In this document: piece by piece, positions 1 to 64,000 of the stretch
Numbering within the stretch: position 1 is the stretch's first letter
How the letters are laid out: every line of letters begins with the position of its first letter
Source of the DNA: Naegleria gruberi
Taxonomy: Eukaryota
Assembly (NCBI GenBank): GCA_000004985.1
Contig: GG738892.1
DNA length: 64,000 bases
Reading direction: 5' to 3' (one strand)
Notes under the pieces: model-generated
Seen by the model: only the letters and a program-made list of their open reading frames with translations
What the model was told of the DNA's origin: nothing
Database searches by the model: none
Translations under genes and position numbers: made by a program

Positions 1-18
1 CTAACTAGATCTATAACT

Positions 19-918
19 TTGAATCCAACGCTTTGTGAAGGATTCTATTATCGCTCCTTACTTAAATGTTTTTTACAGATTGATAATTATTTAGTGTCAA
101 TTTGTTCCTCTCCATTATTTGGCTCTAGCTTGACGCAAACTGGAATTGTTTCCTTTCTGGTTGAAAAGTTCAAGAAGGCAAATACAAATACTGAAGCAAT
201 CACTAGTGGATTCAAAAAGAATCACAAAAAGATGCATAAGGATATTTCGGATAAGATTAATATTGTCACCTCCATGAGAGAATCTCTCAACGATTGTGAT
301 AATGCCTTCACTCTAATAACATTGGAATTTAAAATTAATGGGCTAGATGATATGGAAGAGATTGAATTCAAGTTGAATAACGATCCTTCACTGTTAGACA
401 TTTCCAACAAATCGAAGAGGCACACAGAATTATTAATTGATATTTTGCTTTTGAGAACCTTTTTATTCTACTGTTTTGGTAAGAACGCTGAGGCCTTACA
501 GTGTGCTAGGGTTGCATTATCTCTATGTGAAACCGCAGCCAAACTTTTTGGTTATTCTTCTGATCAGTTGAATGGAGTCCATAACCGTCATTCCTCTCCA
601 ATCCTGTTACATCCCTCACCTAAACATTCAGATGCTGAGGCTTTTCTTCTCAATTCTAGTATTGAGAGGCAATCTCTGGCTTGTCAAGGATTGTTAGCAC
701 TTCTGGAAGATTTTACTATTTTAAAGGAAAAACAACCACGTTTTCTCAATATGAAAAATGATAGTATTCAAAGAGGAGTGAATCAACTCATTATGAATTA
801 TTTAACAGACACAGAGTATAGTCTCATCTCTCAAGAGTTAGATTTTCTATTAGTTATGATTCACTCACAATTATTACAGACAGAGGAGAATCAGTATAAC
901 TTTACTCAAACTCAATAG
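19..918 (+). CDS. hypothetical protein; probably the 3' portion of a gene that starts upstream of the window
   Basis: 299-codon ORF open from the window edge. The first codon is TTG, not ATG. Codon usage looks coding. I recognise no domain. Confidence 0.4.
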   Translation: MNPTLCEGFYYRSLLKCFLQIDNYLVSICSSPLFGSSLTQTGIVSFLVEKFKKANTNTEAITSGFKKNHKKMHKDISDKINIVTSMRESLNDCDNAFTLITLEFKINGLDDMEEIEFKLNNDPSLLDISNKSKRHTELLIDILLLRTFLFYCFGKNAEALQCARVALSLCETAAKLFGYSSDQLNGVHNRHSSPILLHPSPKHSDAEAFLLNSSIERQSLACQGLLALLEDFTILKEKQPRFLNMKNDSIQRGVNQLIMNYLTDTEYSLISQELDFLLVMIHSQLLQTEENQYNFTQTQ

Positions 919-1502
919 CTTGAACTCTACCTTAATTCGAAATACAGCAGCACCGTGTTGGTATATTAGGTAGATAATAATATGGATCAATCTCTTCCTG
1001 TTCCTTGTTTATATTGTAGGAATCTAGTAACTTCGAAATTACCACATGCTATATCGAAGAGATGTTACTTTTGGCAATTTTTGCAAATAATACACAGACT
1101 CATAACATAAATGATTATTTCTCACGTTCAGCTCTGTTAAATGTAGTTCACTAATATGTTTCGCTCCAATACTAGTTAGGGAGTTCCAACTACAGTCCAG
1201 ATATTCTAGCAGAGGAAATGCCTTACAAATTTGCTCACATTATCTTTGGTATAACCAAAGGTAATTGAGAGATGTTTCAATTTTATCAAACCTGTGGAAG
1301 AATGCTTCAGTTTTGTCAAAGCTGTAAGATATATTCTAAATGTTGGACAACAATGATCACTAATCCTTGCTACTATTTTATAATGAGTGTGCCCAGTCTT
1401 CAACTTCAGTCGATTTTTTAATTGGAGATGACGCAGATTATCAGCCCAAATCATCTCCCTCCAAAAGTAAGTAAGGAATCAATGAAAATCTTATGAAAAA
1501 AA

Positions 1503-2844
1503 ATGACGCAGAGGTTCTATGCGAATACAACTCGTTTTGTTCCTCGACCCGAGAAGAAGGGACGTAATCTTCGTCAAATTGAAGAACAATTTCGTATTTT
1601 GGATGAGAAGGAGAAAAAATTGAGGGAAAAGTTTGTTGAGGAAGAAGAGAAGGACACAAATTCAAGTTTGAATACGAGTGCTTTTAATTCTAGTATTTTA
1701 TCAGCAGCTAATGAATCTCTTAATCAGAGTTCAAACACTGTTGAGGGAATTGATAATACATTTATCATGACCTTTGAAAAGAGAGCAAAAAGCACTAACA
1801 GCCATCATAACCCTTTCCGATCAGTTCCTCCCAAACCAAAACCACCAAAGCTGATTGTTGTGCCAAACACTACAACACAATTTAGATCATCTCTTCATCT
1901 TAAACAAACAGCAAGAAAACGATCACAACCAAATATTCTCACCCAAAGCACTCCAAACAATACAAGCTATTACTCTGAAGCGGAAACAGAAGAGGAAATC
2001 AACATTCAAGATCGTACTACATTGGACAATGAAGAAGAAACTGAAGAGAAGGAAATTGCTGAGGAGCTTCCAACAATATTTACATTATCCTCTGGAATGG
2101 ATCCAAAAGTAACTGAGATTTTCTCCTTTGAGGTGAGAGTCCACCAACTAGCAGAACATCCAAATGGTTTGTTTGATGTAAAGGTTTATGACGAATCCAA
2201 GCCATTCGAAAGAGTATTTATCTTGAAAGATTTGAGAATTAATAGAGATTGCTATATTATTTTCCATGAACCAAGTTTTATCAAATTCAATGCTCTTACC
2301 CTTCCTTGGGTTGAAAGGCCAGAGAATCTGGTGAATCACACGTAAGTAGTTATTCTTATATGTTTTATTAATTAAGTGGAACAGAATTGTAGTTGAGGTG
2401 CAAGGAACCTATCCAACGAAAACAAAGATTGCAAAGAGCACCATCAAATTCTCTCACAAACAATCACCAGTTTCCGATTTCCTTAACAGAAGCAAAAGAT
2501 CCATTACTCCTCCCGAATCTAAAACAATGTCACCATCCAGGTCAACACCAAAAGTTCTCAATCTTTCATTCAATAATACTCTTCCATTCACCACAACCCC
2601 ATCCGTACCAAAAGAGAATGATCTTCAAAGAAGTTTGAGTTGCATTCCAGTTACAAGTCTATCCCTTAAAATACAGACACCAGCTGTTCCTATCGAAGAA
2701 GATATGATACAAAGACACAAACTTGAGAGATCCAACTCTATCGATTCTCAGCTTTCCCCAAGTTCTCAAAAATACAGGCAATTACAGGCACTCAGAGAGA
2801 ACATGAAACTCAATTTAATGCTTCAACAAAAATTGCTTAGTTAA
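1503..2844 (+). CDS. hypothetical Ser/Thr/Asn-rich protein, two exons (1503..2341, 2385..2844)
   Basis: ORF 1503..2345 ends ACG|TAAGT, a GTAAGT donor placed right over the stop codon. A 43-nt intron with an ACAG acceptor joins it in frame to ORF 2398..2844. No recognisable domain. Confidence 0.45.
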
Positions 2845-3416
2845 TTCTTTTACTCAAGAGATAAGACGAGAAGGGAAATGGAATATCATTGATTTGGAAT
2901 ACTATTAAAGCATGAATATGGGCATGATACTAGTTACATCATTACGAGTTGTGTGAAACGAACTCTATCCTCCATGTATCAAAGATGTACCAGTAATATC
3001 TATTGAACAGAATGCAAAGTGTCTATTTGTTTGGATAATACACCAGCCGCAACCAACGAATGATGCAAGATAATCATAAAAAATATTCACAACTGTCTTT
3101 GACCATTGCTGTTTAAGGATCCTGATGTTAGATCTTGACAAAATCTGAATACTGCTTTTCTTTAACATTGTTACTCCCGTTATTCAACTTATTACATATC
3201 TCTCAATAGCGACATAAACTGAAATCTTGTGCTAGGGCTGAAACTTTTTCCTTCTAACAATTCAAAAGCCATCAAAAGGAGAGAGAACATAAAATTCATA
3301 CTGTCAAAAAAACAGAAAAAAACGAGTAAGAAAAACCGCTGTTCATCTACAGCAACAACAGCCTCAACAAGAATAACAAGAAGCCTCAACAACTTTGGAA
3401 AATAATTTTAATACTG

Positions 3417-6200
3417 ATGGGAGCAGCATTATCTTCTCCCTGCGCTATAAAACTTGATCGAGTGGATGAACCATCTCCTGTTTCATCATATCCGGGAGGA
3501 GGAAGTACTTCATCATTAAATCAAAAGACAAAAGAAAGAGAAAGATCTTCATCAAAAACTGAACAACGAGTTGTAAAAGACAATTCAGCTAATGAAGCCG
3601 CCTTATCTAAAAAACAAAATGATTTTGAAAAAAGTCCCTCTTCAGGTAAGAATGGCAACAGTTCTACTACTCCTCAAAAAAGACCTCCTAAAATTGTTGT
3701 CGCTCATTCTGAAACCCTAAGCACTGCAGAAGTTGATGGTGCTAGTAAGGTTTCAATGGAAACAACAAGTAACTCCCCTAATGAAGCCAAATCTTCAACC
3801 TCTCTTCCAAGCAGTGTATACAATGTTCAATTCCACCAATCACCAAGTAATAGGAGTTCAAAATCAGAACAAGTTGCTTTTAGTGAGGCAAACAATAGTA
3901 TTCAGCCACAACAACAACTGAATCCGATAGTAGTTCAACAAGGTAGTAATCCACTTCCAATACCAAGTCAAACACTTCCAGTGAGGTCCCCAAAGAATTA
4001 TGAGTTGAGGTCTGGCTCAACAGAAGACCCTCCAACCTTACAACCTCTAAGGAGATTTCAATCGCCTACTAATAGTTCCTATGAAAACAAACCAACCTTT
4101 AACTCCCCTTCTACCCCTGTAAACCTTCAATCACCAACAAGAACTCCAGCATCCACTTCAAGAAATAGGCCTCATTATCTCAGTAAAATATCCTCACCAC
4201 CAACAAGAGGAAACTCTCCCACCTCAATGCTTAGCTCTTTAAGACAATCTAGAGACCAAAAGAGTAACAGTGATAGTAGTGTATATGATGTTTCCTCTTC
4301 TTTCACTTTAAGTGAGAGCACTGAATTGGCAGTAACCCCAACCCCAAGTTCAAAGAAATCATTGTCCTCATCATCTGTTTCAGAAAGTCATCCCTATTCT
4401 TTGAAACAAAAATCATCCTCCTCCGCTTCTATATCTACAAATGTCAATAATAATGTCAAAAATATGAAATCACAAATTGAAGAATCTGTAATGAAATTTA
4501 ATGCCTCCATAGGCACAGACAGTAAGAGAATTTTACCAAAAAGAAGACACTCACTTCTTGCTTCTGGGAGAAACTCACCCAGTTTGCTTAATGAGCTGAA
4601 ACAAAATGAAAAATCAGATTCAACTTGCTCACCTTCAACAGTTTATAACCCAAGCATTCCGATAGGTCAGAGCAATATTGAAAAAATCCAACAGGAACGA
4701 AGATTTTCAGACTTTGTAACTCCACTCACCAAAAAACGAAGCGCATTTAATCAGGCAACTAAACCTGTAAACAATTCTAAGAATTCAAGAAATAGATTGA
4801 GAGCCTCAGTAGAAAATCCAGCAACTTTGACTCCTGTTAGGGCTCCAGCTAGAAGAAGAATGAGTATTTCAGTTTCTCCTCAGCATAAGGTTGAAATGAC
4901 TACAACTGCCCAAGTTGGTAGAGATCAACACGGAAGAAAGATAATCAACCAATACACAATCATCAAAAAGTTAGGTAAGGGATCTTATGGATCAGTAAAG
5001 CTCGGTAAAAATGAACAGACAGGACAATTGGCTGCCATTAAGGTTATTAACCGATCTCTTCTCAATAATATTAAGAAGAAATGGAGTGCTCCTGGACAAC
5101 AACAAAATAATCAAATCAGTAAGATTAAGTTGGAAATTGCCATTCTTAAGAATCTGGATCACCCTAATATTGTTCGTTTGCTCGAGGTGATTGATGATCC
5201 AATGAATGACAAGATTTGCCTTGTTTTCGAATTTATTGATGGTGGCGAATTGATGAAACTTAATGATGATGGTGTTCTTGTTGATGGAAAACCATTCACA
5301 GAAGATGAAGCAAGATACTATTTCAGACAAATGCTAAACAGTTTAGAATATTTACACTTCAACAGAGTTGTACATAGAGATATCAAACCTTCTAATATTC
5401 TTTTAACTAAGACTAGGGATGTAAAATTATCTGACTTTGGTGTCAGTAAATTATTGGCAGAGGACGAAGAGGATACACTTGATGACTCTCAAGGAACTCC
5501 TGCTTTTTTGCCTCCTGAAGCATGCTACAAAGGTAAAATACAAGGTAAACCAGCCGATATTTGGGCACTAGGGATTACATTATATTGTATGGTGGTGGGA
5601 CAAGTTCCTTTCCGTTCTGACGAACCTGGAGCATCCAAGCTTCTCTATCTGTACTATGTTATTCAACATGAAGATCCACAAATACCTGAAAATCTGAGTC
5701 CAGAATTGAAGGATATCATAACTAGGATGTTGGATAAAAACGCAAAATCAAGAATTACAATGGATGATCTTCAAGAGCACCCTTGGGTTACTAAGGATGA
5801 AGAGTCCTTCATAGAAGAGCCACAAAAGACATTGTCAGAATTATATCCAGATTTCTCTTCACCAAATATTCAATACTTGGAATCCAGAAGAAAATCTGCA
5901 ATTCCAACAAACAGAACCTATGTACACCACGCTCAACTCAGAAAGATGCACAGTACAAGAAAGGTTGTTGTTGATTCTGAAGATATCGACAATGCCATTA
6001 AAGAAAAAGAATACGACCCAAATACTCCTAAGAAAACCAGTTTCAAGAAGGAACATCACCATAACCACAATGCATCAATTGAAAAGATTTCCCTTGTAAG
6101 AAACAGAAGCTCGTGTAAAATTTTGGTTTCACAAGAACCATCTAAACAGGAAGTTAGGACTTCCATTCCAACAATTGAGATAAATTCCAAAACAGAATAA
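3417..6200 (+). CDS. Ser/Thr protein kinase, CaMKK-like (calcium/calmodulin-dependent protein kinase kinase family), with a long Ser-rich N-terminal region
   Basis: 927-aa ORF. The kinase domain carries GKGSYGSVKL...AIK (subdomains I-II), HRDIKPSNILL (VIb), DFGVS (VII) and GTPAFLPPE (VIII). The GTPAF(M/L)APE and DIKPSN signatures are typical of CaMKK, Elm1 and Sak1-type kinases. Confidence 0.75.
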   Translation: MGAALSSPCAIKLDRVDEPSPVSSYPGGGSTSSLNQKTKERERSSSKTEQRVVKDNSANEAALSKKQNDFEKSPSSGKNGNSSTTPQKRPPKIVVAHSETLSTAEVDGASKVSMETTSNSPNEAKSSTSLPSSVYNVQFHQSPSNRSSKSEQVAFSEANNSIQPQQQLNPIVVQQGSNPLPIPSQTLPVRSPKNYELRSGSTEDPPTLQPLRRFQSPTNSSYENKPTFNSPSTPVNLQSPTRTPASTSRNRPHYLSKISSPPTRGNSPTSMLSSLRQSRDQKSNSDSSVYDVSSSFTLSESTELAVTPTPSSKKSLSSSSVSESHPYSLKQKSSSSASISTNVNNNVKNMKSQIEESVMKFNASIGTDSKRILPKRRHSLLASGRNSPSLLNELKQNEKSDSTCSPSTVYNPSIPIGQSNIEKIQQERRFSDFVTPLTKKRSAFNQATKPVNNSKNSRNRLRASVENPATLTPVRAPARRRMSISVSPQHKVEMTTTAQVGRDQHGRKIINQYTIIKKLGKGSYGSVKLGKNEQTGQLAAIKVINRSLLNNIKKKWSAPGQQQNNQISKIKLEIAILKNLDHPNIVRLLEVIDDPMNDKICLVFEFIDGGELMKLNDDGVLVDGKPFTEDEARYYFRQMLNSLEYLHFNRVVHRDIKPSNILLTKTRDVKLSDFGVSKLLAEDEEDTLDDSQGTPAFLPPEACYKGKIQGKPADIWALGITLYCMVVGQVPFRSDEPGASKLLYLYYVIQHEDPQIPENLSPELKDIITRMLDKNAKSRITMDDLQEHPWVTKDEESFIEEPQKTLSELYPDFSSPNIQYLESRRKSAIPTNRTYVHHAQLRKMHSTRKVVVDSEDIDNAIKEKEYDPNTPKKTSFKKEHHHNHNASIEKISLVRNRSSCKILVSQEPSKQEVRTSIPTIEINSKTE

Positions 6201-6466
6201 ACTCCCTTAGAAATGTCATCAAGGTTTGTATTTGAAAATAACTATCCAGTGACATGATTCTAAAATCACTAAAAATGGGAAAATCCTTAAAAGCTAACTA
6301 AGCTCAAATTGTAAACCTACACATTCTTGATTCTTTTGAAGAGGAATGGTACAATAAACCAACTTATCAGCAAACTCAATATAACAATCAATATCAAATG
6401 AAGAGCTCCATATGGTAATATTCCAAATTGCAATTCTTCCAAGACTGTTTCGAATAAATCACAATT

Positions 6467-7084
6467 TCAATATCTCACAAACTTACCAATATTATAGTAG
6501 ATAAGAGAATTGGTATTATCAATAGTTGAAGGTGCCTCCACCTTGGCACTCACTAAAGCAAATCTATTCAGTAACTTTCCATCCTCACCATCCAATTTAA
6601 ACATTATCTTCTCAATATTCAATAATTTCCTCGAATGTTTGGAAGGTTTACTCATTTTGATTCTATTTTCCAATTCTTCCTCCGAGAGTATATCAATAGA
6701 AAAGACAGCAGGAGTATAAGAAGGATAACTAATTCTCAATTCATATTGAGTATGTGGCTTCATGTTCACCAATTTATAAATCCTAACACTTGATTTCTGT
6801 TCCGATACTTTTTCATCATAGAAAGGGGTTGGTCGAATTGATTCGGAAATGAATTCTCTCCCTGGTTGAAGCAATACTATTCTTCTTCCCTCTTCACCAC
6901 CAATATCTACATTATTAAATTCATCATGACTTTTAGCCTCCACTAAAAAGTTCATCATCATTACTCCAATCATGAATCCAATCAATATTAACACAATATG
7001 CTGCTTCCGAGAACTATTAGTCATTCGATTACGATCATCACAAAATAGACCAATCAAAGTCTTCTTCCTCTGCTGTTCAATCAT
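6467..7084 (-). CDS. hypothetical single-pass (N-terminal TM) membrane protein; 3' end uncertain
   Basis: 205-aa ORF. It has a basic N-terminus followed by a hydrophobic segment (LILIGFMIGVMMMNFLV). The sequence ATT G|GTAAGT just before the stop suggests one more downstream exon may be spliced on. Confidence 0.4.
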   Translation of the reverse strand: MIEQQRKKTLIGLFCDDRNRMTNSSRKQHIVLILIGFMIGVMMMNFLVEAKSHDEFNNVDIGGEEGRRIVLLQPGREFISESIRPTPFYDEKVSEQKSSVRIYKLVNMKPHTQYELRISYPSYTPAVFSIDILSEEELENRIKMSKPSKHSRKLLNIEKIMFKLDGEDGKLLNRFALVSAKVEAPSTIDNTNSLIYYNIGKFVRY

Positions 7085-7128
7085 TTTTCTCTATTATTAA
7101 ATTTGCAAAGAGAGAAAAACAAGAAAAA

Positions 7129-7281
7129 ATGTCCAGGTTTTTGGCTTTTGTGTTTGGTCTCGGCGTTGGAGCCTACATTGGAGATCGTTATGATATTAAG
7201 CAATTATATGCCAAGATTGGAGATCCAGAGAAGGCTATTGAATATTTGAAGGAGGAGGAACAGAAATATAGAAAAAAGTAA
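7129..7281 (+). CDS. small ORF (50 aa) with an N-terminal hydrophobic helix, absent from the 60-aa ORF track
   Basis: ATG..TAA ORF reading MSRFLAFVFGLGVGAYIGDRYDIKQLYAKIGDPEKAIEYLKEEEQKYRKK. It has a GxGxG-containing TM-like segment and sits alone in a 400-bp spacer. Function unknown. Confidence 0.3.
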   Translation: MSRFLAFVFGLGVGAYIGDRYDIKQLYAKIGDPEKAIEYLKEEEQKYRKK

Positions 7282-7511
7282 TTCAGCAACCACTACTGAT
7301 CAATTTATATTATCTTGTATAAATATTATTAATTTATGATGGAAATAGGATTTTTTAAAACAATTAATCCATCAATGTTGAATCTTTTTATTAAATCTCT
7401 AATTTATTATTAATTTGATGATTGTAAAATCTTTTCTTCTCTTAACTGGAAATTTAATTGTAGCGCCTTTTCATCAAGCTAAATTTATTAATCAATTCAA
7501 ATAAGAAAAAA

Positions 7512-8801
7512 ATGCTTCAACAACATCAAATGTTCAACGTGTATGCATCATCGGAAGAGGATGAATATATCATGGATGTGGAAGATTTTGCTCCATCAGT
7601 GATCGAAAAATTGAAGGCTAAAAAACTAAATATTAAAAGTTTAAAAACAATGAAACTCTCCGAACTGGCAAATTATATTGAAGAACCTTTTGAAGTTTGT
7701 GCTAATATATTAAAATATGTAAAGGGAGAAAATTCATTCATGAAAAACAAATTACTGCAAGGAAAGATTTCTTCTCCAATGAAACCACAACAAGGTCTTG
7801 TAAATAATATTTCACTAACTCAGGTTGGATCACATTCTACTTTGGCAAGATTGGAACAAGAATCAACTCCATCGAGATTTATTAAAACATTTTGTAAAGA
7901 TTTGGATGATGCTCTTGGTGGATTCGGAATCAAAACTGGAATAATTACAGATATTTGTGGTGTTCCTGGAGTTGGTAAAACTCAATGTGTAATGCAATTG
8001 GCAGTTGATGTTCAAATGCCTAGCGTATTTGAAGGTATTGATGGAGAGTGTATATATATTGATACTGAAGGAAGTTTTACAATTGAGAGAACTAAAGAGA
8101 TTGGTGAAGCATTTATTACTCACTTGAATGGTATAGCCTCCAAGAGAGGAGATACTGATCTTACTAAAAAAGATGAGATGATGGAAGTATTGAACAATTT
8201 TACAATTGAAAAGATTTTGAGTAGTATTTATTATTATAGAGTAATGTCGATTTGGGAATTAACAGGTTTATTGTTAGTTCTTCCAGAATTCCTCAAATCA
8301 CATACAAAAGTCAAGCTAATTGTTGTAGATAGTATTGCATTCCATTTGAGAAAGAGTAGCTCTGATGATACAAAAGACTCGTTGAAGAAATCAATTGCAC
8401 AATCCCTAAGTGATATGGCCAAAACATTTGATTTGGCTGTCGTGACAACAAATCAAGTTACTACCAAATTTGCCCAGCAACAAGGTGATTTTTCCAATAA
8501 GAAGATTGCCTATGTTGCTCCTGCCTTAAATCACTTATGGGTCAACCAAGTGACAACTAGTATTTTCATGGAATTTGTTGGCTCAGGAAGATTTGCCAGA
8601 CTTGTAAAAGGATATTTTGGAAAGGATGTTTCAATTCCATTCAGAATTACACCAGCAGGTTTTAGAGGCTTACCTCCTCAACCAAAAACCATTGCAGATG
8701 AAGTCAATGCATCAGAAGAACCTTCTGCTTCACGACAAAATCTTAGTAGCACTGATTACTCACTGGAAACTGATGCCAACAATAAGAGAAAGAGAAAATA
8801 A
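7512..8801 (+). CDS. RAD51 paralog, RAD51C-like RecA-family ATPase
   Basis: Walker A [11 protein letters not shown] is followed by [12 protein letters not shown]...IYIDTEGSF, which closely resembles the RAD51C core ([24 protein letters not shown]...FIDTEGSF). Walker B is [12 protein letters not shown]. Confidence 0.7.
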   Translation: [429 protein letters not shown]

Positions 8802-8849
8802 TTGTATTTAAATGTAAATAGCTTAATTGTACAGTGCAGTTTTTTATTT

Positions 8850-10118
8850 TTACAAATCGATGACCTTTGACAATTTTTGAATTCTGTTCAAGAGATGATC
8901 ACCTTGTTTAAGAGTATGATTATACAAAGTATTCTTTTCGTCTGTTCGGCTTGATTCAATGACACCAGAAACCTTATCAATCTTGGCGTTCAATTTATCA
9001 GCTGAAATAAATCTGGAAAGTTCCATATCCAAGAAATCAGGACTCAATCCAAATTGTTCAGCCATAGCATCTAAAGTTACACTCTTGTAAGCTTGCAAGA
9101 ATTGTGAATAAGCACGAACTCTCATTTCTCTTGAATAGAATCGAACATGCTTTGACAAATAACGATCCTTGATTAATTGGTTATCCATCAATTCAACCAA
9201 TGAAACCAAGAACAAGTTATATTGACAGTTATAGAATGATCTAACAAATTGTTCAGCATTTGGCAACTTGTGAATAACTGATAATACATCAGAAGATTCA
9301 AGAATATTCTTCTTCATCTCTGGTCTACCAAGTGAGAAGGTAGTCACAACAATTGTATAGAAAATGAATTGTTCAAAAGTCATAATTTCACTGGAAGAGA
9401 AAGTAGAAATTGAATCCAAGAAAAGCTTAGCAGCCTTTGAGAAGTTTCTAATTGTCATCAAGTGAATTCCTTCATAGACCTTTAATCTATTTCTTCTTTC
9501 CCAGTCACCACCTTCAACAATCAAACTATTTGCTCTTTCGAGATTTCTTTTCACAATATCCTTATCATCAAAAGCAAATCCAATACGAAGCAAAGCGAAT
9601 AAAATGTCTAATTTTTGTCCTAAAGCAACAGTTTTTGTTTCTGTTTCTCTGAAAGCAGAGAGAGCATTTTCCTTGTCTCCGATAGAGTAATAATATTGAG
9701 CTTTAGCAAGGAGAGCTTCTCTAACTTCATTTTCACCAAGATTTTGATTAGCATCAGAGATTTTATCTTCCAATTCCTTGAGTTTGTTTTGGTTAGCCTC
9801 CTTCAAAGATTGGAGCAATGTTTGATCCAACTTGAAATATGTTGGTAATTGTTGAGTGAGAACATTTTCATAATATGGTCCCATTTCTATTAATGTATTG
9901 ATGGTAAATTGTACAATGATGAAGAAGGTAAATTATACAATAATCACAAATTATGATCAATAATACATGATCGGAGCATATTACATACCCTTTTGTTTAA
10001 CAAGATCCAAAATTTCTTGAGCAAGGGCAGTCTTATTAGTTTTAGGGAAATCATTGCTTACCAAGAACTTCTTCTCGGCAAGGACAAGCAAGTGGCATAC
10101 TGGTTCGACTTCTTCCAT
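8850..10118 (-). CDS. RPN7: 26S proteasome regulatory (lid) subunit RPN7 / PSMD6, two exons (9989..10118, 8850..9886)
   Basis: Strong identity to PSMD6/Rpn7 along the whole protein, including EGGDWERRNRLKVYEGIH, the PCI domain and a C-terminal KQGDHLLNRIQKLSKVI. Exon 1 (MEEVEPV...LDLVKQK) joins through a 102-nt GTATGT..AG intron to give ...KQKEMGPYYENV, matching the human ...MAPYYEAL junction. Confidence 0.9.
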
Positions 10119-10523
10119 TTTTTATGAATTATTGTTGTATGGCTTTAAAGAGTTATTTTTAGTTTTATTTTCCAGCAGCAAAAATAAAAATAAATCACAA
10201 CAATGTTTTGCTGAAGTGATGCTCATCATAGAATCATATTTCGGAATACAGTATTGTGATGGGAAGCCTCAACCTTGAAAATATCAATAAATTGATTATG
10301 GCATTGAGTTTTATTATTTATAACATGGGCAGGAATGAAATTTGGAATTAATTTGATATTTAATTTTATGATAATTATTTCAATAGTTTGATGAAATTAA
10401 TTTGATTACATTTTTATCAACATTTTCACAAAATAATCAGCAAATGGTATCCTATTGCCATTATTTAGAAATATTATTGGAAAGGTTAATTAATTTTATT
10501 AAATTATTTATGAATAGTTTAGA

Positions 10524-11372
10524 TTATTCTTGGAAACTTGTACCTGAGGTCAAATCTTTAATATTGGCAAGTTCCTCTAAATTCTTCTCATATTTGGATG
10601 AAACAAATGGATAAGCATCATCACCAATTGGTAATCTAAATGGAATTTCTCTTCCTTGAGCAGATCCACTTTGAGTAACAACATCGAATAATCTTTCGGC
10701 AAGTTTCTTTGGATCACCTGATTGTTTGTGATGAATACTAGTCAAATCAAACTCATTGTAATGTTGATCATAGTCAGAAACAGTTCTTTTCACAATAACC
10801 ATATTATTTGGAGAAGCAAGCTCAGTTCTAAAGAATCCAGGCTCCACTACCAAAACCTTAATACCAAGATGTTGAACTTCATCTTTCAAAGATTCAGATA
10901 AACCTTCCAATGCAAACTTTGTGGCTGGATACAAACTTGATGCCTTGAAACCACTGACACCTGCAAGTGAGCTAATATTAACAATTACTCCAGTCCTTCT
11001 TGAACGCATATGAGGAAGAACAGCCTTAATTAACTTGAGTGGACCGAAGAAGTTTGTGGAAAATAGTTTTTCAGTTTCTTCTTCAGAGGTTTCTTCTATT
11101 GAACCCCAAATTGCAAATGCTGCATTATTGACAAGAATGTCAATTTGACCATATACATTGATGGCATCATTCATTAATGAGGAGAGTTGCTTTTCGGAAA
11201 GTGTAACATCGAGTTGCAATGTATGTGCTCCTAATTCTTTCAAATCCTTAATGCTGTCTAAATTACGAGCTGCAGCAATGACCTTGTCACCTCCCTTTAA
11301 GACTGCCTTCGCAATTTCTTTTCCAATTCCTGAGCTAGTACCAGTAACAAACCATACACGATTTTGAGACAT
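10524..11372 (-). CDS. short-chain dehydrogenase/reductase (classical SDR)
   Basis: N-terminal VTGTSSGIG Rossmann motif, NNAA, and a catalytic S...YxxxK triad (SSLAG...YPATK). Confidence 0.8.
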   Translation of the reverse strand: MSQNRVWFVTGTSSGIGKEIAKAVLKGGDKVIAAARNLDSIKDLKELGAHTLQLDVTLSEKQLSSLMNDAINVYGQIDILVNNAAFAIWGSIEETSEEETEKLFSTNFFGPLKLIKAVLPHMRSRRTGVIVNISSLAGVSGFKASSLYPATKFALEGLSESLKDEVQHLGIKVLVVEPGFFRTELASPNNMVIVKRTVSDYDQHYNEFDLTSIHHKQSGDPKKLAERLFDVVTQSGSAQGREIPFRLPIGDDAYPFVSSKYEKNLEELANIKDLTSGTSFQE

Positions 11373-11579
11373 TTTGAGAGTTATATATTGATTATTGTAT
11401 TTGTTTTTTTTTGTGAACTATGTTGTGTTGCCCTCATTGAGTTTTATTCGTTTCTGAATAAAAATTATACGCACGAGCTTGGTTGAATTCGAGCGAGGTT
11501 TCAAAATTTGTGCTCCATCAAAGGTTGTCCAGAGAAAGTCATGCCACACTTGTATAATAGATTCACCGAGCTGGTTTTA

Positions 11580-12029
11580 TTATCGTTTTGTTGTGCCTCT
11601 ACTTGCTGGCTTCTTTTTGTCTCCAACCATTTGTTCCAACTCTGCAATTCTTGATTCAAGTTCTGCAATTCTATTGAGTGACATTTCTTCAATTTCCTTC
11701 TTGATTGGTTCCAATTGTTTGAGAATTTGAGGGTGAGGAACAGATTTCTTTGGCTCCTCAATTTTTGGATGTTCTTCCTTAGTTGGTACTTCAATCTTTG
11801 GAGGAGGTGATTCTTGTTGCTGTTGTTGTTGCTGTTGTTGCTGGATAATGGCTATTCTCTTTGCCTCCTCTTCATGTTCAATTCTCTTCTTTTCTGAATG
11901 TTCAGCCTCTGTGATTGCTTTATTAAGTGGCAACATTGAAAATGGTTGTTCCATAACCAGTAATTTCGATAAAGGTTGAATAATATCCAAAGTTGCATTT
12001 TGTTTTGGGCAAAACACATACTGATACAT
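11580..12029 (-). CDS. hypothetical small coiled-coil protein with a poly-Q tract
   Basis: 149-aa ORF. A (CAA/CAG)n run encodes Q12. The C-terminus is a heptad-like ELESRIAELEQM. No recognisable domain. Confidence 0.4.
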   Translation of the reverse strand: MYQYVFCPKQNATLDIIQPLSKLLVMEQPFSMLPLNKAITEAEHSEKKRIEHEEEAKRIAIIQQQQQQQQQQESPPPKIEVPTKEEHPKIEEPKKSVPHPQILKQLEPIKKEIEEMSLNRIAELESRIAELEQMVGDKKKPASRGTTKR

Positions 12030-12097
12030 TTTGTAATGTCTATAAAAACTATTTACATAATATTGTATCCTTTAAAATTAGTGATTAATCTTTAAAC

Positions 12098-12551
12098 CTA
12101 CGTATTGTAAACATAATCTGAAATCTTCTTTACATCATCAACATGAAACACTTCAACACTGAATGGGGGTCTATGTACACTGTATTTTGTCATTAATTGT
12201 TTGAAATGAATAAAACTATCATAAAGAGTAATGTCATTATTTGATGTATCCCTATGAATATCCTTTATGATTGTAAATATTGCTGAAATCTTTTCTAGGG
12301 TAAATTTGTTTCTTATTGCAAACATGATTGTATGAACAAAAAGATCGGAAAGAATTTGATATTGTTTTAAGGATAAATCGGGATACATTTCATAAAGATC
12401 CATAACCTCTTGCAAATTCCTATTGTTATTTCATTCCGATGTGATTTCAAATTCCAACAAGATGATTTACCTACTTTTTCAGATCATCAACACATGCAAT
12501 ATTGCCCAGTATTGCATGAATTTGTTCCGCAGTCAAATCTAACCATAACAT
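12098..12551 (-). CDS. hypothetical protein, two exons (12475..12551, 12098..12419)
   Basis: A short ATG exon (MLWLDLTAEQIHAILGNIACVDDLKK) joins via a 55-nt GTAGGT..AG intron, in phase, to ORF 12098..12415. No recognisable domain. Confidence 0.35.
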
Positions 12552-12766
12552 GTTTTTTTCTGTAACTTGTAAAACTACAATAAGGCGCCAAAATTTTTGA
12601 TATTTAAATTGGAGAGTATTGTTTTATTTTGATATAAATCTTATTCTATACAAATGTTTTAATAACAAATTACTATATATTGTTATTCTAATAATTAGAT
12701 GGGTTTAAAGTTATATATGTATGATACATTAAATAAATAAATCTAGAGAAATTGTGTGAGGAGAAA

Positions 12767-13254
12767 TTACTCATTGGAAGGATTGGATCCGTTTTGAGGT
12801 GTTGATGAAGGTGGCATGTTTGACATCATTGAAGATGAAGATGATCTAGTTTGTACTAATTCGTTGGCTAAACTGTCAGAATAATATTCAGGCTTTTGAA
12901 TGTTAATTCCGTAATCTTTCAATGAATGATATAAATCCTCAGTGGCCAAAACATAACGTGGTTCCTTTCCTTGTTGTTTGGCTGTTCTTCTAGCACAAAA
13001 TCCGTGGGATTCCTTGCAAATTTCGGCCAAGAATTTATGTGCAGAGAGGGAAACTAATCGGAGCACTCTCTTGTCTGTTGTTTTAAATCCTGATTGTTGA
13101 AGATAATATGAAATTATTTGATCCGGAATCTGTTATACAAATGATCCACATTCCAATTAATTTTTAATCATTATGCTAATATACATACAGCTGGATTATA
13201 GTCTTCCATAGAATCCAAAAACTCTTGCATATCCTTGTATTTTTGATCCGACAT
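12767..13254 (-). CDS. TAF10: TFIID subunit TAF10, two exons (13189..13254, 12767..13129)
   Basis: Exon 1 (MSDQKYKDMQEFLDSMEDYNPA) joins via a 59-nt GTATGT..CAG intron to IPDQIISYYLQQSGFKTTDKRVLRLVSLSAHKFLAEI...PRYVLATEDLYHSLKDYGINIQKPEYY. This is the conserved TAF10 histone-fold region (compare IPDAVTGYYL...RIIRLISLAAQKFISDI...YTLTMEDL...YGINVKKPHYF). Confidence 0.7.
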
Positions 13255-13412
13255 TTTTTTCACTTTTATTTTTAAAATCATTGCAAGTTATCACCATCAT
13301 TCTTTTGCATTATTCAATTAAACAAAATAATCCTGTTTTGCTACTGACGTCTTAATGCTTGTTTTTGAAATTTTTACTCGGAAGTGTTTTATAAATTTAT
13401 ATTTTATTAGGT

Positions 13413-13790
13413 TTAGATGTTTGATGGGAAAAGGAAAACTCTAACTGGTTGAGCAAGAGCAGTAGTTGGCAATTGAGGAGCGAATTTAGCTCTAACAACA
13501 CCAGAGTTACCGTGAGCTCTAGTAATCTTACCCCAGACAACTCTCAAACCCTTGAATGTGTTTGAACCAGAGGTCAATGACTTTTCACCCTTGTAGAGAT
13601 AAGCAACTCTCTTACCAATGTAGAATTGAGCAGCTTCCTTGGTGGAGACACCTTCGAGTTGGAGGAGGGAGGTGTTTTCGTATTGTCTAACCTTTGATCT
13701 CTTGTAACCCAAGACACGTCCTCTAACCCAGAGTCTGCTTTCCTTAACCTTTCCTTGGAAGGTAACTCTCTTGCTTGTGGTGGTGACCAT
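13413..13790 (-). CDS. RPL35A: 60S ribosomal protein L35a (eL33)
   Basis: The 125-aa ORF has the eL33 signature [19 protein letters not shown] and the LQLEGV...FYIGKR core. Confidence 0.85.
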
Positions 13791-14148
13791 TCTCTGTTAA
13801 TGTAAAAGTTTATGTTGAAAATATTTGTTTGGTGATGAAAATCCTTTGGTAAGAAAAATGAAGTATGTTGACTACGTACGAATTTTGCTATTTTTTTTTC
13901 GAAACAATTTCCTAGTTGTTTGGGAGGTATTGTATTTTACAATGAAAAAATGAGCCTGGTAAAAGCCAACAAGCAAAGCACCGTCATAAAAAAATTCTTC
14001 GCAGTCTAATAAACACACAACCCAGTTTTTCAACACATATTTGTGATTATTATTGGGAGTTTATTCTCTCTTGGATTGTATTATACATTATTGTCTTCTA
14101 TTTTACAAGTTTATTTTTCTGATGGTGGTGCCTCTTTTCGAAAAGCAT

Positions 14149-14460
14149 CTACTGCTCGCTATTCTCTTCAAGATCATCAGATGAAGGAATAATCTTACGC
14201 ATATCGGATGCTATCTTCATCTTTTCCTCTAAATTATACATGGCCTGTAAGAGCATGGAACTCTTCAATTCTCTCATCAACAATTGTTGTTCGTCTTCAT
14301 TGTGAAGGGAGTTCTTGTCCTTTCTAAATTTCTCTTGAATCTTTTCGTACTTGGCAATCTCCTTATCTATAATTTCAGCAGCAACATCCATGTTTTGCTC
14401 ACTCTTATAATCTAAACCCTTTCCTTCCAACAACCATTTTACTTTATCAGATGGCAATAA
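14149..14460 (-). CDS. hypothetical small charged protein; probably has an undetected 5' exon
   Basis: 102-codon ORF immediately preceded by a TTTTACAG acceptor. The first ORF codon is TTG, so translation likely starts in an upstream micro-exon I could not place. Confidence 0.35.
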   Translation of the reverse strand, partial: LLPSDKVKWLLEGKGLDYKSEQNMDVAAEIIDKEIAKYEKIQEKFRKDKNSLHNEDEQQLLMRELKSSMLLQAMYNLEEKMKIASDMRKIIPSSDDLEENSEQ

Positions 14461-14680
14461 TTCTGTAAAACCCCTAATATTATTATTTCCAAAAGATATT
14501 ACAAGAAAGTCAAGATCCGATATTCCACATTCAACAATTAATATTTACCATAATAACGTTCAAAACAACATCATTGACTAAGAACCTTACTATAAGTCTA
14601 ACCTACATTTTTTTAATTCCTTAAACTTTAAACATTTTTCGAGAGAAGCAAACTTGGCGCCAATTTCAAATTCAAAAAAA

Positions 14681-17600
14681 ATGAAAAGAAGAATAATCCA
14701 AGACGAAGATGATGAAATGATGAATAGTGTGAATATCAAAGATGAATCGAGTAATGATTCCAATGGAAATGTTGCATCACAATTTCGGAGATTGTCAATA
14801 CATAATGTGATGAATGAAACTCTTCTTCCTCTTCCTTCCGATATCGATACACCCATCCTATCCGAAAAGGAGAAGAAGAAACAATATAACAACTTGATCC
14901 GTACAGCAAGAGATTTGGAAAAGAAAGGGGAAGATCCAGTTAAATTCATTCACATGTTCGAACAGGCCTATTCTCTCTTCAGTGTTGATGATAAATTATC
15001 AAAAAAAATTGAAAAATATAAGAGATTATTGGCAGAAAGGATTTTTCTAGAACAGACTCAAATGTTACAAACTGAAACTAATCAAAATATTGTAAAGAAT
15101 GAACCAATTAGGACCTCGTTTGCAACCAATTCTTCAATCAACTTGCAAATTAAAGAGGAAAAGCTCATTCTTCCAACAACTCCAAAAAGTTCAAGAGAAA
15201 TTCCAGCCAGCTCTATAATATCACCCTTCATGTCTCCTCAATCTGAAAAAACAAAACGATTTGAAAAGCTTCCTAATGGATTCATTTATGATAAGAAGGC
15301 TGATATTTATATTCTCATGGATGCCAAATCAAAACAAGATAGAAAGATACCATTTAAACTCTCCTCAAAAATTTATAATCAACTTTATGACTATCAAAAG
15401 GAAGGCCTCTTATGGTATTGGGGAAAACATATCAGTATTCGAAATGATATTTCAGGAGGAATATTGGCTGATGATATGGTAAGTTTTTCAAATTTCACAT
15501 ATTCTATAACACAACATTTTCAATTTAACTTTATAGGGTCTTGGAAAAACAGCAACAACAATTTCATTCCTGTCTGGACTCTTCTCTGGTGATAGTGTTA
15601 AACATGTTCTAATTGCAATGCCTGTGAGTTTAGTAGAAAATTGGAGAAAGGAATTTAATGTTTGGAGTGAAGGAGATTTTAATATTTTCATTTTCCACTC
15701 ACTTACCAAGAAACAACGTACTGATATTTTGGATCAATATAAGCAGGAGGGTGGTGTACTACTAACAACGTACGGTACTATATCATCTCAGATAGATTTA
15801 TTCACAGATAGTTATGTGAAGGATGGATATCAGTTTGATTATATTATTCTGGACGAAGGTCACAAGTTGAAAAACCCAAGCACCCTTTTATCTAAATGCT
15901 TACACAAACTCCCAAGCACCATGTGTAGAATTGTTATTAGTGGTACACCTGTCCAAAATAACTTGATGGAAATGCATGCATTAATGGATTGGATATTTAA
16001 GGGAACATTATTAGGAGATAGAAAAACATTTAAGGATGAGTTTGAAAAGAAGATTGTCAGAGCCAATGAAAAGGATGCCACTAGTTTCGAACAAAAGTTA
16101 GGCGCTGAGATTTTGAGACGTTTCAGAGAAGTCATTAGCCCACACATGTTGAGAAGAGAAAAATCACAAGTTCTGCAGCGTATTCAACCTGCTGACGCAA
16201 ACAACTTGAGAAAATCCATTGGAGGATCGTTACAAAAGAAAATTAGTAAGAAGAACGATTTGGTAATTTGGATCAAGTCCACTAATTATCAATTGGAGCT
16301 CTACAGAGAATTTCTTAAAAGTGAGGATGTGCATGAGGTTATTCACGAATCTACCTCTCCTCTTGCAGGTAAGTTACTATTTCAAATTAATTCAATTTAC
16401 AACAATCCAAGCCATTACAATTTTGAAGCAAATATGTTGCCATCCTGATCTGCTCCCAAAAGTACAAAAGAAATCTAAAAATATCAAGGAAATGATTGCC
16501 ATGAGTGGTAAAATGATTTTCCTTCGAAAACTGGTTCAACAACTTTATGAAGAGGATGAAAAATGTTTAATATTCAGTCAAAGTTCAAAAATGTTAGACA
16601 TGATAGCCTCAATGCTCAAATACATTAATATTTCCTACACGAGAATAGATGGTACTATTAACGATACTAAAGAAAGACAGAGAAGAGTTGACTCATTTAA
16701 TAGTGAAAATTCACCATATTTTTGTTTCTTATTGACCTCTCAAACAGGAAGTGTAGGGCTTACTTTGACAGCTGCCACTAGAGTTATTTTGTTTGATCCG
16801 TCATGGAATCCAACTCAAGGTAAGTTTTATTTCATATAACAAAACTAGACAATATTTTAGATAACCAAGGTATGTAAAGTGAATGATACTTATGTAAATT
16901 AATAATTTCTAGCTGCTGACAGATGTTACAGAATTGGCCAACTGAAGGATGTTGTTGTATATAGACTTATTTCATGCTCTACTATTGAGGAGAAAGTATA
17001 TAGAAAGCAAGTTTTTAAAGATGCCATCTTTAGATCTACCACAGAAAAGGAAAACCAATATAGGTACTTTACAAAATCAGAGTTAAAAGAACTATTCTCT
17101 TTGCCTCAGAACCCTAATGCATCTGAAACACAATTACAACTCGAAAATATTCATACACCATCTCCCAATCATCATAGTGAGAAACTGAAACAACATTTGG
17201 AAACGATCAAAAACTTGGCAAAGGATGTAATGACAGGATTCAGCAATCATGATCTTCTCTACTCAAAGGAAGCTGATGACTATGAAGATGGAACAGCCGA
17301 TAATGAAAGAGAAATATCAATGCTTGCTGACAATTCAGCAAGAGCTTTGAACTATCCTTCTCATATGACTGATTCTCCACAAAATAAGAAAAAATCAACT
17401 AAAACCAAGACAAAAACATCACAAAAATCAACAGATGCAGAGTGGAAAGTTGCTGGTGATGCACCACCTCCTTCAGAATTTCTTTTGACCTCCCTTTCTG
17501 ACATACAGAAGGATAAGAGTATCAACGAGGAAGCATTCCTCACTCAAATCAACACAACAAATCTATCAAACGAGAATTGTAAACAAATGATAAAAGGGGT

Positions 17601-18171
17601 GAGGACTCACGGTGAAACAGGATTTTGGAAGAGAATATTGGATAACTTTTTACCGAAGTCTTTACTTACACAAAATCAATTGGAAAATGAGTGGAAGAAT
17701 TTCAAGATGGGAAAGACTATTGAGCATTTGAATCAAATACTTACACATTTTGATCATGAGTTTACTGTAAAACCAGAAATGCCAAAGATTAGATCTCAAG
17801 TGGCTCTAGTGGGTAATAATCCTTCTCAACTTCCTCCAAAAGTCAACTCTAAGGCAGAGGTTCCATCCTTTAAAAATCCAGCAAAAAAGACACTGATAAA
17901 ACCACCACCAAAAGATCCTAAAACACCAATTAGAAAAGAGGATAGAGAGCCAGAATTGAGTCCATCAGATGATGATAATGATGACATGATGATGAGCCCA
18001 CCAGCCATCCTCTCTCCAGATATTCTTCCAAAGAGAAAATCCTTAGTTGCAGATCCAGATAAGTTCAGAAGAAGACTTTCTTCCATCTTTGGCTTGATCA
18101 ATGAAGATGAAGATGATTTTGAACCATCTGATAAGGAAGAGGAAGAAATTATGGACTCGTCAAGAAAATGA
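14681..18171 (+). CDS. SNF2-family DNA-dependent ATPase/helicase (ERCC6/RAD26/PICH-like), four exons (about 14681..15478, 15537..16368, 16412..16819, 16913..18171)
   Basis: The exon 1/2 junction recreates the SNF2 motif I, ILADDM|GLGKTA. Exon 2 has DEGHKLKNPST...ISGTPVQNNLMEMHALMDW. Exon 3 has ...QICCHPDL and the helicase-C block LIFSQSSKMLD...GTINDTKERQRRVDSFN...LLTSQTGSVGLTLTAATRVILFDPSWNPTQ|. Exon 4 begins AADRCYRIGQ. The three introns are 58, 43 and 93 nt, all GTAAGT..AG. The N-terminal region is TPR-like. Confidence 0.8.
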
Positions 18172-18712
18172 AAATGAAAAAACCACACAAGTTAAGGATG
18201 AGTTTCCAATTGTTGGGAAGAGCACTTTCATCGATGATGCTGCTGATACAGAGGAAGATGACGGAGATTATGAACCATCTGATGAAGAGGAAATTGATTC
18301 AGATGATGATTTTATTGACGATGACGATACCATCTATGATGACGAAGAGGATGACCCAATGCAAATGACACCAATGACACCAAAGCCAAAATTCAATAAG
18401 GTAATTGATGATGACGAAGATTATGGAATGGAAACACAGAGTGCAGGTGGAAATAACAGAGATGACATGCTCTTCTCTCCAATGTTAGAAACACCAATGA
18501 CTCCAGAGGCTTCCAATGCCAATATGATAACAACAAGTGAAGATAAGTCTGCACACTATCTCAGTATGCTTCGTCAGGCAAGAGCTGTTGAGTTGAGTGG
18601 TGATATTTTGAAAGCTATCAATCTTTATATGAATGCATTGGAAATCGATGATAGCGACATTAATCTGCATTGCAAGATTAATCATTTAGCTAAAGCACTT
18701 TCATTCGAATAA
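18101..18712 (+). CDS. probable continuation of the SNF2 gene in a different reading frame (acidic repeats plus a C-terminal TPR-like helix pair); frame disrupted relative to 14681..18171
   Basis: The acidic repeat motif (E/D)DD.(D/Y/F)EPSD.EEE continues across the frame break. It reads EDEDDFEPSDKEEEEI in the upstream frame and EDDGDYEPSDEEEID in this one. The break lies in an A-rich run, gaaaatgaaaatgaaaaaacc, near 18160-18185. This ORF ends only 28 bp from the convergent GUF1 stop. Confidence 0.4.
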   Translation: MKMKMILNHLIRKRKKLWTRQENENEKTTQVKDEFPIVGKSTFIDDAADTEEDDGDYEPSDEEEIDSDDDFIDDDDTIYDDEEDDPMQMTPMTPKPKFNKVIDDDEDYGMETQSAGGNNRDDMLFSPMLETPMTPEASNANMITTSEDKSAHYLSMLRQARAVELSGDILKAINLYMNALEIDDSDINLHCKINHLAKALSFE

Positions 18713-18739
18713 ATGTCATGAAGAAAAACATTGAAAAGT

Positions 18740-21196
18740 TTAATCCGAGAGATCTGCATCTTCAATTTCACCTTCAGAGAACAGTACTGTGAAGGCATCT
18801 TGAGGTACTGAAACAGAACCGAGTTGTTTCATCTTCTTCTTACCTTCCTTTTGCTTTTCTAACAATTTACGTTTTCTGGTAATATCACCACCATAACACT
18901 TGGCTGTGACGTTCTTTCTGAAAGCTTTCAACTTTTCACTAGCAATAATCTTCAATCCTACAGCACATTGAATGTTAACTTCGAAGAGTTGTCTGGAAAT
19001 GAGCTTCTTCAATCGTTGGACAACATCTCTTGCTTTAAAGTATGCCTTACTTTCGTGTACAATGTACGACAAGGCATCAACAGGATCCTTATTGAGCATG
19101 ACAGTCAATTTTACAACGTCAGATCTTTCAAATCCAGCTTCCTCGTAATCTAAGGTGGCATAACCCTTGGTCATGGATTTCAATTTGTCAAAAAAGTCCT
19201 GAAAGTGTTGTTAGATCTATTTTCAAATAATTATGAAATACTTACATAAATCATTTCGTTGAGTGGAATCTTGTATTGCATGGAAACTCTTTCAGCAGAG
19301 AAGTATTCCATATGAATTTGGACACCTCTTCTTTCCTGACACAAGGTAATAATATCACCAACAAACTCTCTTGGAGTCATAATTGTACAGTTAGCCATAG
19401 GTTCATAAACTTCAGCTTCTGGATTTTCTGGGAAATCATTAGGGTTATCGATATATTCAATGATTTCATCTTCTACAGTATTAAAAGATGTCTTCTTTCC
19501 AGTATTCTTTGTTACAATCTTGTAAGTAACTGTTGGAGCAGTGATAATTGTTTCAATGGTAAATTCTTGGGCTAATCTTTGCTTAAATACGTCCATGCTA
19601 TTGAGGTTTAGAAAAAAAGAGAAATTTGGGTTTAAAACTTACTGAAGCAATCCCAAGAATCCACATCTGAATCCAGTTCCTAGAGCAGCACTAGTTTCTT
19701 TTTCAATAGTGACGCTTCTGTCTGTCAAGAGTAACTTGTCAATGACATCTCTCAACTTATCAAATTCAGCAGTATTCAGAGGATAAATACCAGCATAAAC
19801 CATAGGTTTGGCTTGCTTAAAACCAGGTAATGGTTCAATCTTTGAATCCCAAATATAGAGGGTGTCACCAATCTGGGCTTCCTTTGTACTCTTCATTCCA
19901 CAAATGAGATAACCAACTTGACCTTGATATAATTTATCAGTTGGAACTTGGTCAGGATTCATGATACCCAACTTGGTAACTTGATATTTGGTTGGTTTTG
20001 CAGAGTTTTTAACATTTGCATGTGAGTAAATGAAATCACCAACCTCAACAGAACCTTGGGCAATATAAACAAGTGAAACAACTCCAAAATATTCATCATA
20101 CCATGAATCGAAAATCAAAGATTTTAAGGCCCCAGGAGTTTCTCCTTCACTAACTTTTGGTGGTTCAGGTGCTGGAATTTTCTCAATAACTGCAGGAATA
20201 ATCTTTTGACAATTCAAACCAGTTTTAGCACTCACTTTGATAATTTCATCTTTTTCTACGCCCAAAATTCCAGTCATATCTTCTTCTACAAGCTCAGGTT
20301 GAGCTGTTTGTTGGTCAATCTTAGTCATAATTGGAATAATTTCAAGATTTTCTTCCAATGCCAAGAAATAATTGGCCAATGTTTGAGCTTGGACGCCTTG
20401 TCCAGAGTCAACAAGTAATAAAGCACCATCACAAGCACCCATACTTCTACTGACTTCATAACTAAAGTCAACGTGTCCCTATATAAATTTGAATTTCAAA
20501 ATTCCACACATTTCCATTATTTCTTCAACTACTTACTGGTGTATCAATCAAATTTAATAAATATTTCTTTCCATTATATTCGTAAAACATTGCACATGAT
20601 TGTGCCTTCACAGTAATACCTCTTTCTCTCTCAACTTGTAATCTATCGAGAAATTGTGCATTATCCTTCAAAAGTTCAGCAGTAATTGTATTAGTTTCCT
20701 TCAGTAAATAATCAGCCAATGTACTTTTTCCGTGGTCAATGTGTGCAATGATACAAAAATTACGAATATATTCAGGAGTGAATCCCGATAAATCCAAAGC
20801 AGATTTGTTATGTTCCTTGATCTTTTTAGCATTGGTTGGAAGGACAGAATAATTTCTAACTTGTTGTTGTTTACTAAATCCAATATTTCTCATCCAAACA
20901 TTACTATAGATATTATTTCTATTCATGATGGAAAGTCTCTTCAATTCCTCTTTTAATTCCGAGCATTCAAAAACCAATCCATTCTTGTTACTTTTGCTCA
21001 CATAATTTCTCCTATTATTTTCATTATCATTGGACAAGGAGGATGACAACATTTTGATACTATTTCCATTATGATGATGACTATGACTATGATTCAAATG
21101 GCATTGATGATGAAGAAGCGAATTCAAGCTCTCCGAACAAGTGCTGCTGCTAAAACTCGTCGTCCTATTCGGAAGGAAGAATAATCGATATTGCAT
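18740..21196 (-). CDS. GUF1: translation factor GUF1 (mitochondrial LepA/EF4 homologue), four exons (20537..21196, 19643..20478, 19246..19597, 18740..19198)
   Basis: The N-terminal presequence is S/R-rich. The GTPase motifs are [15 protein letters not shown] and IDTP|GHVDF, with the G-3 motif split by a 58-nt intron. The junctions GFLGLL|HMDVFKQRL and NEMIY|[14 protein letters not shown] reproduce the conserved LepA sequence. Introns are 58, 45 and 47 nt, all GTAAGT..AG. The C-terminus has the LepA-specific ...KKMKQLGSV region. Confidence 0.85.
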
Positions 21197-21690
21197 TTTT
21201 TATTCTTTTTGCAATTTTATTATTCTGTCTCATAGCCATGTAGAACTAAAAAGTGAAGTGATTCAGGAAAATAAGATTAATAATATTATTCTCAATATTT
21301 AAATCTTTATTTTCCTTAATTAAATTAATTTTATGTCAACAATTAAAATAACATTTACTATTGAGAGAATTCAATATCGATTCAAATTATCCATCTCAAA
21401 TGAGAAACTTATACTCATTACAATCCTGATAATTCTGATGATTCTCTCCTCTCTTCACTATCAATATTTTCTTTGATTCGCACCAATTCAAGCAAGAGAA
21501 CCAACAACAAGTCATGGTCAATTCATGTACCCACCTCAATTTCTTTAAAAGCAAGATTACCAACCTTGCTTCTTATTCTCCCTCTCGAAAAAAAACCTCC
21601 AAAATCGACGGCGAGCAGAGAAGAAGGCTTTTTTCGGGGAGCAAAGAGACATTAAAAACATCAGCAACATAACAGAAGAAGAACACGAGA

Positions 21691-23178
21691 ATGGAAACCA
21701 CCACAACTATTGATATTCAAGCCTTGAAGAAGGAATTGGTTTTAGATTTGATTCAAATTGGTGCTTTGAAATTTGGTAGATTTACATTAAAGTCCGGCAT
21801 TGTTTCTCCTTTCTATGTGGATTTGAGAATTATTGGACCAAAAATGTTGCGCCAATTTTCTGTACTGTTATATCATGTGATGACAGTAAAGGGATTGACA
21901 AACATGGAAAAGAGAGTTATTTGTGGTGTTCCTTATAGTGCATTGACATTCTCATCCTGTATGTCCATGACTTATGATTTACCTATGGTTATCTGTAGAA
22001 AGGAAAGAAAGCAATATGGTACTGGAAATATGGTTGAAGGTATCTACACTAAGAATGAAACTAATTGTATCTTAATTGAGGATGTCATTACTAGTGGAGC
22101 TAGTATTGTAGAAACTGCTGAAAAATTGGAAAATGAAGGACTTTTGGTGACAGATGCTCTCGTCTTTTTGACAAGAGAACAACTTCCACTCACCAATGGT
22201 ATGCACATCTTGAAGAAGGGAGAAAAGGTTTACAATGTTCATCCATGTTTGACCATGACAGAAGTCACACAAGTTTTACTTGACGAAGGTAAAATGTCAC
22301 AAGAACAAAGAGAAGATATTCTTCAATTTATTGGCACTAATACTTTCTCGGAAACCAAGACAACTGCTGTGCCACAAAAGAAGAAGGAACTCACATTTAC
22401 TGAAAGAGCTGAATTGACAAACAATGAATTCTCAAAGAAATTGTTCAAGTTGATGGAAGAAAAGCAAACTAATTTATGTGTTGCTGCTGATATTACTAGT
22501 AAGGATGACCTTTTGAAATTGGCTGATGAAACTGGTCCAGAAATTTGCATGTTAAAGACTCACATTGATACTTTGGATGATCAACCAGATGAACAATTCA
22601 CTCAACAACTCAAAGAATTGGCTAAGAAGCACAACTTTTTAATTTTCGAAGATAGAAAGTTGGCTGATATCGGCCAAGTTGTCAAGCAACAATATGCCAG
22701 AGGTCCATTCAAAATTGCTCAATGGTCTGATCTCTGTAATTCTCACTTGGTTAGTGGTGGATCTGCTACTGTTAAGGCTTTGAAGGAATCTCTCAAGGAA
22801 GAAAATATTACTGAACCAAGAGGTTTGCTCTTGATTGCTCAAATGAGTACTGAAGGTGCCACTACTGGTGAATCCACAAAGCAAGAAGCACTCAAGGTTG
22901 CTTTGGAAAATCCAGATTTTGTCAGTGGTTTCATTTGTCAAAGCAAATTGAGAGATGATCTCGATCAATTCCTCTACTGCACTCCTGGTGTTAGACTCGA
23001 TGTTAAGGGAGATTCATTGGGCCAACAATACAACTCTCCAGAGTATGTAGTTTGTGAAAAGAAGTGTGATGTCATTATTGTGGGTAGAGGTATTTACCAC
23101 GACAAGGAACGTCAAAATGCTGCCAAGTTGTACAGAAAGCTTGGTTGGGAAGCTTATCAAAAGAGAATCCAACAATAA
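21691..23178 (+). CDS. UMPS: bifunctional UMP synthase (orotate phosphoribosyltransferase + orotidine-5'-phosphate decarboxylase fusion)
   Basis: The N-terminal half is OPRTase-like (GALKFGRFTLKSGIVSPFYVDLR, the PRPP loop ILIEDVITSGASI). The C-terminal half is ODCase-like (CVAADITS...KTHID...IFEDRKLADIG...IIVGRGIY). A single 495-aa ORF with no intron. Confidence 0.9.
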   Translation: METTTTIDIQALKKELVLDLIQIGALKFGRFTLKSGIVSPFYVDLRIIGPKMLRQFSVLLYHVMTVKGLTNMEKRVICGVPYSALTFSSCMSMTYDLPMVICRKERKQYGTGNMVEGIYTKNETNCILIEDVITSGASIVETAEKLENEGLLVTDALVFLTREQLPLTNGMHILKKGEKVYNVHPCLTMTEVTQVLLDEGKMSQEQREDILQFIGTNTFSETKTTAVPQKKKELTFTERAELTNNEFSKKLFKLMEEKQTNLCVAADITSKDDLLKLADETGPEICMLKTHIDTLDDQPDEQFTQQLKELAKKHNFLIFEDRKLADIGQVVKQQYARGPFKIAQWSDLCNSHLVSGGSATVKALKESLKEENITEPRGLLLIAQMSTEGATTGESTKQEALKVALENPDFVSGFICQSKLRDDLDQFLYCTPGVRLDVKGDSLGQQYNSPEYVVCEKKCDVIIVGRGIYHDKERQNAAKLYRKLGWEAYQKRIQQ

Positions 23179-23324
23179 ATTTCTGATGAAATTGTAGGCA
23201 AAAAACAAAGTTGTTAAGTGATTTTCAAAGTTTCAAAAAATGTTGCCCTACTGTTCGTCGGGGAGCGGCGAAAATAGGTAAGCTAGTGGGTGGTAAATTT
23301 TTGTAAATATTTTTAATAAGTTAT

Positions 23325-26141
23325 TTAAAAGTGAAGATCCAAACCAGAAACATCACCAATTTCACTATCGTCGACTAAATTGATATTTTCAGTATCAACC
23401 TCATCATCAGAGCTAAAATGGGCAGCATCCTCAAAGTCTTCCTTATCAGTATTGTTGTATTTTGTTTCTGGGAGCTTTAAAGTTGATTTTTTAGGTGTTT
23501 CAACCATACGTTGTTTTGTCTTTTGTTCTGGTTTTTCTGTGACCTCAGAAACAGTTCTCTTCTTTGAAGATTCTGGTTCCTTTTCCACTTCCTTGGTCTT
23601 TTTAAGCACATCCTTGAGTTTGTTCAATCTTCCTTCAACAGCTGTAGAAGCAGCCTTTAGGACTTCCTTGACAGGTTCTTCTTGTTCTTCTTCGTCGTCT
23701 TCCTTAGTGTTTTTAAGCACGTGCTTAAGTTTGTTCAATCTTCCTTCAACAGCCTTAGAAGCAGCCTTTAGGACTTCCTTGACAGGTTTCTCTTGTTCTT
23801 CTTCGTCATCTTGCATTTGTTCTTCTTGACTTGATTCTTCCTCAGCTTGTTCTTCCTCTTCATCTTCGCTTTCTTGATTTTCAGACAATGACATTAATCT
23901 GTTGGCAAATCGTGATTGACTATCATTTTCGTGAATTTGACTCTTTCTAGAATTGACAGACGATTCATTTACAGATTCTGCAGAAGGAACATACAATGGA
24001 GCAGACTTTGGATGCAAAAAGCTTTCAAAGATATTAAGACCCATCATTGAAGAAGAGACAATTTCTGGAATGGCACTTGATTTACCTCTTTGAAGAGCAT
24101 TCAAAGCAATAGTTGTGAATGGGGATTGTGTATGAACGGATGAAGTAGATAAAAGGGATGGAACAAGAGCATCGTACATGGCTGTAATAATCGGTATTAA
24201 ATCTTCATGATAACTTTTAACTTGTGAAGCACTGTAAATTGAAATGTTACTTGTCGAGAAGAATTCATCCAATTCATGCCACTTGTTAATAAATCCGAGA
24301 GAATTTGTAATAAAGTCAACCAATGTTGAAAGAACGTCAACAACTGAATTTTCAGCCTCAGAAGCTGATCTGTATCGTGAAGAGTCAACTTGACGAGTTG
24401 TTGACACAAGAACACTAGTATTATTCATCATATGTTGAATACACTTGAGTGTGACAAACACAACTCGAGAGTATTGAGAGAAAATTTCTGGATTCAAAAT
24501 CAAATCATCTTCAACCTTCATAACCTTCTTCTTCTTCTTTTTCTTCAATGAGAGCTCGTAATTTTCAACATGATTTTGTTGTTGTAATTGAGTGAGTGGA
24601 AGTGAAAATACTTGATGATCAACAAAGTGAGTAAATTGAGAAATAATATCCACCAAGTGAGGTAAAACAACTTGAGTACATTTTTCACTGACTTTGGCGC
24701 CATGTTTGGCAGTCATGATTGATAAACATCTCATCAATTCCTTATAAACTTCAAAGTATGGTTCACTGTTGCAATAGTCACACAAAGCTATCAGCATTGA
24801 GCTCTTCCAATTTCTAGTTTCAGTAACAAGAATTTGACAAATACTGTTCATATATGGGAGTAATTGTTCTCCACCCAAATTAATCAAGGCAGAGAGTGAC
24901 TTTAAGCATTCAGAGTGAATGGTTGGAAGGATGACTGCGTAGAAAGAGGATTGTAATTTGGTACCATCAGTTGTGGTTGTGTACAAGATTGATCTGATTT
25001 CCTTGTTTGGTTTTTGCAAAACTTGAGTAGAAATAGCTTGAAGGAGGAAAGCTTCTTGAAGGACTCTATTAATCAAAAGTTGGGTGTTAATGTTAAGAGT
25101 GAAAGGATAAGCTGTAGTGAGGGCTCTTTGTAACATTGTGCTGTAAACCTTGAAAAGTTGACAGAATTCCAAAGGAGAGAGAATGGTATCTTCCAAAGGA
25201 GCTGGTTCTTCGCTATCCTTATTGGATGGATTCAAATTAAAAATCTTTTGAATATGTTCCAAGTGAGCATCAGCAATGTCATCCTTACGGCCACCGTATA
25301 ATAAATCTCTTGGATCTGGATAGATGAGTTTGTAACATTCGTTAATCAAAAATTGGAGAACGTGACATGTTAGTTCAATGAAACTCTTGTGAGCTTCTTG
25401 TTGATTAGTTTCGAAATAACACAAAACTGAAGCAACCATAGCCTTCAAAAATACAATATTATTGGTCTGTTCTCTCTTTCCTTTCAATGTTGAAATAAGT
25501 CCTGACAAGGATTCTAGATAGGATGTACCAGCAACTGTATTTTCCAATTCATTGATTGATTTTTCTTTTGTTATCTCCTTACAAAGATATGAAGAAATTG
25601 ATTTCAAATCATCAAAAGGACCTCCCTTTTGAGTTGTGATAACCTTAAGACCATTTCTCAATAATCCATTATGTAAAATTTCAAAAATCAAAGTTAAACA
25701 ATCTTCAATTGAAGCATAATTCTTATCTGAAGCATTTTCCATAGCTTTAACACATTTAATGAGCATATTCAATCTCTTTTTAGTTTCTCTTTGAACATCT
25801 TCAAAATTCAAAGTTTGATATTGTTGTTTTTGAAGAACTTGTGTTCTCTTCTTTCCACCATCAAGAATTTCCAAAATATCCTCCTTTTTAAGTGGCACAA
25901 ACTCTCCCCAAGCTTCCGACTCTTTCTTTTCAATCTTTGGTTGTTTTTGTGTACTAGATGAAAGAACTGATTCATCAAGTGTACTTTCTAAATTATCAAT
26001 CTTTGAAAAAAGGTCACGGAAGCTTTGAATAAGTAATTTTTGGGAATTTCCATCCGAAGAAGCATTCAAAGAAGTTGATGATGACATTTTTTTGTTGCAA
26101 CTTTTTTTGAAGCCTTTTTTTATTGAATTTATTTTCATCAT
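23325..26141 (-). CDS. hypothetical large protein (938 aa) with a helical/HEAT-like body and an acidic C-terminal tail carrying a 37-aa tandem repeat
   Basis: Long uninterrupted ORF with coding-like composition. The C-terminus is rich in E/D/K. No recognisable catalytic motif. Confidence 0.5.
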   Translation of the reverse strand: MMKINSIKKGFKKSCNKKMSSSTSLNASSDGNSQKLLIQSFRDLFSKIDNLESTLDESVLSSSTQKQPKIEKKESEAWGEFVPLKKEDILEILDGGKKRTQVLQKQQYQTLNFEDVQRETKKRLNMLIKCVKAMENASDKNYASIEDCLTLIFEILHNGLLRNGLKVITTQKGGPFDDLKSISSYLCKEITKEKSINELENTVAGTSYLESLSGLISTLKGKREQTNNIVFLKAMVASVLCYFETNQQEAHKSFIELTCHVLQFLINECYKLIYPDPRDLLYGGRKDDIADAHLEHIQKIFNLNPSNKDSEEPAPLEDTILSPLEFCQLFKVYSTMLQRALTTAYPFTLNINTQLLINRVLQEAFLLQAISTQVLQKPNKEIRSILYTTTTDGTKLQSSFYAVILPTIHSECLKSLSALINLGGEQLLPYMNSICQILVTETRNWKSSMLIALCDYCNSEPYFEVYKELMRCLSIMTAKHGAKVSEKCTQVVLPHLVDIISQFTHFVDHQVFSLPLTQLQQQNHVENYELSLKKKKKKKVMKVEDDLILNPEIFSQYSRVVFVTLKCIQHMMNNTSVLVSTTRQVDSSRYRSASEAENSVVDVLSTLVDFITNSLGFINKWHELDEFFSTSNISIYSASQVKSYHEDLIPIITAMYDALVPSLLSTSSVHTQSPFTTIALNALQRGKSSAIPEIVSSSMMGLNIFESFLHPKSAPLYVPSAESVNESSVNSRKSQIHENDSQSRFANRLMSLSENQESEDEEEEQAEEESSQEEQMQDDEEEQEKPVKEVLKAASKAVEGRLNKLKHVLKNTKEDDEEEQEEPVKEVLKAASTAVEGRLNKLKDVLKKTKEVEKEPESSKKRTVSEVTEKPEQKTKQRMVETPKKSTLKLPETKYNNTDKEDFEDAAHFSSDDEVDTENINLVDDSEIGDVSGLDLHF
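23560..23800. repeat. tandem direct repeat, 2 x about 111 bp, in-frame inside CDS 23325..26141
   Basis: ccttggtctttttaagcacatccttgagtttgttcaatcttccttcaacagc... (about 23591) recurs at about 23702 with a few substitutions. It encodes EEQE(K/E)PVKEVLKAAS(K/T)AVEGRLNKLK twice. Confidence 0.7.
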
Positions 26142-26299
26142 TAAAATTCTTCTCCAGCTCCCTGATGATGAATCTAAATAATAGAGAATAAGAGAAGAAC
26201 TCGCAACAATTGTACATATAACATTCCAATTTTATCTTCCTATCTGTTTCATATGTAAAATAAGAAAAATCAAATTGATAGAAGGAGAGGACAAGAATT

Positions 26300-28000
26300 T
26301 TGATAGAGAAAAAAAGAATGTCCACAACAGAATCATCATCAACTCCATCAACAACAGCAAAACCCACAACAGACCAAGTTTTCAAACAATTCCTTCAACA
26401 ATCCAAGACTAAAAAGGAGGAACAAGCATCAGCGGCAAATCAATCATCATCTAATCGATTTGGAGGAAGAACTCTATCTTCTCTCATTGTGGAAAATTCT
26501 CTTCCGAAGAGTGCTCTTGGTAGTGATGATGTAAAACCAACAACATTTACTGAGGAAGAATTGGATAGGGATGATACCTTTACTCGTGTTCAGAAGAAGT
26601 ATCACTTGAGAAATGTCTACCGATTGATGAATATGTGGAGCAAGTGTTCTTCATTACCACAGGAACCAATCCCAAATCATCCCTTTGTTACAAATCAGAA
26701 GAGTTTGGATGTATTGAAATTGGCTTGTAATGTGAGTGGTATGCTAGATAGGAATGAATCATTGAATCTTGCCAATAGATGTCTTCCATCAACTGTAACA
26801 ATTAATGCAATTTGTGGACTGAATGCACAAAATGTTTTGACAAAGGAAGAAGCTTTGGATATGATTACTCAATGTTCGGATTGTTTGGAAGGAAATGATA
26901 GAAATACACAAGCTATGAAACAAGTTTATTTGGAAACAACAGAAATGATTCAAGAACCAACATCTCTCAATGCCTTCCTTCCAAAAGTAAGCTCAATATT
27001 ATCATTTGTTTCAGATGTGGATGGAATGACTGAAGGTCCACAAGCTGAAAAGAGAGAACTATTTGCTGTGAATACTCATCATGACAGCAATAAGAAAATT
27101 ATTTCTAAATTGAAGTTTGCACAAGCAAATTTCTTCAAACCAGAATTCAATGAAATGAGCAAATGCTTGGAAGAGAATGAAAATAATGTAAATAAGTGTA
27201 AATTTGAAACTATGAACTATACAACTCAAACGAGAGCTGTTGCCTGCAGTCGAGAAATCTCACAATGTTTGGATAATTTTTCCTCAATTGCAGCCAAATT
27301 ACATGATTACCAAAAGAGACATACTAAATCGGGAGCAGCCATAGGATTTGGATCCACTTTTAACAGAGAAGAAGAGGAGGAGGATATTTTTGGAGATGAA
27401 GAGGAGAAGAAACCTACAACAGTAAAACAAAAGAAACAACAAAAGAAATCCAAAATACCTGAACCAGTTGTTACTACTCCACCACCTACTGTGGATGAAG
27501 ATGCAAACGATGAGGGTGATGATGGAGTTTTTGGAGCAGACAATGAAGATTACAATGATTCATATAACAGTAGTTCAGTAATTAATTCGAGTAGAAATAG
27601 AGAAAGGAAAAATACTAGTACAAGTAGCAGCAGTATCATTGGAGGACTTTTCTCATCGAGTAACATTCTGAAAGCTTCACAAAAGCAAAAAGAATACGAA
27701 GAAACGATTGAATTTGTTGGAAATTCTGATAGTGCAGCATTTGAAACAACTCCAAAAGAATCCAAAAATGAAATACCAACCAAAGATGACATGGACAATA
27801 TTGAAAGAACCACCATGGAACGATTCACTAAATGCATGTCTCTCTATCAACCTACCATTTCATGTTTAAGGAGAGTTGATAAGGCTCTCCAAAACTCCCT
27901 ATCAAGAGCTCAACGTGCCAATGGAAAAAAGAAGAAAAAAGCCAAGAAACCTAAAAGCCCCTCTGAGCAAATGTATCACTTTGCGGACGAGGATGAATAA
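26300..28000 (+). CDS. hypothetical Ser-rich protein (566 aa)
   Basis: Single long ORF with coding-like composition, several scattered Cys and an acidic/Ser low-complexity C-terminal third. No recognisable domain. Confidence 0.5.
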   Translation: MIEKKRMSTTESSSTPSTTAKPTTDQVFKQFLQQSKTKKEEQASAANQSSSNRFGGRTLSSLIVENSLPKSALGSDDVKPTTFTEEELDRDDTFTRVQKKYHLRNVYRLMNMWSKCSSLPQEPIPNHPFVTNQKSLDVLKLACNVSGMLDRNESLNLANRCLPSTVTINAICGLNAQNVLTKEEALDMITQCSDCLEGNDRNTQAMKQVYLETTEMIQEPTSLNAFLPKVSSILSFVSDVDGMTEGPQAEKRELFAVNTHHDSNKKIISKLKFAQANFFKPEFNEMSKCLEENENNVNKCKFETMNYTTQTRAVACSREISQCLDNFSSIAAKLHDYQKRHTKSGAAIGFGSTFNREEEEEDIFGDEEEKKPTTVKQKKQQKKSKIPEPVVTTPPPTVDEDANDEGDDGVFGADNEDYNDSYNSSSVINSSRNRERKNTSTSSSSIIGGLFSSSNILKASQKQKEYEETIEFVGNSDSAAFETTPKESKNEIPTKDDMDNIERTTMERFTKCMSLYQPTISCLRRVDKALQNSLSRAQRANGKKKKKAKKPKSPSEQMYHFADEDE

Positions 28001-28141
28001 ATCCACTAATTTATCTCAATATGAGAAATATCAAATCTTAATCGGGGAAATTGATATTTCACAAGACGAATTGCCAGCAAATAGTTTAGGTTTTCAGTTC
28101 ACTAGTTGGTGAGTTATTACTTTTCACAAATCACATAAAAA

Positions 28142-28587
28142 ATGTCTTCAAGTGTTACTCTCTCTGTTGATGGAAGTATGTTGTTTAATCTTTGATTTTA
28201 ATTGACTGAAATGATGACAATTATTTGAAATATTAACTAACGTTGCACTGATAAATATTATGTGATGATGCTTGATTATTATTGATTATTATGATGACCA
28301 TTTTGATCCGATCACAGTGTCCTGCGAAGGTAAGAAGAAGATTTTTACTCTCAATATTGAAATTAATAATCATCAAACAATACTGTTCAATAATATATTC
28401 ATTGAAAATTAAAACAGGATGTGCTGGAAGTGTTTCCAAAATTCTCCAACGTGTTCCAGGAGTTGTAAATGTTGTTCAAGTTAGTGTCAAGGAAAAGAAT
28501 GCCAAAGTTAATGTTGATGAATCATTCAAGGCTGAAGATGCTGTTCAATCTCTTGGAAAAGCTGGTTTTACTGCCAAGCAATTGTAA
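28142..28587 (+). CDS. ATX1: ATX1/ATOX1-type copper metallochaperone (HMA domain), three exons including a 12-nt micro-exon (about 28142..28175, 28318..28329, 28418..28587)
   Basis: The spliced product is MSSSVTLSVDG-MSCE-GCAGSVSKILQRVPGVVNVVQVSVKEKNAKVNVDESFKAEDAVQSLGKAGFTAKQL. The MxCxGC metal-binding motif is assembled across the GTATGT..CAG and GTAAGA..ACAG introns. The fold is the characteristic beta-alpha-beta-beta-alpha-beta ferredoxin-like one and the length is about 72 aa. Confidence 0.7.
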
Positions 28588-29559
28588 ATTGTTAAATAAT
28601 ATATTTAAATGTTAATAGATATTGTAAATTAAAGTAAAGAATAAAATTCTTTCCAATCGTCTTCAAGTCGTCTTCAATTATCATCAACATTGAGTAATAA
28701 TTAAACTATTATTTGAGTCTGGAGGTTCTGATTTTCCACACAGAATGCCTTTATAGACGTCATTTGTCAAGACATATCAAAAGGACTTTGGTAAATCAAG
28801 AGCCAAAAAAATTGTTAGAAGAATTAACACTTTATCTTCTCACCATTGCAACATCATCTCCTTTGAAAATCATAAATTCTTTAGAGAATCCAAATCAAAT
28901 CGATGAGTCAACAATTCTCTCCAAGAAACATTCCCTCTCGATTATTAATTGATGTCAATGCTTCCCGAACCACCACCACTACCAGTGGAGGAGGGATTGC
29001 CATTATTAATAATAACAACAATAATAGTCCTCTCCTTTCGGGTACTCCAAGAATCAATTATCCACCATCACCAACAACAATTTCATTATTGGAAGAATCA
29101 ATGTTTAAAATTCCCCTCTCACCAAAGCAAATAGGTTAGTTTCGAGTGATGATTTTTCAAATATTAATTTTCTGTTAATTTCTACTGTTGCTACCATCTA
29201 TGTCCATTGCTTCACTTTGTTAAATTCATATAATTAATATTTTATCGATTAATTGGTGATATCTTTGACAATCGATTTGACATGTACCCTCTCATATTCT
29301 TATTAAAAAAATAACGACGCTTTAAATCACCTTTACTGTGCGTGGTATGATTGGTTCATTCCGCTTTCTCTGAACCACCACGACAAATCATTTTTTCTTC
29401 CACACAACAACTCTACTCAATCCTATCAACTACAACAATTTTGTCTTTTTTGTTTTTGCAAAATTGTGTGCTGATTTGTTTCTCTGACTACAATTCTCTT
29501 TGCCGCCAAATTTTAAAAACAAATTTGTAACGGACCATTTTCTATCTATTTTACGTTTC

Positions 29560-29815
29560 TTTTGATTGATACAACAATATATATATTAACGTGGTATCCC
29601 ATTCCCTTTTTCCTGCCTATTCCTACTACTATTTTCTTCCATTTTCCCCTCTATTACTCTATTATTATTTTGATTATTATTATTATTTGTTATTATAATT
29701 TATTATCTATTACAACATCAACAACAACAACATTCCTTCGATTTATACTGCTTGCTCTTTTTCCTCCCCCAACAAAACTGTACCCTATAATTATTACCAA
29801 TCAACAATAACAACA
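29560..29815 (+). promoter_or_regulatory. strand-asymmetric polypyrimidine (C+T-rich) tract immediately upstream of the ATG at 29818; putative core promoter / 5' UTR
   Basis: About 250 nt made almost entirely of C and T on the coding strand (tcccattccctttttcctgcctattcctactactattttcttcc...ctttttcctcccccaac), ending 3 nt before the start codon. Confidence 0.4.
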
Positions 29816-29817
29816 TC

Positions 29818-31440
29818 ATGATAAACACAACACAACAACAACAACAACCTAAATCTGCTAAATTACTAGATGCCACCAATAAGATTCAAGCCATTCTCGA
29901 TAAACAATTTGATAAGCTGCCAGTGACCAAAGATATTCCAAGATTACTGAAGAAGATTTATTTGATTTCTCCCAAGACAAGATCAGAACAAGCCGAAGAA
30001 GCACACGATGAATCTCTTGCCAATCAACAACAAGAAGATTCTTGGAAACACAAAACCAACATTTCCTTTAATCCTGAAAACCATTCAGATCTTATCACTC
30101 CTGATGACATTCCAAAAGAAATTATATTCTATCAATTCATTGAATCAATAGTGAAAGATGTGTTAAATTCAACCGATCAATTTAATCTTCCAACTTATGA
30201 AGAATATATTTCACACATTGATTTCAATGATCATCGTACTCTCAACAATTATTTGATGCATGCCGTAAAATTTGGAGATTTGGATTTGACAACACCAACT
30301 GAGTCGGAACCTCCAACTGGAAAGGATGAAAACAAGAATCATCTTTTACTTCTCCTCAAATGTTGTCAACAAACTATTGTCATCAATGTTCTGATGGGAT
30401 TACGTGAATTTACAATGAAACATAAGATTCATTTCAAGGATGCTCGTGGTGCTTGGCGTATTTATATTGGTTCTGATAGTCCAAATATTTCAACTTCCTA
30501 CTCTTCATTCTATGTTGCTCATGAACGTTCTGAACAACTATATATGAAACGTCTAGATTGGATGCAACAATACGGAATATCTGATGAAGAATTGGTCAAA
30601 CTTGAAGAAAACGATCCAAGAGAACAAGTCAACTTTGCTAAAGCAGCTATGAAACAATTATTCCAATTTAAGTGGCAAATCAAATTGTGTTTTTCAAAAG
30701 ATGTTGATGGTAGTGATTTCACATTAACACATGTCAATATTTCTCTCCTTGGTATTGATTACAGCAATGAAGATTTAACAGTCAGTCACCAAAAGTATTG
30801 TGAAAAGGAAGTTTCTTTATTGGAACAATACTTTAATATGTTTAAATCTCAAAGTCAAAATGTATCATCACCAATGAGTGCATCATCTGACAATGTGTTC
30901 ACTCCAAGTACACTTGAATTCTCAAAGATAAGTCTTGGAAGTCCATTCAACTCTCCAAGGACGCCTGGTACAGTTAGCAGTCCATCGACTACTGTTAAGC
31001 CATCACCTCTCACAAAACATATTGTGACGACGATTGCTTCACCAGAGGATAACTCTGAATCAAACACAGTTGTAATAACAAATAATAACAATAATAATAA
31101 TACGACATCATCTGTAGTAGTGGAAAATAGAGAGCAGGAAAAAGAGGTTAGTGAAACTGATACTTTAATTTTTAAATCTTCTAACAAATCTTCTTCAACA
31201 CATAACAATTTTGATAATAGCCAAACTCAAATACTGAAAACTAGAGAGTACGGGTCAACTAGCTCAAACCATTCTGATAATGTTCATATTTCAGATATTT
31301 CGAATGAAAATGTTTTATTTTGCATACCACGATCGTTACTAGTGGCGATCCCTGTTGTTGGTAGTTTATTTTCAAAAGTATCCAAATCAGCTCTATCCAA
31401 AGAACAAGACACTGAAGAGAAAAAACTGCTTGATAATTAA
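29818..31440 (+). CDS. hypothetical protein (540 aa) with an N-terminal poly-Q and a C-terminal Ser/Thr/Asn-rich tail
   Basis: Long ORF with coding-like composition and a globular middle region (...ARGAWRIYIGSD...). No motif I can name with confidence. Confidence 0.5.
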   Translation: MINTTQQQQQPKSAKLLDATNKIQAILDKQFDKLPVTKDIPRLLKKIYLISPKTRSEQAEEAHDESLANQQQEDSWKHKTNISFNPENHSDLITPDDIPKEIIFYQFIESIVKDVLNSTDQFNLPTYEEYISHIDFNDHRTLNNYLMHAVKFGDLDLTTPTESEPPTGKDENKNHLLLLLKCCQQTIVINVLMGLREFTMKHKIHFKDARGAWRIYIGSDSPNISTSYSSFYVAHERSEQLYMKRLDWMQQYGISDEELVKLEENDPREQVNFAKAAMKQLFQFKWQIKLCFSKDVDGSDFTLTHVNISLLGIDYSNEDLTVSHQKYCEKEVSLLEQYFNMFKSQSQNVSSPMSASSDNVFTPSTLEFSKISLGSPFNSPRTPGTVSSPSTTVKPSPLTKHIVTTIASPEDNSESNTVVITNNNNNNNTTSSVVVENREQEKEVSETDTLIFKSSNKSSSTHNNFDNSQTQILKTREYGSTSSNHSDNVHISDISNENVLFCIPRSLLVAIPVVGSLFSKVSKSALSKEQDTEEKKLLDN

Positions 31441-31557
31441 GCAACACTAGTAAACATATTAATGTATTATAATATTTAAATTATCTAGTTTATTCTTCTC
31501 TGTTTAGATTTTAATCTAAATTCGAAACATTCACAAATTAAATAAGAAAATTCCAAT

Positions 31558-32085
31558 TTAATCTTGTTTCTTTTCTGCTTCAACATTGACAGGCAAGTCA
31601 TTTCTTCCACGTTCAATATATGAAATGAAAGCAACTAGTAAACCAATAACTAATTGCACTACTTCAAATTTAACAATTTCTTGCAACTCCGAAGACAAAG
31701 TATCATGCGGATTATTCTTTGTAATGTAATGAATTTTAACAGATGTTGTAATAATCATCACCAAAGACATGACAAACAATAACATGGATCTTCTCTTGAA
31801 GAACAAGGCTAAAAATCCTAAAATTCCCAAAACCATATAAATCCAACCCAATTGTGTAAGTAAAAGAGAAAGAATTCCTACAATTTTCGTTGATCCTGGT
31901 GTAGTAACTGGATCCGATTCAAAAATTACCATCGACTGAATAGCATTTTCTGTATAATTTACATATCCAAATCCGCTGATGAAAAAATCCAAACACATTA
32001 ACAAGACGAATACTCCATTCATAAATCTTTGAAAACCCGAAAATGCAGGTCGAGGAGTGATAAGTTGCGGTTGATTTTGAGCCAT
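31558..32085 (-). CDS. hypothetical multi-pass (about 4 TM) membrane protein
   Basis: The 175-aa ORF has four hydrophobic helices (VFVLLMCLDFFISGF, IVGILSLLLTQLGWIYMVLGILGFLALFF, LLFVMSLVMIITT, VVQLVIGLLVAFISYI). Confidence 0.5.
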   Translation of the reverse strand: MAQNQPQLITPRPAFSGFQRFMNGVFVLLMCLDFFISGFGYVNYTENAIQSMVIFESDPVTTPGSTKIVGILSLLLTQLGWIYMVLGILGFLALFFKRRSMLLFVMSLVMIITTSVKIHYITKNNPHDTLSSELQEIVKFEVVQLVIGLLVAFISYIERGRNDLPVNVEAEKKQD

Positions 32086-32284
32086 TTTTTAATTTCAATT
32101 TATTTAATTTTTTATATTTATTTTTAATGTTAAAAAAATGTCTCCAAAACTGTGATTATTTTCTAGATGATTAAAATAGATGGAAACATGAAATTTCAGA
32201 AATAGATAACTTAACATGTCTACTTTTATTAATAAAAAGTTGAATTATTGAAGCTTTTTAGATACAAAATAAAAAATAAATTCT

Positions 32285-32355
32285 TGCGTCGACCGGGAAT
32301 TGAACCCGGGTCACGGCGATGGCAACGCCGTATTCTACCACTAAACCATCGACGC
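32285..32355 (-). tRNA. tRNA-Gly (anticodon GCC)
   Basis: The reverse complement reads GCGTCGA-TG-GTTT-AGTGGTAGAAT-A-CGGCG-TTGCCAT-CGCCG-TGAC-CCGGG-TTCAATT-CCCGG-TCGACGC-A. It forms a canonical cloverleaf with a 7-bp acceptor stem, a GTGG D-loop, a TTCAATT T-loop and the anticodon GCC. Confidence 0.85.
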
Positions 32356-32479
32356 TTCTCATATAAACTAATTCGTATCTACTCATTTAAATCAACCACA
32401 AAAGACAAAATAGAATCACGTTTGAGAATTCCCAACTGTTTAAAAATAATAAATTAATAAAAAAAATAAACACTTCGGA

Positions 32480-35400
32480 ATGGATGATCAGTGGCCCACC
32501 CACCAAATTGACAAGAATGATGATCAAACTATTGATGTGGTTGGTAACCTAAAACCGAAGGAAGCGATCAAGGAGGTGAACAAAAAAATTAAACAATTAG
32601 AGAATGAAATTAATTCCCACTTGTCCTCGTTTGATGTTAGTTTTGACTTTGGAGAAAATGGAGACTTCCAAAGACTGTTAGTTACCATTAGAAAGTTTGG
32701 TAAAACATTTGCTAACGAAACTTTTGTAGCTTGTACAGACAAAAGCTCTCCAAGTATGATCTTTAGGTATTTGGAGGTGGCAGAAATATCATCTGCTAAA
32801 AAATCAAATGAATTTGGCATTGAAAAGACACAATACTATTATGTAAGTAATTATACTAGTGGCATGTCAAATTCATTTCAAAAAGTTATTACAAGATATT
32901 TCAAAATATCTCAAAAAGAATATGAATATGGAAGAATCGCTATTCGGCAAAGCAAAGAAAATGTTATTTGGTAAAACTAAGAGTGAACAGCTTTTAGATG
33001 AGTTGGAAATTATTTGTAAAGACAGATTCTATGAAGTCAACAACAAAGTGCTAGAAGAAGGTGTCGATGAAATTTGTGATTTCATCCAAAACAAAAAGAA
33101 AGAAGAAGCAAGAAAAATATTTCTTTCTCTATTTATGATGGTTTCTAAAAATCCTGACATATATTCTAATGTCAATCTCTTTCAAGTGGCATGTACTCAT
33201 TTATTACTGACACTATATGTTGCTAATAATCCACCTCCTGTTGTCTTTAAATGGATAAGTGAAATTCTCGTTACTAGTGCAAAAGATTACTCCAAATTTG
33301 CCCATAATATCAGGAAAATAATGTTGCTGAGTGGATTGAAAAACTTTGAGTTTGAATATGTATTGGTATTGCATCAATTTAAAAATAATCATTTTGATCA
33401 ATGGAATATATTTTGGAAAAAAGCCAGTATTTCAGCTGAGCTGCACGATTGGGTTTGTGAATATTATTTTAGAGTGTTTCCAAATAATTGGTATCATTTG
33501 GAAATTACTTTCTCCTCAATTATTCAACCTCAAAACTCCAAATATTTACCAATTTATGTATCTAGTTTATTGCAGAGATCACCAGAATATTTCACCAATT
33601 TTTGGAAGAACTATCTAAATAATTTAGACATGACAAAAGAACCACTCTACATATTTTGTCTGCAATTTTTATGCTATAACATACAGACATTCTTAAATGA
33701 TCTATTACTCAAGCAAAAGCTCATTTCTAGTCTTGCCACAAAAGAAATCCTTGATTTCTCTGAAAATACTCTTCAGTCTATTCTCCAAACAATTCAACAA
33801 TATGGAGTGGATTACTATTTGGGTGCACTGGAATTCTCACTAAAGAATAATGCCAAATCTGATAATCTGACCCCCAAAAACATGAGATTAGCAATCAAAT
33901 ACTTTCCAAATCAAGTGTCTAATGAAACTTTCATGATATTTTTAACAAACCAGATGAAAAAGAGGGCCAGTGTTGATGTAATATTCGAAATGATCGATAG
34001 TTACATGAATGTGAACGGATTGGATTTACAAAGAGTATTGTCCTTTTACACGAGTTGGTTTGGTTTAACAAAAGATTTCAGACATTTACAAATTTTTGAT
34101 ATTCTTGAATCAAAATCTATTGAATCTTTCATTTCTGAATTGGATGAAAATTCAGCGGAAACAATTGTATTGGCTTTATCTAACCTTTTTAATGATACAT
34201 CAGCAAAGGAGGCAAGACTGAAGTCTGCCAAGCAATTGTTCTACTTAGGATCTGATAATCTAACCAGACATCATTATGTATTTTATAAGGCATTTATCAA
34301 TTCATTGTTAGACTCTACTGATATGTTGGAAAGACTTAGAATAGTTTCATTAATCGCTGATGACATGTCTACTTCAAAGCTATTTTCGACTTTTGCTCCA
34401 TACCTTTTAGAAAATGCAATTGTAAATAGGGAACAAACAGGAATCAAGTTTTTCCTTGATTCTGAAAAGTACCTCAACATATTTATTAACACCTGGAAAC
34501 ATAATCAAAATTCAAAGGAATGGAAAGAGTATCGTGACTTATTCGTAAGTGCGGTAAAGAATCCTCTTCAAGACTTGACAGATAGCATTTCAGACAACCA
34601 GATAACGATCAAGGATTTGGAATTGTTACAAAAAGAAAGATATCGTTTTAATTCACTGATCGAGAAATTAGATTTAGCTAAAGTGAATGGAATAGAAAGA
34701 AAGATAGAAACTTCCAAGTCTGTAGAAAAAGATATTCAAGAATTGACTAAAATTATTTCATGGTTAAAAAGGTTCCCACTGCTTATGGAGTTTACACAAC
34801 ATTTATCATTACTGGATGAAACATCTACACTCTCAGAATTGGAATCTAATGTTGAAAGCCTCAAGGCACAACTTGATTATATTGATAACAGAAGAGACTT
34901 GATAATTTTTCTCCACGATGAAGACAGTCTATTGTTCCACTCTCTATTCAAAAAATTTCTTCATGACTCTGGGGAAACTGGTGATATTATAGCAGTATCT
35001 GAAATATTTACAAGAGTGATTGAATTCTTGGAACACATTAATATGCAAAATATTCAAAGTTTGAAAGAGTATGAGATTTTAGATCTTTCTAAGCAGCTGA
35101 GAGCTAAAGGAAAAACTCTCTCTGGTGAGATTGAACTTCTATCCTCAGTTCTTAACAAGACTAGTTCAGGAGGTCAATTTAATATCAATTTGGAGGTTTT
35201 AAGAAAAGCACTAAACTTGGAAGAGCTTGGAACTGGATTAGAATATTTTGTTGATTGTATGCAAGACTACAATATGGAGCTTGTTAAAGAAGAGAGTTTC
35301 AATAACATAAAAAGACTCAAAGATAGATTGTACGGTCTGAGAGACATTCCTCTTTCGGAAGTTGAAGTAATTCTTGATGTTTCTAATGAAGCAATGCAAG

Positions 35401-38400
35401 GTTTGGACGGTTATCACACCAAATATTTTAAAGATTTATTAACTCCAGAGTCAAAAGGATTAATTCAATTTTTGAAGGATAATTTGTTAAGCTTTGAAGA
35501 TTCTATCAAAGTAGTAAGGACAAGAAGTAGAAACTCTAAATTCCACGAAGAAATAGTGAATTCTTTAATTATTGCCAAAGAACTGGTCTCTCCTTTACTC
35601 AATCAAAAGATCACCTTCCAAGATTTTAGAAATAAGATTCTTGCCTTATTCAACAAGGAAGAGGATCTTTTCAAGCTTAAGGAACTTCAAGTTGTTAACG
35701 AAAATCTTACAACCATCAAAATTTTATTCTCTAGTACAGCCACTATCCACCTTGATGATGTTTTTGATAGTGTCAGGGCAATAATAGAAAAGGGAAAGTT
35801 TATTTCCACACCAGATTCATTAATCGTTAGCTACGAAGATAAAGAAATATCAGGAGAAGAGCTAGTTGATTTGGTTAGGGTTGCTATTTTCAGATCTTCT
35901 GATTCAGAAAATGACCAAAATATCAAGATGAAACATGATTTACAAAACTTTATATTGCTTTATCAAATGGCAGAGCAAATTCAGTCAACTATCAAAGAGC
36001 TAATCAAAGAGGGTTATCCTAAATACCATGATCAAGAACGAATCGAAATTAATGAAAGAATGGAAAAATTAGAGCTTGAAAAGAAGAACAATGCTTTTAA
36101 TGCAAAACTTGAAAAATGGAAAAAATCTATTGAGGACCTTGTGGAATCACAACCATTAGTTTTAAATTTATCAAGAAGTCAACTAACAAAATTTGTTTCA
36201 CTCTTCAAGGATAGTTTAGAAAGTGAAGAAAGGGAATGTCAAAGTCTTATTCCATATATAATGCTAATTGTTAAAGAATTGTTCAGAGATAATCTGAAGC
36301 ATTATCCAATTACAGAAGAAGGATTGAAGGAAATTTTGAGTGGTTTCAAAAGTACAACAAGTGCAAAAGAGATTTTGAAGCTTTCTGGTGAATTTGTACA
36401 GAAAATTATTGAAAGTATTGCTGGCGATTTAGATCAAGAAAGAAATAACTACGAAACCAAAACACTGTATGATGTGAATGGCTCACAAATACCAATTATT
36501 CTACTTAAAATATTCCAAGAAAATATCATTCAGTACTCTGGTGATAATAGTGTTTTGATAGTCAACAATTCCAATATCTTCTACTGTGATGAAAGTACAA
36601 GGAAAGAGGACATTCAATGGTTTTGTAAAAGAAGGAAAGCTTTCCCGGAGCTCACTTATGCTCTGGTTCATGTGAACAAGTTAGTGCTCAGTGTGAAGGA
36701 AGAGTTGATCAAGTTTGAGTTTGAAGCTCATGAAAAGAACCAAAAGGTAGGATTGACTACTTTGATTTTCACATCAGACGCATCTAAAGAAGCATTCTCA
36801 TTTATTGAAACAAAGAATGACATTGAAGGTATGGCCCAAAAGAAGCCAATTATTAGCAAGTACCTTTCAGAAAGTTGTAAGATAGAGAAATTTGAGACTG
36901 TTAAGGGAGAATCAGCTTCTGGTAAGACTCGTTATATTCAATCAGAAAAACGAGATAATGAGGTCTATGTGAGAATTGCAGTACATGAAGAATTTTCATA
37001 TGACTATTTTTATGAACAATTGTGTTCTTATGATTTTGAAAATTCACCAAAGGTTTTAATTCATTTTGATGTTTCCTATGTTTTTGAATTGAGAAACTTT
37101 GAATTATTCTTACTTGAATGGATCTTTGGTAGATGCTTGCAAAGTAAGAAGGGTCAACTGGTTGATACTTGGGGCAACACTAAAGAATCAATTCGTATTT
37201 TTGTTGAAATACCAAGTAGCTTTGAAAAAGTCAAGTTGGATTTAATATCTTTAATTGAGACTACTATTGGACCAAAATCATTACATTCAGATCTTGCAAG
37301 TTTTGATTTTGGAGAGGAAAAAACAAGATATGTAGCCTCAATGTTTACTTTGTTCAATTCAAAAAAGATTAATGATATTAATCGTTTCTTGAATGTTGAC
37401 AAGAATTTAGTCTCGGAAGAAAAGTCGAGACAAGTGCTTACTCAATTTTTCAGCGTAAGCAAGGTTACAAAAAGCCATTCATTGAGAAAAATATTCATTG
37501 AATTGATGTATGAAAGGTTAAGAGGTCTTGAAAATTATCATATTAAGTTTTTGAAATTGAAAGAGTCCAACGAGTTTGGTCAAGATATTTACGGAAATGC
37601 TCAAGAATTAATTTTCACAATCAATGGAACTCTCTTCCCTGTATTTAAAGAAGAATGTGAGGTGATGACAGATAATACTATTGAACGATGCTGGAGTGAC
37701 CTTCCCGTAGTATTTGCAGTACCAAATCTTACAGATGATATACCCAATTATAATATCGTCAGATGTTCTAAATGTAGCACTACTAGAGAGTATATTGGCA
37801 TGCAACCACTTGATGTAAAAACTAGCACACTAGCAGAAATACGTTCAATATTGACATCCTCTTTCGAAGTTAATTCCATAATTGAAATTTGTGAAAAGAC
37901 CAACTATTTGCTAACTAAGGACTTTGCTATCAAATTATTTTTGTTAGATGAAAGAAGAAAGGTTGGCAGATCTGTTATTATTGAAAGTGAAACTGGTGTG
38001 GGAAAAAGTGAATTGCTTCGATTTTATTCAAATATTTTAAATTCCAACAACAAATTATTGCCTGATATAAGATTTGAGCTAAGGAAGTGGCTGTGTGAAA
38101 CTGTTGATCAATTCACTTCCAAGAATAATATTCAAACAGAGGTTAGAACTAAAAATATGGACAAATGTAGATCCAGAGAATATATTGTAAAGCTGTTGAA
38201 AGAAACAGAAGAACAAGTTGGTCAACAGTTGTTGCAAGAAATTACAATTTCTCTAGTAAGCGCAGTTAAGAAAATATTTGATGAGTTCAAATTAATTGAA
38301 AAAACAGACCTTATTAACTCCACTTTTGAGGCTCTTGAACAACAGAATTATGATTTATGGACAGTGGATATGATTGCTGACTTTTTAGCTCAAGCTGAGT

Positions 38401-41400
38401 CAGCAAGACCTGAAAACTCTATTTATTTCAAGATTTTGATGCATAGTGGTATAAGTTCACAAGAAATAAGACAAACTATAAGAGATATCGAAAGAAACAC
38501 TTTGAGATTAATCAATTCAGGATATCAAGACTTAAAGGTTGTTGTTTTCATTGATGAGTTGAATACAAGCAGTTGTATGGGCATTATGAAAGAGCTATTT
38601 GTGGACCATACATTAGACGGTCAATTGTTACCAAAATCTATCTTTTTTGTTGGTGCCATAAATCCAAAATTGCAAAATGAAGAATATGTAGTTAACGAAA
38701 TTGCACCATCCATGAAACTTATCAGATTTAACTATGCAGATCTCTCTAAATATCAAGAGCAAGAATTTTTGGCTCTACTGATCGAATTAGAGCAAAAGAA
38801 GCGAGATGAACATGAAGGATTTGTACATGATTTACAAACATTCATTTTATCTGCCCAACGTTTTGTTGCAGAGTCTAAACAATTGGATAAGAGAATAAGA
38901 GTTTCAATCAGAGATTTAACAAGGGCATGTAAACTATATTGGTTTTTGAAGGATAATGAAGTTCTTTACTACTCTGCTAATCTCTCCATAGAACAATGTC
39001 ACATTATTTGCTTATACATGGCCTTAGCACTGTCCTATTATTTCAGATTACCTTCTAGTGAGAGAACCAAATTTGAGGAAATGATTGATAGAGAAGCACA
39101 TACTCAGGTGCAATATGGAATCTTTGCATTTTCTCAAGTTGTCTCAGAGCAATTAGGATATTTCTATCAAAAAGCAAAACAACGCGGATTTATTCCTCCA
39201 GGTATTGCAAGTACAAAAGCATTATTAGAAAATTTCTTCACTATGGTCATTGGAATTCAAGTTGGAATAGGAATCAGCTGTGTTGGTCCTCCAGGAAATT
39301 CAAAGACTTTATCTTACACTATTGCAACACAAAAGAAGAAGAGTCTTTTTGTTGGAATGAAAACTGTTCATACCCAACATTATCAATGCAATGAATTGTC
39401 TACTGCTAATGAAATTGAATTAGTAGTAAAGAGCCAAGTTGAAACTAGACGAAAGTATGAAAGAGCAGGAATGGTTAACGAAATTTGTAGTGTATTAATT
39501 GATGAAGCAAGTCTTCCAATAGAAAAGAAAAATTCGCTCAAAGTTCTTCATTACTATCTTGACAAACCAACTATTAGCACAGTTCTCATTTCAAACAATT
39601 TATTGGATGCAGCTAAATCTAATAGATGTATTCAAATTGTTCAACCAGAGACTAGCTTTGAGGATTTGAGAGCACTTTGTCAAGGTTGTTTAATGTTAAA
39701 TGAAGATGACATTAAGCCAAATTCAAGAATAGATAGAATTATTACAGCATTATGTAAATCATTTAAAGAGGTCAATTATGTGCTTACTAGCACAATTGTT
39801 AAGCAACATAATGGCACTGGTGGAATTTTCCATTTGAGAGATTTCGTCTACTTCTTAAGAATGCTATCTAAGAATAAGGGTAATCACAAGGAGGTTTTCT
39901 CTGGTAACAATATTTACTATTGTTTACAACGTAATTTTAATGGTGTTCCAGAAAATGATTTCCAAAAAATTCAAGAGCTTTTCTTGACAAATATTAACGA
40001 AATGTTAGGAACAAAGATTCATATCGAAAAGGAAAAGATCAAGCAATATATTGATGTAGTATATGATAGTATTCACGATAGTTTATCAAAATACGATGAT
40101 CCAAATCAATCTCACTACAGACATACTATGATTATCGATCCGAGCCAAGCTCAGGCCTCTATTAAGCTTTTAACATCCAACAATATAATTGACCAATCCA
40201 AGACAAAGGTTGTTTACATTAGCGATTTTAAGGGTGATACAAATGATTTGTCCCTTTCTCAAGAAATTAGTGAAGTCAAAAATTGTATGGAACTTGGAGC
40301 ACCGGTAGTATTGGTAAATTCATCTGCCATTTCTACAAATTTCTTTGACGTTTTTAACAAACACTTTACCAAGGTAAATGATAGATACTTTGCCAATGTG
40401 TCTATTAAAGGAAAAACTCACCCATGTGAAATTAATTCCAGCTTCCACTGTATAGTCCACGTTCCTATTGCACAATACAGAGAGTTACCTTTGCCATTCT
40501 TGAATAGATTTGAGAAATACATTATTGGTGCAGAGAGAGTTTTGAAGAGTGATCTTTTGGTTGAAAAAGAGGAGAGCAAGAAGGCAATTTTCGATCACAT
40601 CAGAAGAGGAGTTAATGACTTTGTTCGTCAATTTGATGCTAGTACATTCTATGGTCTTGTTGAAGATGAAACAGTGGATTTATTAATCAAATCAATCTAT
40701 CAACAATCCAAAGACTCTATTCAAATTAAGAAACCACTAACAATTAAGAATAATAACATTATAGAACTATTGAAAGAAAATGGTATGGAAGATAATATCG
40801 ATTTAGAGGAAGAGGACGAAGAAATTTCCATCAACAAACTGAGGAGCTACATTAGAAAGATTAACTTTCAACTGTTGCAAATTGCCAAACCTGAAGATAT
40901 TTTCCTCAGAAGAAAATTCATTCCAAAATCCTACCTAGTGGAGTACCTCACAAAACAAGAGCACTTTTGTACAATTTCATTTTTGAAGAATGCCATAGAC
41001 CAACATTTCAAACAATCCACAACAAATAATTCAAAGTACATTCTTTATACCAGACACTCAAGTGGTATTCACACTCTCAATGATACTGACCGTTTAAAGG
41101 AGATTACCTCCGTTGCATGTACTTCTGAACCTTTGAAGTCATGTGTGAACAATCCAAGTGAAATTATTACCCTTGCTTCACTTTCTTCATTCTCTTCTCA
41201 ATTAGAATTCCACAGATTCTTGGGAGAGTTTGCAGCTGATCATCAAAAGCTTGTTTTACTATTAACCATTGATATGTCAATGATTTCTAAAAACACTGTG
41301 AATTTTGTAAAATTCAAGATTGAGAATATTCTTTCTTCTCCAATGAAGAAGGTTAAGAATATGACACCTTTCGTTTCTCTTATTCTCTACTTCCCTCCAG

Positions 41401-44400
41401 AGTCTTCTCATTTCAATGCTGCTTACGATAGTATTTTCTTAGGGTGGGACTATTATTACATTGACAGTTTAAGAGGAGACCTTGGTGATGGTCAAATTAG
41501 TCAATATAGAGATAGCAGATACTGGTTTAGTGTTGCTGTTGGATTACTGAAGGGATTCCGTGCATCTGATAAACAGGCCTTCCAAAATTCTTTCATTCCA
41601 TTATATAACAAGCTTTTGGAAGATTATATTCGTTCAGATAATACAGCCGTTGCATCTGGATCACTTAGTCCATTTTTCATGAGAAGAAATATTAACAAAC
41701 TGGTAGACAAGAAAAAGTTTATTCTGACAAATATTAACAAGCTTGAATTATTGAGAGACATTGTGTTGAACATGTTTGCTGATAGGTGGAATAACCAGTT
41801 CCTTTCTCAACTCGTTCAAAAAATATGTACCGATATTACCAGTGGTAAGATAGTCAATGGTATCATTCAAACAATTTCCTATGAACTTTCGTCTGTCCTA
41901 GAAGAAATGATGTATCCTATCACAAGAAAATTAATTTATCTTACACCATCCGTACAAAAGATTCTCAATGTAGAAGATCAATCTACACTTTGTTTACTAC
42001 GTAAATTGATAGAGGTTTTCATAACAACAAACAAGAAAAAGAGCAAGAGCTCAGATATTTTACATGTATCAACCTATCAAAGTACAAATGAACACTTGCC
42101 TCTTTCTACTCTCCTTATTGAAAAGATGATTCTAAATGAGAAATCTGATAATCTAGACGAAGTGGTAGAAATGATTGAGAATGACAAGGAAAATTTTGAA
42201 AAATTCCGTCTCGATATGATTTCTTTCTATTTTGAAAAAGACATTACAAAAGAAGACCAAGCAATAAGATTAGTTGATATTCTTATTTCCCCTATTTGGA
42301 ATAGTGCAGAGGGAAAGAAGAGTATGAGACTACTCTCACATCTTTCACAAACCAAAGTCAAGAATAGTATCAAAATCTTACTTAACGTTCTTTCCCAATT
42401 CAAGTCTATTAATTTCTTGACAGACGAATTCAAAAAACATTTGCAAGGAAAGCAACTCCATGAGTGTTTGGAAGTCATCTTTACTTACATTCTTGATTAT
42501 GTATACAAAAATATAGGAACAGCTCTTGAAGAGAAAGACTTGGATAGTATTAATAGTTGGATGAGCGAACTTTCATCTATCAACTTTATGTATATTAAGG
42601 ATATTGCACCTAAATACTTTAAGAGTTCAAGATTCTCCATTCTATTCTTGGTCTACTATGTGTTGAAAGGATGGGTTTTAAGTGAAGAGCAAATTGAATA
42701 TTTGTGGAAAGGAATTACAGAACTATACAAAAATCCAACATACCTACCAGATAACTTTATAGATATTTATAATTGCTTCAAAGATACTGTTACAACCTTC
42801 TTGGACCCTAATCAACAATCTATCTGGATTAATAATGTTACGAGATTTGCCTTTGTGCATATTATTGACATTTGGTCGGCTCCATCATTGACAAACTTTT
42901 TCACAATTATTTCACAATACGAAAAGGATGAAAATTCAATTTTCAAACAACTTAATATTGGCTTGATAACAAGTATTACAAAAACCATAATGGCTCGTTA
43001 TCTGCAAAACAAATTCAACCAAAATATGACGAATGTAGTTGAGCAAGAATTGAACAATTACTCTGATGAAAACTTTGTCCCAGAAGAATTATCTTCAAAG
43101 AAACAACCATTCTCTGTTCTGCTTCTTCAATCATCATATCTTTCTCATCACTCTCAATCAAAATGGGAAACATTCCTTCCACTCTTTACAAGACATCAAG
43201 AGGATGGAGGCAATAGTAAGCTTTCCAAACTTATCACTCAAGCCAACAATATTTTGCTGATAACAAAGCTCTCGAGTCATCTCCTCAAAGATGATGATCC
43301 ACAAAAAACTATTGAAAATATGGATGCAGAAACATGTGAATTGATTACTAATGTTATGAAACAAGAAAACATGGCTCTTTATTTCCTTTCAAGATATACT
43401 TCTGATGTTGAGTTGGAGATGATTCTTACTACAAATAGAGGAGAATTGGGAAGAATAGGACTGGCAAATTTCCATATACCATCAATTAAGAAGAATTTTA
43501 AATCTCATCATTTCTCATTCATGCATGATAATAATCAAGTGTACACAGATTTGAAAAGACATATTGAATCTAACAATATTCAACAGATACATAATTTTAT
43601 CAATACCAATGCTGCCCAGCATAAGTATTTCATTAGAATGTGTTTGATTGTAATCTCGTATAATTTCTACTTTTTGGAATGTAAATCTTGTGATGCTGTA
43701 TTGGCTATTTTACAAGACAGAAATGTATTGAATACTCTTAGTATTGATGACTCTGAGTTGAAGGCATTCGTATTCTTTGCTACTAAACCAGTATCTCTTC
43801 CAGTTGAGAAACAAGATGACTGGTTCGCATCATATTACTTCTCTCAGGAATTCATCAACTCTAACAGGGATAAGATGCTGACTCACCTCCTAGCAAATAT
43901 TACAGCAACTAATGTGGGCGTTCCAAAAGAGAAGAATCACTTGTATAACAGAATGTTTAATCCACAAGTATTGGCCAATTCATTCGGTCCTGGAAGTACA
44001 TATCAGGATAGGAACTGGGATTGTGGATATACTAGCTCTGGATACAATATTAATAACATTGAAAGCCACAATATTATGAATAGAAATCAGACATACCACT
44101 CAGCTTTGAACTCGCTCACTTGGGCTTCCTTTGTAATGTGCGTAATATTCGATCCAGCAAAGAATGAAAATGCTGCCAAAGGTGGACATATGTGTAATTG
44201 TATTGATGATGTCAAATTCAGGCCCAATTTAAGCAATTTGGAACAACTTCAAACCTATATTAAGATTAGGGCTGATACTTTCTGTTCTATTTTTGCTCAT
44301 TCACCTAATATTATTGGAAATGTGGACCCAATTATTTTCTTTACCTCATCTCTCGAGGAATTCACCAAGCAAGCACCAAACAGTAATGATTGTTTTGGAT

Positions 44401-46469
44401 TCTTTGCAAATAATAATACTCCAACCATTAGAGCATATGAAAACTTTTGGATGAACTCATGTTTCATTCCAACACTCAATCGTTATGCTAACATTGTTGG
44501 TAAAATGAATGCTGGTCAGAAACTTCTTCAAGATATTGGTCAATTCAAGGAAAGATCGTTGGCTATTAGAAAATGTGTTGATTTATTCCCTTCAAGAGAA
44601 AATATTCTTGCTTTCTTCTCCCAAAGATATACTGATATTGAAGATAATGCTGAGCTCATGACAGTAAGGCAAATAGTCAAACATAAGGACTGGTTATTGT
44701 TTAGTTATTATTTTATTGACTTTTTGAGTTTTTATGTTAAATTACACAGAGGTTTGAATGGCAAGATTGAAAGAGACTCAATTCATATGACAGTCAAGGA
44801 TGCATTAACACTCATTACCAAAGATAAGAGTAAACAAGAGGAAGAAGCCATCTACGAAAGTTGGGAATGCTTTAAGAAATCTTGGAATATTGTATCAGAA
44901 AAACAAGAGAGAAACATTGTTTGTCAACATGCTAACCAAGCTGAAATACCAATTATTGATGAAAACTCAATTCTCTCTCATCTGCTCTATGTTGAAGGTG
45001 GTAATAATGAGATTGGAACATTACTTTTAACAATTTATAATGCTCAATCAGATATTCAACAAGGACATTCTTTCCCAGATACCATTGATGCAGCCTATGT
45101 TATGGAACTTGATGATGTCTTTTACAAACTATTATTCAGCAAATTTGAGGATGATAACTTCTTTGAAAATATTCAATACTATGTAACAATCAATAACGGA
45201 GATATTAACTTTGATTGGAAGTCATTGGAGAGTTATTTTGTTGAATCACTTTCTAAAGGAAGGCCAAGACTTTTGGTTAAAAAGGATCAAGTTATTAGTC
45301 CACAAGCCATCTGCAAGTTCAAGGAGGATATCCCAATTGAGGAAGATTTACCTGATGAGATAATTCAAGAAGATAGCCTTTCTCTGGATACTTATGCATC
45401 TGAACTGAATACCTTGATTGAAAAGATGAATAGTATGGATATTTCATGGAAAACATTCGACAATACCAAGAAGAAATCATTTATGAATTCACTCAACTTC
45501 AGAGATACTAAAAAGATTTTACAAATTGCCAAAGATACATGTCAAGCTGCCACAAATTTGATTGGAAAAGTTCCCTTCAAATCATTTAGTATTGTCAACT
45601 CAGAAAGGGAAATTTTAGGATTCTCTGAATTTGTATTGGACATTATTTACAATAGAGATGAAGTTAAATCTCTATACGATAAATTCTCCTCCACGTTCAG
45701 AATTCCAATGTCAACCTCAACAAAGGAGAAATTTGAGAGAATTACTCTCTATACCATGAAAATGGTAGAAACATCCAATCCAGAATTGGATAATTTCCTG
45801 TCTGATTTGAGAACTATTGCTACTGTTATTTACAACAATGAAAAGGATATTGTTAATGCATACGCTTCAATGACAACTGCTAGTCTTAGAACCGTTTTTG
45901 AGTCTCAAATTCAAGTCAAAAATCACGATAATTTAGCTCAAATCCTTCCAAACTATTTCCTTGTTAAAAATTTGGTTCCTTACATTGAAAATATTAGAAG
46001 ATTAATTGGTAAAATTGAGCTCAAGAAATCTTCCATGAAAACGGAAAATTACCAAGAGCTTGTCCCTGATAATCTGAAAACAAGACCTGAATCTCCTATT
46101 GATCCATTGGACAGTTTGATTTCAAAAGTAGAAGAACCTGAAGAAGAAGAAGAAATTCCACAACCTCCTCCAATGTTTAATGTGATGCCACTATCTAACC
46201 TACCAATCATGCGTCCAAACATGCCTTCTAACAATTACACAATAGATCCAAATCAAATGAACAAGATTAAGAACCTTATGGAACAAGCCCAGAACGAGAA
46301 GCAAATTTCTCTACTTCTGCAACCACAATTATTGGATAATAATCTTCTATTGAGATTGGTAGAATTATTGGAAGAGGCAGAAATGTTGACAGAGGAAGGT
46401 AAAGAACTGCAACAAGCAATTTCAACCAACCAAACTATTATTTTACAAAACTTTAACAAGTTGAGATAA
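32480..46469 (+). CDS. giant protein of about 4,650 aa with two distant P-loop-like motifs; candidate RNF213/mysterin-like or dynein-like AAA+ ATPase with no detectable RING; two exons (32480..32842, 32886..46469)
   Basis: The 13.6-kb ORF is uninterrupted. A 43-nt GTAAGT..AG intron joins the upstream exon (MDDQWPTHQ...EKTQYYY) in frame to LLQDISKYL.... The first P-loop-like block, VGRSVIIESETGVGKSELLRFYSNIL, has a Walker B-like VVFIDELNTSS about 190 aa downstream. A second, degenerate Walker A, ISCVGPPGNSKTLSYTIA, has a downstream VLIDEASLP. The remainder is mostly alpha-helical, with no transmembrane or signal segments. Confidence 0.75.
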
Positions 46470-46606
46470 TATTTGAAAATAAAGTTGTATTATGACCATT
46501 AAAAACCTTGTCTTGTGCATATGGCAACAGAATTTATTGGACCAGTTAGTACAAGTTCAATTGTTCAAAATAAATTAATAATTGTTTATCTATAATTTTT
46601 ACAATG

Positions 46607-47973
46607 TTAATTTTGATATCCACCATTTTGGTTATAATATTGTTGTTGTTGGGATTGAGAATAGCCCATATTTCCATATTGAGAATCATTCATTGGATTT
46701 CCATATTGTACAGATTGACCATATTGAGAAGTATTTTGAGAGGTTGGAATATTTTGATAATTACTTTGATACATGTTGTTTTGATTTCCTGGTTGACCAT
46801 TATAATAAGATTGATTCATAGAAACTGGACTAACAGATTGATTAATGGCTTGATTAATAGATTGAGTCATTGGTTGTTGTTGCTGTTGGGAAGTAGATGG
46901 AAGTTGTGTACTAGTGTACTTTTGATTCAACTTTTGAGTAATGGTATCCAAAATCTTGCATTGAACTTCATAGGTCTTTTTCATTTCAGCATTTCTAATT
47001 CTGAGATCTGAAACTTCCCTTTCCAATAGGGCAACCATTTGATTAACCTTTTCATTCAATTCATTTGGTGGTGAAGTTTGATTTGAAGGAATAGAATTGG
47101 CAGATAAATTATCAACCTGTTGAACAAATGATACTGTTTGAGTATTCAAATTATTTGCATTATTGGAATAGGATAATGATGGATTAACTGCTTGTTGAGG
47201 TGAATTTCTAGTAGAACCATTAAAATTGAAATTATTCACAGATCTAGAATCAACAGAAGATTGAGAATATTGTGATTGATTATCGTGGGATTGATTCATA
47301 TTTCCATGACCAACATTTCCAAGTGCTTGTTGTTGTTGTTGATTGCCATTATTATAATTTCCACTAACAGTACCATTGGAAGAAGGCATTGATTGATTGG
47401 CAGCACTATTCGTTGGAGTGTTGTTTGGTGAAAAGGATGGAGGTGATGCAACTGATCGGAAAGCATTACCATTCATCATCATGGAATTATTCATCATTGG
47501 ATTATAGTTTTGATTGTTATTCATCATCACCATGGAATTATTCATCATTGTTGTGGTTGTGGTTGCTGATGATGTTGATTATTATTGTTGATCATTACAT
47601 TATTTGGAATATCGGATGATGCTGATGATGATACTTGTTGTTGTGGTTGGAAGGAATTATTCATCATAGGATTAATAGGAGATGATGATCCATAACTTTG
47701 CTGATTTGATTGTTGTGGCACAACAGAACTACTGTATTGTTGATTATTGTGTTGTTGTTGTTGTTGTGGATAGGAAGGAACAGAAGAAGAAGCATTCATA
47801 TATGGTTGTTGTTGCATCTGATGATGATAGGAAATTTGATTACCACTTCCAATGGTTACTCCATTATTATTATTATTACTGAAATTATTATTGATATTGC
47901 TAGTAGTGTTGGAAAGGTTTGAGTATTGTTGGTGTTGCTTTTGTCGCTGATCAGCTTCTTGTTGGGAAAGCAT
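46607..47973 (-). CDS. Q/N/S-rich prion-like low-complexity protein with a short coiled-coil; two ORFs (47545..47973 and 46607..47548) overlapping by 4 nt in different frames
   Basis: Both ORFs share the same Q/N/M-rich composition. The junction reads CAACAATGATGAATAAT, so a TGA in one frame overlaps an ATG in the other. The sequence NELNEKVNQMVALLEREVSDLRIRNAEMKKTYEVQCKILDTITQKLNQKY is the only ordered segment. Confidence 0.45.
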
Positions 47974-48242
47974 TTTTTTGTGTAGAGTTGGGAATTCCGA
48001 AACGTGATGGTCAATTTGAAGGTAACCAAGTGCTTGTTTCGACTATTCTTACAAGAAAACAAAGTTTTTTTGAAAGCAAATTCTAGCTACTCATCCTCTG
48101 TTTCAATTCACTGATATATTTTGCTCCTTCACCACCGACATATTATTGTAATTAATGTTTACACTACTTTATTAATTGACATAGCAAAGCTTGGCCATGA
48201 CCACATTGTTTTCTTCAATATTAAGATTTTGAGAATATGGAT

Positions 48243-48361
48243 GGCTACGGCCATATCACGATGAACGCACCTCATCCCGTTCGATTTGAGAAGTTAAGCA
48301 TCGTCGAGCCACATCAGTACTGAGGTTGGAGACAACTTGGGAACCTGTGGTGCTGTAGTCT
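48243..48361 (+). rRNA. 5S ribosomal RNA gene, copy 1
   Basis: GGCTACGGCCATATCACGATGAACGCACCTCATCCCGTTCGATTTGAGAAGTTAAGCATCGTCGAGCC...AGTACTGAGGTTGGAGACAACTTGGGAACCTGTGGTGCTGTAGTC. The 5' GGCUACGGC pairs with the 3' GCUGUAGUC to form helix I. The loop C box ATCCCGTTCGAT is conserved. A T5 Pol III terminator follows. Confidence 0.85.
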
Positions 48362-49083
48362 TTTTAATCTTAGATAAAGCAACAGGAGTTTAACTGAGCT
48401 TGAGAGGTTATAAATAACATTATGAACTATTGTAAATATTGTGTGAATGATTTAGGTTTTATTTGCAATGATTTGCCTTGGTTTACAAAATTTTGAGTTA
48501 AATGGAGATTACCACTTTTTGAATTGTTTGTTTCTCATTTAGTGATTGAGATTTGGAAGTTTTACTTGTTTCATCAAAATATTAATAGAAAAATTCAAAC
48601 TTCTTGTGATGAGTGGAAAATCCACTAAAAATCAGAATCACAAAATTAGTTATAAATAGGATGATGAAAGTTCCACAACAAAACAAAGTTACTAAATAAC
48701 AAACACTAAGAGCAAAATGCCAGCTAGAAATACCTCATCAAATTCTTCATCTTCCTAAGATAGAATTCCAACAAAAACAGAATGGACAAGATCAAAACCA
48801 ATTGATTTATCTAAGAGATTACCATTATTTGATATTGATACTTCTAATATTATAAGTGGAACTAGACATCGTAATAATATTGATTATCATCATGCAAATT
48901 TAAATGGTAAACAAATTTCTGTGAAAAGATCTTCTAAAAATTCAATTGAAAAGAGAGCTAAACAACAATCGAACACCACTAATAAGAAGATTACCAAATC
49001 GAAAAAGATGTAAATTACAACTTGTAAATAATTCAGTAAATTGTAAATAAAATAATTTGTTTTGAAATAGATGAAGTTTCAAT

Positions 49084-49320
49084 TTAGAATTGATCAGAAT
49101 ATGAGAAACCAAAATTTGGATCAAGCAACTCACGTGGCAAAAGTTCAATAAATAGAAGGGTGATCAACCTTTTCAATTTCTTCAACAACCTGTTATTTGA
49201 ACACAACAAGATTCGTCCAGAACTCTTGCCTTCACTGTTCATACAGTCAAAGACTGTAGCGGGATAGTCGCCATATTCCTGGCAGGCTTCCCGTCTAAAA
49301 TTACAAAACGAATTAACCAT
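49084..49320 (-). CDS. possible small Cys-containing protein (78 aa); weak call
   Basis: The ORF MVNSFCNFRREACQEYGDYPATVFDCMNSEGKS... has locally higher GC and codon structure. Its four Cys are spaced CX5C...CX12C...C. No confident homology. Confidence 0.25.
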   Translation of the reverse strand: MVNSFCNFRREACQEYGDYPATVFDCMNSEGKSSGRILLCSNNRLLKKLKRLITLLFIELLPRELLDPNFGFSYSDQF

Positions 49321-49769
49321 TGAAAGACAAAATCTTAGTTACTTGAAATCTTTAACATATTCCTTCATTTTTTCAATTTATTTTTTATTCATTGTATTAA
49401 GGCAATAAATGGCTACGGTATATCCTTTCATAGAGTTAAACATTGATTTTGAGTAATGAATAGCTGTACCCAAACCATTTTACAAGTATTAAATTTTTCC
49501 AATAATCACCTTTTAATTCAAAACCATTAAGAGTCAAATTGCATTCAATTCACGAACAACAAGTTAAAATTCATTATTGCATGTACAGCTGCAGCCCATA
49601 CTTACAAAACATGAACCAAGTTTGTGTCCAGAAACAAAAATCGGTTCATTGAAAGAATTTCTTTGCAGAAGAACTACTTTCTAAAAATATATACATCTCA
49701 AAACAATATAAAAAGCAAGGAACTGTTTTGAATTCAAGAAAAACAATAAGAAACAGGACAACAAACATA

Positions 49770-50228
49770 ATGCAATTATTTGTCAAGACACTCACTGGAA
49801 TAACTATCACTTTGGAGGTTGAATCTAATGATTCAATTGAAAACGTGAAAAGAAAAGTGCAAGATAAGGAAGGAATTTCACCAGATCAACAAAGACTCAT
49901 CTTTGCTGGAAAACAATTGGAAGATGGCAGAACTATTAATGATTACAACATTCAAAAAGATTCAACTCTTCATTTGGTGTTGAGATTAAGAGGAGGAATG
50001 CAACTTTTTGTAAAAACTTTAACTGGAAAGACAATCACTATTGAAATGGAATCGAATGATACTGTTGAGAATATGAAACAAAAGATATTTGATAAGGAAG
50101 GTATTCCTTCAGATCAACAACGATTGATTTATGCCGGTAAGCAATTGGAAGATGGAAGAACTATTGGTGATTACAATCTTCAAAAGGATTCAACTGTGCA
50201 TTTAGTATTGAGATTGAGAGGTGGTTAA
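49770..50228 (+). CDS. tandem di-ubiquitin (two head-to-tail ubiquitin units, each ending RLRGG); both units are unusually divergent from canonical ubiquitin
   Basis: Unit 1 reads [76 protein letters not shown]. Unit 2 reads [76 protein letters not shown]. Each differs from canonical ubiquitin at about 11-13 of 76 positions. The ORF track starts 14 codons upstream at 49728, but the ubiquitin Met at 49770 is the likely start. Confidence 0.85.
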
Positions 50229-50427
50229 GTTAGCAAAATATCATAGATTATCTCAATTATTGTCAAAAAATTATTTATTGAATAGTGAACATGAGTAAAA
50301 TTTATTCAATATAATAATCAACATCCAAAAACAAGTCATTTGTAACTTAGATTACATACACCCAATTTCAAAGCAGTTCAGAGGAAGGGTTGAACTGATT
50401 CATGTTTCACAATTTAAGATAATGAAT

Positions 50428-50546
50428 GGCTACGGCCATATCACGATGAATGCACCTCATCCCGTCCGATTTGAGAAGTTAAGCATCGTCGAGCCACATC
50501 AGTACTGAGGTTGGAGACAACTTGGGAACCTGTGGTGCTGTAGTCT
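50428..50546 (+). rRNA. 5S ribosomal RNA gene, copy 2
   Basis: Near-identical to copy 1, with about 3 substitutions (GAATGCACC, GTCCGATT). Same orientation, followed by a T5 run. Confidence 0.85.
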
Positions 50547-50765
50547 TTTTATCTTTTTGAAACATTTAACAAAGAAAAAGCATCATGATGTTAAATAAGA
50601 ATATGCAAATATCTCAAACCAACTTTTTGAGTTTATGAAAGGATGTTAAATCACTTCAATACAACAATTAAAAATTAAATTAGTGATTAGCATAACGTTA
50701 AAAACAACGAGACAATTCATTTTGCAATAAAGCAATTTTTATTTCAAGTTTTAATTTCTTAAAAT

Positions 50766-51002
50766 TTAAGCAGAAGCTTGCATAATCTTGAAACCCCACC
50801 AGATGGCCCACAACCAACCAATCAACAAGGAAGCCAAGATAAATTGGAGAATACCAACAATCAAAGTTGAAGTCATCTTTTCCTTTTCAGAAGTGAGGAA
50901 AGCAGCAATAATAGTACCGAAACCTGGGAAGAGGATATTGAGGATGAGGACAATCAATCCCATACCTTCACATCTTGGAGTGCTATCTTCGAGGAGACCC
51001 AT
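50766..51002 (-). CDS. small two-TM membrane protein (78 aa), Stum/SPEC3-like; paralog A
   Basis: MGLLEDSTPRCEGMGLIVLILNILFPGFGTIIAAFLTSEKEKMTSTLIVGILQFILASLLIGWLWAIWWGFKIMQASA. It has two hydrophobic helices and a conserved LN(I/F)LFPGFGT motif. Confidence 0.55.
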   Translation of the reverse strand: MGLLEDSTPRCEGMGLIVLILNILFPGFGTIIAAFLTSEKEKMTSTLIVGILQFILASLLIGWLWAIWWGFKIMQASA

Positions 51003-51530
51003 TTTGTATTTTTGATTTGTTTTGTTTTTTTTTGTTGAGGAGACTGAAGAGTGCCTTAGTTTTCAGTTAAATAGTTCATCTGCTCATCATTGCGCGGGAA
51101 ACAACACAAGTAGGTACTGTTCCTTAGACCTATTACAATGTATTTCTGTTGGTGTGCCCCTCCTTGGCATTGGCGGGAAGTTACGTTAGCTGTAGTACAA
51201 AAGAGATGAAATTTGAAAAGCGCCTTAGAAGAGGTGGTTGATTTGATTCGGTGAACGCTATTGTTGTTTACTGGATAATGTTCATCACCCACACAACCTC
51301 AGCTCTCTCGATCGAGTAATAGAGTAATAAGCAAACAAGCATTTTGAATGTAACACTACAATATATTCAGAAATTGTAAATTATACAACAAAGATTCCAA
51401 CTCCTTTCTATTATCATTACTAACCTCGATCAATAACTTGGTTCAACAATATTGAAAAGTTGTAAACCTTCTCTCCGATCAATTATTCAACAAGGAAATT
51501 GAATATGGTAAAATATTATAATATTTTAAA

Positions 51531-52275
51531 ATGCCAGAATCTTACACTCTCCATTATTTCAACCTCCAAGCCGTAGGTTTTGATTTTCATCACATCATCA
51601 TAAAATTCAAATTAATTCAATTAACACTTCTTTCTTTGATAAATTAAAAAGAGAGGTGAAGCTGCCTATCTCATAGCTGTGCACGGTGGCGTTCCAGTCA
51701 CAAGAAATCTCTTCTCCGATTTCAACAAGGATTTGAAGGAAAAGTGTCCTTTCGGACAGGTTCCATTACTTGTTGTGCAGGATGATGTCAGTGGTGCCAC
51801 TGCACACATTGTACAATCTATTGCAATTTGTGAATTTTTGGCAAAGAAGGCTGGTTTAATTCCAACCTCTCATGTTGAACAAGCCATTGCTTTGCAATAC
51901 GTGTTGGGAGTTGATGAATTTAGAACTGAAGTCTACTCTCAATATTACAGTGGAAAGGAAACACAACAGGCAAAGAAGGAATGGAAGGAAGGAAAGATGA
52001 AATTCTTCTTGGACAAGTTTGAATCATTCTTGGTTGGAAATAAGAAGGAAGATCGTGATCTCTTCCTTGTCGGATCATCAATTTCTTGGGCTGATATTTG
52101 CTTGTATGATGCATTGGTAGAACAAGCCTTTTTGTTGGATGAAGATAACTTGTGGGGTAATTATCCACTCCTCAAAAAATTCATGAAACAAGTTGAAAAC
52201 AGTTCTGAATCCTTTAAACAATATGTTACAAGTAGCAGTAAACCAGTTTTGTATATGAAGAATTGGAGACAATAA
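51531..52275 (+). CDS. glutathione S-transferase, sigma-class-like (HPGDS/GST-sigma family), two exons (51531..51572, 51652..52275)
   Basis: Exon 1 (MPESYTLHYFNLQA) joins through a 79-nt GTAGGT..AG intron to RGEAAYLIAVHGGVPVTRNLFSDFNKDLKEKCPFGQVPLLVV.... This reproduces the GST N-terminal thioredoxin fold (YxLxYFNxRGRAE...FGQxPxLEV). The C-terminal helical domain has LVGSSISWADICLYD. Confidence 0.8.
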
Positions 52276-52559
52276 AGACTACTCTGATGAATGTATCAAT
52301 ATTTTGAAAATATTCGATTCAATAATTTTTCACACACCCTGTTTGTATAAAACATGACAGCCAGATGTCATCATGATGCCAATTCACATGAGATATTTTA
52401 CACAATCATTGTGTGAAGGAGTTCAAAAAGCAGTTGAACAACGAGTGATTCCAATGTCCTTCACAAAGATAGTCTACATAAAACATGAGAAGAGTATGAA
52501 CAAGTAATATTTGTTTTACAAGTGAGTTGTATTATTTATTATTGGAAATTAAAAAAGAT

Positions 52560-52796
52560 TTAAGCAGAAACTTGCATAATCTTGTAACCCCACCAGATAG
52601 CCCACAACCAACCAATACACAATGAAGCCAAAACCAATTGGAGGATACCAACAATCAAGGTTGAGGTCATCTTTTCCTTTTCACTGGTGACGAAAGCAGC
52701 AATGATGGTACCGAAACCTGGGAAGAGGAAGTTGAGGATGAGGATGATCAAACCCATACCTTCACATCTTGGAGTACTATCTTCTAAAAGACCCAT
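52560..52796 (-). CDS. small two-TM membrane protein (78 aa), Stum/SPEC3-like; paralog B (tandem duplicate of 50766..51002)
   Basis: About 90% amino-acid identity to paralog A and the same orientation. The nucleotide similarity extends a few nt beyond the CDS. Confidence 0.55.
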   Translation of the reverse strand: MGLLEDSTPRCEGMGLIILILNFLFPGFGTIIAAFVTSEKEKMTSTLIVGILQLVLASLCIGWLWAIWWGYKIMQVSA

Positions 52797-52859
52797 TTTG
52801 ATTATTGTTTTGTTTTTTTTTGTTTTTCAATACATTGATGTTTGGCAGTTGCTCTGGAT

Positions 52860-52965
52860 TTTAAAGCACCTCAGCCAAATGGCAGCTGGCGCAAATTTCA
52901 AAGGTTTTTTTGCAGTGCTACCTCGGAGAGACCATTTGGCGCGTAAAAGTTCATGGCACCTGGAA
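52860..52965. promoter_or_regulatory. GC-rich palindromic element upstream of Stum-like paralog B, containing inverted TTTGGCGC (E2F-like) motifs
   Basis: The sequence gcacctcagccaaatggcagctggcgcaaattt...gagagaccatttggcgcgtaaaagttcatggcacctgg carries inverted copies of GCCAAATGG/CCATTTGGC and of GGCACCT, within an otherwise AT-rich spacer. Confidence 0.25.
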
Positions 52966-53632
52966 AAAAAATCTCAAGAACCAATCAATGCACTGCCATT
53001 CGATATCCGTTACAACAATTTACAACGATTAAATGACTAAATACATTATTAAAAAGGTGAAAGGATGATCGATGTGATCTGAGATGAACTAGTTTTATCA
53101 TAGTTTCATCACCCATATGAACATTGAAAGTTTGTTATCCATATTCCTTATATTCCCTTCTATCTCCTTCAACAAACATTATTGCAAATATTGTTAAACA
53201 TTGTAAACAGTTTAAAAATCATGAAATGATTGGATAGCAGCGTAATGTAACCCTACATAGGTCCAAGTCAACCTCGGACATTGCACAATTATCTAGATTT
53301 TTACAGTATTCTCTCCGTTCTAAGAAATGAAAGGTAATATTTCAAAGCACTACGGTTTGCAGTGACATTTAAGAAGCGTTAAACATTCTAAGAGAGAGGT
53401 GGGTAGTAAATTGATAAAGCACCTACAATGCGATTTTTAAAGAGCCTTCAAGGTGAAGAAAAGATGTTAAGGAATGTGATGAGACTCCACGTACCAGAAT
53501 TTGATATTAAGAAAATAAGATTTTTAATTGGATGAAAAACAATTTAAAGTTGATCAGTTCCTTCAGGATTCGGAACAACAGTTGTTCTTTGATCATCATC
53601 AATTAATTATTTAAAATTAAATTTAAAAAATC

Positions 53633-55597
53633 ATGTCCACAGACGCCAACGCTCACGATCATCATCAGGAAGTAAAAGAACAACCACAACAACCAGTAAA
53701 CTCACTCTATGAGAGGGCTAAAAGGAAATTAAAATTGGAAACACCAGCCTCTCAAGCTGTAACCTACTCCCAGTTGGAATTACCATATCATGCTCCTCCA
53801 GTCATTTACAAGATTGTATACAATGAGGAGAGTAGGAGTGCCACATTATTTGAAAGAGTTAATACTTGGAAGGGATCCAAGGAAGAATTGAGAGAAAATG
53901 AAAAAGCCTTGTCAAGAATTAGACAAGATCAACTCACTTATCAACAGCAACAGCAAAAACAACATTCGAATATTTCTTCGTCTTCTTCATCTTCTTCAAC
54001 TTCCTCATCATCGGATAAATCCTCTAACAATGAATCGAATACAATCATTAATATTACTAATAATGTTGGAGACTTTTTAGCATATCACTTTTTGAAAGGA
54101 TGCTATCCCGATATTGAATGGACATCAGTCAATTCGGATTCTGCTCTTGCTGATTTATTTACAAAGGAAAATTCCATGTTAAATAAGAAGGCTAATTACA
54201 TGTGGGCCATTGATGCCAATTTTAATTTCATATTTGCTCCAGAACATCAAATGGATTTTGCATTGCAAAGAATTAGAGTTAAGCATGGAGATTTGACAGC
54301 TACTGGTAAAACTTTGATTGGAAGTTTGGATAATTTGACAGTTGGAAGATTGCCAGCTCGGTAAGTACAACATTAAAAGGAGGAAATAATTGACATTTTG
54401 TACTCAAGTGTTGGAGGTGAATTTAGATGGGACGATTCGAAAGGAACATGGAGAATTGACAATGATTCATCCTATTGCTTTTTCAGAGAGGATGAATTGG
54501 TAATTTCAAATACAGCCAAGGTGAAATGGCAATTTATTACTGAACTATTCCTGAGATCGGTTGGTGTAAAGACCAATGATATTTTATGGTTGGATTTGGT
54601 TCAATCTAGAAAACTGGATAGTTTTGTGGTTCAAAAATTATCCAAAGCCTTTGTAAGAATGAAGAGAGATGACGAAAAGCAAGCAGCTATCAATGATATT
54701 GGATCCAAGTTTTCTCTTGTTAACTTGTTCAAGGGTGTCAATTTATTTGATATTGTTTTTGAAGCTTTTGGAGCTAAGAGTTATTTTTGTACATTAGGTA
54801 AATTGCATGTTGAGATTTTGGAGGCTTCTAATTTGTCCTATGTGGATGTATTCAAAATTCAACATGCCTACTCTTACTGCACTGTTGGGCTGAGAGGATC
54901 AGACCTTGTAGAGCATAGGAATTGGTGGGATAGATATTATCAAACCAAAACTGTTAAAAGAAATCAAAATCCTCAATTCCATGAATCTTTCGCACTCTAT
55001 GTATCAAGTATGGATATTCAAATTTTGGACTTGAAGGTTTATCATTCCAAACATCAACTTATTCCAGTTTTATTAGGAGAATGTGAATTGGAATTGAGTG
55101 ATTTGAACTTTAAAGATTATGATGAACTGGATTTGTGGTTACCATTGGTAGTTCCAAAAGGAATTTTGGATATTGCTCGTCCAAGTCCCTCGAGCAAGCA
55201 CTCTGATACAGGCATCAATGCACTCAACAATATCTTCTCGGGTACAAGTCTCGTTCAAGTGGATTCAATTTCTCAACAGTCATCTCCAACCATTGTAGGT
55301 TCAATGGTTGATATTGGAACCAATCTCAAAAAGGTCACTGGTATCCATAATACTAGTTCATCAAGAGTTGGAAATGTTTCTGTCAAGGCTGCCAGTATGA
55401 GCATGCAAACATTTACAATACCATCCAAAACAGATCAAATGATCCATGTTAAACTGAGATGGGAACCACACAGCAAGACAGATTCTACAAAGAATATTCA
55501 AGTTGAAAGTACAGCATCAACAAGTCCAAAGAGTGAACAATTATATACCTATGATCAAATCATGAAAGATCAAGAAACTGATACAACAGTAAATTAG
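53633..55597 (+). CDS. hypothetical protein (about 636 aa) with a central C2-like domain, two exons (53633..54360, 54409..55597)
   Basis: ORF 1 ends CG|GTAAGT. A 48-nt intron (..TCAAG) joins it in frame to ORF 2, reading ...GRLPAR|VGGEFRWDD. The segment LHVEILEASNLS...YCTVGL...TKTVKRNQNPQFHESFALYV looks like a C2 beta-sandwich. The N-terminus has a poly-Ser tract. Confidence 0.5.
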
Positions 55598-55967
55598 AAT
55601 ATTATGAATGAATATCATCAAGTAAGATAATTCATTCTTCTTAAGGTAAGATTCAATTCGACAAAAAAATGACTCTAGAAACTGCTCTTCATCACTAGTT
55701 TATTTTCTCTTGTGAAAAACAGATTGGAGATTCTAAAAGAGGCCTTGGAAATTTGTTAAACTATTTTCTGGGAGCCATTTCAATTGCTCACTGTGTAATA
55801 CTTCACACAATGATCGTATTCAATTCTGCAATGCTTGTGTTGAAAGTGGGAACATGTACACATGTAATGATTTTATTTTACATATAGAATGCAGCTATAA
55901 ATCTGGGAAGTTTTCAAGGTTTATTGTTGGTTTAAATAATTGGTTGAAAATATTCGAAAGCCACAGT

Positions 55968-56861
55968 TCATTCCTCAATAAATTCACACTCTGGCTTTAC
56001 AAATGCATTACTATATCTATTGAGATTGACATGATTGTAATTTTTGATGTGATTATTTCTATCAAAAGTTAAGAGATTCATCAATAAGATCTCTCCCTTT
56101 CCAGTTTGACAATAAACATTGAAAAACTCATCACTTCCTTCAAATTTAACCCAAAGAGAAACCTTTGTCTTCTCACATGTTGGTAAAAGGAACTGCTTTG
56201 TAAGGAAACCTTTTGTATTAACGTAGGAAACAGCATTTTCCTTGACATTGGCAACCATCTTCATCTTTTTAACAAATTCCTTCTCATCACTCATTCTAGG
56301 TCCAAATTTATTTCTCTTTGATTTGTAAATGGATATTATAATTTCTCTCTTCCTATTTCCTGATGGTTCCAATTCTAAATAGGTGGCAGATGATGATATT
56401 CTCTTGACTCCATCTTCCTCACTGTCAGAACCTTCGTCTTCACTTACATGTTTCTTACGTTTGGTTTTTTCAGATTTCTCTTGGTACTTTCTCTTGTTAT
56501 TGTGTTGTGGTTGTTGTTCAAATGTATTGAAAATGGCATGTGTAGTAGATGAAGTAGATGGTTCACTAGTTGCTGTATTGTATGTTTCCTTGGATGTGGT
56601 TTCAGAGTGATTTTCTGACGCAAGTGACATGCATTCGATATGTGTTTGTTGGTGTGCAGATTCTCCTCTTAATATGTTTGGAGCTAAGACATGCTCTGCA
56701 TGTCTACTGTTACTGGTGTTGCATGTGTTTGGAACAGTTTGTGGATGTGTGGGGGTTGCGTTTCCTGTTGTGGCCATTCTGGTGCTGTCTTCTGCTAAAA
56801 GCTCTGAAAAGAACAAATCCAAAACATTGAAATCAGTAACTGAAAAGTGGGTATTCTTCAT
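55968..56861 (-). CDS. hypothetical protein (297 aa), N-terminal T/S/H-rich and a basic KRKK region
   Basis: ORF with coding composition. No recognisable domain. Confidence 0.4.
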   Translation of the reverse strand: MKNTHFSVTDFNVLDLFFSELLAEDSTRMATTGNATPTHPQTVPNTCNTSNSRHAEHVLAPNILRGESAHQQTHIECMSLASENHSETTSKETYNTATSEPSTSSTTHAIFNTFEQQPQHNNKRKYQEKSEKTKRKKHVSEDEGSDSEEDGVKRISSSATYLELEPSGNRKREIIISIYKSKRNKFGPRMSDEKEFVKKMKMVANVKENAVSYVNTKGFLTKQFLLPTCEKTKVSLWVKFEGSDEFFNVYCQTGKGEILLMNLLTFDRNNHIKNYNHVNLNRYSNAFVKPECEFIEE

Positions 56862-57020
56862 GGTGGATGCTTTTTTTCAATGTGGCGAAAATAATAGTCA
56901 TGTTAAAATTGTCAACTTATAGGAGGTTGGGAATACAGAATTCTATTTTTAATATAACTTCTTTATTGAGGTTTGGGAATACAGAATTGTAATAACTTAA
57001 TTGTTTGTAATAATTTAAAA

Positions 57021-60000
57021 CTACCTTCTCCTTGTGTTTTTCTTTTCTCTAGAATGTGTAATGACACAGTACAATTTCTTATGGGATTCAGATGGATTAC
57101 TAGTAGATGTACCTTCACTGTCAGATTCTTGATCCTTATTATTGGCACCAACATCAACCACTTCAGAGTAGCATCTGTAATGATAGTAAAAACCACTCAT
57201 AAACATGATATTGTCCTCCTTTGTCATTGTAAGCCTTTGCCCACAGAGAGCACATCTGCCACCAATTCTAACTTTGACACCCTTTCTTTGTTGTTTGAAT
57301 AATTGAGCACTTTGTTGTTTAAGATCGGCTTGGAGAATTTCCTGACAACCTTCTTGAAGTGTTTTCTGTTGTGAAAAATCAGTAATGAGTCTTGTTAACT
57401 TCTTCTTGAGTCCTTCAATGTCCATTTGCTCTGGAATCTTTCTTACGAGAGCAGATGGGTCAATATAATCCGAACCATGCTCAGAAATGTGATCCATAAG
57501 TCCAGAAATGAATTTTGGCTTTTTTAAACTCTTATTGAGTAAATTTTGGTACAATTCGCTATCTGGTTGTTTTTCAACAAATTCAATAGCTAAAGTAACA
57601 TCTTCAAGCTTGTCAATAATCAATGCCAGGGCTTCGTTGGTGTTACCCATTCTTCCTAATAAATAAACGATTCCTTTGTACAATTGTTTGTTTCTTTCTT
57701 CTAGAGAGGCATCATCATCATTGGTATTAATATTCTTCTTCTTTTCGTATTGAACAAACTCGGTGGCAATAGTATAGCTCGATTCATCATCGTCCATCAA
57801 GTCATCTTGATCTTCGTTTCTGCCAGTTTTTTCTGATACAGGTACAGTATCTCTCTTGTACAAGTATTCGAAAAACTTGAGTACTGGCTTATTTAAATGT
57901 TGTTCACAAATCTTGAGAGCTTGTTCAATCTTGTAGGATTGACTTTGTTCCAAGAACCAAACAAGTCTCTTTGAGTCAAATTCTGCATACAACTCAACTT
58001 GAATAATGTGGTATCTGTCACGATTGAAATTCTGTACATTATGGTAAAATAAGCCATCCAAGTATTTCAAGAGTTGAACTCTTTCATTCTTCAGTTGTTT
58101 GATGATTTGCTCGACCATGATATTTTCATGATGTTCAACACACAATCTCAAAGCTCTATCTTCATCAAAACTTATCAGGTCCAATATTTTATCTTGCACG
58201 GAGGAAAAAAGTGAGTGGGTTTGAATAAACTCGAAAACGTCTGATCTTTTAAGCTTAAAGTAAATATCAAGAGCTCTGTCATAGTGCTTTTCATACATGA
58301 ACAAGTTTGCCAAAGACTCTTGTAAGAGGGATATCTTTCTGGTGGCTTCTCTGGATTCTTGTTCTTTTCCTTCTAGAGTGGCAATTTTGGCTTCTTGTTC
58401 GAGAACCAAAATTCTTTCAGAGGTTACAGTTGTAATATTTTGAATATTATACAAATCTTGTGGCCATTCTTTGATACACTTGAGGAAGAGGTCAGGAGAG
58501 TTAAGGAGGAAGTAATTCAATTTCATTTCATAAATAGCATCCTTCAACTTTGGTTTGCTAATAGGAATGAATGGAATAATAACATGGAATTGTTTCAAAT
58601 CAATGAAGGAATAAATCCATTCCTCCCACAAATTCTCATCAACACCAGCCACATTCGGGACCATTTGAGCTGCTTCTTTGTATTGCTTGTTTTCCAACAG
58701 GTATCTCAAATACTTTTTGCCAATATCTAACATGGAAATATCCTTGAGTTTGGATTGATTAGCCTCACAATACTTGATAGCATCAAGGTATCTGTTCTTT
58801 TGCATGAGCCATTTGACGTGATCGTCATCATCTCTTGGACGAGCAGCAACAATATCTCTTGGAGAAAGGATATAGTACACTTCTTCTTGCTCATTTCGGT
58901 ATGGAGTTGCAACAGAAGAAGTGTATGCTTCTAATCTATAGTCAGTAGCAAAGTAACTTTCGAAATTCTTGATAGAGAGAGCATCACATGATTTTTCTTC
59001 ACCTTTCAAGTCCATAATTCTCAATTCTGGTCTTGGAGCAACCAATTTCTTCTTTGGCTTCTCATTAGCATTGTCCTCATCTCTTTCTTCATCTTCATCA
59101 TATGCCAATATGAGAAGACTGTCTTCATTTGAGTATGGAACAATACCAGAAATGTAAAACTCGACCTCAAACATTGCCAAAACTTCCACATATCTTTGAG
59201 ATTTTTGTTCCTTTGCATTTCTTCTTTCCTTGATTACAATTAAAGTTACACTCTGACCCCAACCAATTAAAAGTTGAGCCAAGCTCTTGGAATCCTTATT
59301 GTCAGATTGTTTGTTATCAACTGTAAACCTATCTGGTTGACACCAAGTCAGACAAGGTCTGTACATGTCTGGTCTAGGTGCTGATGAAGAACGTGAAATA
59401 TATGTAATTTTCTGATTAGAAACAATATCATAAACCTTGACACCAAAATCATTGGCCCAAGCAATAAAATCTCCAAACCATCTCACAGCATGAATTTCTC
59501 CTTCATCTTTGTGTATTACTAATTCCTTGTATGAAAACCAACCCTTCCTTTTCATTGTTAATTTTCCAGTTTTTCCACCACTAATTACAGACTTGTCACT
59601 CCTTGTAGAATATAATGGATCCAAAGCAACAGATTTCATTGGTCTATTGAAGAAAAATTCCATTAAATTACCTTCCTGTGCATTTCCAGACCCTCCTGAA
59701 ATAGAAGAGGCTACATTTGTTAGCATACTATTTCCTGTTATGACTGTATTAGCATCGGAATTAGGATCGAGGATCTTTTTATGAACTGTAGGATTTTGCA
59801 TATTGGCATAAAGGGCAGAATAAATATTGTACACTACCACTTTACCATCATTACTGCAACTTGCAATATATTCACCAGTACTATCTATTGTAAGATCGTT
59901 GATTGTTTCTGCGTGTGGTCTGAATTTTTGTTGTTGATTGTTATTTCCTTCAAAATCCAAAATGTACAAGTATCCCAAGTGAGTTCCCAAAGCAAGAAAC

Positions 60001-60402
60001 TATTAAAATAATATTAATATTAGAATAATAATAAATATTTAATCTTACCTTTTCACCAACCACGAGGGCACTGGCATAATTTCCTTCGATACCGAAAATA
60101 TCTTTTGGCAAACTACCAGCCAGTCTCTGATATTTTAATTGTGGTTCGTATTCTTCCTCTTCTTCACTTTCCTCATCATCATCGTCTTCATCATCATCCT
60201 CATCATCATCATCTTCCTCGTCGTCGTCCTCATCTTCTTCATCGTCATCGTCTTCATCATCATCGTCCTCTTCCTCTTCACTTTCGGGTTGCTTTTTTAA
60301 TTTATTTTTCTTTTCCTCCATTTCATCACCACTTCCACTACTAGATTCTCCCTGATCGAGTGAATCATCATCCTCCTCCAGCAAATTCTTGTTTTTGGAC
60401 AT
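57021..60402 (-). CDS. VPS41: vacuolar protein sorting 41 (HOPS complex subunit VPS41), two exons (60049..60402, 57021..59999)
   Basis: Exon 1 ends EPQLKYQRL...VVGEK. After a 49-nt GTAAGA..AG intron, exon 2 begins FLALGTHLGYLYILDFEGN, matching the human EPKLKYERL...KFLALGTHYGKVYLLD. Further matches are AVRWFGDFIAWANDFGVKVYDI, RPDMYRPCLTW and YYILSPRDIVAARPRDDDDHVKWLMQKNRY. The C-terminus has a clathrin-heavy-chain-repeat region and a RING-H2-like CALCGQ...HYRC zinc finger. Confidence 0.85.
60160..60300. repeat. trinucleotide low-complexity tract (TCA/TCG/TCT)n on the + strand, encoding a poly-Asp/Glu stretch in the VPS41 N-terminus
   Basis: tcatcatcatcgtcttcatcatcatcctcatcatcatcatcttcctcgtcgtcgtcc... 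runs for about 140 nt. Confidence 0.6.
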
Positions 60403-61689
60403 TTTTTTATTTTTATTTTAGATTTTTTCTTCGTGTTGGAAGGGAAGCTTGTCAACCACAAGCAAGATTGAAAAACAATTGACCGTATGATGGAAGGAAA
60501 ACCTTAAATAATTTCTAAACCGATGATGAGACATAATTGATATGCTACTTATTGAATTATACCCTTCGGAAAGAGATTGATTTTCATAGAATATAATATT
60601 AACCCTTAATTCCATCAGAATATGCCTAAAATCAAGATCATTAAGAATGATCGTCAGATGTATCAATGATCAAAAACTTATCGGAACAAGTATTCATTTA
60701 TATCTACAGTATTCAAGAATGTTAATTCATTTTGTGCTTTCGTTTGCTCCTGATTGACCATTCCTCTCGATTTATTAATGGAAAAACTACTGTTCTCTGA
60801 ACAGATCTATCACCACAAATAGTTACAAGATAACGCAAAAAGGTTCTACTATTATTGTGTCTTATCATATTCTTTACTCTCGACACAAGTCCGAAACTCT
60901 GCTGAGAGGCTTTGTAGAGAAACCATCATATCATGAAAGAGTTTATTAAGGTCCACCAAAAGACTTAACCAGAAACAATATCAAGATCACTGCACCACTC
61001 ATTCTCTCTGTATAATAATTTAGATTTAGATAATTTTAATTATCCTCATCTTCATCAAATAAATTGATCAACCACCACCCAATCAATAACTCAAATAAAT
61101 AAATTGGTATGATAATAATTCCTATTCACATGCAAGAATAGAAGTGCAACATTTATGTGTGAAATCAAACTATCATTCTTTGTTCTACTCATCATCTTTC
61201 ATGTGTTGATTTGTTGAGCAGTGTGTTTCGTTGCTCGGAACTCAACTCTAGAGTTTCAACACGATAATTTTAGTAGTCAATGAACAACATCCATGAAAGT
61301 ATGTGTGAGGTCTACCAACAAGATGAACCAGAGGATTTTTAACCGATTTATGTATTCTACTGATCCAAAATGCAATTGAAGCTCGGCAAAGAAGATTCGT
61401 AAATTCCTCGTTTTTGGTCAATTTTAATTGTTTTCTGGTGTATGGTGGGTTAATGGCCGTGTTGGTCAACCTAACCTTAGCTAAAAAATAAAACAACACA
61501 GCACACCTCTGAAGAGTTTCGCTTAGGCTTTTACCCAACACAACAAGCGAACAAGTGAATATAACAAATCAAACCGGTCTGCACTCAACTGATAAAATCT
61601 CAGTTGTTTATTCTTGTCCTCTTTGATAGTACTATAGTTACCATTTAAATAGCTTTTACACACCATTAATATATATATTAATTATCATC

Positions 61690-62942
61690 ATGCCGAGAAG
61701 AATTTCAACATCTGCTGCTAAACGTGCACTCGGGCAAGAGAGTTCCACCACTGCTTCATCACCAGAGAAGGCACCCAAGATGATGAAACTCTCTCCAACC
61801 TCAGAAGATGGTTCAGAATCAAATTGTTCTTCACCAGATGTTGTGGATCGTCCTTCGACATCTATGATGCACCATCAATTCTCGGAATCAAAGCCTACCA
61901 CAACACACTCATCCGAGATGATACAACATGATATTTACCCACAACAACAGTCAAGTCCACCTAAACCAATATCTGTTGCTGTTCCACTGGTTGCTGCTTC
62001 TACAAGCATTGCTCATCAAGTTGACCAATTCTCGCCTCCAGAATGATTGCTACCACTTCCCAACCATCTCTCACAAATACTGCTACCAGTAATAATAATA
62101 ATACAGAGATGGAACAACATCTCAATGATTCTCTCAATACTTCCACTACTATCAATACTGATAACATTCAAGATTTTGACTTTATCATTACTGATCCTGA
62201 TGTAAAGATGCAATTCAAAAAGTCTAGAGACTATAACTTTATTCCATCTTTCCCAAAGGTTTTGTACACTCTCACTTGGAAGCACAAGTATGATCTCAAG
62301 ATTTCATCAGAGAAACCAATATTCCAAGGAGTTCCTCAGAAGCTTATGATGTCTCAAATCAAGATTGAACTGGTAATGGGAAGAGACTTTTCAACACCAT
62401 CCTATGATCATTCAAAGGTTAGACAAAGGGATAGAACCGTCAATGAAGAATCTAGAAAGAAACGTCCACATAGAAAACCAAACGAATCAGAGACTACTAC
62501 ATTGACCTCTGTCTCCAAAGAAAATGATTATTCCATAGTTGTTAGATTTGGTATCAATAGAACATTCTGCTCCAAGAGATTTAACTATGCACCTTTCAGA
62601 TTGAGATTGGATTTCGAATCTGACAAGAATCCATTCACTCTATTCACTCCAATATTCCATACGTTTGCTAAAAAGCTGACTGGATTCACAGTAGTTAATG
62701 TAAATGAAATTCTAAAGAAGAATGGCGAAGCATTGTTACCAGTTGAAAATACAGATGAAGTTTGTACAGATCTCGTTGGTGTTTATAGACCATCTATCCC
62801 TGTTGAGTATGGAGATCAAAGTGAGCAAGGTGAATCCGTTGCCTCATCCTCAAGAACTGGCGCATCATCAAAGGATGCCTCAGAACCAGAAGCCACCAAT
62901 GAAGATGCCAACCTCCTATTGTCTCTCGGAGGGTTGCTTTAA
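61690..62942 (+). CDS. hypothetical Ser/Thr/Asn-rich protein; two ORFs (61690..62046, 62043..62942) overlapping by 4 nt in different frames
   Basis: Both ORFs have similar low-complexity composition. The junction is CCAGAATGATTG, a TGA overlapping an ATG. The downstream ORF has a more ordered C-terminal half. Nothing distinguishes a single frame-shifted gene from two separate genes. Confidence 0.4.
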
Positions 62943-63154
62943 ATTGATTCAAATAAACTTGTTGTTTCAATTGTATTATGAAATCGAATCGATTGGATTA
63001 TTAAGGCTATGAATCTACTCCAAAAACCATCAACAATAAGAAAATCAATCTATTAGAAATATTTTTCAATCATCATTGCTTCCAGTTCATGAAAAGGAGA
63101 GGTTTCCAGTTTGTATACATTGAATTGTTAAATCAATTTCAGTTTGTGAGCCTA

Positions 63155-63847
63155 TTATAAACCAATGCGTCTAAGCAAATTCATAATCTGATCCCGAGAA
63201 TCCCATATTTCAACAGCAGTATCAATATAACCAAGACAATTGCCAAGAGTTGGAGCATACCACTTGCCAACAGTTTTTCCCACCACAAGTGCAGATCTAA
63301 CAATTGCATTCAGTAATGAAATCTGTCCTTCCCTGTACCTTACAACAATATCTCCAAATCGTTTAACACTAAATAACACAGGAACAACATCATTAAACAG
63401 AGTGGATGTCAAACTATTCGAATTGGTTGCTATTGGAGTAGTGTTGGTGCTAATTATTAGATCATTATCGGTCTGGACAACAATTGACTCGTTCATAGTA
63501 TTTGAAATTATTGTTGGAATTTGCTCAATAGACGTCACCCTCCTACTGCTTGCCAATAATGATGATCTCTGCTTAACAATTCGACAGGAAAGTGACGAAT
63601 TATTGAAACAATCCGTTCCTACAGTAACTCCAATTGATAGCAACATGTCTTTCAGAGAACGAACACTGACATTTTGTATTGTTTCCCATGAATGCAATAA
63701 TTCTTCCATTCTTACTTGAAGAGTGGTGTTTGCATCATTTCTTGAAGCAGCAATTAGTGCCTTTTCCAAGTTGTTGGAAACCATCTCACCAGAGTCTCTG
63801 AGAGTATTGGTTATTGATTTTGCTAATTCACGCACGTTGTTGCTCAT
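63155..63847 (-). CDS. hypothetical protein (230 aa)
   Basis: ORF with coding-like composition. An antisense ORF (63240..63719) overlaps it and is presumed spurious. No recognisable domain. Confidence 0.4.
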   Translation of the reverse strand: MSNNVRELAKSITNTLRDSGEMVSNNLEKALIAASRNDANTTLQVRMEELLHSWETIQNVSVRSLKDMLLSIGVTVGTDCFNNSSLSCRIVKQRSSLLASSRRVTSIEQIPTIISNTMNESIVVQTDNDLIISTNTTPIATNSNSLTSTLFNDVVPVLFSVKRFGDIVVRYREGQISLLNAIVRSALVVGKTVGKWYAPTLGNCLGYIDTAVEIWDSRDQIMNLLRRIGL

Positions 63848-64000
63848 TGTGTTGTTGTTGTTGTTTTTATTGTTAAAGAAATAGTTTGGTGTGATGATAA
63901 TTTGTTATGGAGGTCATTTTCTAAAAAAGTGCATTTTGAATTTAGTTCTAATCAATCGCATGTTTAGGTGTTATTTCTAATGGACAAGTAATTGGAGTAA

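Follow-up and report, generated by a model that had tools for sequence, protein, structure and literature searches.

RNF213 (mysterin) is the main susceptibility gene for Moyamoya disease, and its product is a broad cell-autonomous immune ligase by which bacterial lipid A is ubiquitylated. The other protein with an RZ finger is ZNFX1, which is a SF1 helicase and not an AAA+ protein. In RNF213, binding of ATP to the AAA core activates transthiolation from the E2 to a Cys in the flexible RZ domain, and the RING is dispensable (PMC12075652, PMC7311170). The catalytically competent sites are AAA3 and AAA4; AAA2 binds ATP but does not hydrolyse it, and AAA1 is not the catalytic site (PMC7311170). 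In one structural paper RNF213 was called "expressed in all vertebrates" (PMC7311170). A full-text literature search, in which RNF213 was paired with Naegleria or other protist terms, yielded no paper on protist RNF213 homologues.

Here we analyse a gene in a 64,000-nt stretch of Naegleria gruberi DNA (contig GG738892.1; below, the window). It encodes one chain of approximately 4,500-4,650 aa, which is almost certainly a divergent paralogue of the RNF213 family.

The gene and its probable first exon

A single ORF of 4,536 codons is open on the plus strand from position 32859 to 46469. At 33% GC, the chance origin of such a frame is excluded and the gene is real. It makes up 22% of the window, as was stated in an earlier note on this DNA, and all motifs quoted there were found in the translation (SETGVGKS at residue 1689, VVFIDELN at 1874, GPPGNSKT at 2122, VLIDEAS at 2190, GGHMCNC at 3754 and CSIFAHSP at 3788). 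From its first ATG at 32922, the ORF is 100% identical to NAEGRDRAFT_81001 of N. gruberi (4,515 aa). The gene had been proposed to span 32480-46469 and to encode about 4,650 aa. The long ORF indeed extends to 46469, but the proposed span, at 13,990 nt, is not divisible by three, and the ORF beginning at 32480 does not share the frame of the main ORF and stops at 32974. The proposed protein size is reached only with removal of an intron: without nucleotides 32843-32885 the product has 4,648 aa.

Such an intron of approximately 43 nt, beginning with GTAAGT, plausibly joins a first exon to the main ORF. Its removal fuses ...TQYYY in frame to LLQDISKYLKKNMNMEES, and the N. fowleri protein has KYIKLLRDLKSHIDKN at the corresponding junction, which is spanned by the alignment. 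The candidate exon has coding-like codon log-odds of 0.19 in its own frame (reference for the main ORF, 0.216 +/- 0.043), whereas the remaining frames score -0.27 and -0.76. It also resembles, weakly but collinearly, the protein of N. fowleri over the N-terminal half of the latter. GTAAGT introns of 48-66 nt are present in other genes within the window. An alternative acceptor is located at 32918, which would result in an intron of 76 nt. In N. fowleri, the orthologue seems to have been annotated as two separate gene models. We correct the public annotation "hypothetical protein" to RNF213-like AAA+ protein, the first exon of which is probably missing from the gene model. The features of the locus are listed in Table 1.

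Table 1. Features of the RNF213-like gene, in window coordinates.
Feature	Position	Strand	Remarks
Candidate exon 1, 121 codons, begins MDDQWPTHQ	32480..32842	+	Outside the public gene model; codon usage, weak N. fowleri similarity
Candidate intron, 43 nt, GTAAGT...AAAAAG	32843..32885	+	Sole GTAAGT donor at the frame switch
Main exon	32886..46469	+	Public CDS start ATG 32922; stop TAA 46467-46469
Residues 445-2226, collinear with RNF213 981-2890 (distal N-arm, linker, AAA1-AAA4)	34254..39599	+	hhalign 100%, E 1.6e-67
AAA2 P-loop GESASGKT, residues 1329-1336	36906..36929	+	Aligns with RNF213 AAA2 SERAGVGKS
AAA3 Walker A SETGVGKS, residues 1689-1696, Lys1695	37986..38009	+	Aligns with RNF213 GETGCGKT; Lys invariant in 31 sequences
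Clade-specific insertion within AAA3, between Walker A and Walker B	38010..38540	+	Mostly helical in the model
AAA3 Walker B VVFIDELN, Asp1878 and Glu1879	38541..38564	+	Asp invariant, Glu nearly so
Residues 2087-4218, collinear with RNF213 2737-5033 (AAA4-AAA6, hinge, E3 module)	39180..45575	+	hhalign 100%, E 5e-47
AAA4 Walker A GPPGNSKT, Lys2128	39285..39308	+	Aligns with RNF213 GKPGSSKS; G, G, S, K invariant
AAA4 Walker B SVLIDEAS, Asp2194 and Glu2195	39489..39512	+	Glu invariant, Asp nearly so
Segment at RNF213 RING position, residues 3254-3295	42681..42806	+	One Cys, no zinc-ligand set
Conserved C-terminal block, residues 3480-4110	43359..45251	+	Homologous to the RNF213 region containing and following the RZ finger
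PGS-x7-DCG loop, residues 3690-3702, at RZ-finger position	43989..44027	+	Asp3700 and Cys3701 invariant
Cys/His cluster GGHMCNC...CSIFAHSP, residues 3754-3795	44181..44306	+	No conserved metal site
Acidic and Pro-rich tail segment, predicted disordered, followed by a long terminal helix	46038..46244	+	pLDDT 30-35 over most of the segment

Collinearity with RNF213

The suggestion that the gene encodes a RING-less AAA+ machine of the RNF213/dynein kind is borne out by PDB sequence matches, by the structural ranking of the AAA2-AAA4 model and by the lack of a RING. In the PDB sequence search, all nine matches were RNF213 (E 2e-33 to 5e-29, over AAA3-AAA4). At the profile level, collinearity with RNF213 spans residues 445 to 4218, which is about 3,800 residues. 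It is composed of the two hhalign alignments in Table 1, the first of which compared a 9-sequence clade alignment to 11 RNF213 sequences, while the second has low per-column confidence in its E3 part. The distance between the AAA4 P-loop and the C-terminus is 2,394 aa, versus 2,395-2,440 aa in animal RNF213. From N- to C-terminus, the chain comprises a helical N-arm with a linker, then the dynein-like AAA+ core, and finally a large module, again helical, whose homologue in RNF213 is the E3 module. Several AAA+ modules are present in one chain in a dynein-like arrangement; AAA1, AAA5 and AAA6 are covered by the collinear hhalign alignments only.

Exhaustive phmmer searches with the conserved C-terminal block yielded 70 homologues. 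A clade HMM of this block matches animal RNF213 in hmmsearch (E 1e-13 to 1e-17), and hhalign gave 99.2% (E 1.4e-19), showing that the scaffold of the E3 module is present. RNF213 was not among the Foldseek matches of the C-terminal model, although it was contained in the library. When residues 4050-4515 were compared to RNF213 C-termini (the E2-docking CTD), the hhalign probability was 0.7%, with an alignment of only three species.

The AAA+ core

The AlphaFold (AF2) model of residues 1250-2449, corresponding to AAA2-AAA4, has a pLDDT of 81 and a pTM of 0.77. In Foldseek, eight RNF213 structures lead the ranking (E 2.5e-31 to 1.8e-28, TM 0.54-0.58), the top match extending over about 1,200 columns, and AAA2-AAA4 of dynein follows in second place (E 3e-16 to about 1e-15, TM about 0.5).

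The core contains three P-loops and not two as reported before, since GESASGKT at residue 1329 had been overlooked. Downstream of this P-loop, the sequence VLIHFDV (37053-37073) is without the Walker B Glu, and IHFDVS aligns with RNF213 FHLDVT. As in RNF213, AAA2 is predicted to bind nucleotide through its P-loop while lacking the Walker B Glu. In AAA3, the Walker A motif aligns with GETGCGKT, which the earlier note had named for RNF213; among the sequences compared, just the two from Naegleria have Ser in place of its first Gly. [quoted passage not shown]

The residues Lys1695, Asp1878, Lys2128 and Glu2195 are invariant in both clades, and Glu1879 and Asp2194 nearly so (19-31 sequences). The description of the P-loops as degenerate therefore does not hold for AAA3 and AAA4, with their invariant Walker A Lys and invariant or nearly invariant Walker B Asp-Glu. 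The exchange of Gly to Ser in AAA4, which had been read as degeneration, is family-wide (GKPGSSKS in human RNF213, GPPGxSKT in the whole clade). A division into one catalytic and one regulatory module was also not seen, AAA3 and AAA4 both being complete.

A conserved loop in place of the RZ finger

The RING of RNF213 is of the C3HC4 type and inserted in the E3 module. In agreement with the earlier note, no RING was detected by Pfam (E <= 1), by regex or in the positionally equivalent segment, and none of the 69 screened clade representatives has one. The RZ finger, the true catalytic element of RNF213, had not been considered in that note. It is also absent: there was no PF20173 match in Pfam, and no regex match here or in the 69 screened representatives. 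According to hhalign, about 35 finger residues are missing at the RZ position and a single Cys is left. Of the four RZ zinc ligands (C, H, C, C), three are without counterpart. The same holds for the transthiolation Cys and for the general-base His, whose position is occupied by Ile3710. The proposal that HMCNC...AHSP forms a divergent zinc site has to be abandoned, since C3758 is Cys in 6/58, C3760 in 4/58 and H3793 is His in 8/52 homologues.

At the position of the RZ finger we found a PGS-x7-DCG loop. Among homologues its D and C are conserved in 64/64 each, the G of DCG in 58/64 and the G of PGS in 65/67, while the mean column identity around the loop is 12-16%. In the model, the loop is located at the edge of a low-confidence segment, and one Pelomyxa paralogue is entirely without it. 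The hhalign partner of Cys3701, at low local confidence, is the last RZ zinc ligand (CxDC-G motif; human C4528, mouse C4474) and not the nucleophile of RNF213 (human C4516, mouse C4462). We hypothesize that Cys3701 may be an active-site residue.

Two lineages of the RNF213 family

The clade to which the gene belongs has members in Heterolobosea and Amoebozoa, and includes one choanoflagellate and one rotifer. In trees of the AAA3-AAA4 core, it was separated from RZ-bearing RNF213 in 60/60 and 40/40 bootstrap replicates. An RZ-bearing paralogue, which clusters with animal RNF213 in the AAA3-AAA4 tree, is present in addition in N. lovaniensis (C9374_014396) and N. fowleri (FDP41_009489). The match of the RZ-bearing Naegleria paralogue to Pongo RNF213 has an E value of 9e-161, that of the window gene to RNF213 about 1e-29 to 1e-33. 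As judged by sequence, the clade is an old, undescribed sister branch of the RNF213 family in several protist groups.

Possible mechanism and alternative explanations

By analogy with RNF213, binding and hydrolysis of nucleotides at AAA3 and AAA4 would constitute a switch and not a processive motor, and this switch would gate the C-terminal module. Cys3701 could be the nucleophile which, without the help of zinc, accepts the acyl group of ubiquitin or of a ubiquitin-like protein delivered from an E2. Overall, an RNF213 paralogue with ATP-gated, Cys3701-dependent transfer would be the best explanation, and we rate its chances slightly above even. The transferase mechanism involving Cys3701, taken on its own, is proposed tentatively and at clearly less than even chances. 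It is rather unlikely that the clade represents another ancient kind of transthiolating ligase gated by AAA+ modules, one that has an active site unlike RZ and acts on ubiquitin, a ubiquitin-like protein or a different acyl group. The points against the Cys3701 mechanism are the pairing with a zinc ligand, Ile3710, the CTD result of 0.7%, the negative Foldseek result for the C-terminal model, the loss in Pelomyxa and the RZ-bearing paralogue.

An ATP-gated Cys3701 transferase and a non-catalytic AAA+ scaffold are about equally likely. The latter would be a "pseudo-E3", an ATP-driven scaffold or remodeller which has lost ubiquitin transfer or never had it, with Asp-Cys-Gly in a structural or ligand-binding role; we consider it possible, though short of probable. 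It would fit the missing counterparts of the RING, of three of the four RZ zinc ligands, of the nucleophile Cys and of the general-base His, the undetectable CTD homology in the three-species hhalign comparison, the deletion of the DCG loop in one Pelomyxa paralogue, and the separate RZ-bearing paralogue kept in N. lovaniensis and N. fowleri. On the other hand, the region evolves fast, and an Asp-Cys pair which stays invariant there in 64 sequences from several supergroups would be expected for catalysis or ligand contact rather than for a helical scaffold; the remaining E3 module has been kept at full length. As to the RZ-bearing paralogue of N. lovaniensis and N. fowleri, it could do the ligase job in these species.

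It is very improbable, and contradicted by the data, that the protein is truly orthologous to animal RNF213 and has cryptic RING and RZ domains which still bind zinc in spite of strong divergence. Collinearity and conserved length would be in line with it, and NPTYLPDNFIDIYNCF faintly resembles the RING core DPVCLPCDHVHCLRCL; however, the RING-equivalent segment and the RZ-equivalent loop contain one Cys each, and the consistent split in the trees, the grouping of the RZ-bearing Naegleria paralogue with animal RNF213 and the far stronger match of this paralogue to Pongo RNF213 speak against orthology. We give still less credit to a dynein heavy chain, midasin, another known giant AAA+ protein or an artefactual gene fusion. 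Besides the second place of dynein in the structural ranking, only a sub-threshold Pfam match to AAA_7 (the dynein P-loop; residues 2112-2200, 16.7 bits versus a cut-off of 25.8) points in this direction, and in Foldseek dynein is beaten by RNF213 by 15 orders of magnitude. Dynein and midasin (Rea1) were rejected as candidates: neither gave a PDB sequence match at E <= 1, and Pfam detected no dynein heavy chain domain and no VWA/MIDAS domain, which in midasin is C-terminal and preceded by a D/E-rich linker. A fusion was rejected in view of the single open frame and its collinearity with full-length homologues in Willaertia, Pelomyxa and others, including protein P0135 of an N. fowleri-cluster assembly.

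These data are important for several reasons. The RNF213 family is much older than its description in vertebrates implies, and it includes two or more ancient lineages of paralogues. In one lineage both zinc domains believed to define the enzyme are absent, but the ATPase switch and an E3 scaffold of full length have been kept. As both lineages are present in Discoba and Amorphea, the family, and possibly a role in cell-autonomous defence, would date back to near the last eukaryotic common ancestor. The clade can be regarded as a natural experiment with RING and RZ deleted, which may reveal what the scaffold and the ATP switch do alone. It also raises the questions of whether the RZ finger is an insertion into an older active-site loop, and what the ancestral job of the family was in free-living, bacteria-eating amoebae.

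Comparison with known systems

With ZNFX1 there is no specific likeness, the RZ finger that links it to RNF213 being missing in the window protein. The motor of cytoplasmic and axonemal dynein heavy chains shares the fold and arrangement of AAA2-AAA3-AAA4, whereas a match at the sequence level is lacking. Since no Pfam dynein heavy chain domains were found, there is no indication of an AAA1 motor site of the dynein type, a stalk or a microtubule-binding domain. The RZ-bearing Naegleria paralogue belongs to the same genus and family, has a similar size (4,930 aa) and is also RING-less by regex, but it differs by a complete RZ finger, WYRCAKGHVYFIDLCGLPLEQAQCPECGLPIGGSDH, a short AAA3 and the AAA4 P-loop GKSGSSKS.

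RNF213 itself, the giant AAA+ E3 ubiquitin ligase of vertebrates (PDB 6TAX, 7OIK, 8S24), differs from the window protein in its RING and RZ finger, the latter being replaced here by the PGS-x7-DCG loop. The window protein has an extra insertion of about 120 aa or more within AAA3 and an N-terminal region about 540 aa shorter; the identity in the AAA core is about 22%, homology to the CTD was not detected in the three-species hhalign comparison, and the protein falls into a separate clade in the tree. Nevertheless, both have a collinear architecture in a single chain, the unusual P-loops xETGxGK[ST] in AAA3 and GxPGxSK[ST] in AAA4, an AAA2 P-loop without the Walker B Glu, a matching distance from AAA4 to the C-terminus and profile homology in the part of the E3 module at and beyond the RZ position.

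Gene model and genomic surroundings

The giant gene NAEGRDRAFT_81001 lies in an AT-rich window (31-37% GC) with tightly packed ORFs and corresponds to a single long open frame (see the table). From its first ATG at 32922, the translated ORF shows 100% identity to the 4,515-aa N. gruberi NAEGRDRAFT_81001, a 'hypothetical protein' with a public sequence and without annotation, and this public model provides the residue numbering used here. The earlier note had set the start at 32480. This position belongs to another reading frame, which ends with a stop at 32974, and the resulting length of 13,990 nt is not divisible by three. When a candidate 43-nt intron is excised, whose GTAAGT is the only such donor at the frame switch, the two frames fuse to 4,648 aa. 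A 17-nt mini-intron (GTAAGTAATTATACTAG) was rejected since it leaves the frame broken, while the 43-nt version restores it.

Three observations make a predicted first exon starting at 32480 likely. The codon usage score of the upstream 121 codons is 0.19, compared to 0.216 +/- 0.043 in the main ORF and to -0.27 and -0.76 in the remaining frames. Further, the N-terminal gene model of N. fowleri spans the junction (YYY/LLQDISKYLKKN aligned with KYIKLLRDLKSHIDKN, the slash marking the junction) with an E value of 8e-24 in whole and 6e-4 for the junction alone. Finally, GTAAGT introns of 48-66 nt are found at other frame switches in the window; since such GTAAGT...AG introns allow adjacent ORF pairs to be joined in frame, short introns of this donor type seem to be typical of this window. 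Homologues of the exon-1 peptide were not found outside Naegleria. The 5' extension of the giant gene is bounded by a tRNA gene. The genes in the surroundings encode ordinary eukaryotic proteins, and for several further window ORFs of 300-940 aa Pfam gave no match.

Features in the window
Feature	Position	Strand	Remarks
Protein kinase	3417-6200	+	
ORF pair	14654-15592 / 15618-16448	+	intron 15479-15536, GTAAGT...AG, in-frame join possible
Bifunctional UMP synthase (OPRT + OMP decarboxylase)	21691-23178	+	
GlfB-like protein	29818-31440	+	
tRNA-Gly(GCC)	32285-32355	-	sole tRNA of the window; 125 nt upstream of the proposed start codon
Candidate intron of the giant gene	32843-32885		43 nt
Open frame of the giant gene	32859-46469	+	4,536 codons
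Acidic segment of the giant protein	46038-46244	+	residues 4373-4441
ORF pair	53633-54364 / 54398-55597	+	intron 54361-54408/54426, GTAAGT...AG, in-frame join possible
Vps41	57021-59990	-	E 1e-86

Relationship to RNF213

All motif peptides quoted in the earlier note were recovered at their places. On the whole protein, Pfam yielded a sub-threshold match to dynein AAA_7 only, with neither a RING nor an RZ domain. A sequence search against the PDB retrieved RNF213 exclusively (nine distinct chains, E 2e-33 to 5e-29), with the match spanning residues 1661-2543. In this match SETGVGKS and FIDELN of AAA3 are paired with GETGCGKT and FFDEAN, and GPPGNSKT and LIDEAS of AAA4 with GKPGSSKS and VLDEVG. 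In profile-profile comparisons, residues 445-2226 were aligned to RNF213 981-2890 (E 1.6e-67) and residues 2087-4218 to RNF213 2737-5033 (E 5e-47). According to the published map of mouse RNF213 (PMC7311170), these alignments take in the distal N-arm, the linker, AAA1-AAA6, the hinge and the E3 module, and the homology reaches almost the entire protein. Between the AAA4 P-loop and the C-terminus there are 2,394 aa, compared to 2,395-2,440 aa in animal RNF213.

The structure prediction that had been proposed as a check of the AAA+ fold was positive. The AlphaFold2 model of residues 1250-2449 (pLDDT 81, pTM 0.77) matched eight RNF213 cryo-EM structures best (E 2.5e-31 to 1.8e-28, TM 0.54-0.58), followed by dynein motor domains, the best of which was an AAA2-AAA4 reconstruction (E 3e-16).

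Near its C-terminus the protein carries an acidic, Pro-rich and apparently disordered segment (…EEPEEEEEIPQPPPMFNVMP…), for which the RNF213 alignment offers no equivalent and which is followed by a terminal helix of approximately 70 residues.

ATPase sites

Instead of the two P-loops previously described there are three. The additional one, GESASGKT at residue 1329, aligns with SERAGVGKS of the RNF213 AAA2 and precedes IHFDVS, the equivalent of FHLDVT in RNF213; therefore AAA2 is without the Walker B Glu. The same pattern exists in RNF213, where the ATP bound to AAA2 serves as structural glue (PMC7311170). For AAA3 and AAA4, alignments of 19-31 sequences from both the RZ-less, RING-less clade to which the window protein belongs and the RZ-bearing RNF213 proteins revealed that the Walker A lysines K1695 (AAA3) and K2128 (AAA4), the Walker B residues D1878 (AAA3) and E2195 (AAA4) and several arginines are invariant, and that E1879 and D2194 are nearly so. 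The AAA4 P-loop had been regarded as degenerate, but the Ser preceding its lysine is a trait of the family. In AAA3, Ser in place of the first Gly was found only in the two Naegleria sequences among those compared. The AAA3 of the clade carries an insertion: its Walker A-Walker B spacing is 184-271 aa where a Walker B pattern could be found nearby, in contrast to 56-77 aa in RZ-bearing proteins. In summary, the protein has the architecture of the RNF213 family with the motif pattern of AAA2, AAA3 and AAA4 intact, while RING and RZ are absent.

A loop with an invariant Asp-Cys at the position of the RZ finger

In RNF213, ubiquitin transfer runs through the RZ finger; the E2 docks on the C-terminal domain (CTD), ATP binding in the AAA core activates the transfer, and no RING is required (PMC12075652, PMC7311170). 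In the mouse RZ finger, C4451, H4455, C4471 and C4474 are the zinc ligands, C4462 is the nucleophile and H4483 the general base (PMC12075652, PMC7311170). The term RING-less holds for the Naegleria protein; the equivalent segment (residues 3254-3295) contains a single Cys. An RZ finger is lacking too: the motif ahead of it is recognisable (HLYNRMFNPQVLANSFGPGS, corresponding to PLKNLAFSPANMAHAFLPTMP), and after HLYNRMFNPQVLANSFGPGS approximately 35 RZ-finger residues are missing. The suggested Cys/His zinc cluster turned out not to be conserved (C3758 is Cys in 6/58, C3760 in 4/58 and H3793 is His in 8/52 homologues). Homology to the E2-docking CTD was not detected.

When the last 1,200 residues were used as query in an exhaustive phmmer search, 70 cluster representatives were obtained, and neither an RZ nor a RING pattern occurs in any of the 69 other than the query. 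In those that contain the AAA core, it reads G[DG]TGxGK[ST] and GP[PA]GxSKT. The mean column identity in the C-terminal third is 12-16%, and PGS-x7-DCG[YF] stands out there as the strongest feature of the clade alignment. We refer to it as the DCG loop (residues 3690-3702, at the position of the RZ finger). Its Asp and Cys (Cys3701 in N. gruberi) are each conserved in 64/64 homologues, the next Gly in 58/64 and the Gly of PGS in 65/67. In the structural model of the C-terminal region the loop borders a segment of low confidence, which recalls the mobile RZ domain of RNF213.

The clade includes proteins of N. fowleri, Willaertia magna, Endostelium, Mastigella, Mastigamoeba, Pelomyxa, the choanoflagellate Mylnosiga and the rotifer Adineta, all annotated as 'hypothetical' or 'AAA+ ATPase'. 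Pelomyxa has two paralogues, one of them without the DCG loop: in P0003 (P. schiedti 'AAA+ ATPase', 5,283 aa) it is deleted around residues 4150-4190 (…NGFPSTALCKDVPRYKLILD…). In N. fowleri the annotation divides the orthologue between two neighbouring genes, P0134 (FDP41_003264, 2,068 aa) and P0065 (FDP41_003265, 2,884 aa). A single 4,577-aa protein from a public sequencing-run assembly (P0135) falls into the same 90%-identity cluster, and the division into two genes is probably an artefact of annotation.

Possible role of Cys3701

Based on the homology, the nucleotide state of AAA3 and AAA4 would switch the C-terminal module, as in RNF213. Our preferred proposal is that Cys3701 is the functional centre of this module, most likely as an acyl-accepting nucleophile, but it is tentative. 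The main alternative, to which we give about equal probability, is that the protein could be a non-catalytic AAA+ scaffold with a structural or ligand-binding DCG loop. Several observations speak for such a scaffold and against a ligase. Under an alignment with low local confidence, NWDCGYTSSGYNI corresponds to C-x-D-C-G-x-x-I-G-G-x-N-H, so that Cys3701 falls on the last RZ zinc ligand and not on the nucleophile, and Ile3710 occupies the position of the general-base His, which is thus missing. An alignment of DCG to ECG, the nucleophile motif, is a less favoured possibility, since spacing and hhalign prefer the CxDC-G zinc-ligand position. Further arguments in the same direction are the undetected CTD homology, a Pelomyxa paralogue that has lost the loop, and the existence of an RZ-bearing paralogue in the genus Naegleria.

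The RZ-region homology is detectable solely with the clade profile: an HMM of the RNF213 RZ finger with its flanks had no significant match in the Naegleria protein, and hmmalign could not place RZ-bearing sequences on the DCG loop. A caspase-like or papain-like reading of His3673 and Cys3701 was dropped for want of fold evidence.

Two RNF213 lineages and comparison with animal RNF213

An RZ-bearing RNF213-like protein is also encoded by N. lovaniensis and N. fowleri. The former protein (P0148, C9374_014396; 4,930 aa) carries an RZ finger that is complete (residue 4151), and no RING was found in it by regular expression. It matches Pongo RNF213 with an E value of 9e-161 and is much nearer to animal RNF213 than the window gene is; a homologue search with its 600-aa RZ region gave one N. 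fowleri fragment only. When the AAA3-AAA4 core was used for a neighbour-joining tree, the clade and the RZ-bearing RNF213 proteins were separated in 60/60 and 40/40 bootstrap replicates. Since the RZ-bearing Naegleria protein groups with animal RNF213, the window gene is, judged from these sequences, a paralogue and not an orthologue of the latter. Unless horizontal transfer took place, both lineages are older than the Discoba/Amorphea split.

Among the RZ-bearing proteins, P0060 (hemichordate Glandiceps talaboti rnf213-alpha-like) retains the four zinc-ligand positions (C, H, CPQC) at residue 3372. The nucleophile motif ECG is replaced by EAQ and the His of IGGxNH is missing, and this RZ finger may be naturally inactive.

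A full-text literature search for RNF213 in combination with Naegleria or further protist terms revealed no paper on protist homologues, and RNF213 was described as 'expressed in all vertebrates' in a structural study (PMC7311170). What is new is an ancient RING-less, RZ-less lineage of RNF213 paralogues that has an invariant Cys loop of its own as well as an insertion in AAA3. The result is clean, useful for evolution and annotation, and provides a testable biochemical hypothesis. The lineage does not represent a new type of system, and we infer its function by homology only.

Follow-up and report, generated by a model that had tools for sequence, protein, structure and literature searches.

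The variant di-ubiquitin gene of the window (the whole 64,000-nucleotide stretch of Naegleria gruberi DNA that was analysed) is probably one copy, of the type that we call subtype A, of a multigene family that is dispersed and restricted to the genus Naegleria. Every gene of this family codes for two different ubiquitin variants, joined head to tail in a fixed pairing, which would be cleaved from each other and conjugated. Judged from its sequence, the window copy appears to be a real, functional gene and an ordinary paralog beside canonical ubiquitin, not a strange ubiquitin. As a rule, ubiquitin is regarded as invariant, and few functional variants of it are known, such as human UbKEKS.

Structure and sequence of the two-unit gene

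The gene lies on a 342-kb N. gruberi scaffold, and an exact sequence look-up retrieved its protein under the accessions XP_002673186.1, EFC40442.1 and D2VRS6, already annotated as 'polyubiquitin'. A sequence-only reading of the same DNA had recognized a tandem di-ubiquitin at 49770-50228, and these coordinates proved exact (Table 1). The open reading frame has 152 codons from the ATG at 49770, the TAA stop codon occupies positions 50226-50228, and the translation is matched twice by the Pfam ubiquitin family PF00240 (E = 3.4e-59). There is no spacer between the units, the GG of unit 1 being joined directly to the Met of unit 2, and the units repeat with a period of exactly 228 nt. A C-terminal cap residue is absent in this copy, with the stop codon directly after the last GG. 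A tblastn search of the 64-kb window with human ubiquitin found these two units and no other ubiquitin-like ORFs.

Table 1. Features of the variant di-ubiquitin locus, in positions of the window.
Feature	Positions	Strand	Basis or remark
5' flank common to sister copies, probably promoter and 5' UTR (putative)	49602..49769	+	blastn, five-copy alignment
Motif TTTGTGTC..GAAAC	49621-49635	+	invariant in five copies of both subtypes (alignment)
TATA-like element TCTAAAAATATATA / TCTAAAAATA	49680-49693	+	77-90 nt before ATG; conserved in five-copy alignment
Variant di-ubiquitin CDS	49770..50228	+	complete, single exon, stop codon included
Unit 1, subtype-A type	49770..49997	+	ends in RLRGG, then directly Met of unit 2
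Ile codon ATA, residue 11 of unit 1	49800..49802	+	AGA (Arg) in the closest copies (codon table)
Unit 2	49998..50225	+	K11 kept; ends in RLRGG, then stop codon
3' flank common to sister subtype-A copies, probably 3' UTR (putative)	50229..50348	+	blastn

The window has a G+C content of about 33% and long uninterrupted ORFs. It also holds two 5S rRNA genes, one tRNA gene and an RPN7 ORF (8850-9881, minus strand), which matches RPN7 of N. gruberi at 100% identity, with the next matches in N. lovaniensis (88%) and Willaertia (80%). A literature search found no usable paper on a linkage between 5S and ubiquitin genes.

Compared with human ubiquitin, unit 1 has 11 differences (I3L, K11I, P19S, S20N, T22S, A28R, I30V, P37S, L56I, S57N and E64D; 85.5% identity) and unit 2 has 16 (I3L, L15I, V17M, P19S, S20N, I23V, V26M, A28Q, Q31F, P38S, F45Y, L56I, S57G, I61L, E64D and L67V; 78.9% identity). 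The sequence-only reading had counted 11-13 differences per unit, which is right for unit 1 and too low for unit 2. It had also put the difference between the units at about 13 positions, whereas 15 of the 76 residues differ, at a DNA identity of 76%. Its residue assignments agree with the translation: RLRGG, K27, K29, K33, K48, K63 and the L8/I44/V70 patch are kept in both units, an Ile codon has removed the K11 site of unit 1, and Phe31 and Tyr45 (Q31F and F45Y) are present in unit 2.

K6, H68, R42, R54 and R72 are likewise kept in both units. All seven acceptor lysines (K6, K11, K27, K29, K33, K48 and K63) are present in unit 2, and all of them except K11 in unit 1. LRLRGG, Arg72 and the L8/I44/H68/V70 patch are found in both units. 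In an alignment of 21 family members and relatives, most of these residues are invariant, and in unit 1 V70, L71 and R74 show a conservation of at least 90%. With R72, RLRGG and all functional patches in place, the units appear to be ubiquitin proper and not a distant ubiquitin-like modifier. In the ubiquitin structure, nine of the substitutions (I3L, L15I, V17M, I23V, V26M, I30V, L56I, I61L and L67V) would be conservative swaps in the core, and those at positions 11, 19, 20, 22, 28, 31, 37, 38, 45, 57 and 64 would lie on the surface.

An AlphaFold2 model built on the family alignment consists of two beta-grasp units with a mean pLDDT of 88.5. The pTM of this model is 0.52, which suggests that there is no fixed packing between the units, as in linear di-ubiquitin. 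In a structural search with Foldseek, the best PDB matches of the model were linear di-ubiquitins.

The similarity between copies extends beyond the coding sequence. In blastn comparisons that include the flanks, the window is 97% identical to the environmental contig L003 over 776 nt (49575 to 50348) and 90.6% identical to the environmental contig L002 over 694 nt (49602 to 50289). In subtype A, the shared sequence reaches from about 170-195 nt before the ATG to 60-120 nt past the stop codon. The conserved upstream region presumably acts as a promoter. An inspection of this region by eye for a heat-shock element found irregularly spaced GAA/TTC triplets and no clean element, and we make no claim for one. 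None of the accessions of the family occurs in the examined portions of two proteome supplements for N. gruberi (PMC8134430 and PMC9035749), in which the sole 'polyubiquitin' is XP_002669208.1, a 191-kDa protein.

Canonical and variant ubiquitin genes in Naegleria

N. gruberi has a canonical tri-ubiquitin (XP_002674746.1 / EFC42002.1 / D2VMK5) of 229 aa, which consists of three identical units and a C-terminal Asn. Each unit corresponds to human ubiquitin with the changes P19S, S20N and A28S (3 of 76 residues). The longest contig on record for this protein measures 554 kb, and the gene is therefore not on the 342-kb scaffold of the di-ubiquitin. According to an exact-sequence look-up, the protein is identical to N. 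fowleri XP_044556741.1.

For N. fowleri, a 'polyubiquitin with 3 ub domains' (PDB 5VIX) has been reported to be 96% identical to human tri-ubiquitin (PMC7990177). The sequence of 5VIX_A was reconstructed from its bit scores in phmmer searches, by scoring 45,647 candidate sets of substitutions locally. The chain scores 279.2 bits against the variant di-ubiquitin query and 306.1 bits against a human di-ubiquitin query, and the combination of P19S, S20N and A28S was the sole candidate set, of the 45,647, that matched both values. Used as a query itself, the reconstructed candidate gave 342.9 bits (E 1.5e-102, residues 1-160), which is its exact local self-score, and an exact look-up of the reconstructed construct returned '5VIX_A, Polyubiquitin [Naegleria fowleri]'. 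The 85% identity between the variant di-ubiquitin and 5VIX reported by Foldseek equals the expected 129 of 152 residues. Human ubiquitin and that of Naegleria are also aligned in a figure of a 2024 paper in EMBO Rep.

S19 and N20 are the normal ubiquitin state of the genus. Measured against the canonical Naegleria unit, unit 1 has 9 changes (I3L, K11I, T22S, S28R, I30V, P37S, L56I, S57N and E64D) and unit 2 has 14 (I3L, L15I, V17M, I23V, V26M, S28Q, Q31F, P38S, F45Y, L56I, S57G, I61L, E64D and L67V).

With the whole di-ubiquitin as the query, the matches are three-unit canonical polyubiquitins of 82-85% identity, and the ranking by summed bits hides two-unit relatives. Matches are seemingly limited to 1.75 times the query length, and a 92-residue query, made of the last 16 residues of unit 1 and all of unit 2, shuts out the three-unit proteins. 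Ten N. gruberi proteins of 152-153 aa, the window copy included, are 95-100% identical to this shorter query. The sequence-only reading had suggested an alignment with related taxa, and the shorter query also matches proteins of the same two-unit architecture in N. fowleri (FDP41_010776, FDP41_002230) as well as in N. lovaniensis (C9374_001527). In total, and with the single-unit gene P0362 included, the family numbers at least 16 gene models in N. gruberi, on scaffolds of at least 10 different lengths; this count is taken from annotated proteins and could be inflated by allelic or duplicated scaffolds. According to the accession lists, the protein P0245 alone corresponds to at least 4 gene models, on six contigs, and P0248 to two. 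A literature search, also by accession, found no paper describing the Naegleria variant di-ubiquitin family.

The N. gruberi copies fall into two subtypes. Subtype A comprises the window copy, P0243, P0245, P0246, P0250 and P0253, which have Arg11 (Ile11 in the window copy), Ser37 and Phe45 in unit 1 and carry no cap. Subtype B comprises P0242, P0244, P0247, P0248, P0249 and P0361, which have Lys11, Pro37, Glu39 and Tyr45 in unit 1 and mostly a one-residue cap. P0251 combines Lys11 and a cap with an otherwise A-like unit 1 (Ser37 and Phe45). The caps found in subtype-B, N. fowleri and N. lovaniensis copies are Y, C, G, TLCI, VDL and A. Unit 2 is almost identical in all copies of the family. 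The order of the units is fixed, with I61 or V61 and L67 in unit 1, and L61 and V67 or I67 in unit 2; the window copy has these marks as well. L3 is present in all units of the family, and D64 in all but one (unit 1 of N. lovaniensis C9374_001527, which has His64). N. gruberi also has a 77-aa single-unit gene of the unit-2 type (P0362). One subtype-B copy adjoins a ClpB/Hsp104-type chaperone gene.

A neighbour-joining tree of the units, which is crude with its 76 sites, places the variant units apart from the canonical Naegleria and human ubiquitins. The unit 2 sequences of N. gruberi, N. fowleri and N. lovaniensis cluster together in this tree, so that the two unit types are older than the split of the species. 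A three-unit variant gene of N. lovaniensis (P0101) adjoins a transposase at a contig end, in an unrelated locus. We considered it as an ortholog of the window locus and rejected it, in view of its three units, the absence of synteny and the absence of a 5S gene nearby.

Codon 11 of unit 1 sets the window copy apart. It is AGA (Arg) in the unit 1 of L002, L003 and both N. fowleri genes, Arg11 is shared by the other five N. gruberi proteins of subtype A and by both N. fowleri proteins, and Lys11 is kept in subtype B. The codon is the sole non-synonymous difference between the window copy and L002. Ile11 is therefore private to this copy and arose by a single-base G-to-T change (AGA to ATA) on an Arg11 background. 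A residue other than lysine at position 11, namely Arg, is a shared trait of subtype A and N. fowleri, and the G-to-T change hit a residue that was already not lysine. Without Lys11, the unit 1 of subtype A should be unable to accept K11-linked chains, whereas unit 2 should be able to do so. As the R11I change is private and stands on an otherwise invariant background, the window copy could be a slightly impaired member of the family.

Selection was assessed in a nucleotide comparison of the window copy with four N. gruberi-type environmental contigs (L002, L003, L010 and L011). Among these five copies, dS is 0.25-0.80, dN is 0.000-0.035 and dN/dS is 0.00-0.05; relative to L002, the window copy shows 21 synonymous and 1 non-synonymous change. 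Between species, dN/dS is 0.03-0.08 and dS is saturated. Since the copies differ mostly at synonymous sites, the variant proteins are strongly conserved, and the strong purifying selection indicated by the dN/dS values implies that the variant di-ubiquitin is not currently fast-evolving. Compared with canonical ubiquitin, whose protein sequence is unchanged between N. gruberi and N. fowleri, the variants evolve at a much higher rate, yet they are clearly constrained. The two units are not homogenized by gene conversion.

Possible roles of the variant units

In the scheme that we favour, the genes would be transcribed from the conserved, TATA-containing upstream region. Deubiquitinases would then cut the precursor at the canonical RLRGG|MQ junction and release two free variants, both of which the ubiquitin E1 would activate, so that they could be conjugated alongside canonical ubiquitin. 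We infer E1 charging and conjugation because every determinant known to be required is intact, namely R42, R54, R72, L71, L73, G75-G76 and the two patches L8/I44/H68/V70 and I36.

The sequence-only reading had left open whether the di-ubiquitin is the bona fide, fast-evolving ubiquitin of the organism or a ubiquitin-like paralog, with a canonical gene elsewhere, and it had allowed for a lineage-wide divergence. There is indeed some sharing, in that 15 or more further 'polyubiquitin' gene models of N. gruberi have the same substitutions and S19 and N20 are genus-wide. The canonical tri-ubiquitin on another scaffold does not share the variant changes, and, being so close to human ubiquitin and identical in N. 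fowleri, it refutes the idea of a fast-evolving bona fide ubiquitin. N. gruberi cells are also stained by K48-, K63- and pan-ubiquitin antibodies (PMC11772885). That the variant di-ubiquitin is the ordinary ubiquitin of a divergent lineage is thus extremely improbable. The search for a canonical gene elsewhere having succeeded with XP_002674746.1, the paralog part of the second suggestion stands; the 'ubiquitin-like' part does not, as R72, RLRGG and the patches mark the units as apparent ubiquitin proper. A polyubiquitin duplicate that is decaying or drifting neutrally, as a pseudogene in the making, would account for units that have diverged far beyond canonical ubiquitin and for the private R11I change. 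It would also fit the sister copy P0253, which has the damaging changes L71W and R74I, and a weak ubiquitin-like relic that may lie just upstream, at 48789-49008. This explanation is nevertheless very unlikely, because the ORF is intact, the changes relative to L002 are nearly all synonymous, dN/dS is low among the five copies, the promoter-proximal sequence is conserved, and the architecture has been kept in three species at saturated dS.

The protein might also act as an uncleaved two-domain unit, either as a modifier that is conjugated whole, like ISG15 or FAT10, or as an encoded mimic of the linear (M1-type) di-ubiquitin signal. The fixed, ordered pair of unlike units is conserved across the genus, the subtype-A copies are uncapped, so that the GG just before the stop codon gives the primary product an end that could already be conjugated, and linear di-ubiquitins are the best structural matches. 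We regard this possibility as quite unlikely, since the RLRGG|MQLF junction is the RLRGG|MQ site that deubiquitinases cut in canonical polyubiquitin, and ISG15 (28-32% identical) and FAT10 have no internal GG. The single-unit gene P0362 and the three-unit gene P0101 within the family, the caps in subtype-B, N. fowleri and N. lovaniensis copies, which are typical of precursors, and the pTM value, which indicates no fixed interface between the units, point the same way. The variants could instead be interchangeable with canonical ubiquitin, in which case the family would raise ubiquitin dosage, for example under stress. The many copies, the retained interaction patches and the six or seven retained lysines fit such an extra supply. 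So do the nature of most changes, presumably conservative core swaps or changes on a mutation-tolerant face of the helix, and the chaperone gene next to one subtype-B copy. This explanation is rather unlikely: the variant-specific residues are constant at dS values up to 0.8 and the units stay unlike in every copy, which would be unexpected if any working ubiquitin sequence sufficed, and the canonical gene demonstrates that the lineage is able to hold ubiquitin invariant.

A further step beyond the favoured family of cleaved and conjugated variant pairs would be a second ubiquitin 'alphabet', used in parallel to the canonical one. It would consist of two variants supplied in a fixed 1:1 ratio, with substrates or receptors of their own, one of the two often being without the K11 acceptor. 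We consider this proposal rather doubtful. If true, it would mean that the conserved variant-specific residues reflect a distinct signalling role, and not an extra supply of ubiquitin.

As the result of a genome scan, the finding is modest, in that the gene was already annotated and its paralog nature is now settled. Naegleria may still offer a natural system to learn which ubiquitin surfaces can change and whether variants carry signals of their own. The finding has a practical side as well. Proteomics and antibody work in Naegleria that assumes a single ubiquitin would miss or misassign variant peptides, for example LIYAGK(GG)QLEDGR versus LIFAGK(GG)QLEDGR.

Comparison with known systems

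The variant genes resemble canonical polyubiquitin genes (yeast UBI4, human UBB and UBC, and N. gruberi XP_002674746.1) in their spacer-less units, with RLRGG followed by Met, in the lack of introns and in the expectation that deubiquitinases cut the precursor to monomers. However, the units of canonical polyubiquitin are identical, whereas the Naegleria variant units differ at 15 of 76 residues. Canonical polyubiquitin has an extra residue after the last GG (Asn in N. gruberi), and the window copy is uncapped. Finally, the canonical units are arranged in one long array, in contrast to the at least 16 dispersed two-unit copies in Naegleria.

Among ubiquitin-like modifiers, ISG15 and FAT10 share with the variant di-ubiquitin the two tandem beta-grasp domains, the total size of about 150 residues and the C-terminal LRGG. 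They differ from it in their low identity (28-32%), in the absence of an internal GG cleavage site and in the use of their own E1 enzymes, whereas the Naegleria protein has an RLRGG|M junction. We rejected a two-domain modifier of the ISG15/FAT10 type on the grounds that the terminal RLRGG of unit 1 leads directly into a Met and that identity to ISG15 is 28-32%. Of the ubiquitin-like modifiers, NEDD8/RUB1 comes closest, and plants encode it as a fusion to ubiquitin. Ala72 excludes NEDD8 from the ubiquitin E1. NEDD8 is about 58% identical to ubiquitin, while the Naegleria units have Arg72 and are 79-86% identical, and because of these properties, found in both units, a NEDD8 identity was rejected as well.

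Substituted ubiquitin repeats are also found in plants. The UBQ8, UBQ9 and UBQ12 class of Arabidopsis, said to have been described by Callis et al. in 1995, reportedly consists of polyubiquitin-like genes with substituted, non-identical repeats. Plant UBQ-like genes have longer arrays, with scattered changes, and their function is uncertain. The Naegleria genes differ from them in being strict two-unit heterodimers, in which each unit type is conserved.

The human UBBP4 gene is likewise a diverged ubiquitin-repeat gene that exists beside canonical ubiquitin and keeps the C-terminal GG. Its product UbKEKS modifies specific targets by conjugation, and the consequences are different (PMC7066184, Dubois et al. 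2020). The number of substitutions is 4 in UbKEKS, whose locus carries a pseudogene annotation, whereas the Naegleria variants have 9-14 and come as a fixed pair from a multi-copy family that is conserved across the genus under strong purifying selection. By analogy, UbKEKS appears to be the best functional counterpart of the Naegleria variants, for which conjugation is predicted. The closest known kind of gene is thus a variant-ubiquitin gene derived from polyubiquitin, of which human UBBP4 and the plant UBQ-like genes are examples.

5S rRNA genes around the di-ubiquitin gene

The di-ubiquitin gene (XP_002673186.1), a subtype-A member of the Naegleria variant family, is flanked on both sides by complete 5S rRNA genes, with a third, truncated 5S piece between them (see table). 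The two complete genes score 105 and 104 bits and differ from each other by 2 nt. The similarity of the two loci is not confined to the genes, but reaches about 29 nt upstream of each (48214-48366 versus 50399-50551, 92%). A 5S gene is also found next to the subtype-A copy on L002, an N. gruberi-type contig from another source, where it lies 170 nt past the stop codon on the opposite strand. In contrast, there is none near the subtype-B copies, or near the di-ubiquitin genes of N. fowleri or N. lovaniensis. This distribution suggests a linkage of 5S and di-ubiquitin genes that is confined to subtype A.

Ahead of the di-ubiquitin gene, and downstream of the first 5S gene, the segment 48789-49008 may be a decayed ubiquitin relic. 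At the nucleotide level, it has a weak match to the ubiquitin coding sequence (66% over 77 nt, E 0.002) and a further match of 22 nt, in an order roughly collinear with the tandem-unit layout. At the protein level, ubiquitin similarity of this region is not detectable.

Features of the window, with strand where assigned
Feature	Position	Strand	Remark
RPN7 ORF	8850-9884	-	proteasome lid subunit
tRNA-Gly (GCC) gene	32285-32355	-	found by both ARAGORN and Rfam
Giant protein ORF	32859-46469	+	one unbroken ORF, 4536 codons
5S rRNA gene, complete	48243-48361	+	~1.4 kb upstream of di-ubiquitin gene
Possible ubiquitin relic	48789-49008		
Truncated 5S 5' end	49397-49418		
Di-ubiquitin gene	49770-50228	+	
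5S rRNA gene, complete	50428-50546	+	~200 nt downstream of di-ubiquitin gene

A second ubiquitin-system gene in the window

RPN7 also belongs to the ubiquitin system, and 40 kb separate it from the di-ubiquitin gene; their co-occurrence is assumed to be a coincidence. The RPN7 ORF encodes 343 aa, compared to 388 aa in the annotated N. gruberi protein, which makes it likely that the gene includes an intron and, upstream, a short exon.

A large 'polyubiquitin' and the detection of repeat proteins

N. gruberi XP_002669208.1 is named 'polyubiquitin', yet has a mass of 191 kDa (detected by 11 peptides, 11% coverage; PMC9035749, supplementary file 2). Probably the name is wrong, and only part of this large protein is ubiquitin-like.

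The large protein search orders repeat proteins by summed bits, and the length of the matched proteins is apparently limited to 1.75 times query length: the longest were 266 aa with the 152-aa query (the whole di-ubiquitin) and 161 aa with the 92-aa query (unit 2 preceded by the last 16 residues of unit 1). As a result, closer relatives with fewer repeats are hidden in the case of repeat proteins.

Variant ubiquitin genes on other contigs

On L010, an environmental contig resembling N. gruberi, a variant di-ubiquitin gene of subtype B (297-758) and a ClpB/Hsp104-type AAA+ chaperone gene (777-3065) are arranged tail to tail with a gap of 19 nt. The adjacency may be a hint of a link to stress, or else may be due to chance. 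The N. lovaniensis contig PYSW02000029.1 carries a variant ubiquitin gene with three units (3473-4171), with a DDE_Tnp_4 transposase gene close by, at a contig end. All three units lack K11 (R, R and T, in order), the third starts with Arg instead of Met, which creates a GG|R junction, and the product has a YYLL tail.
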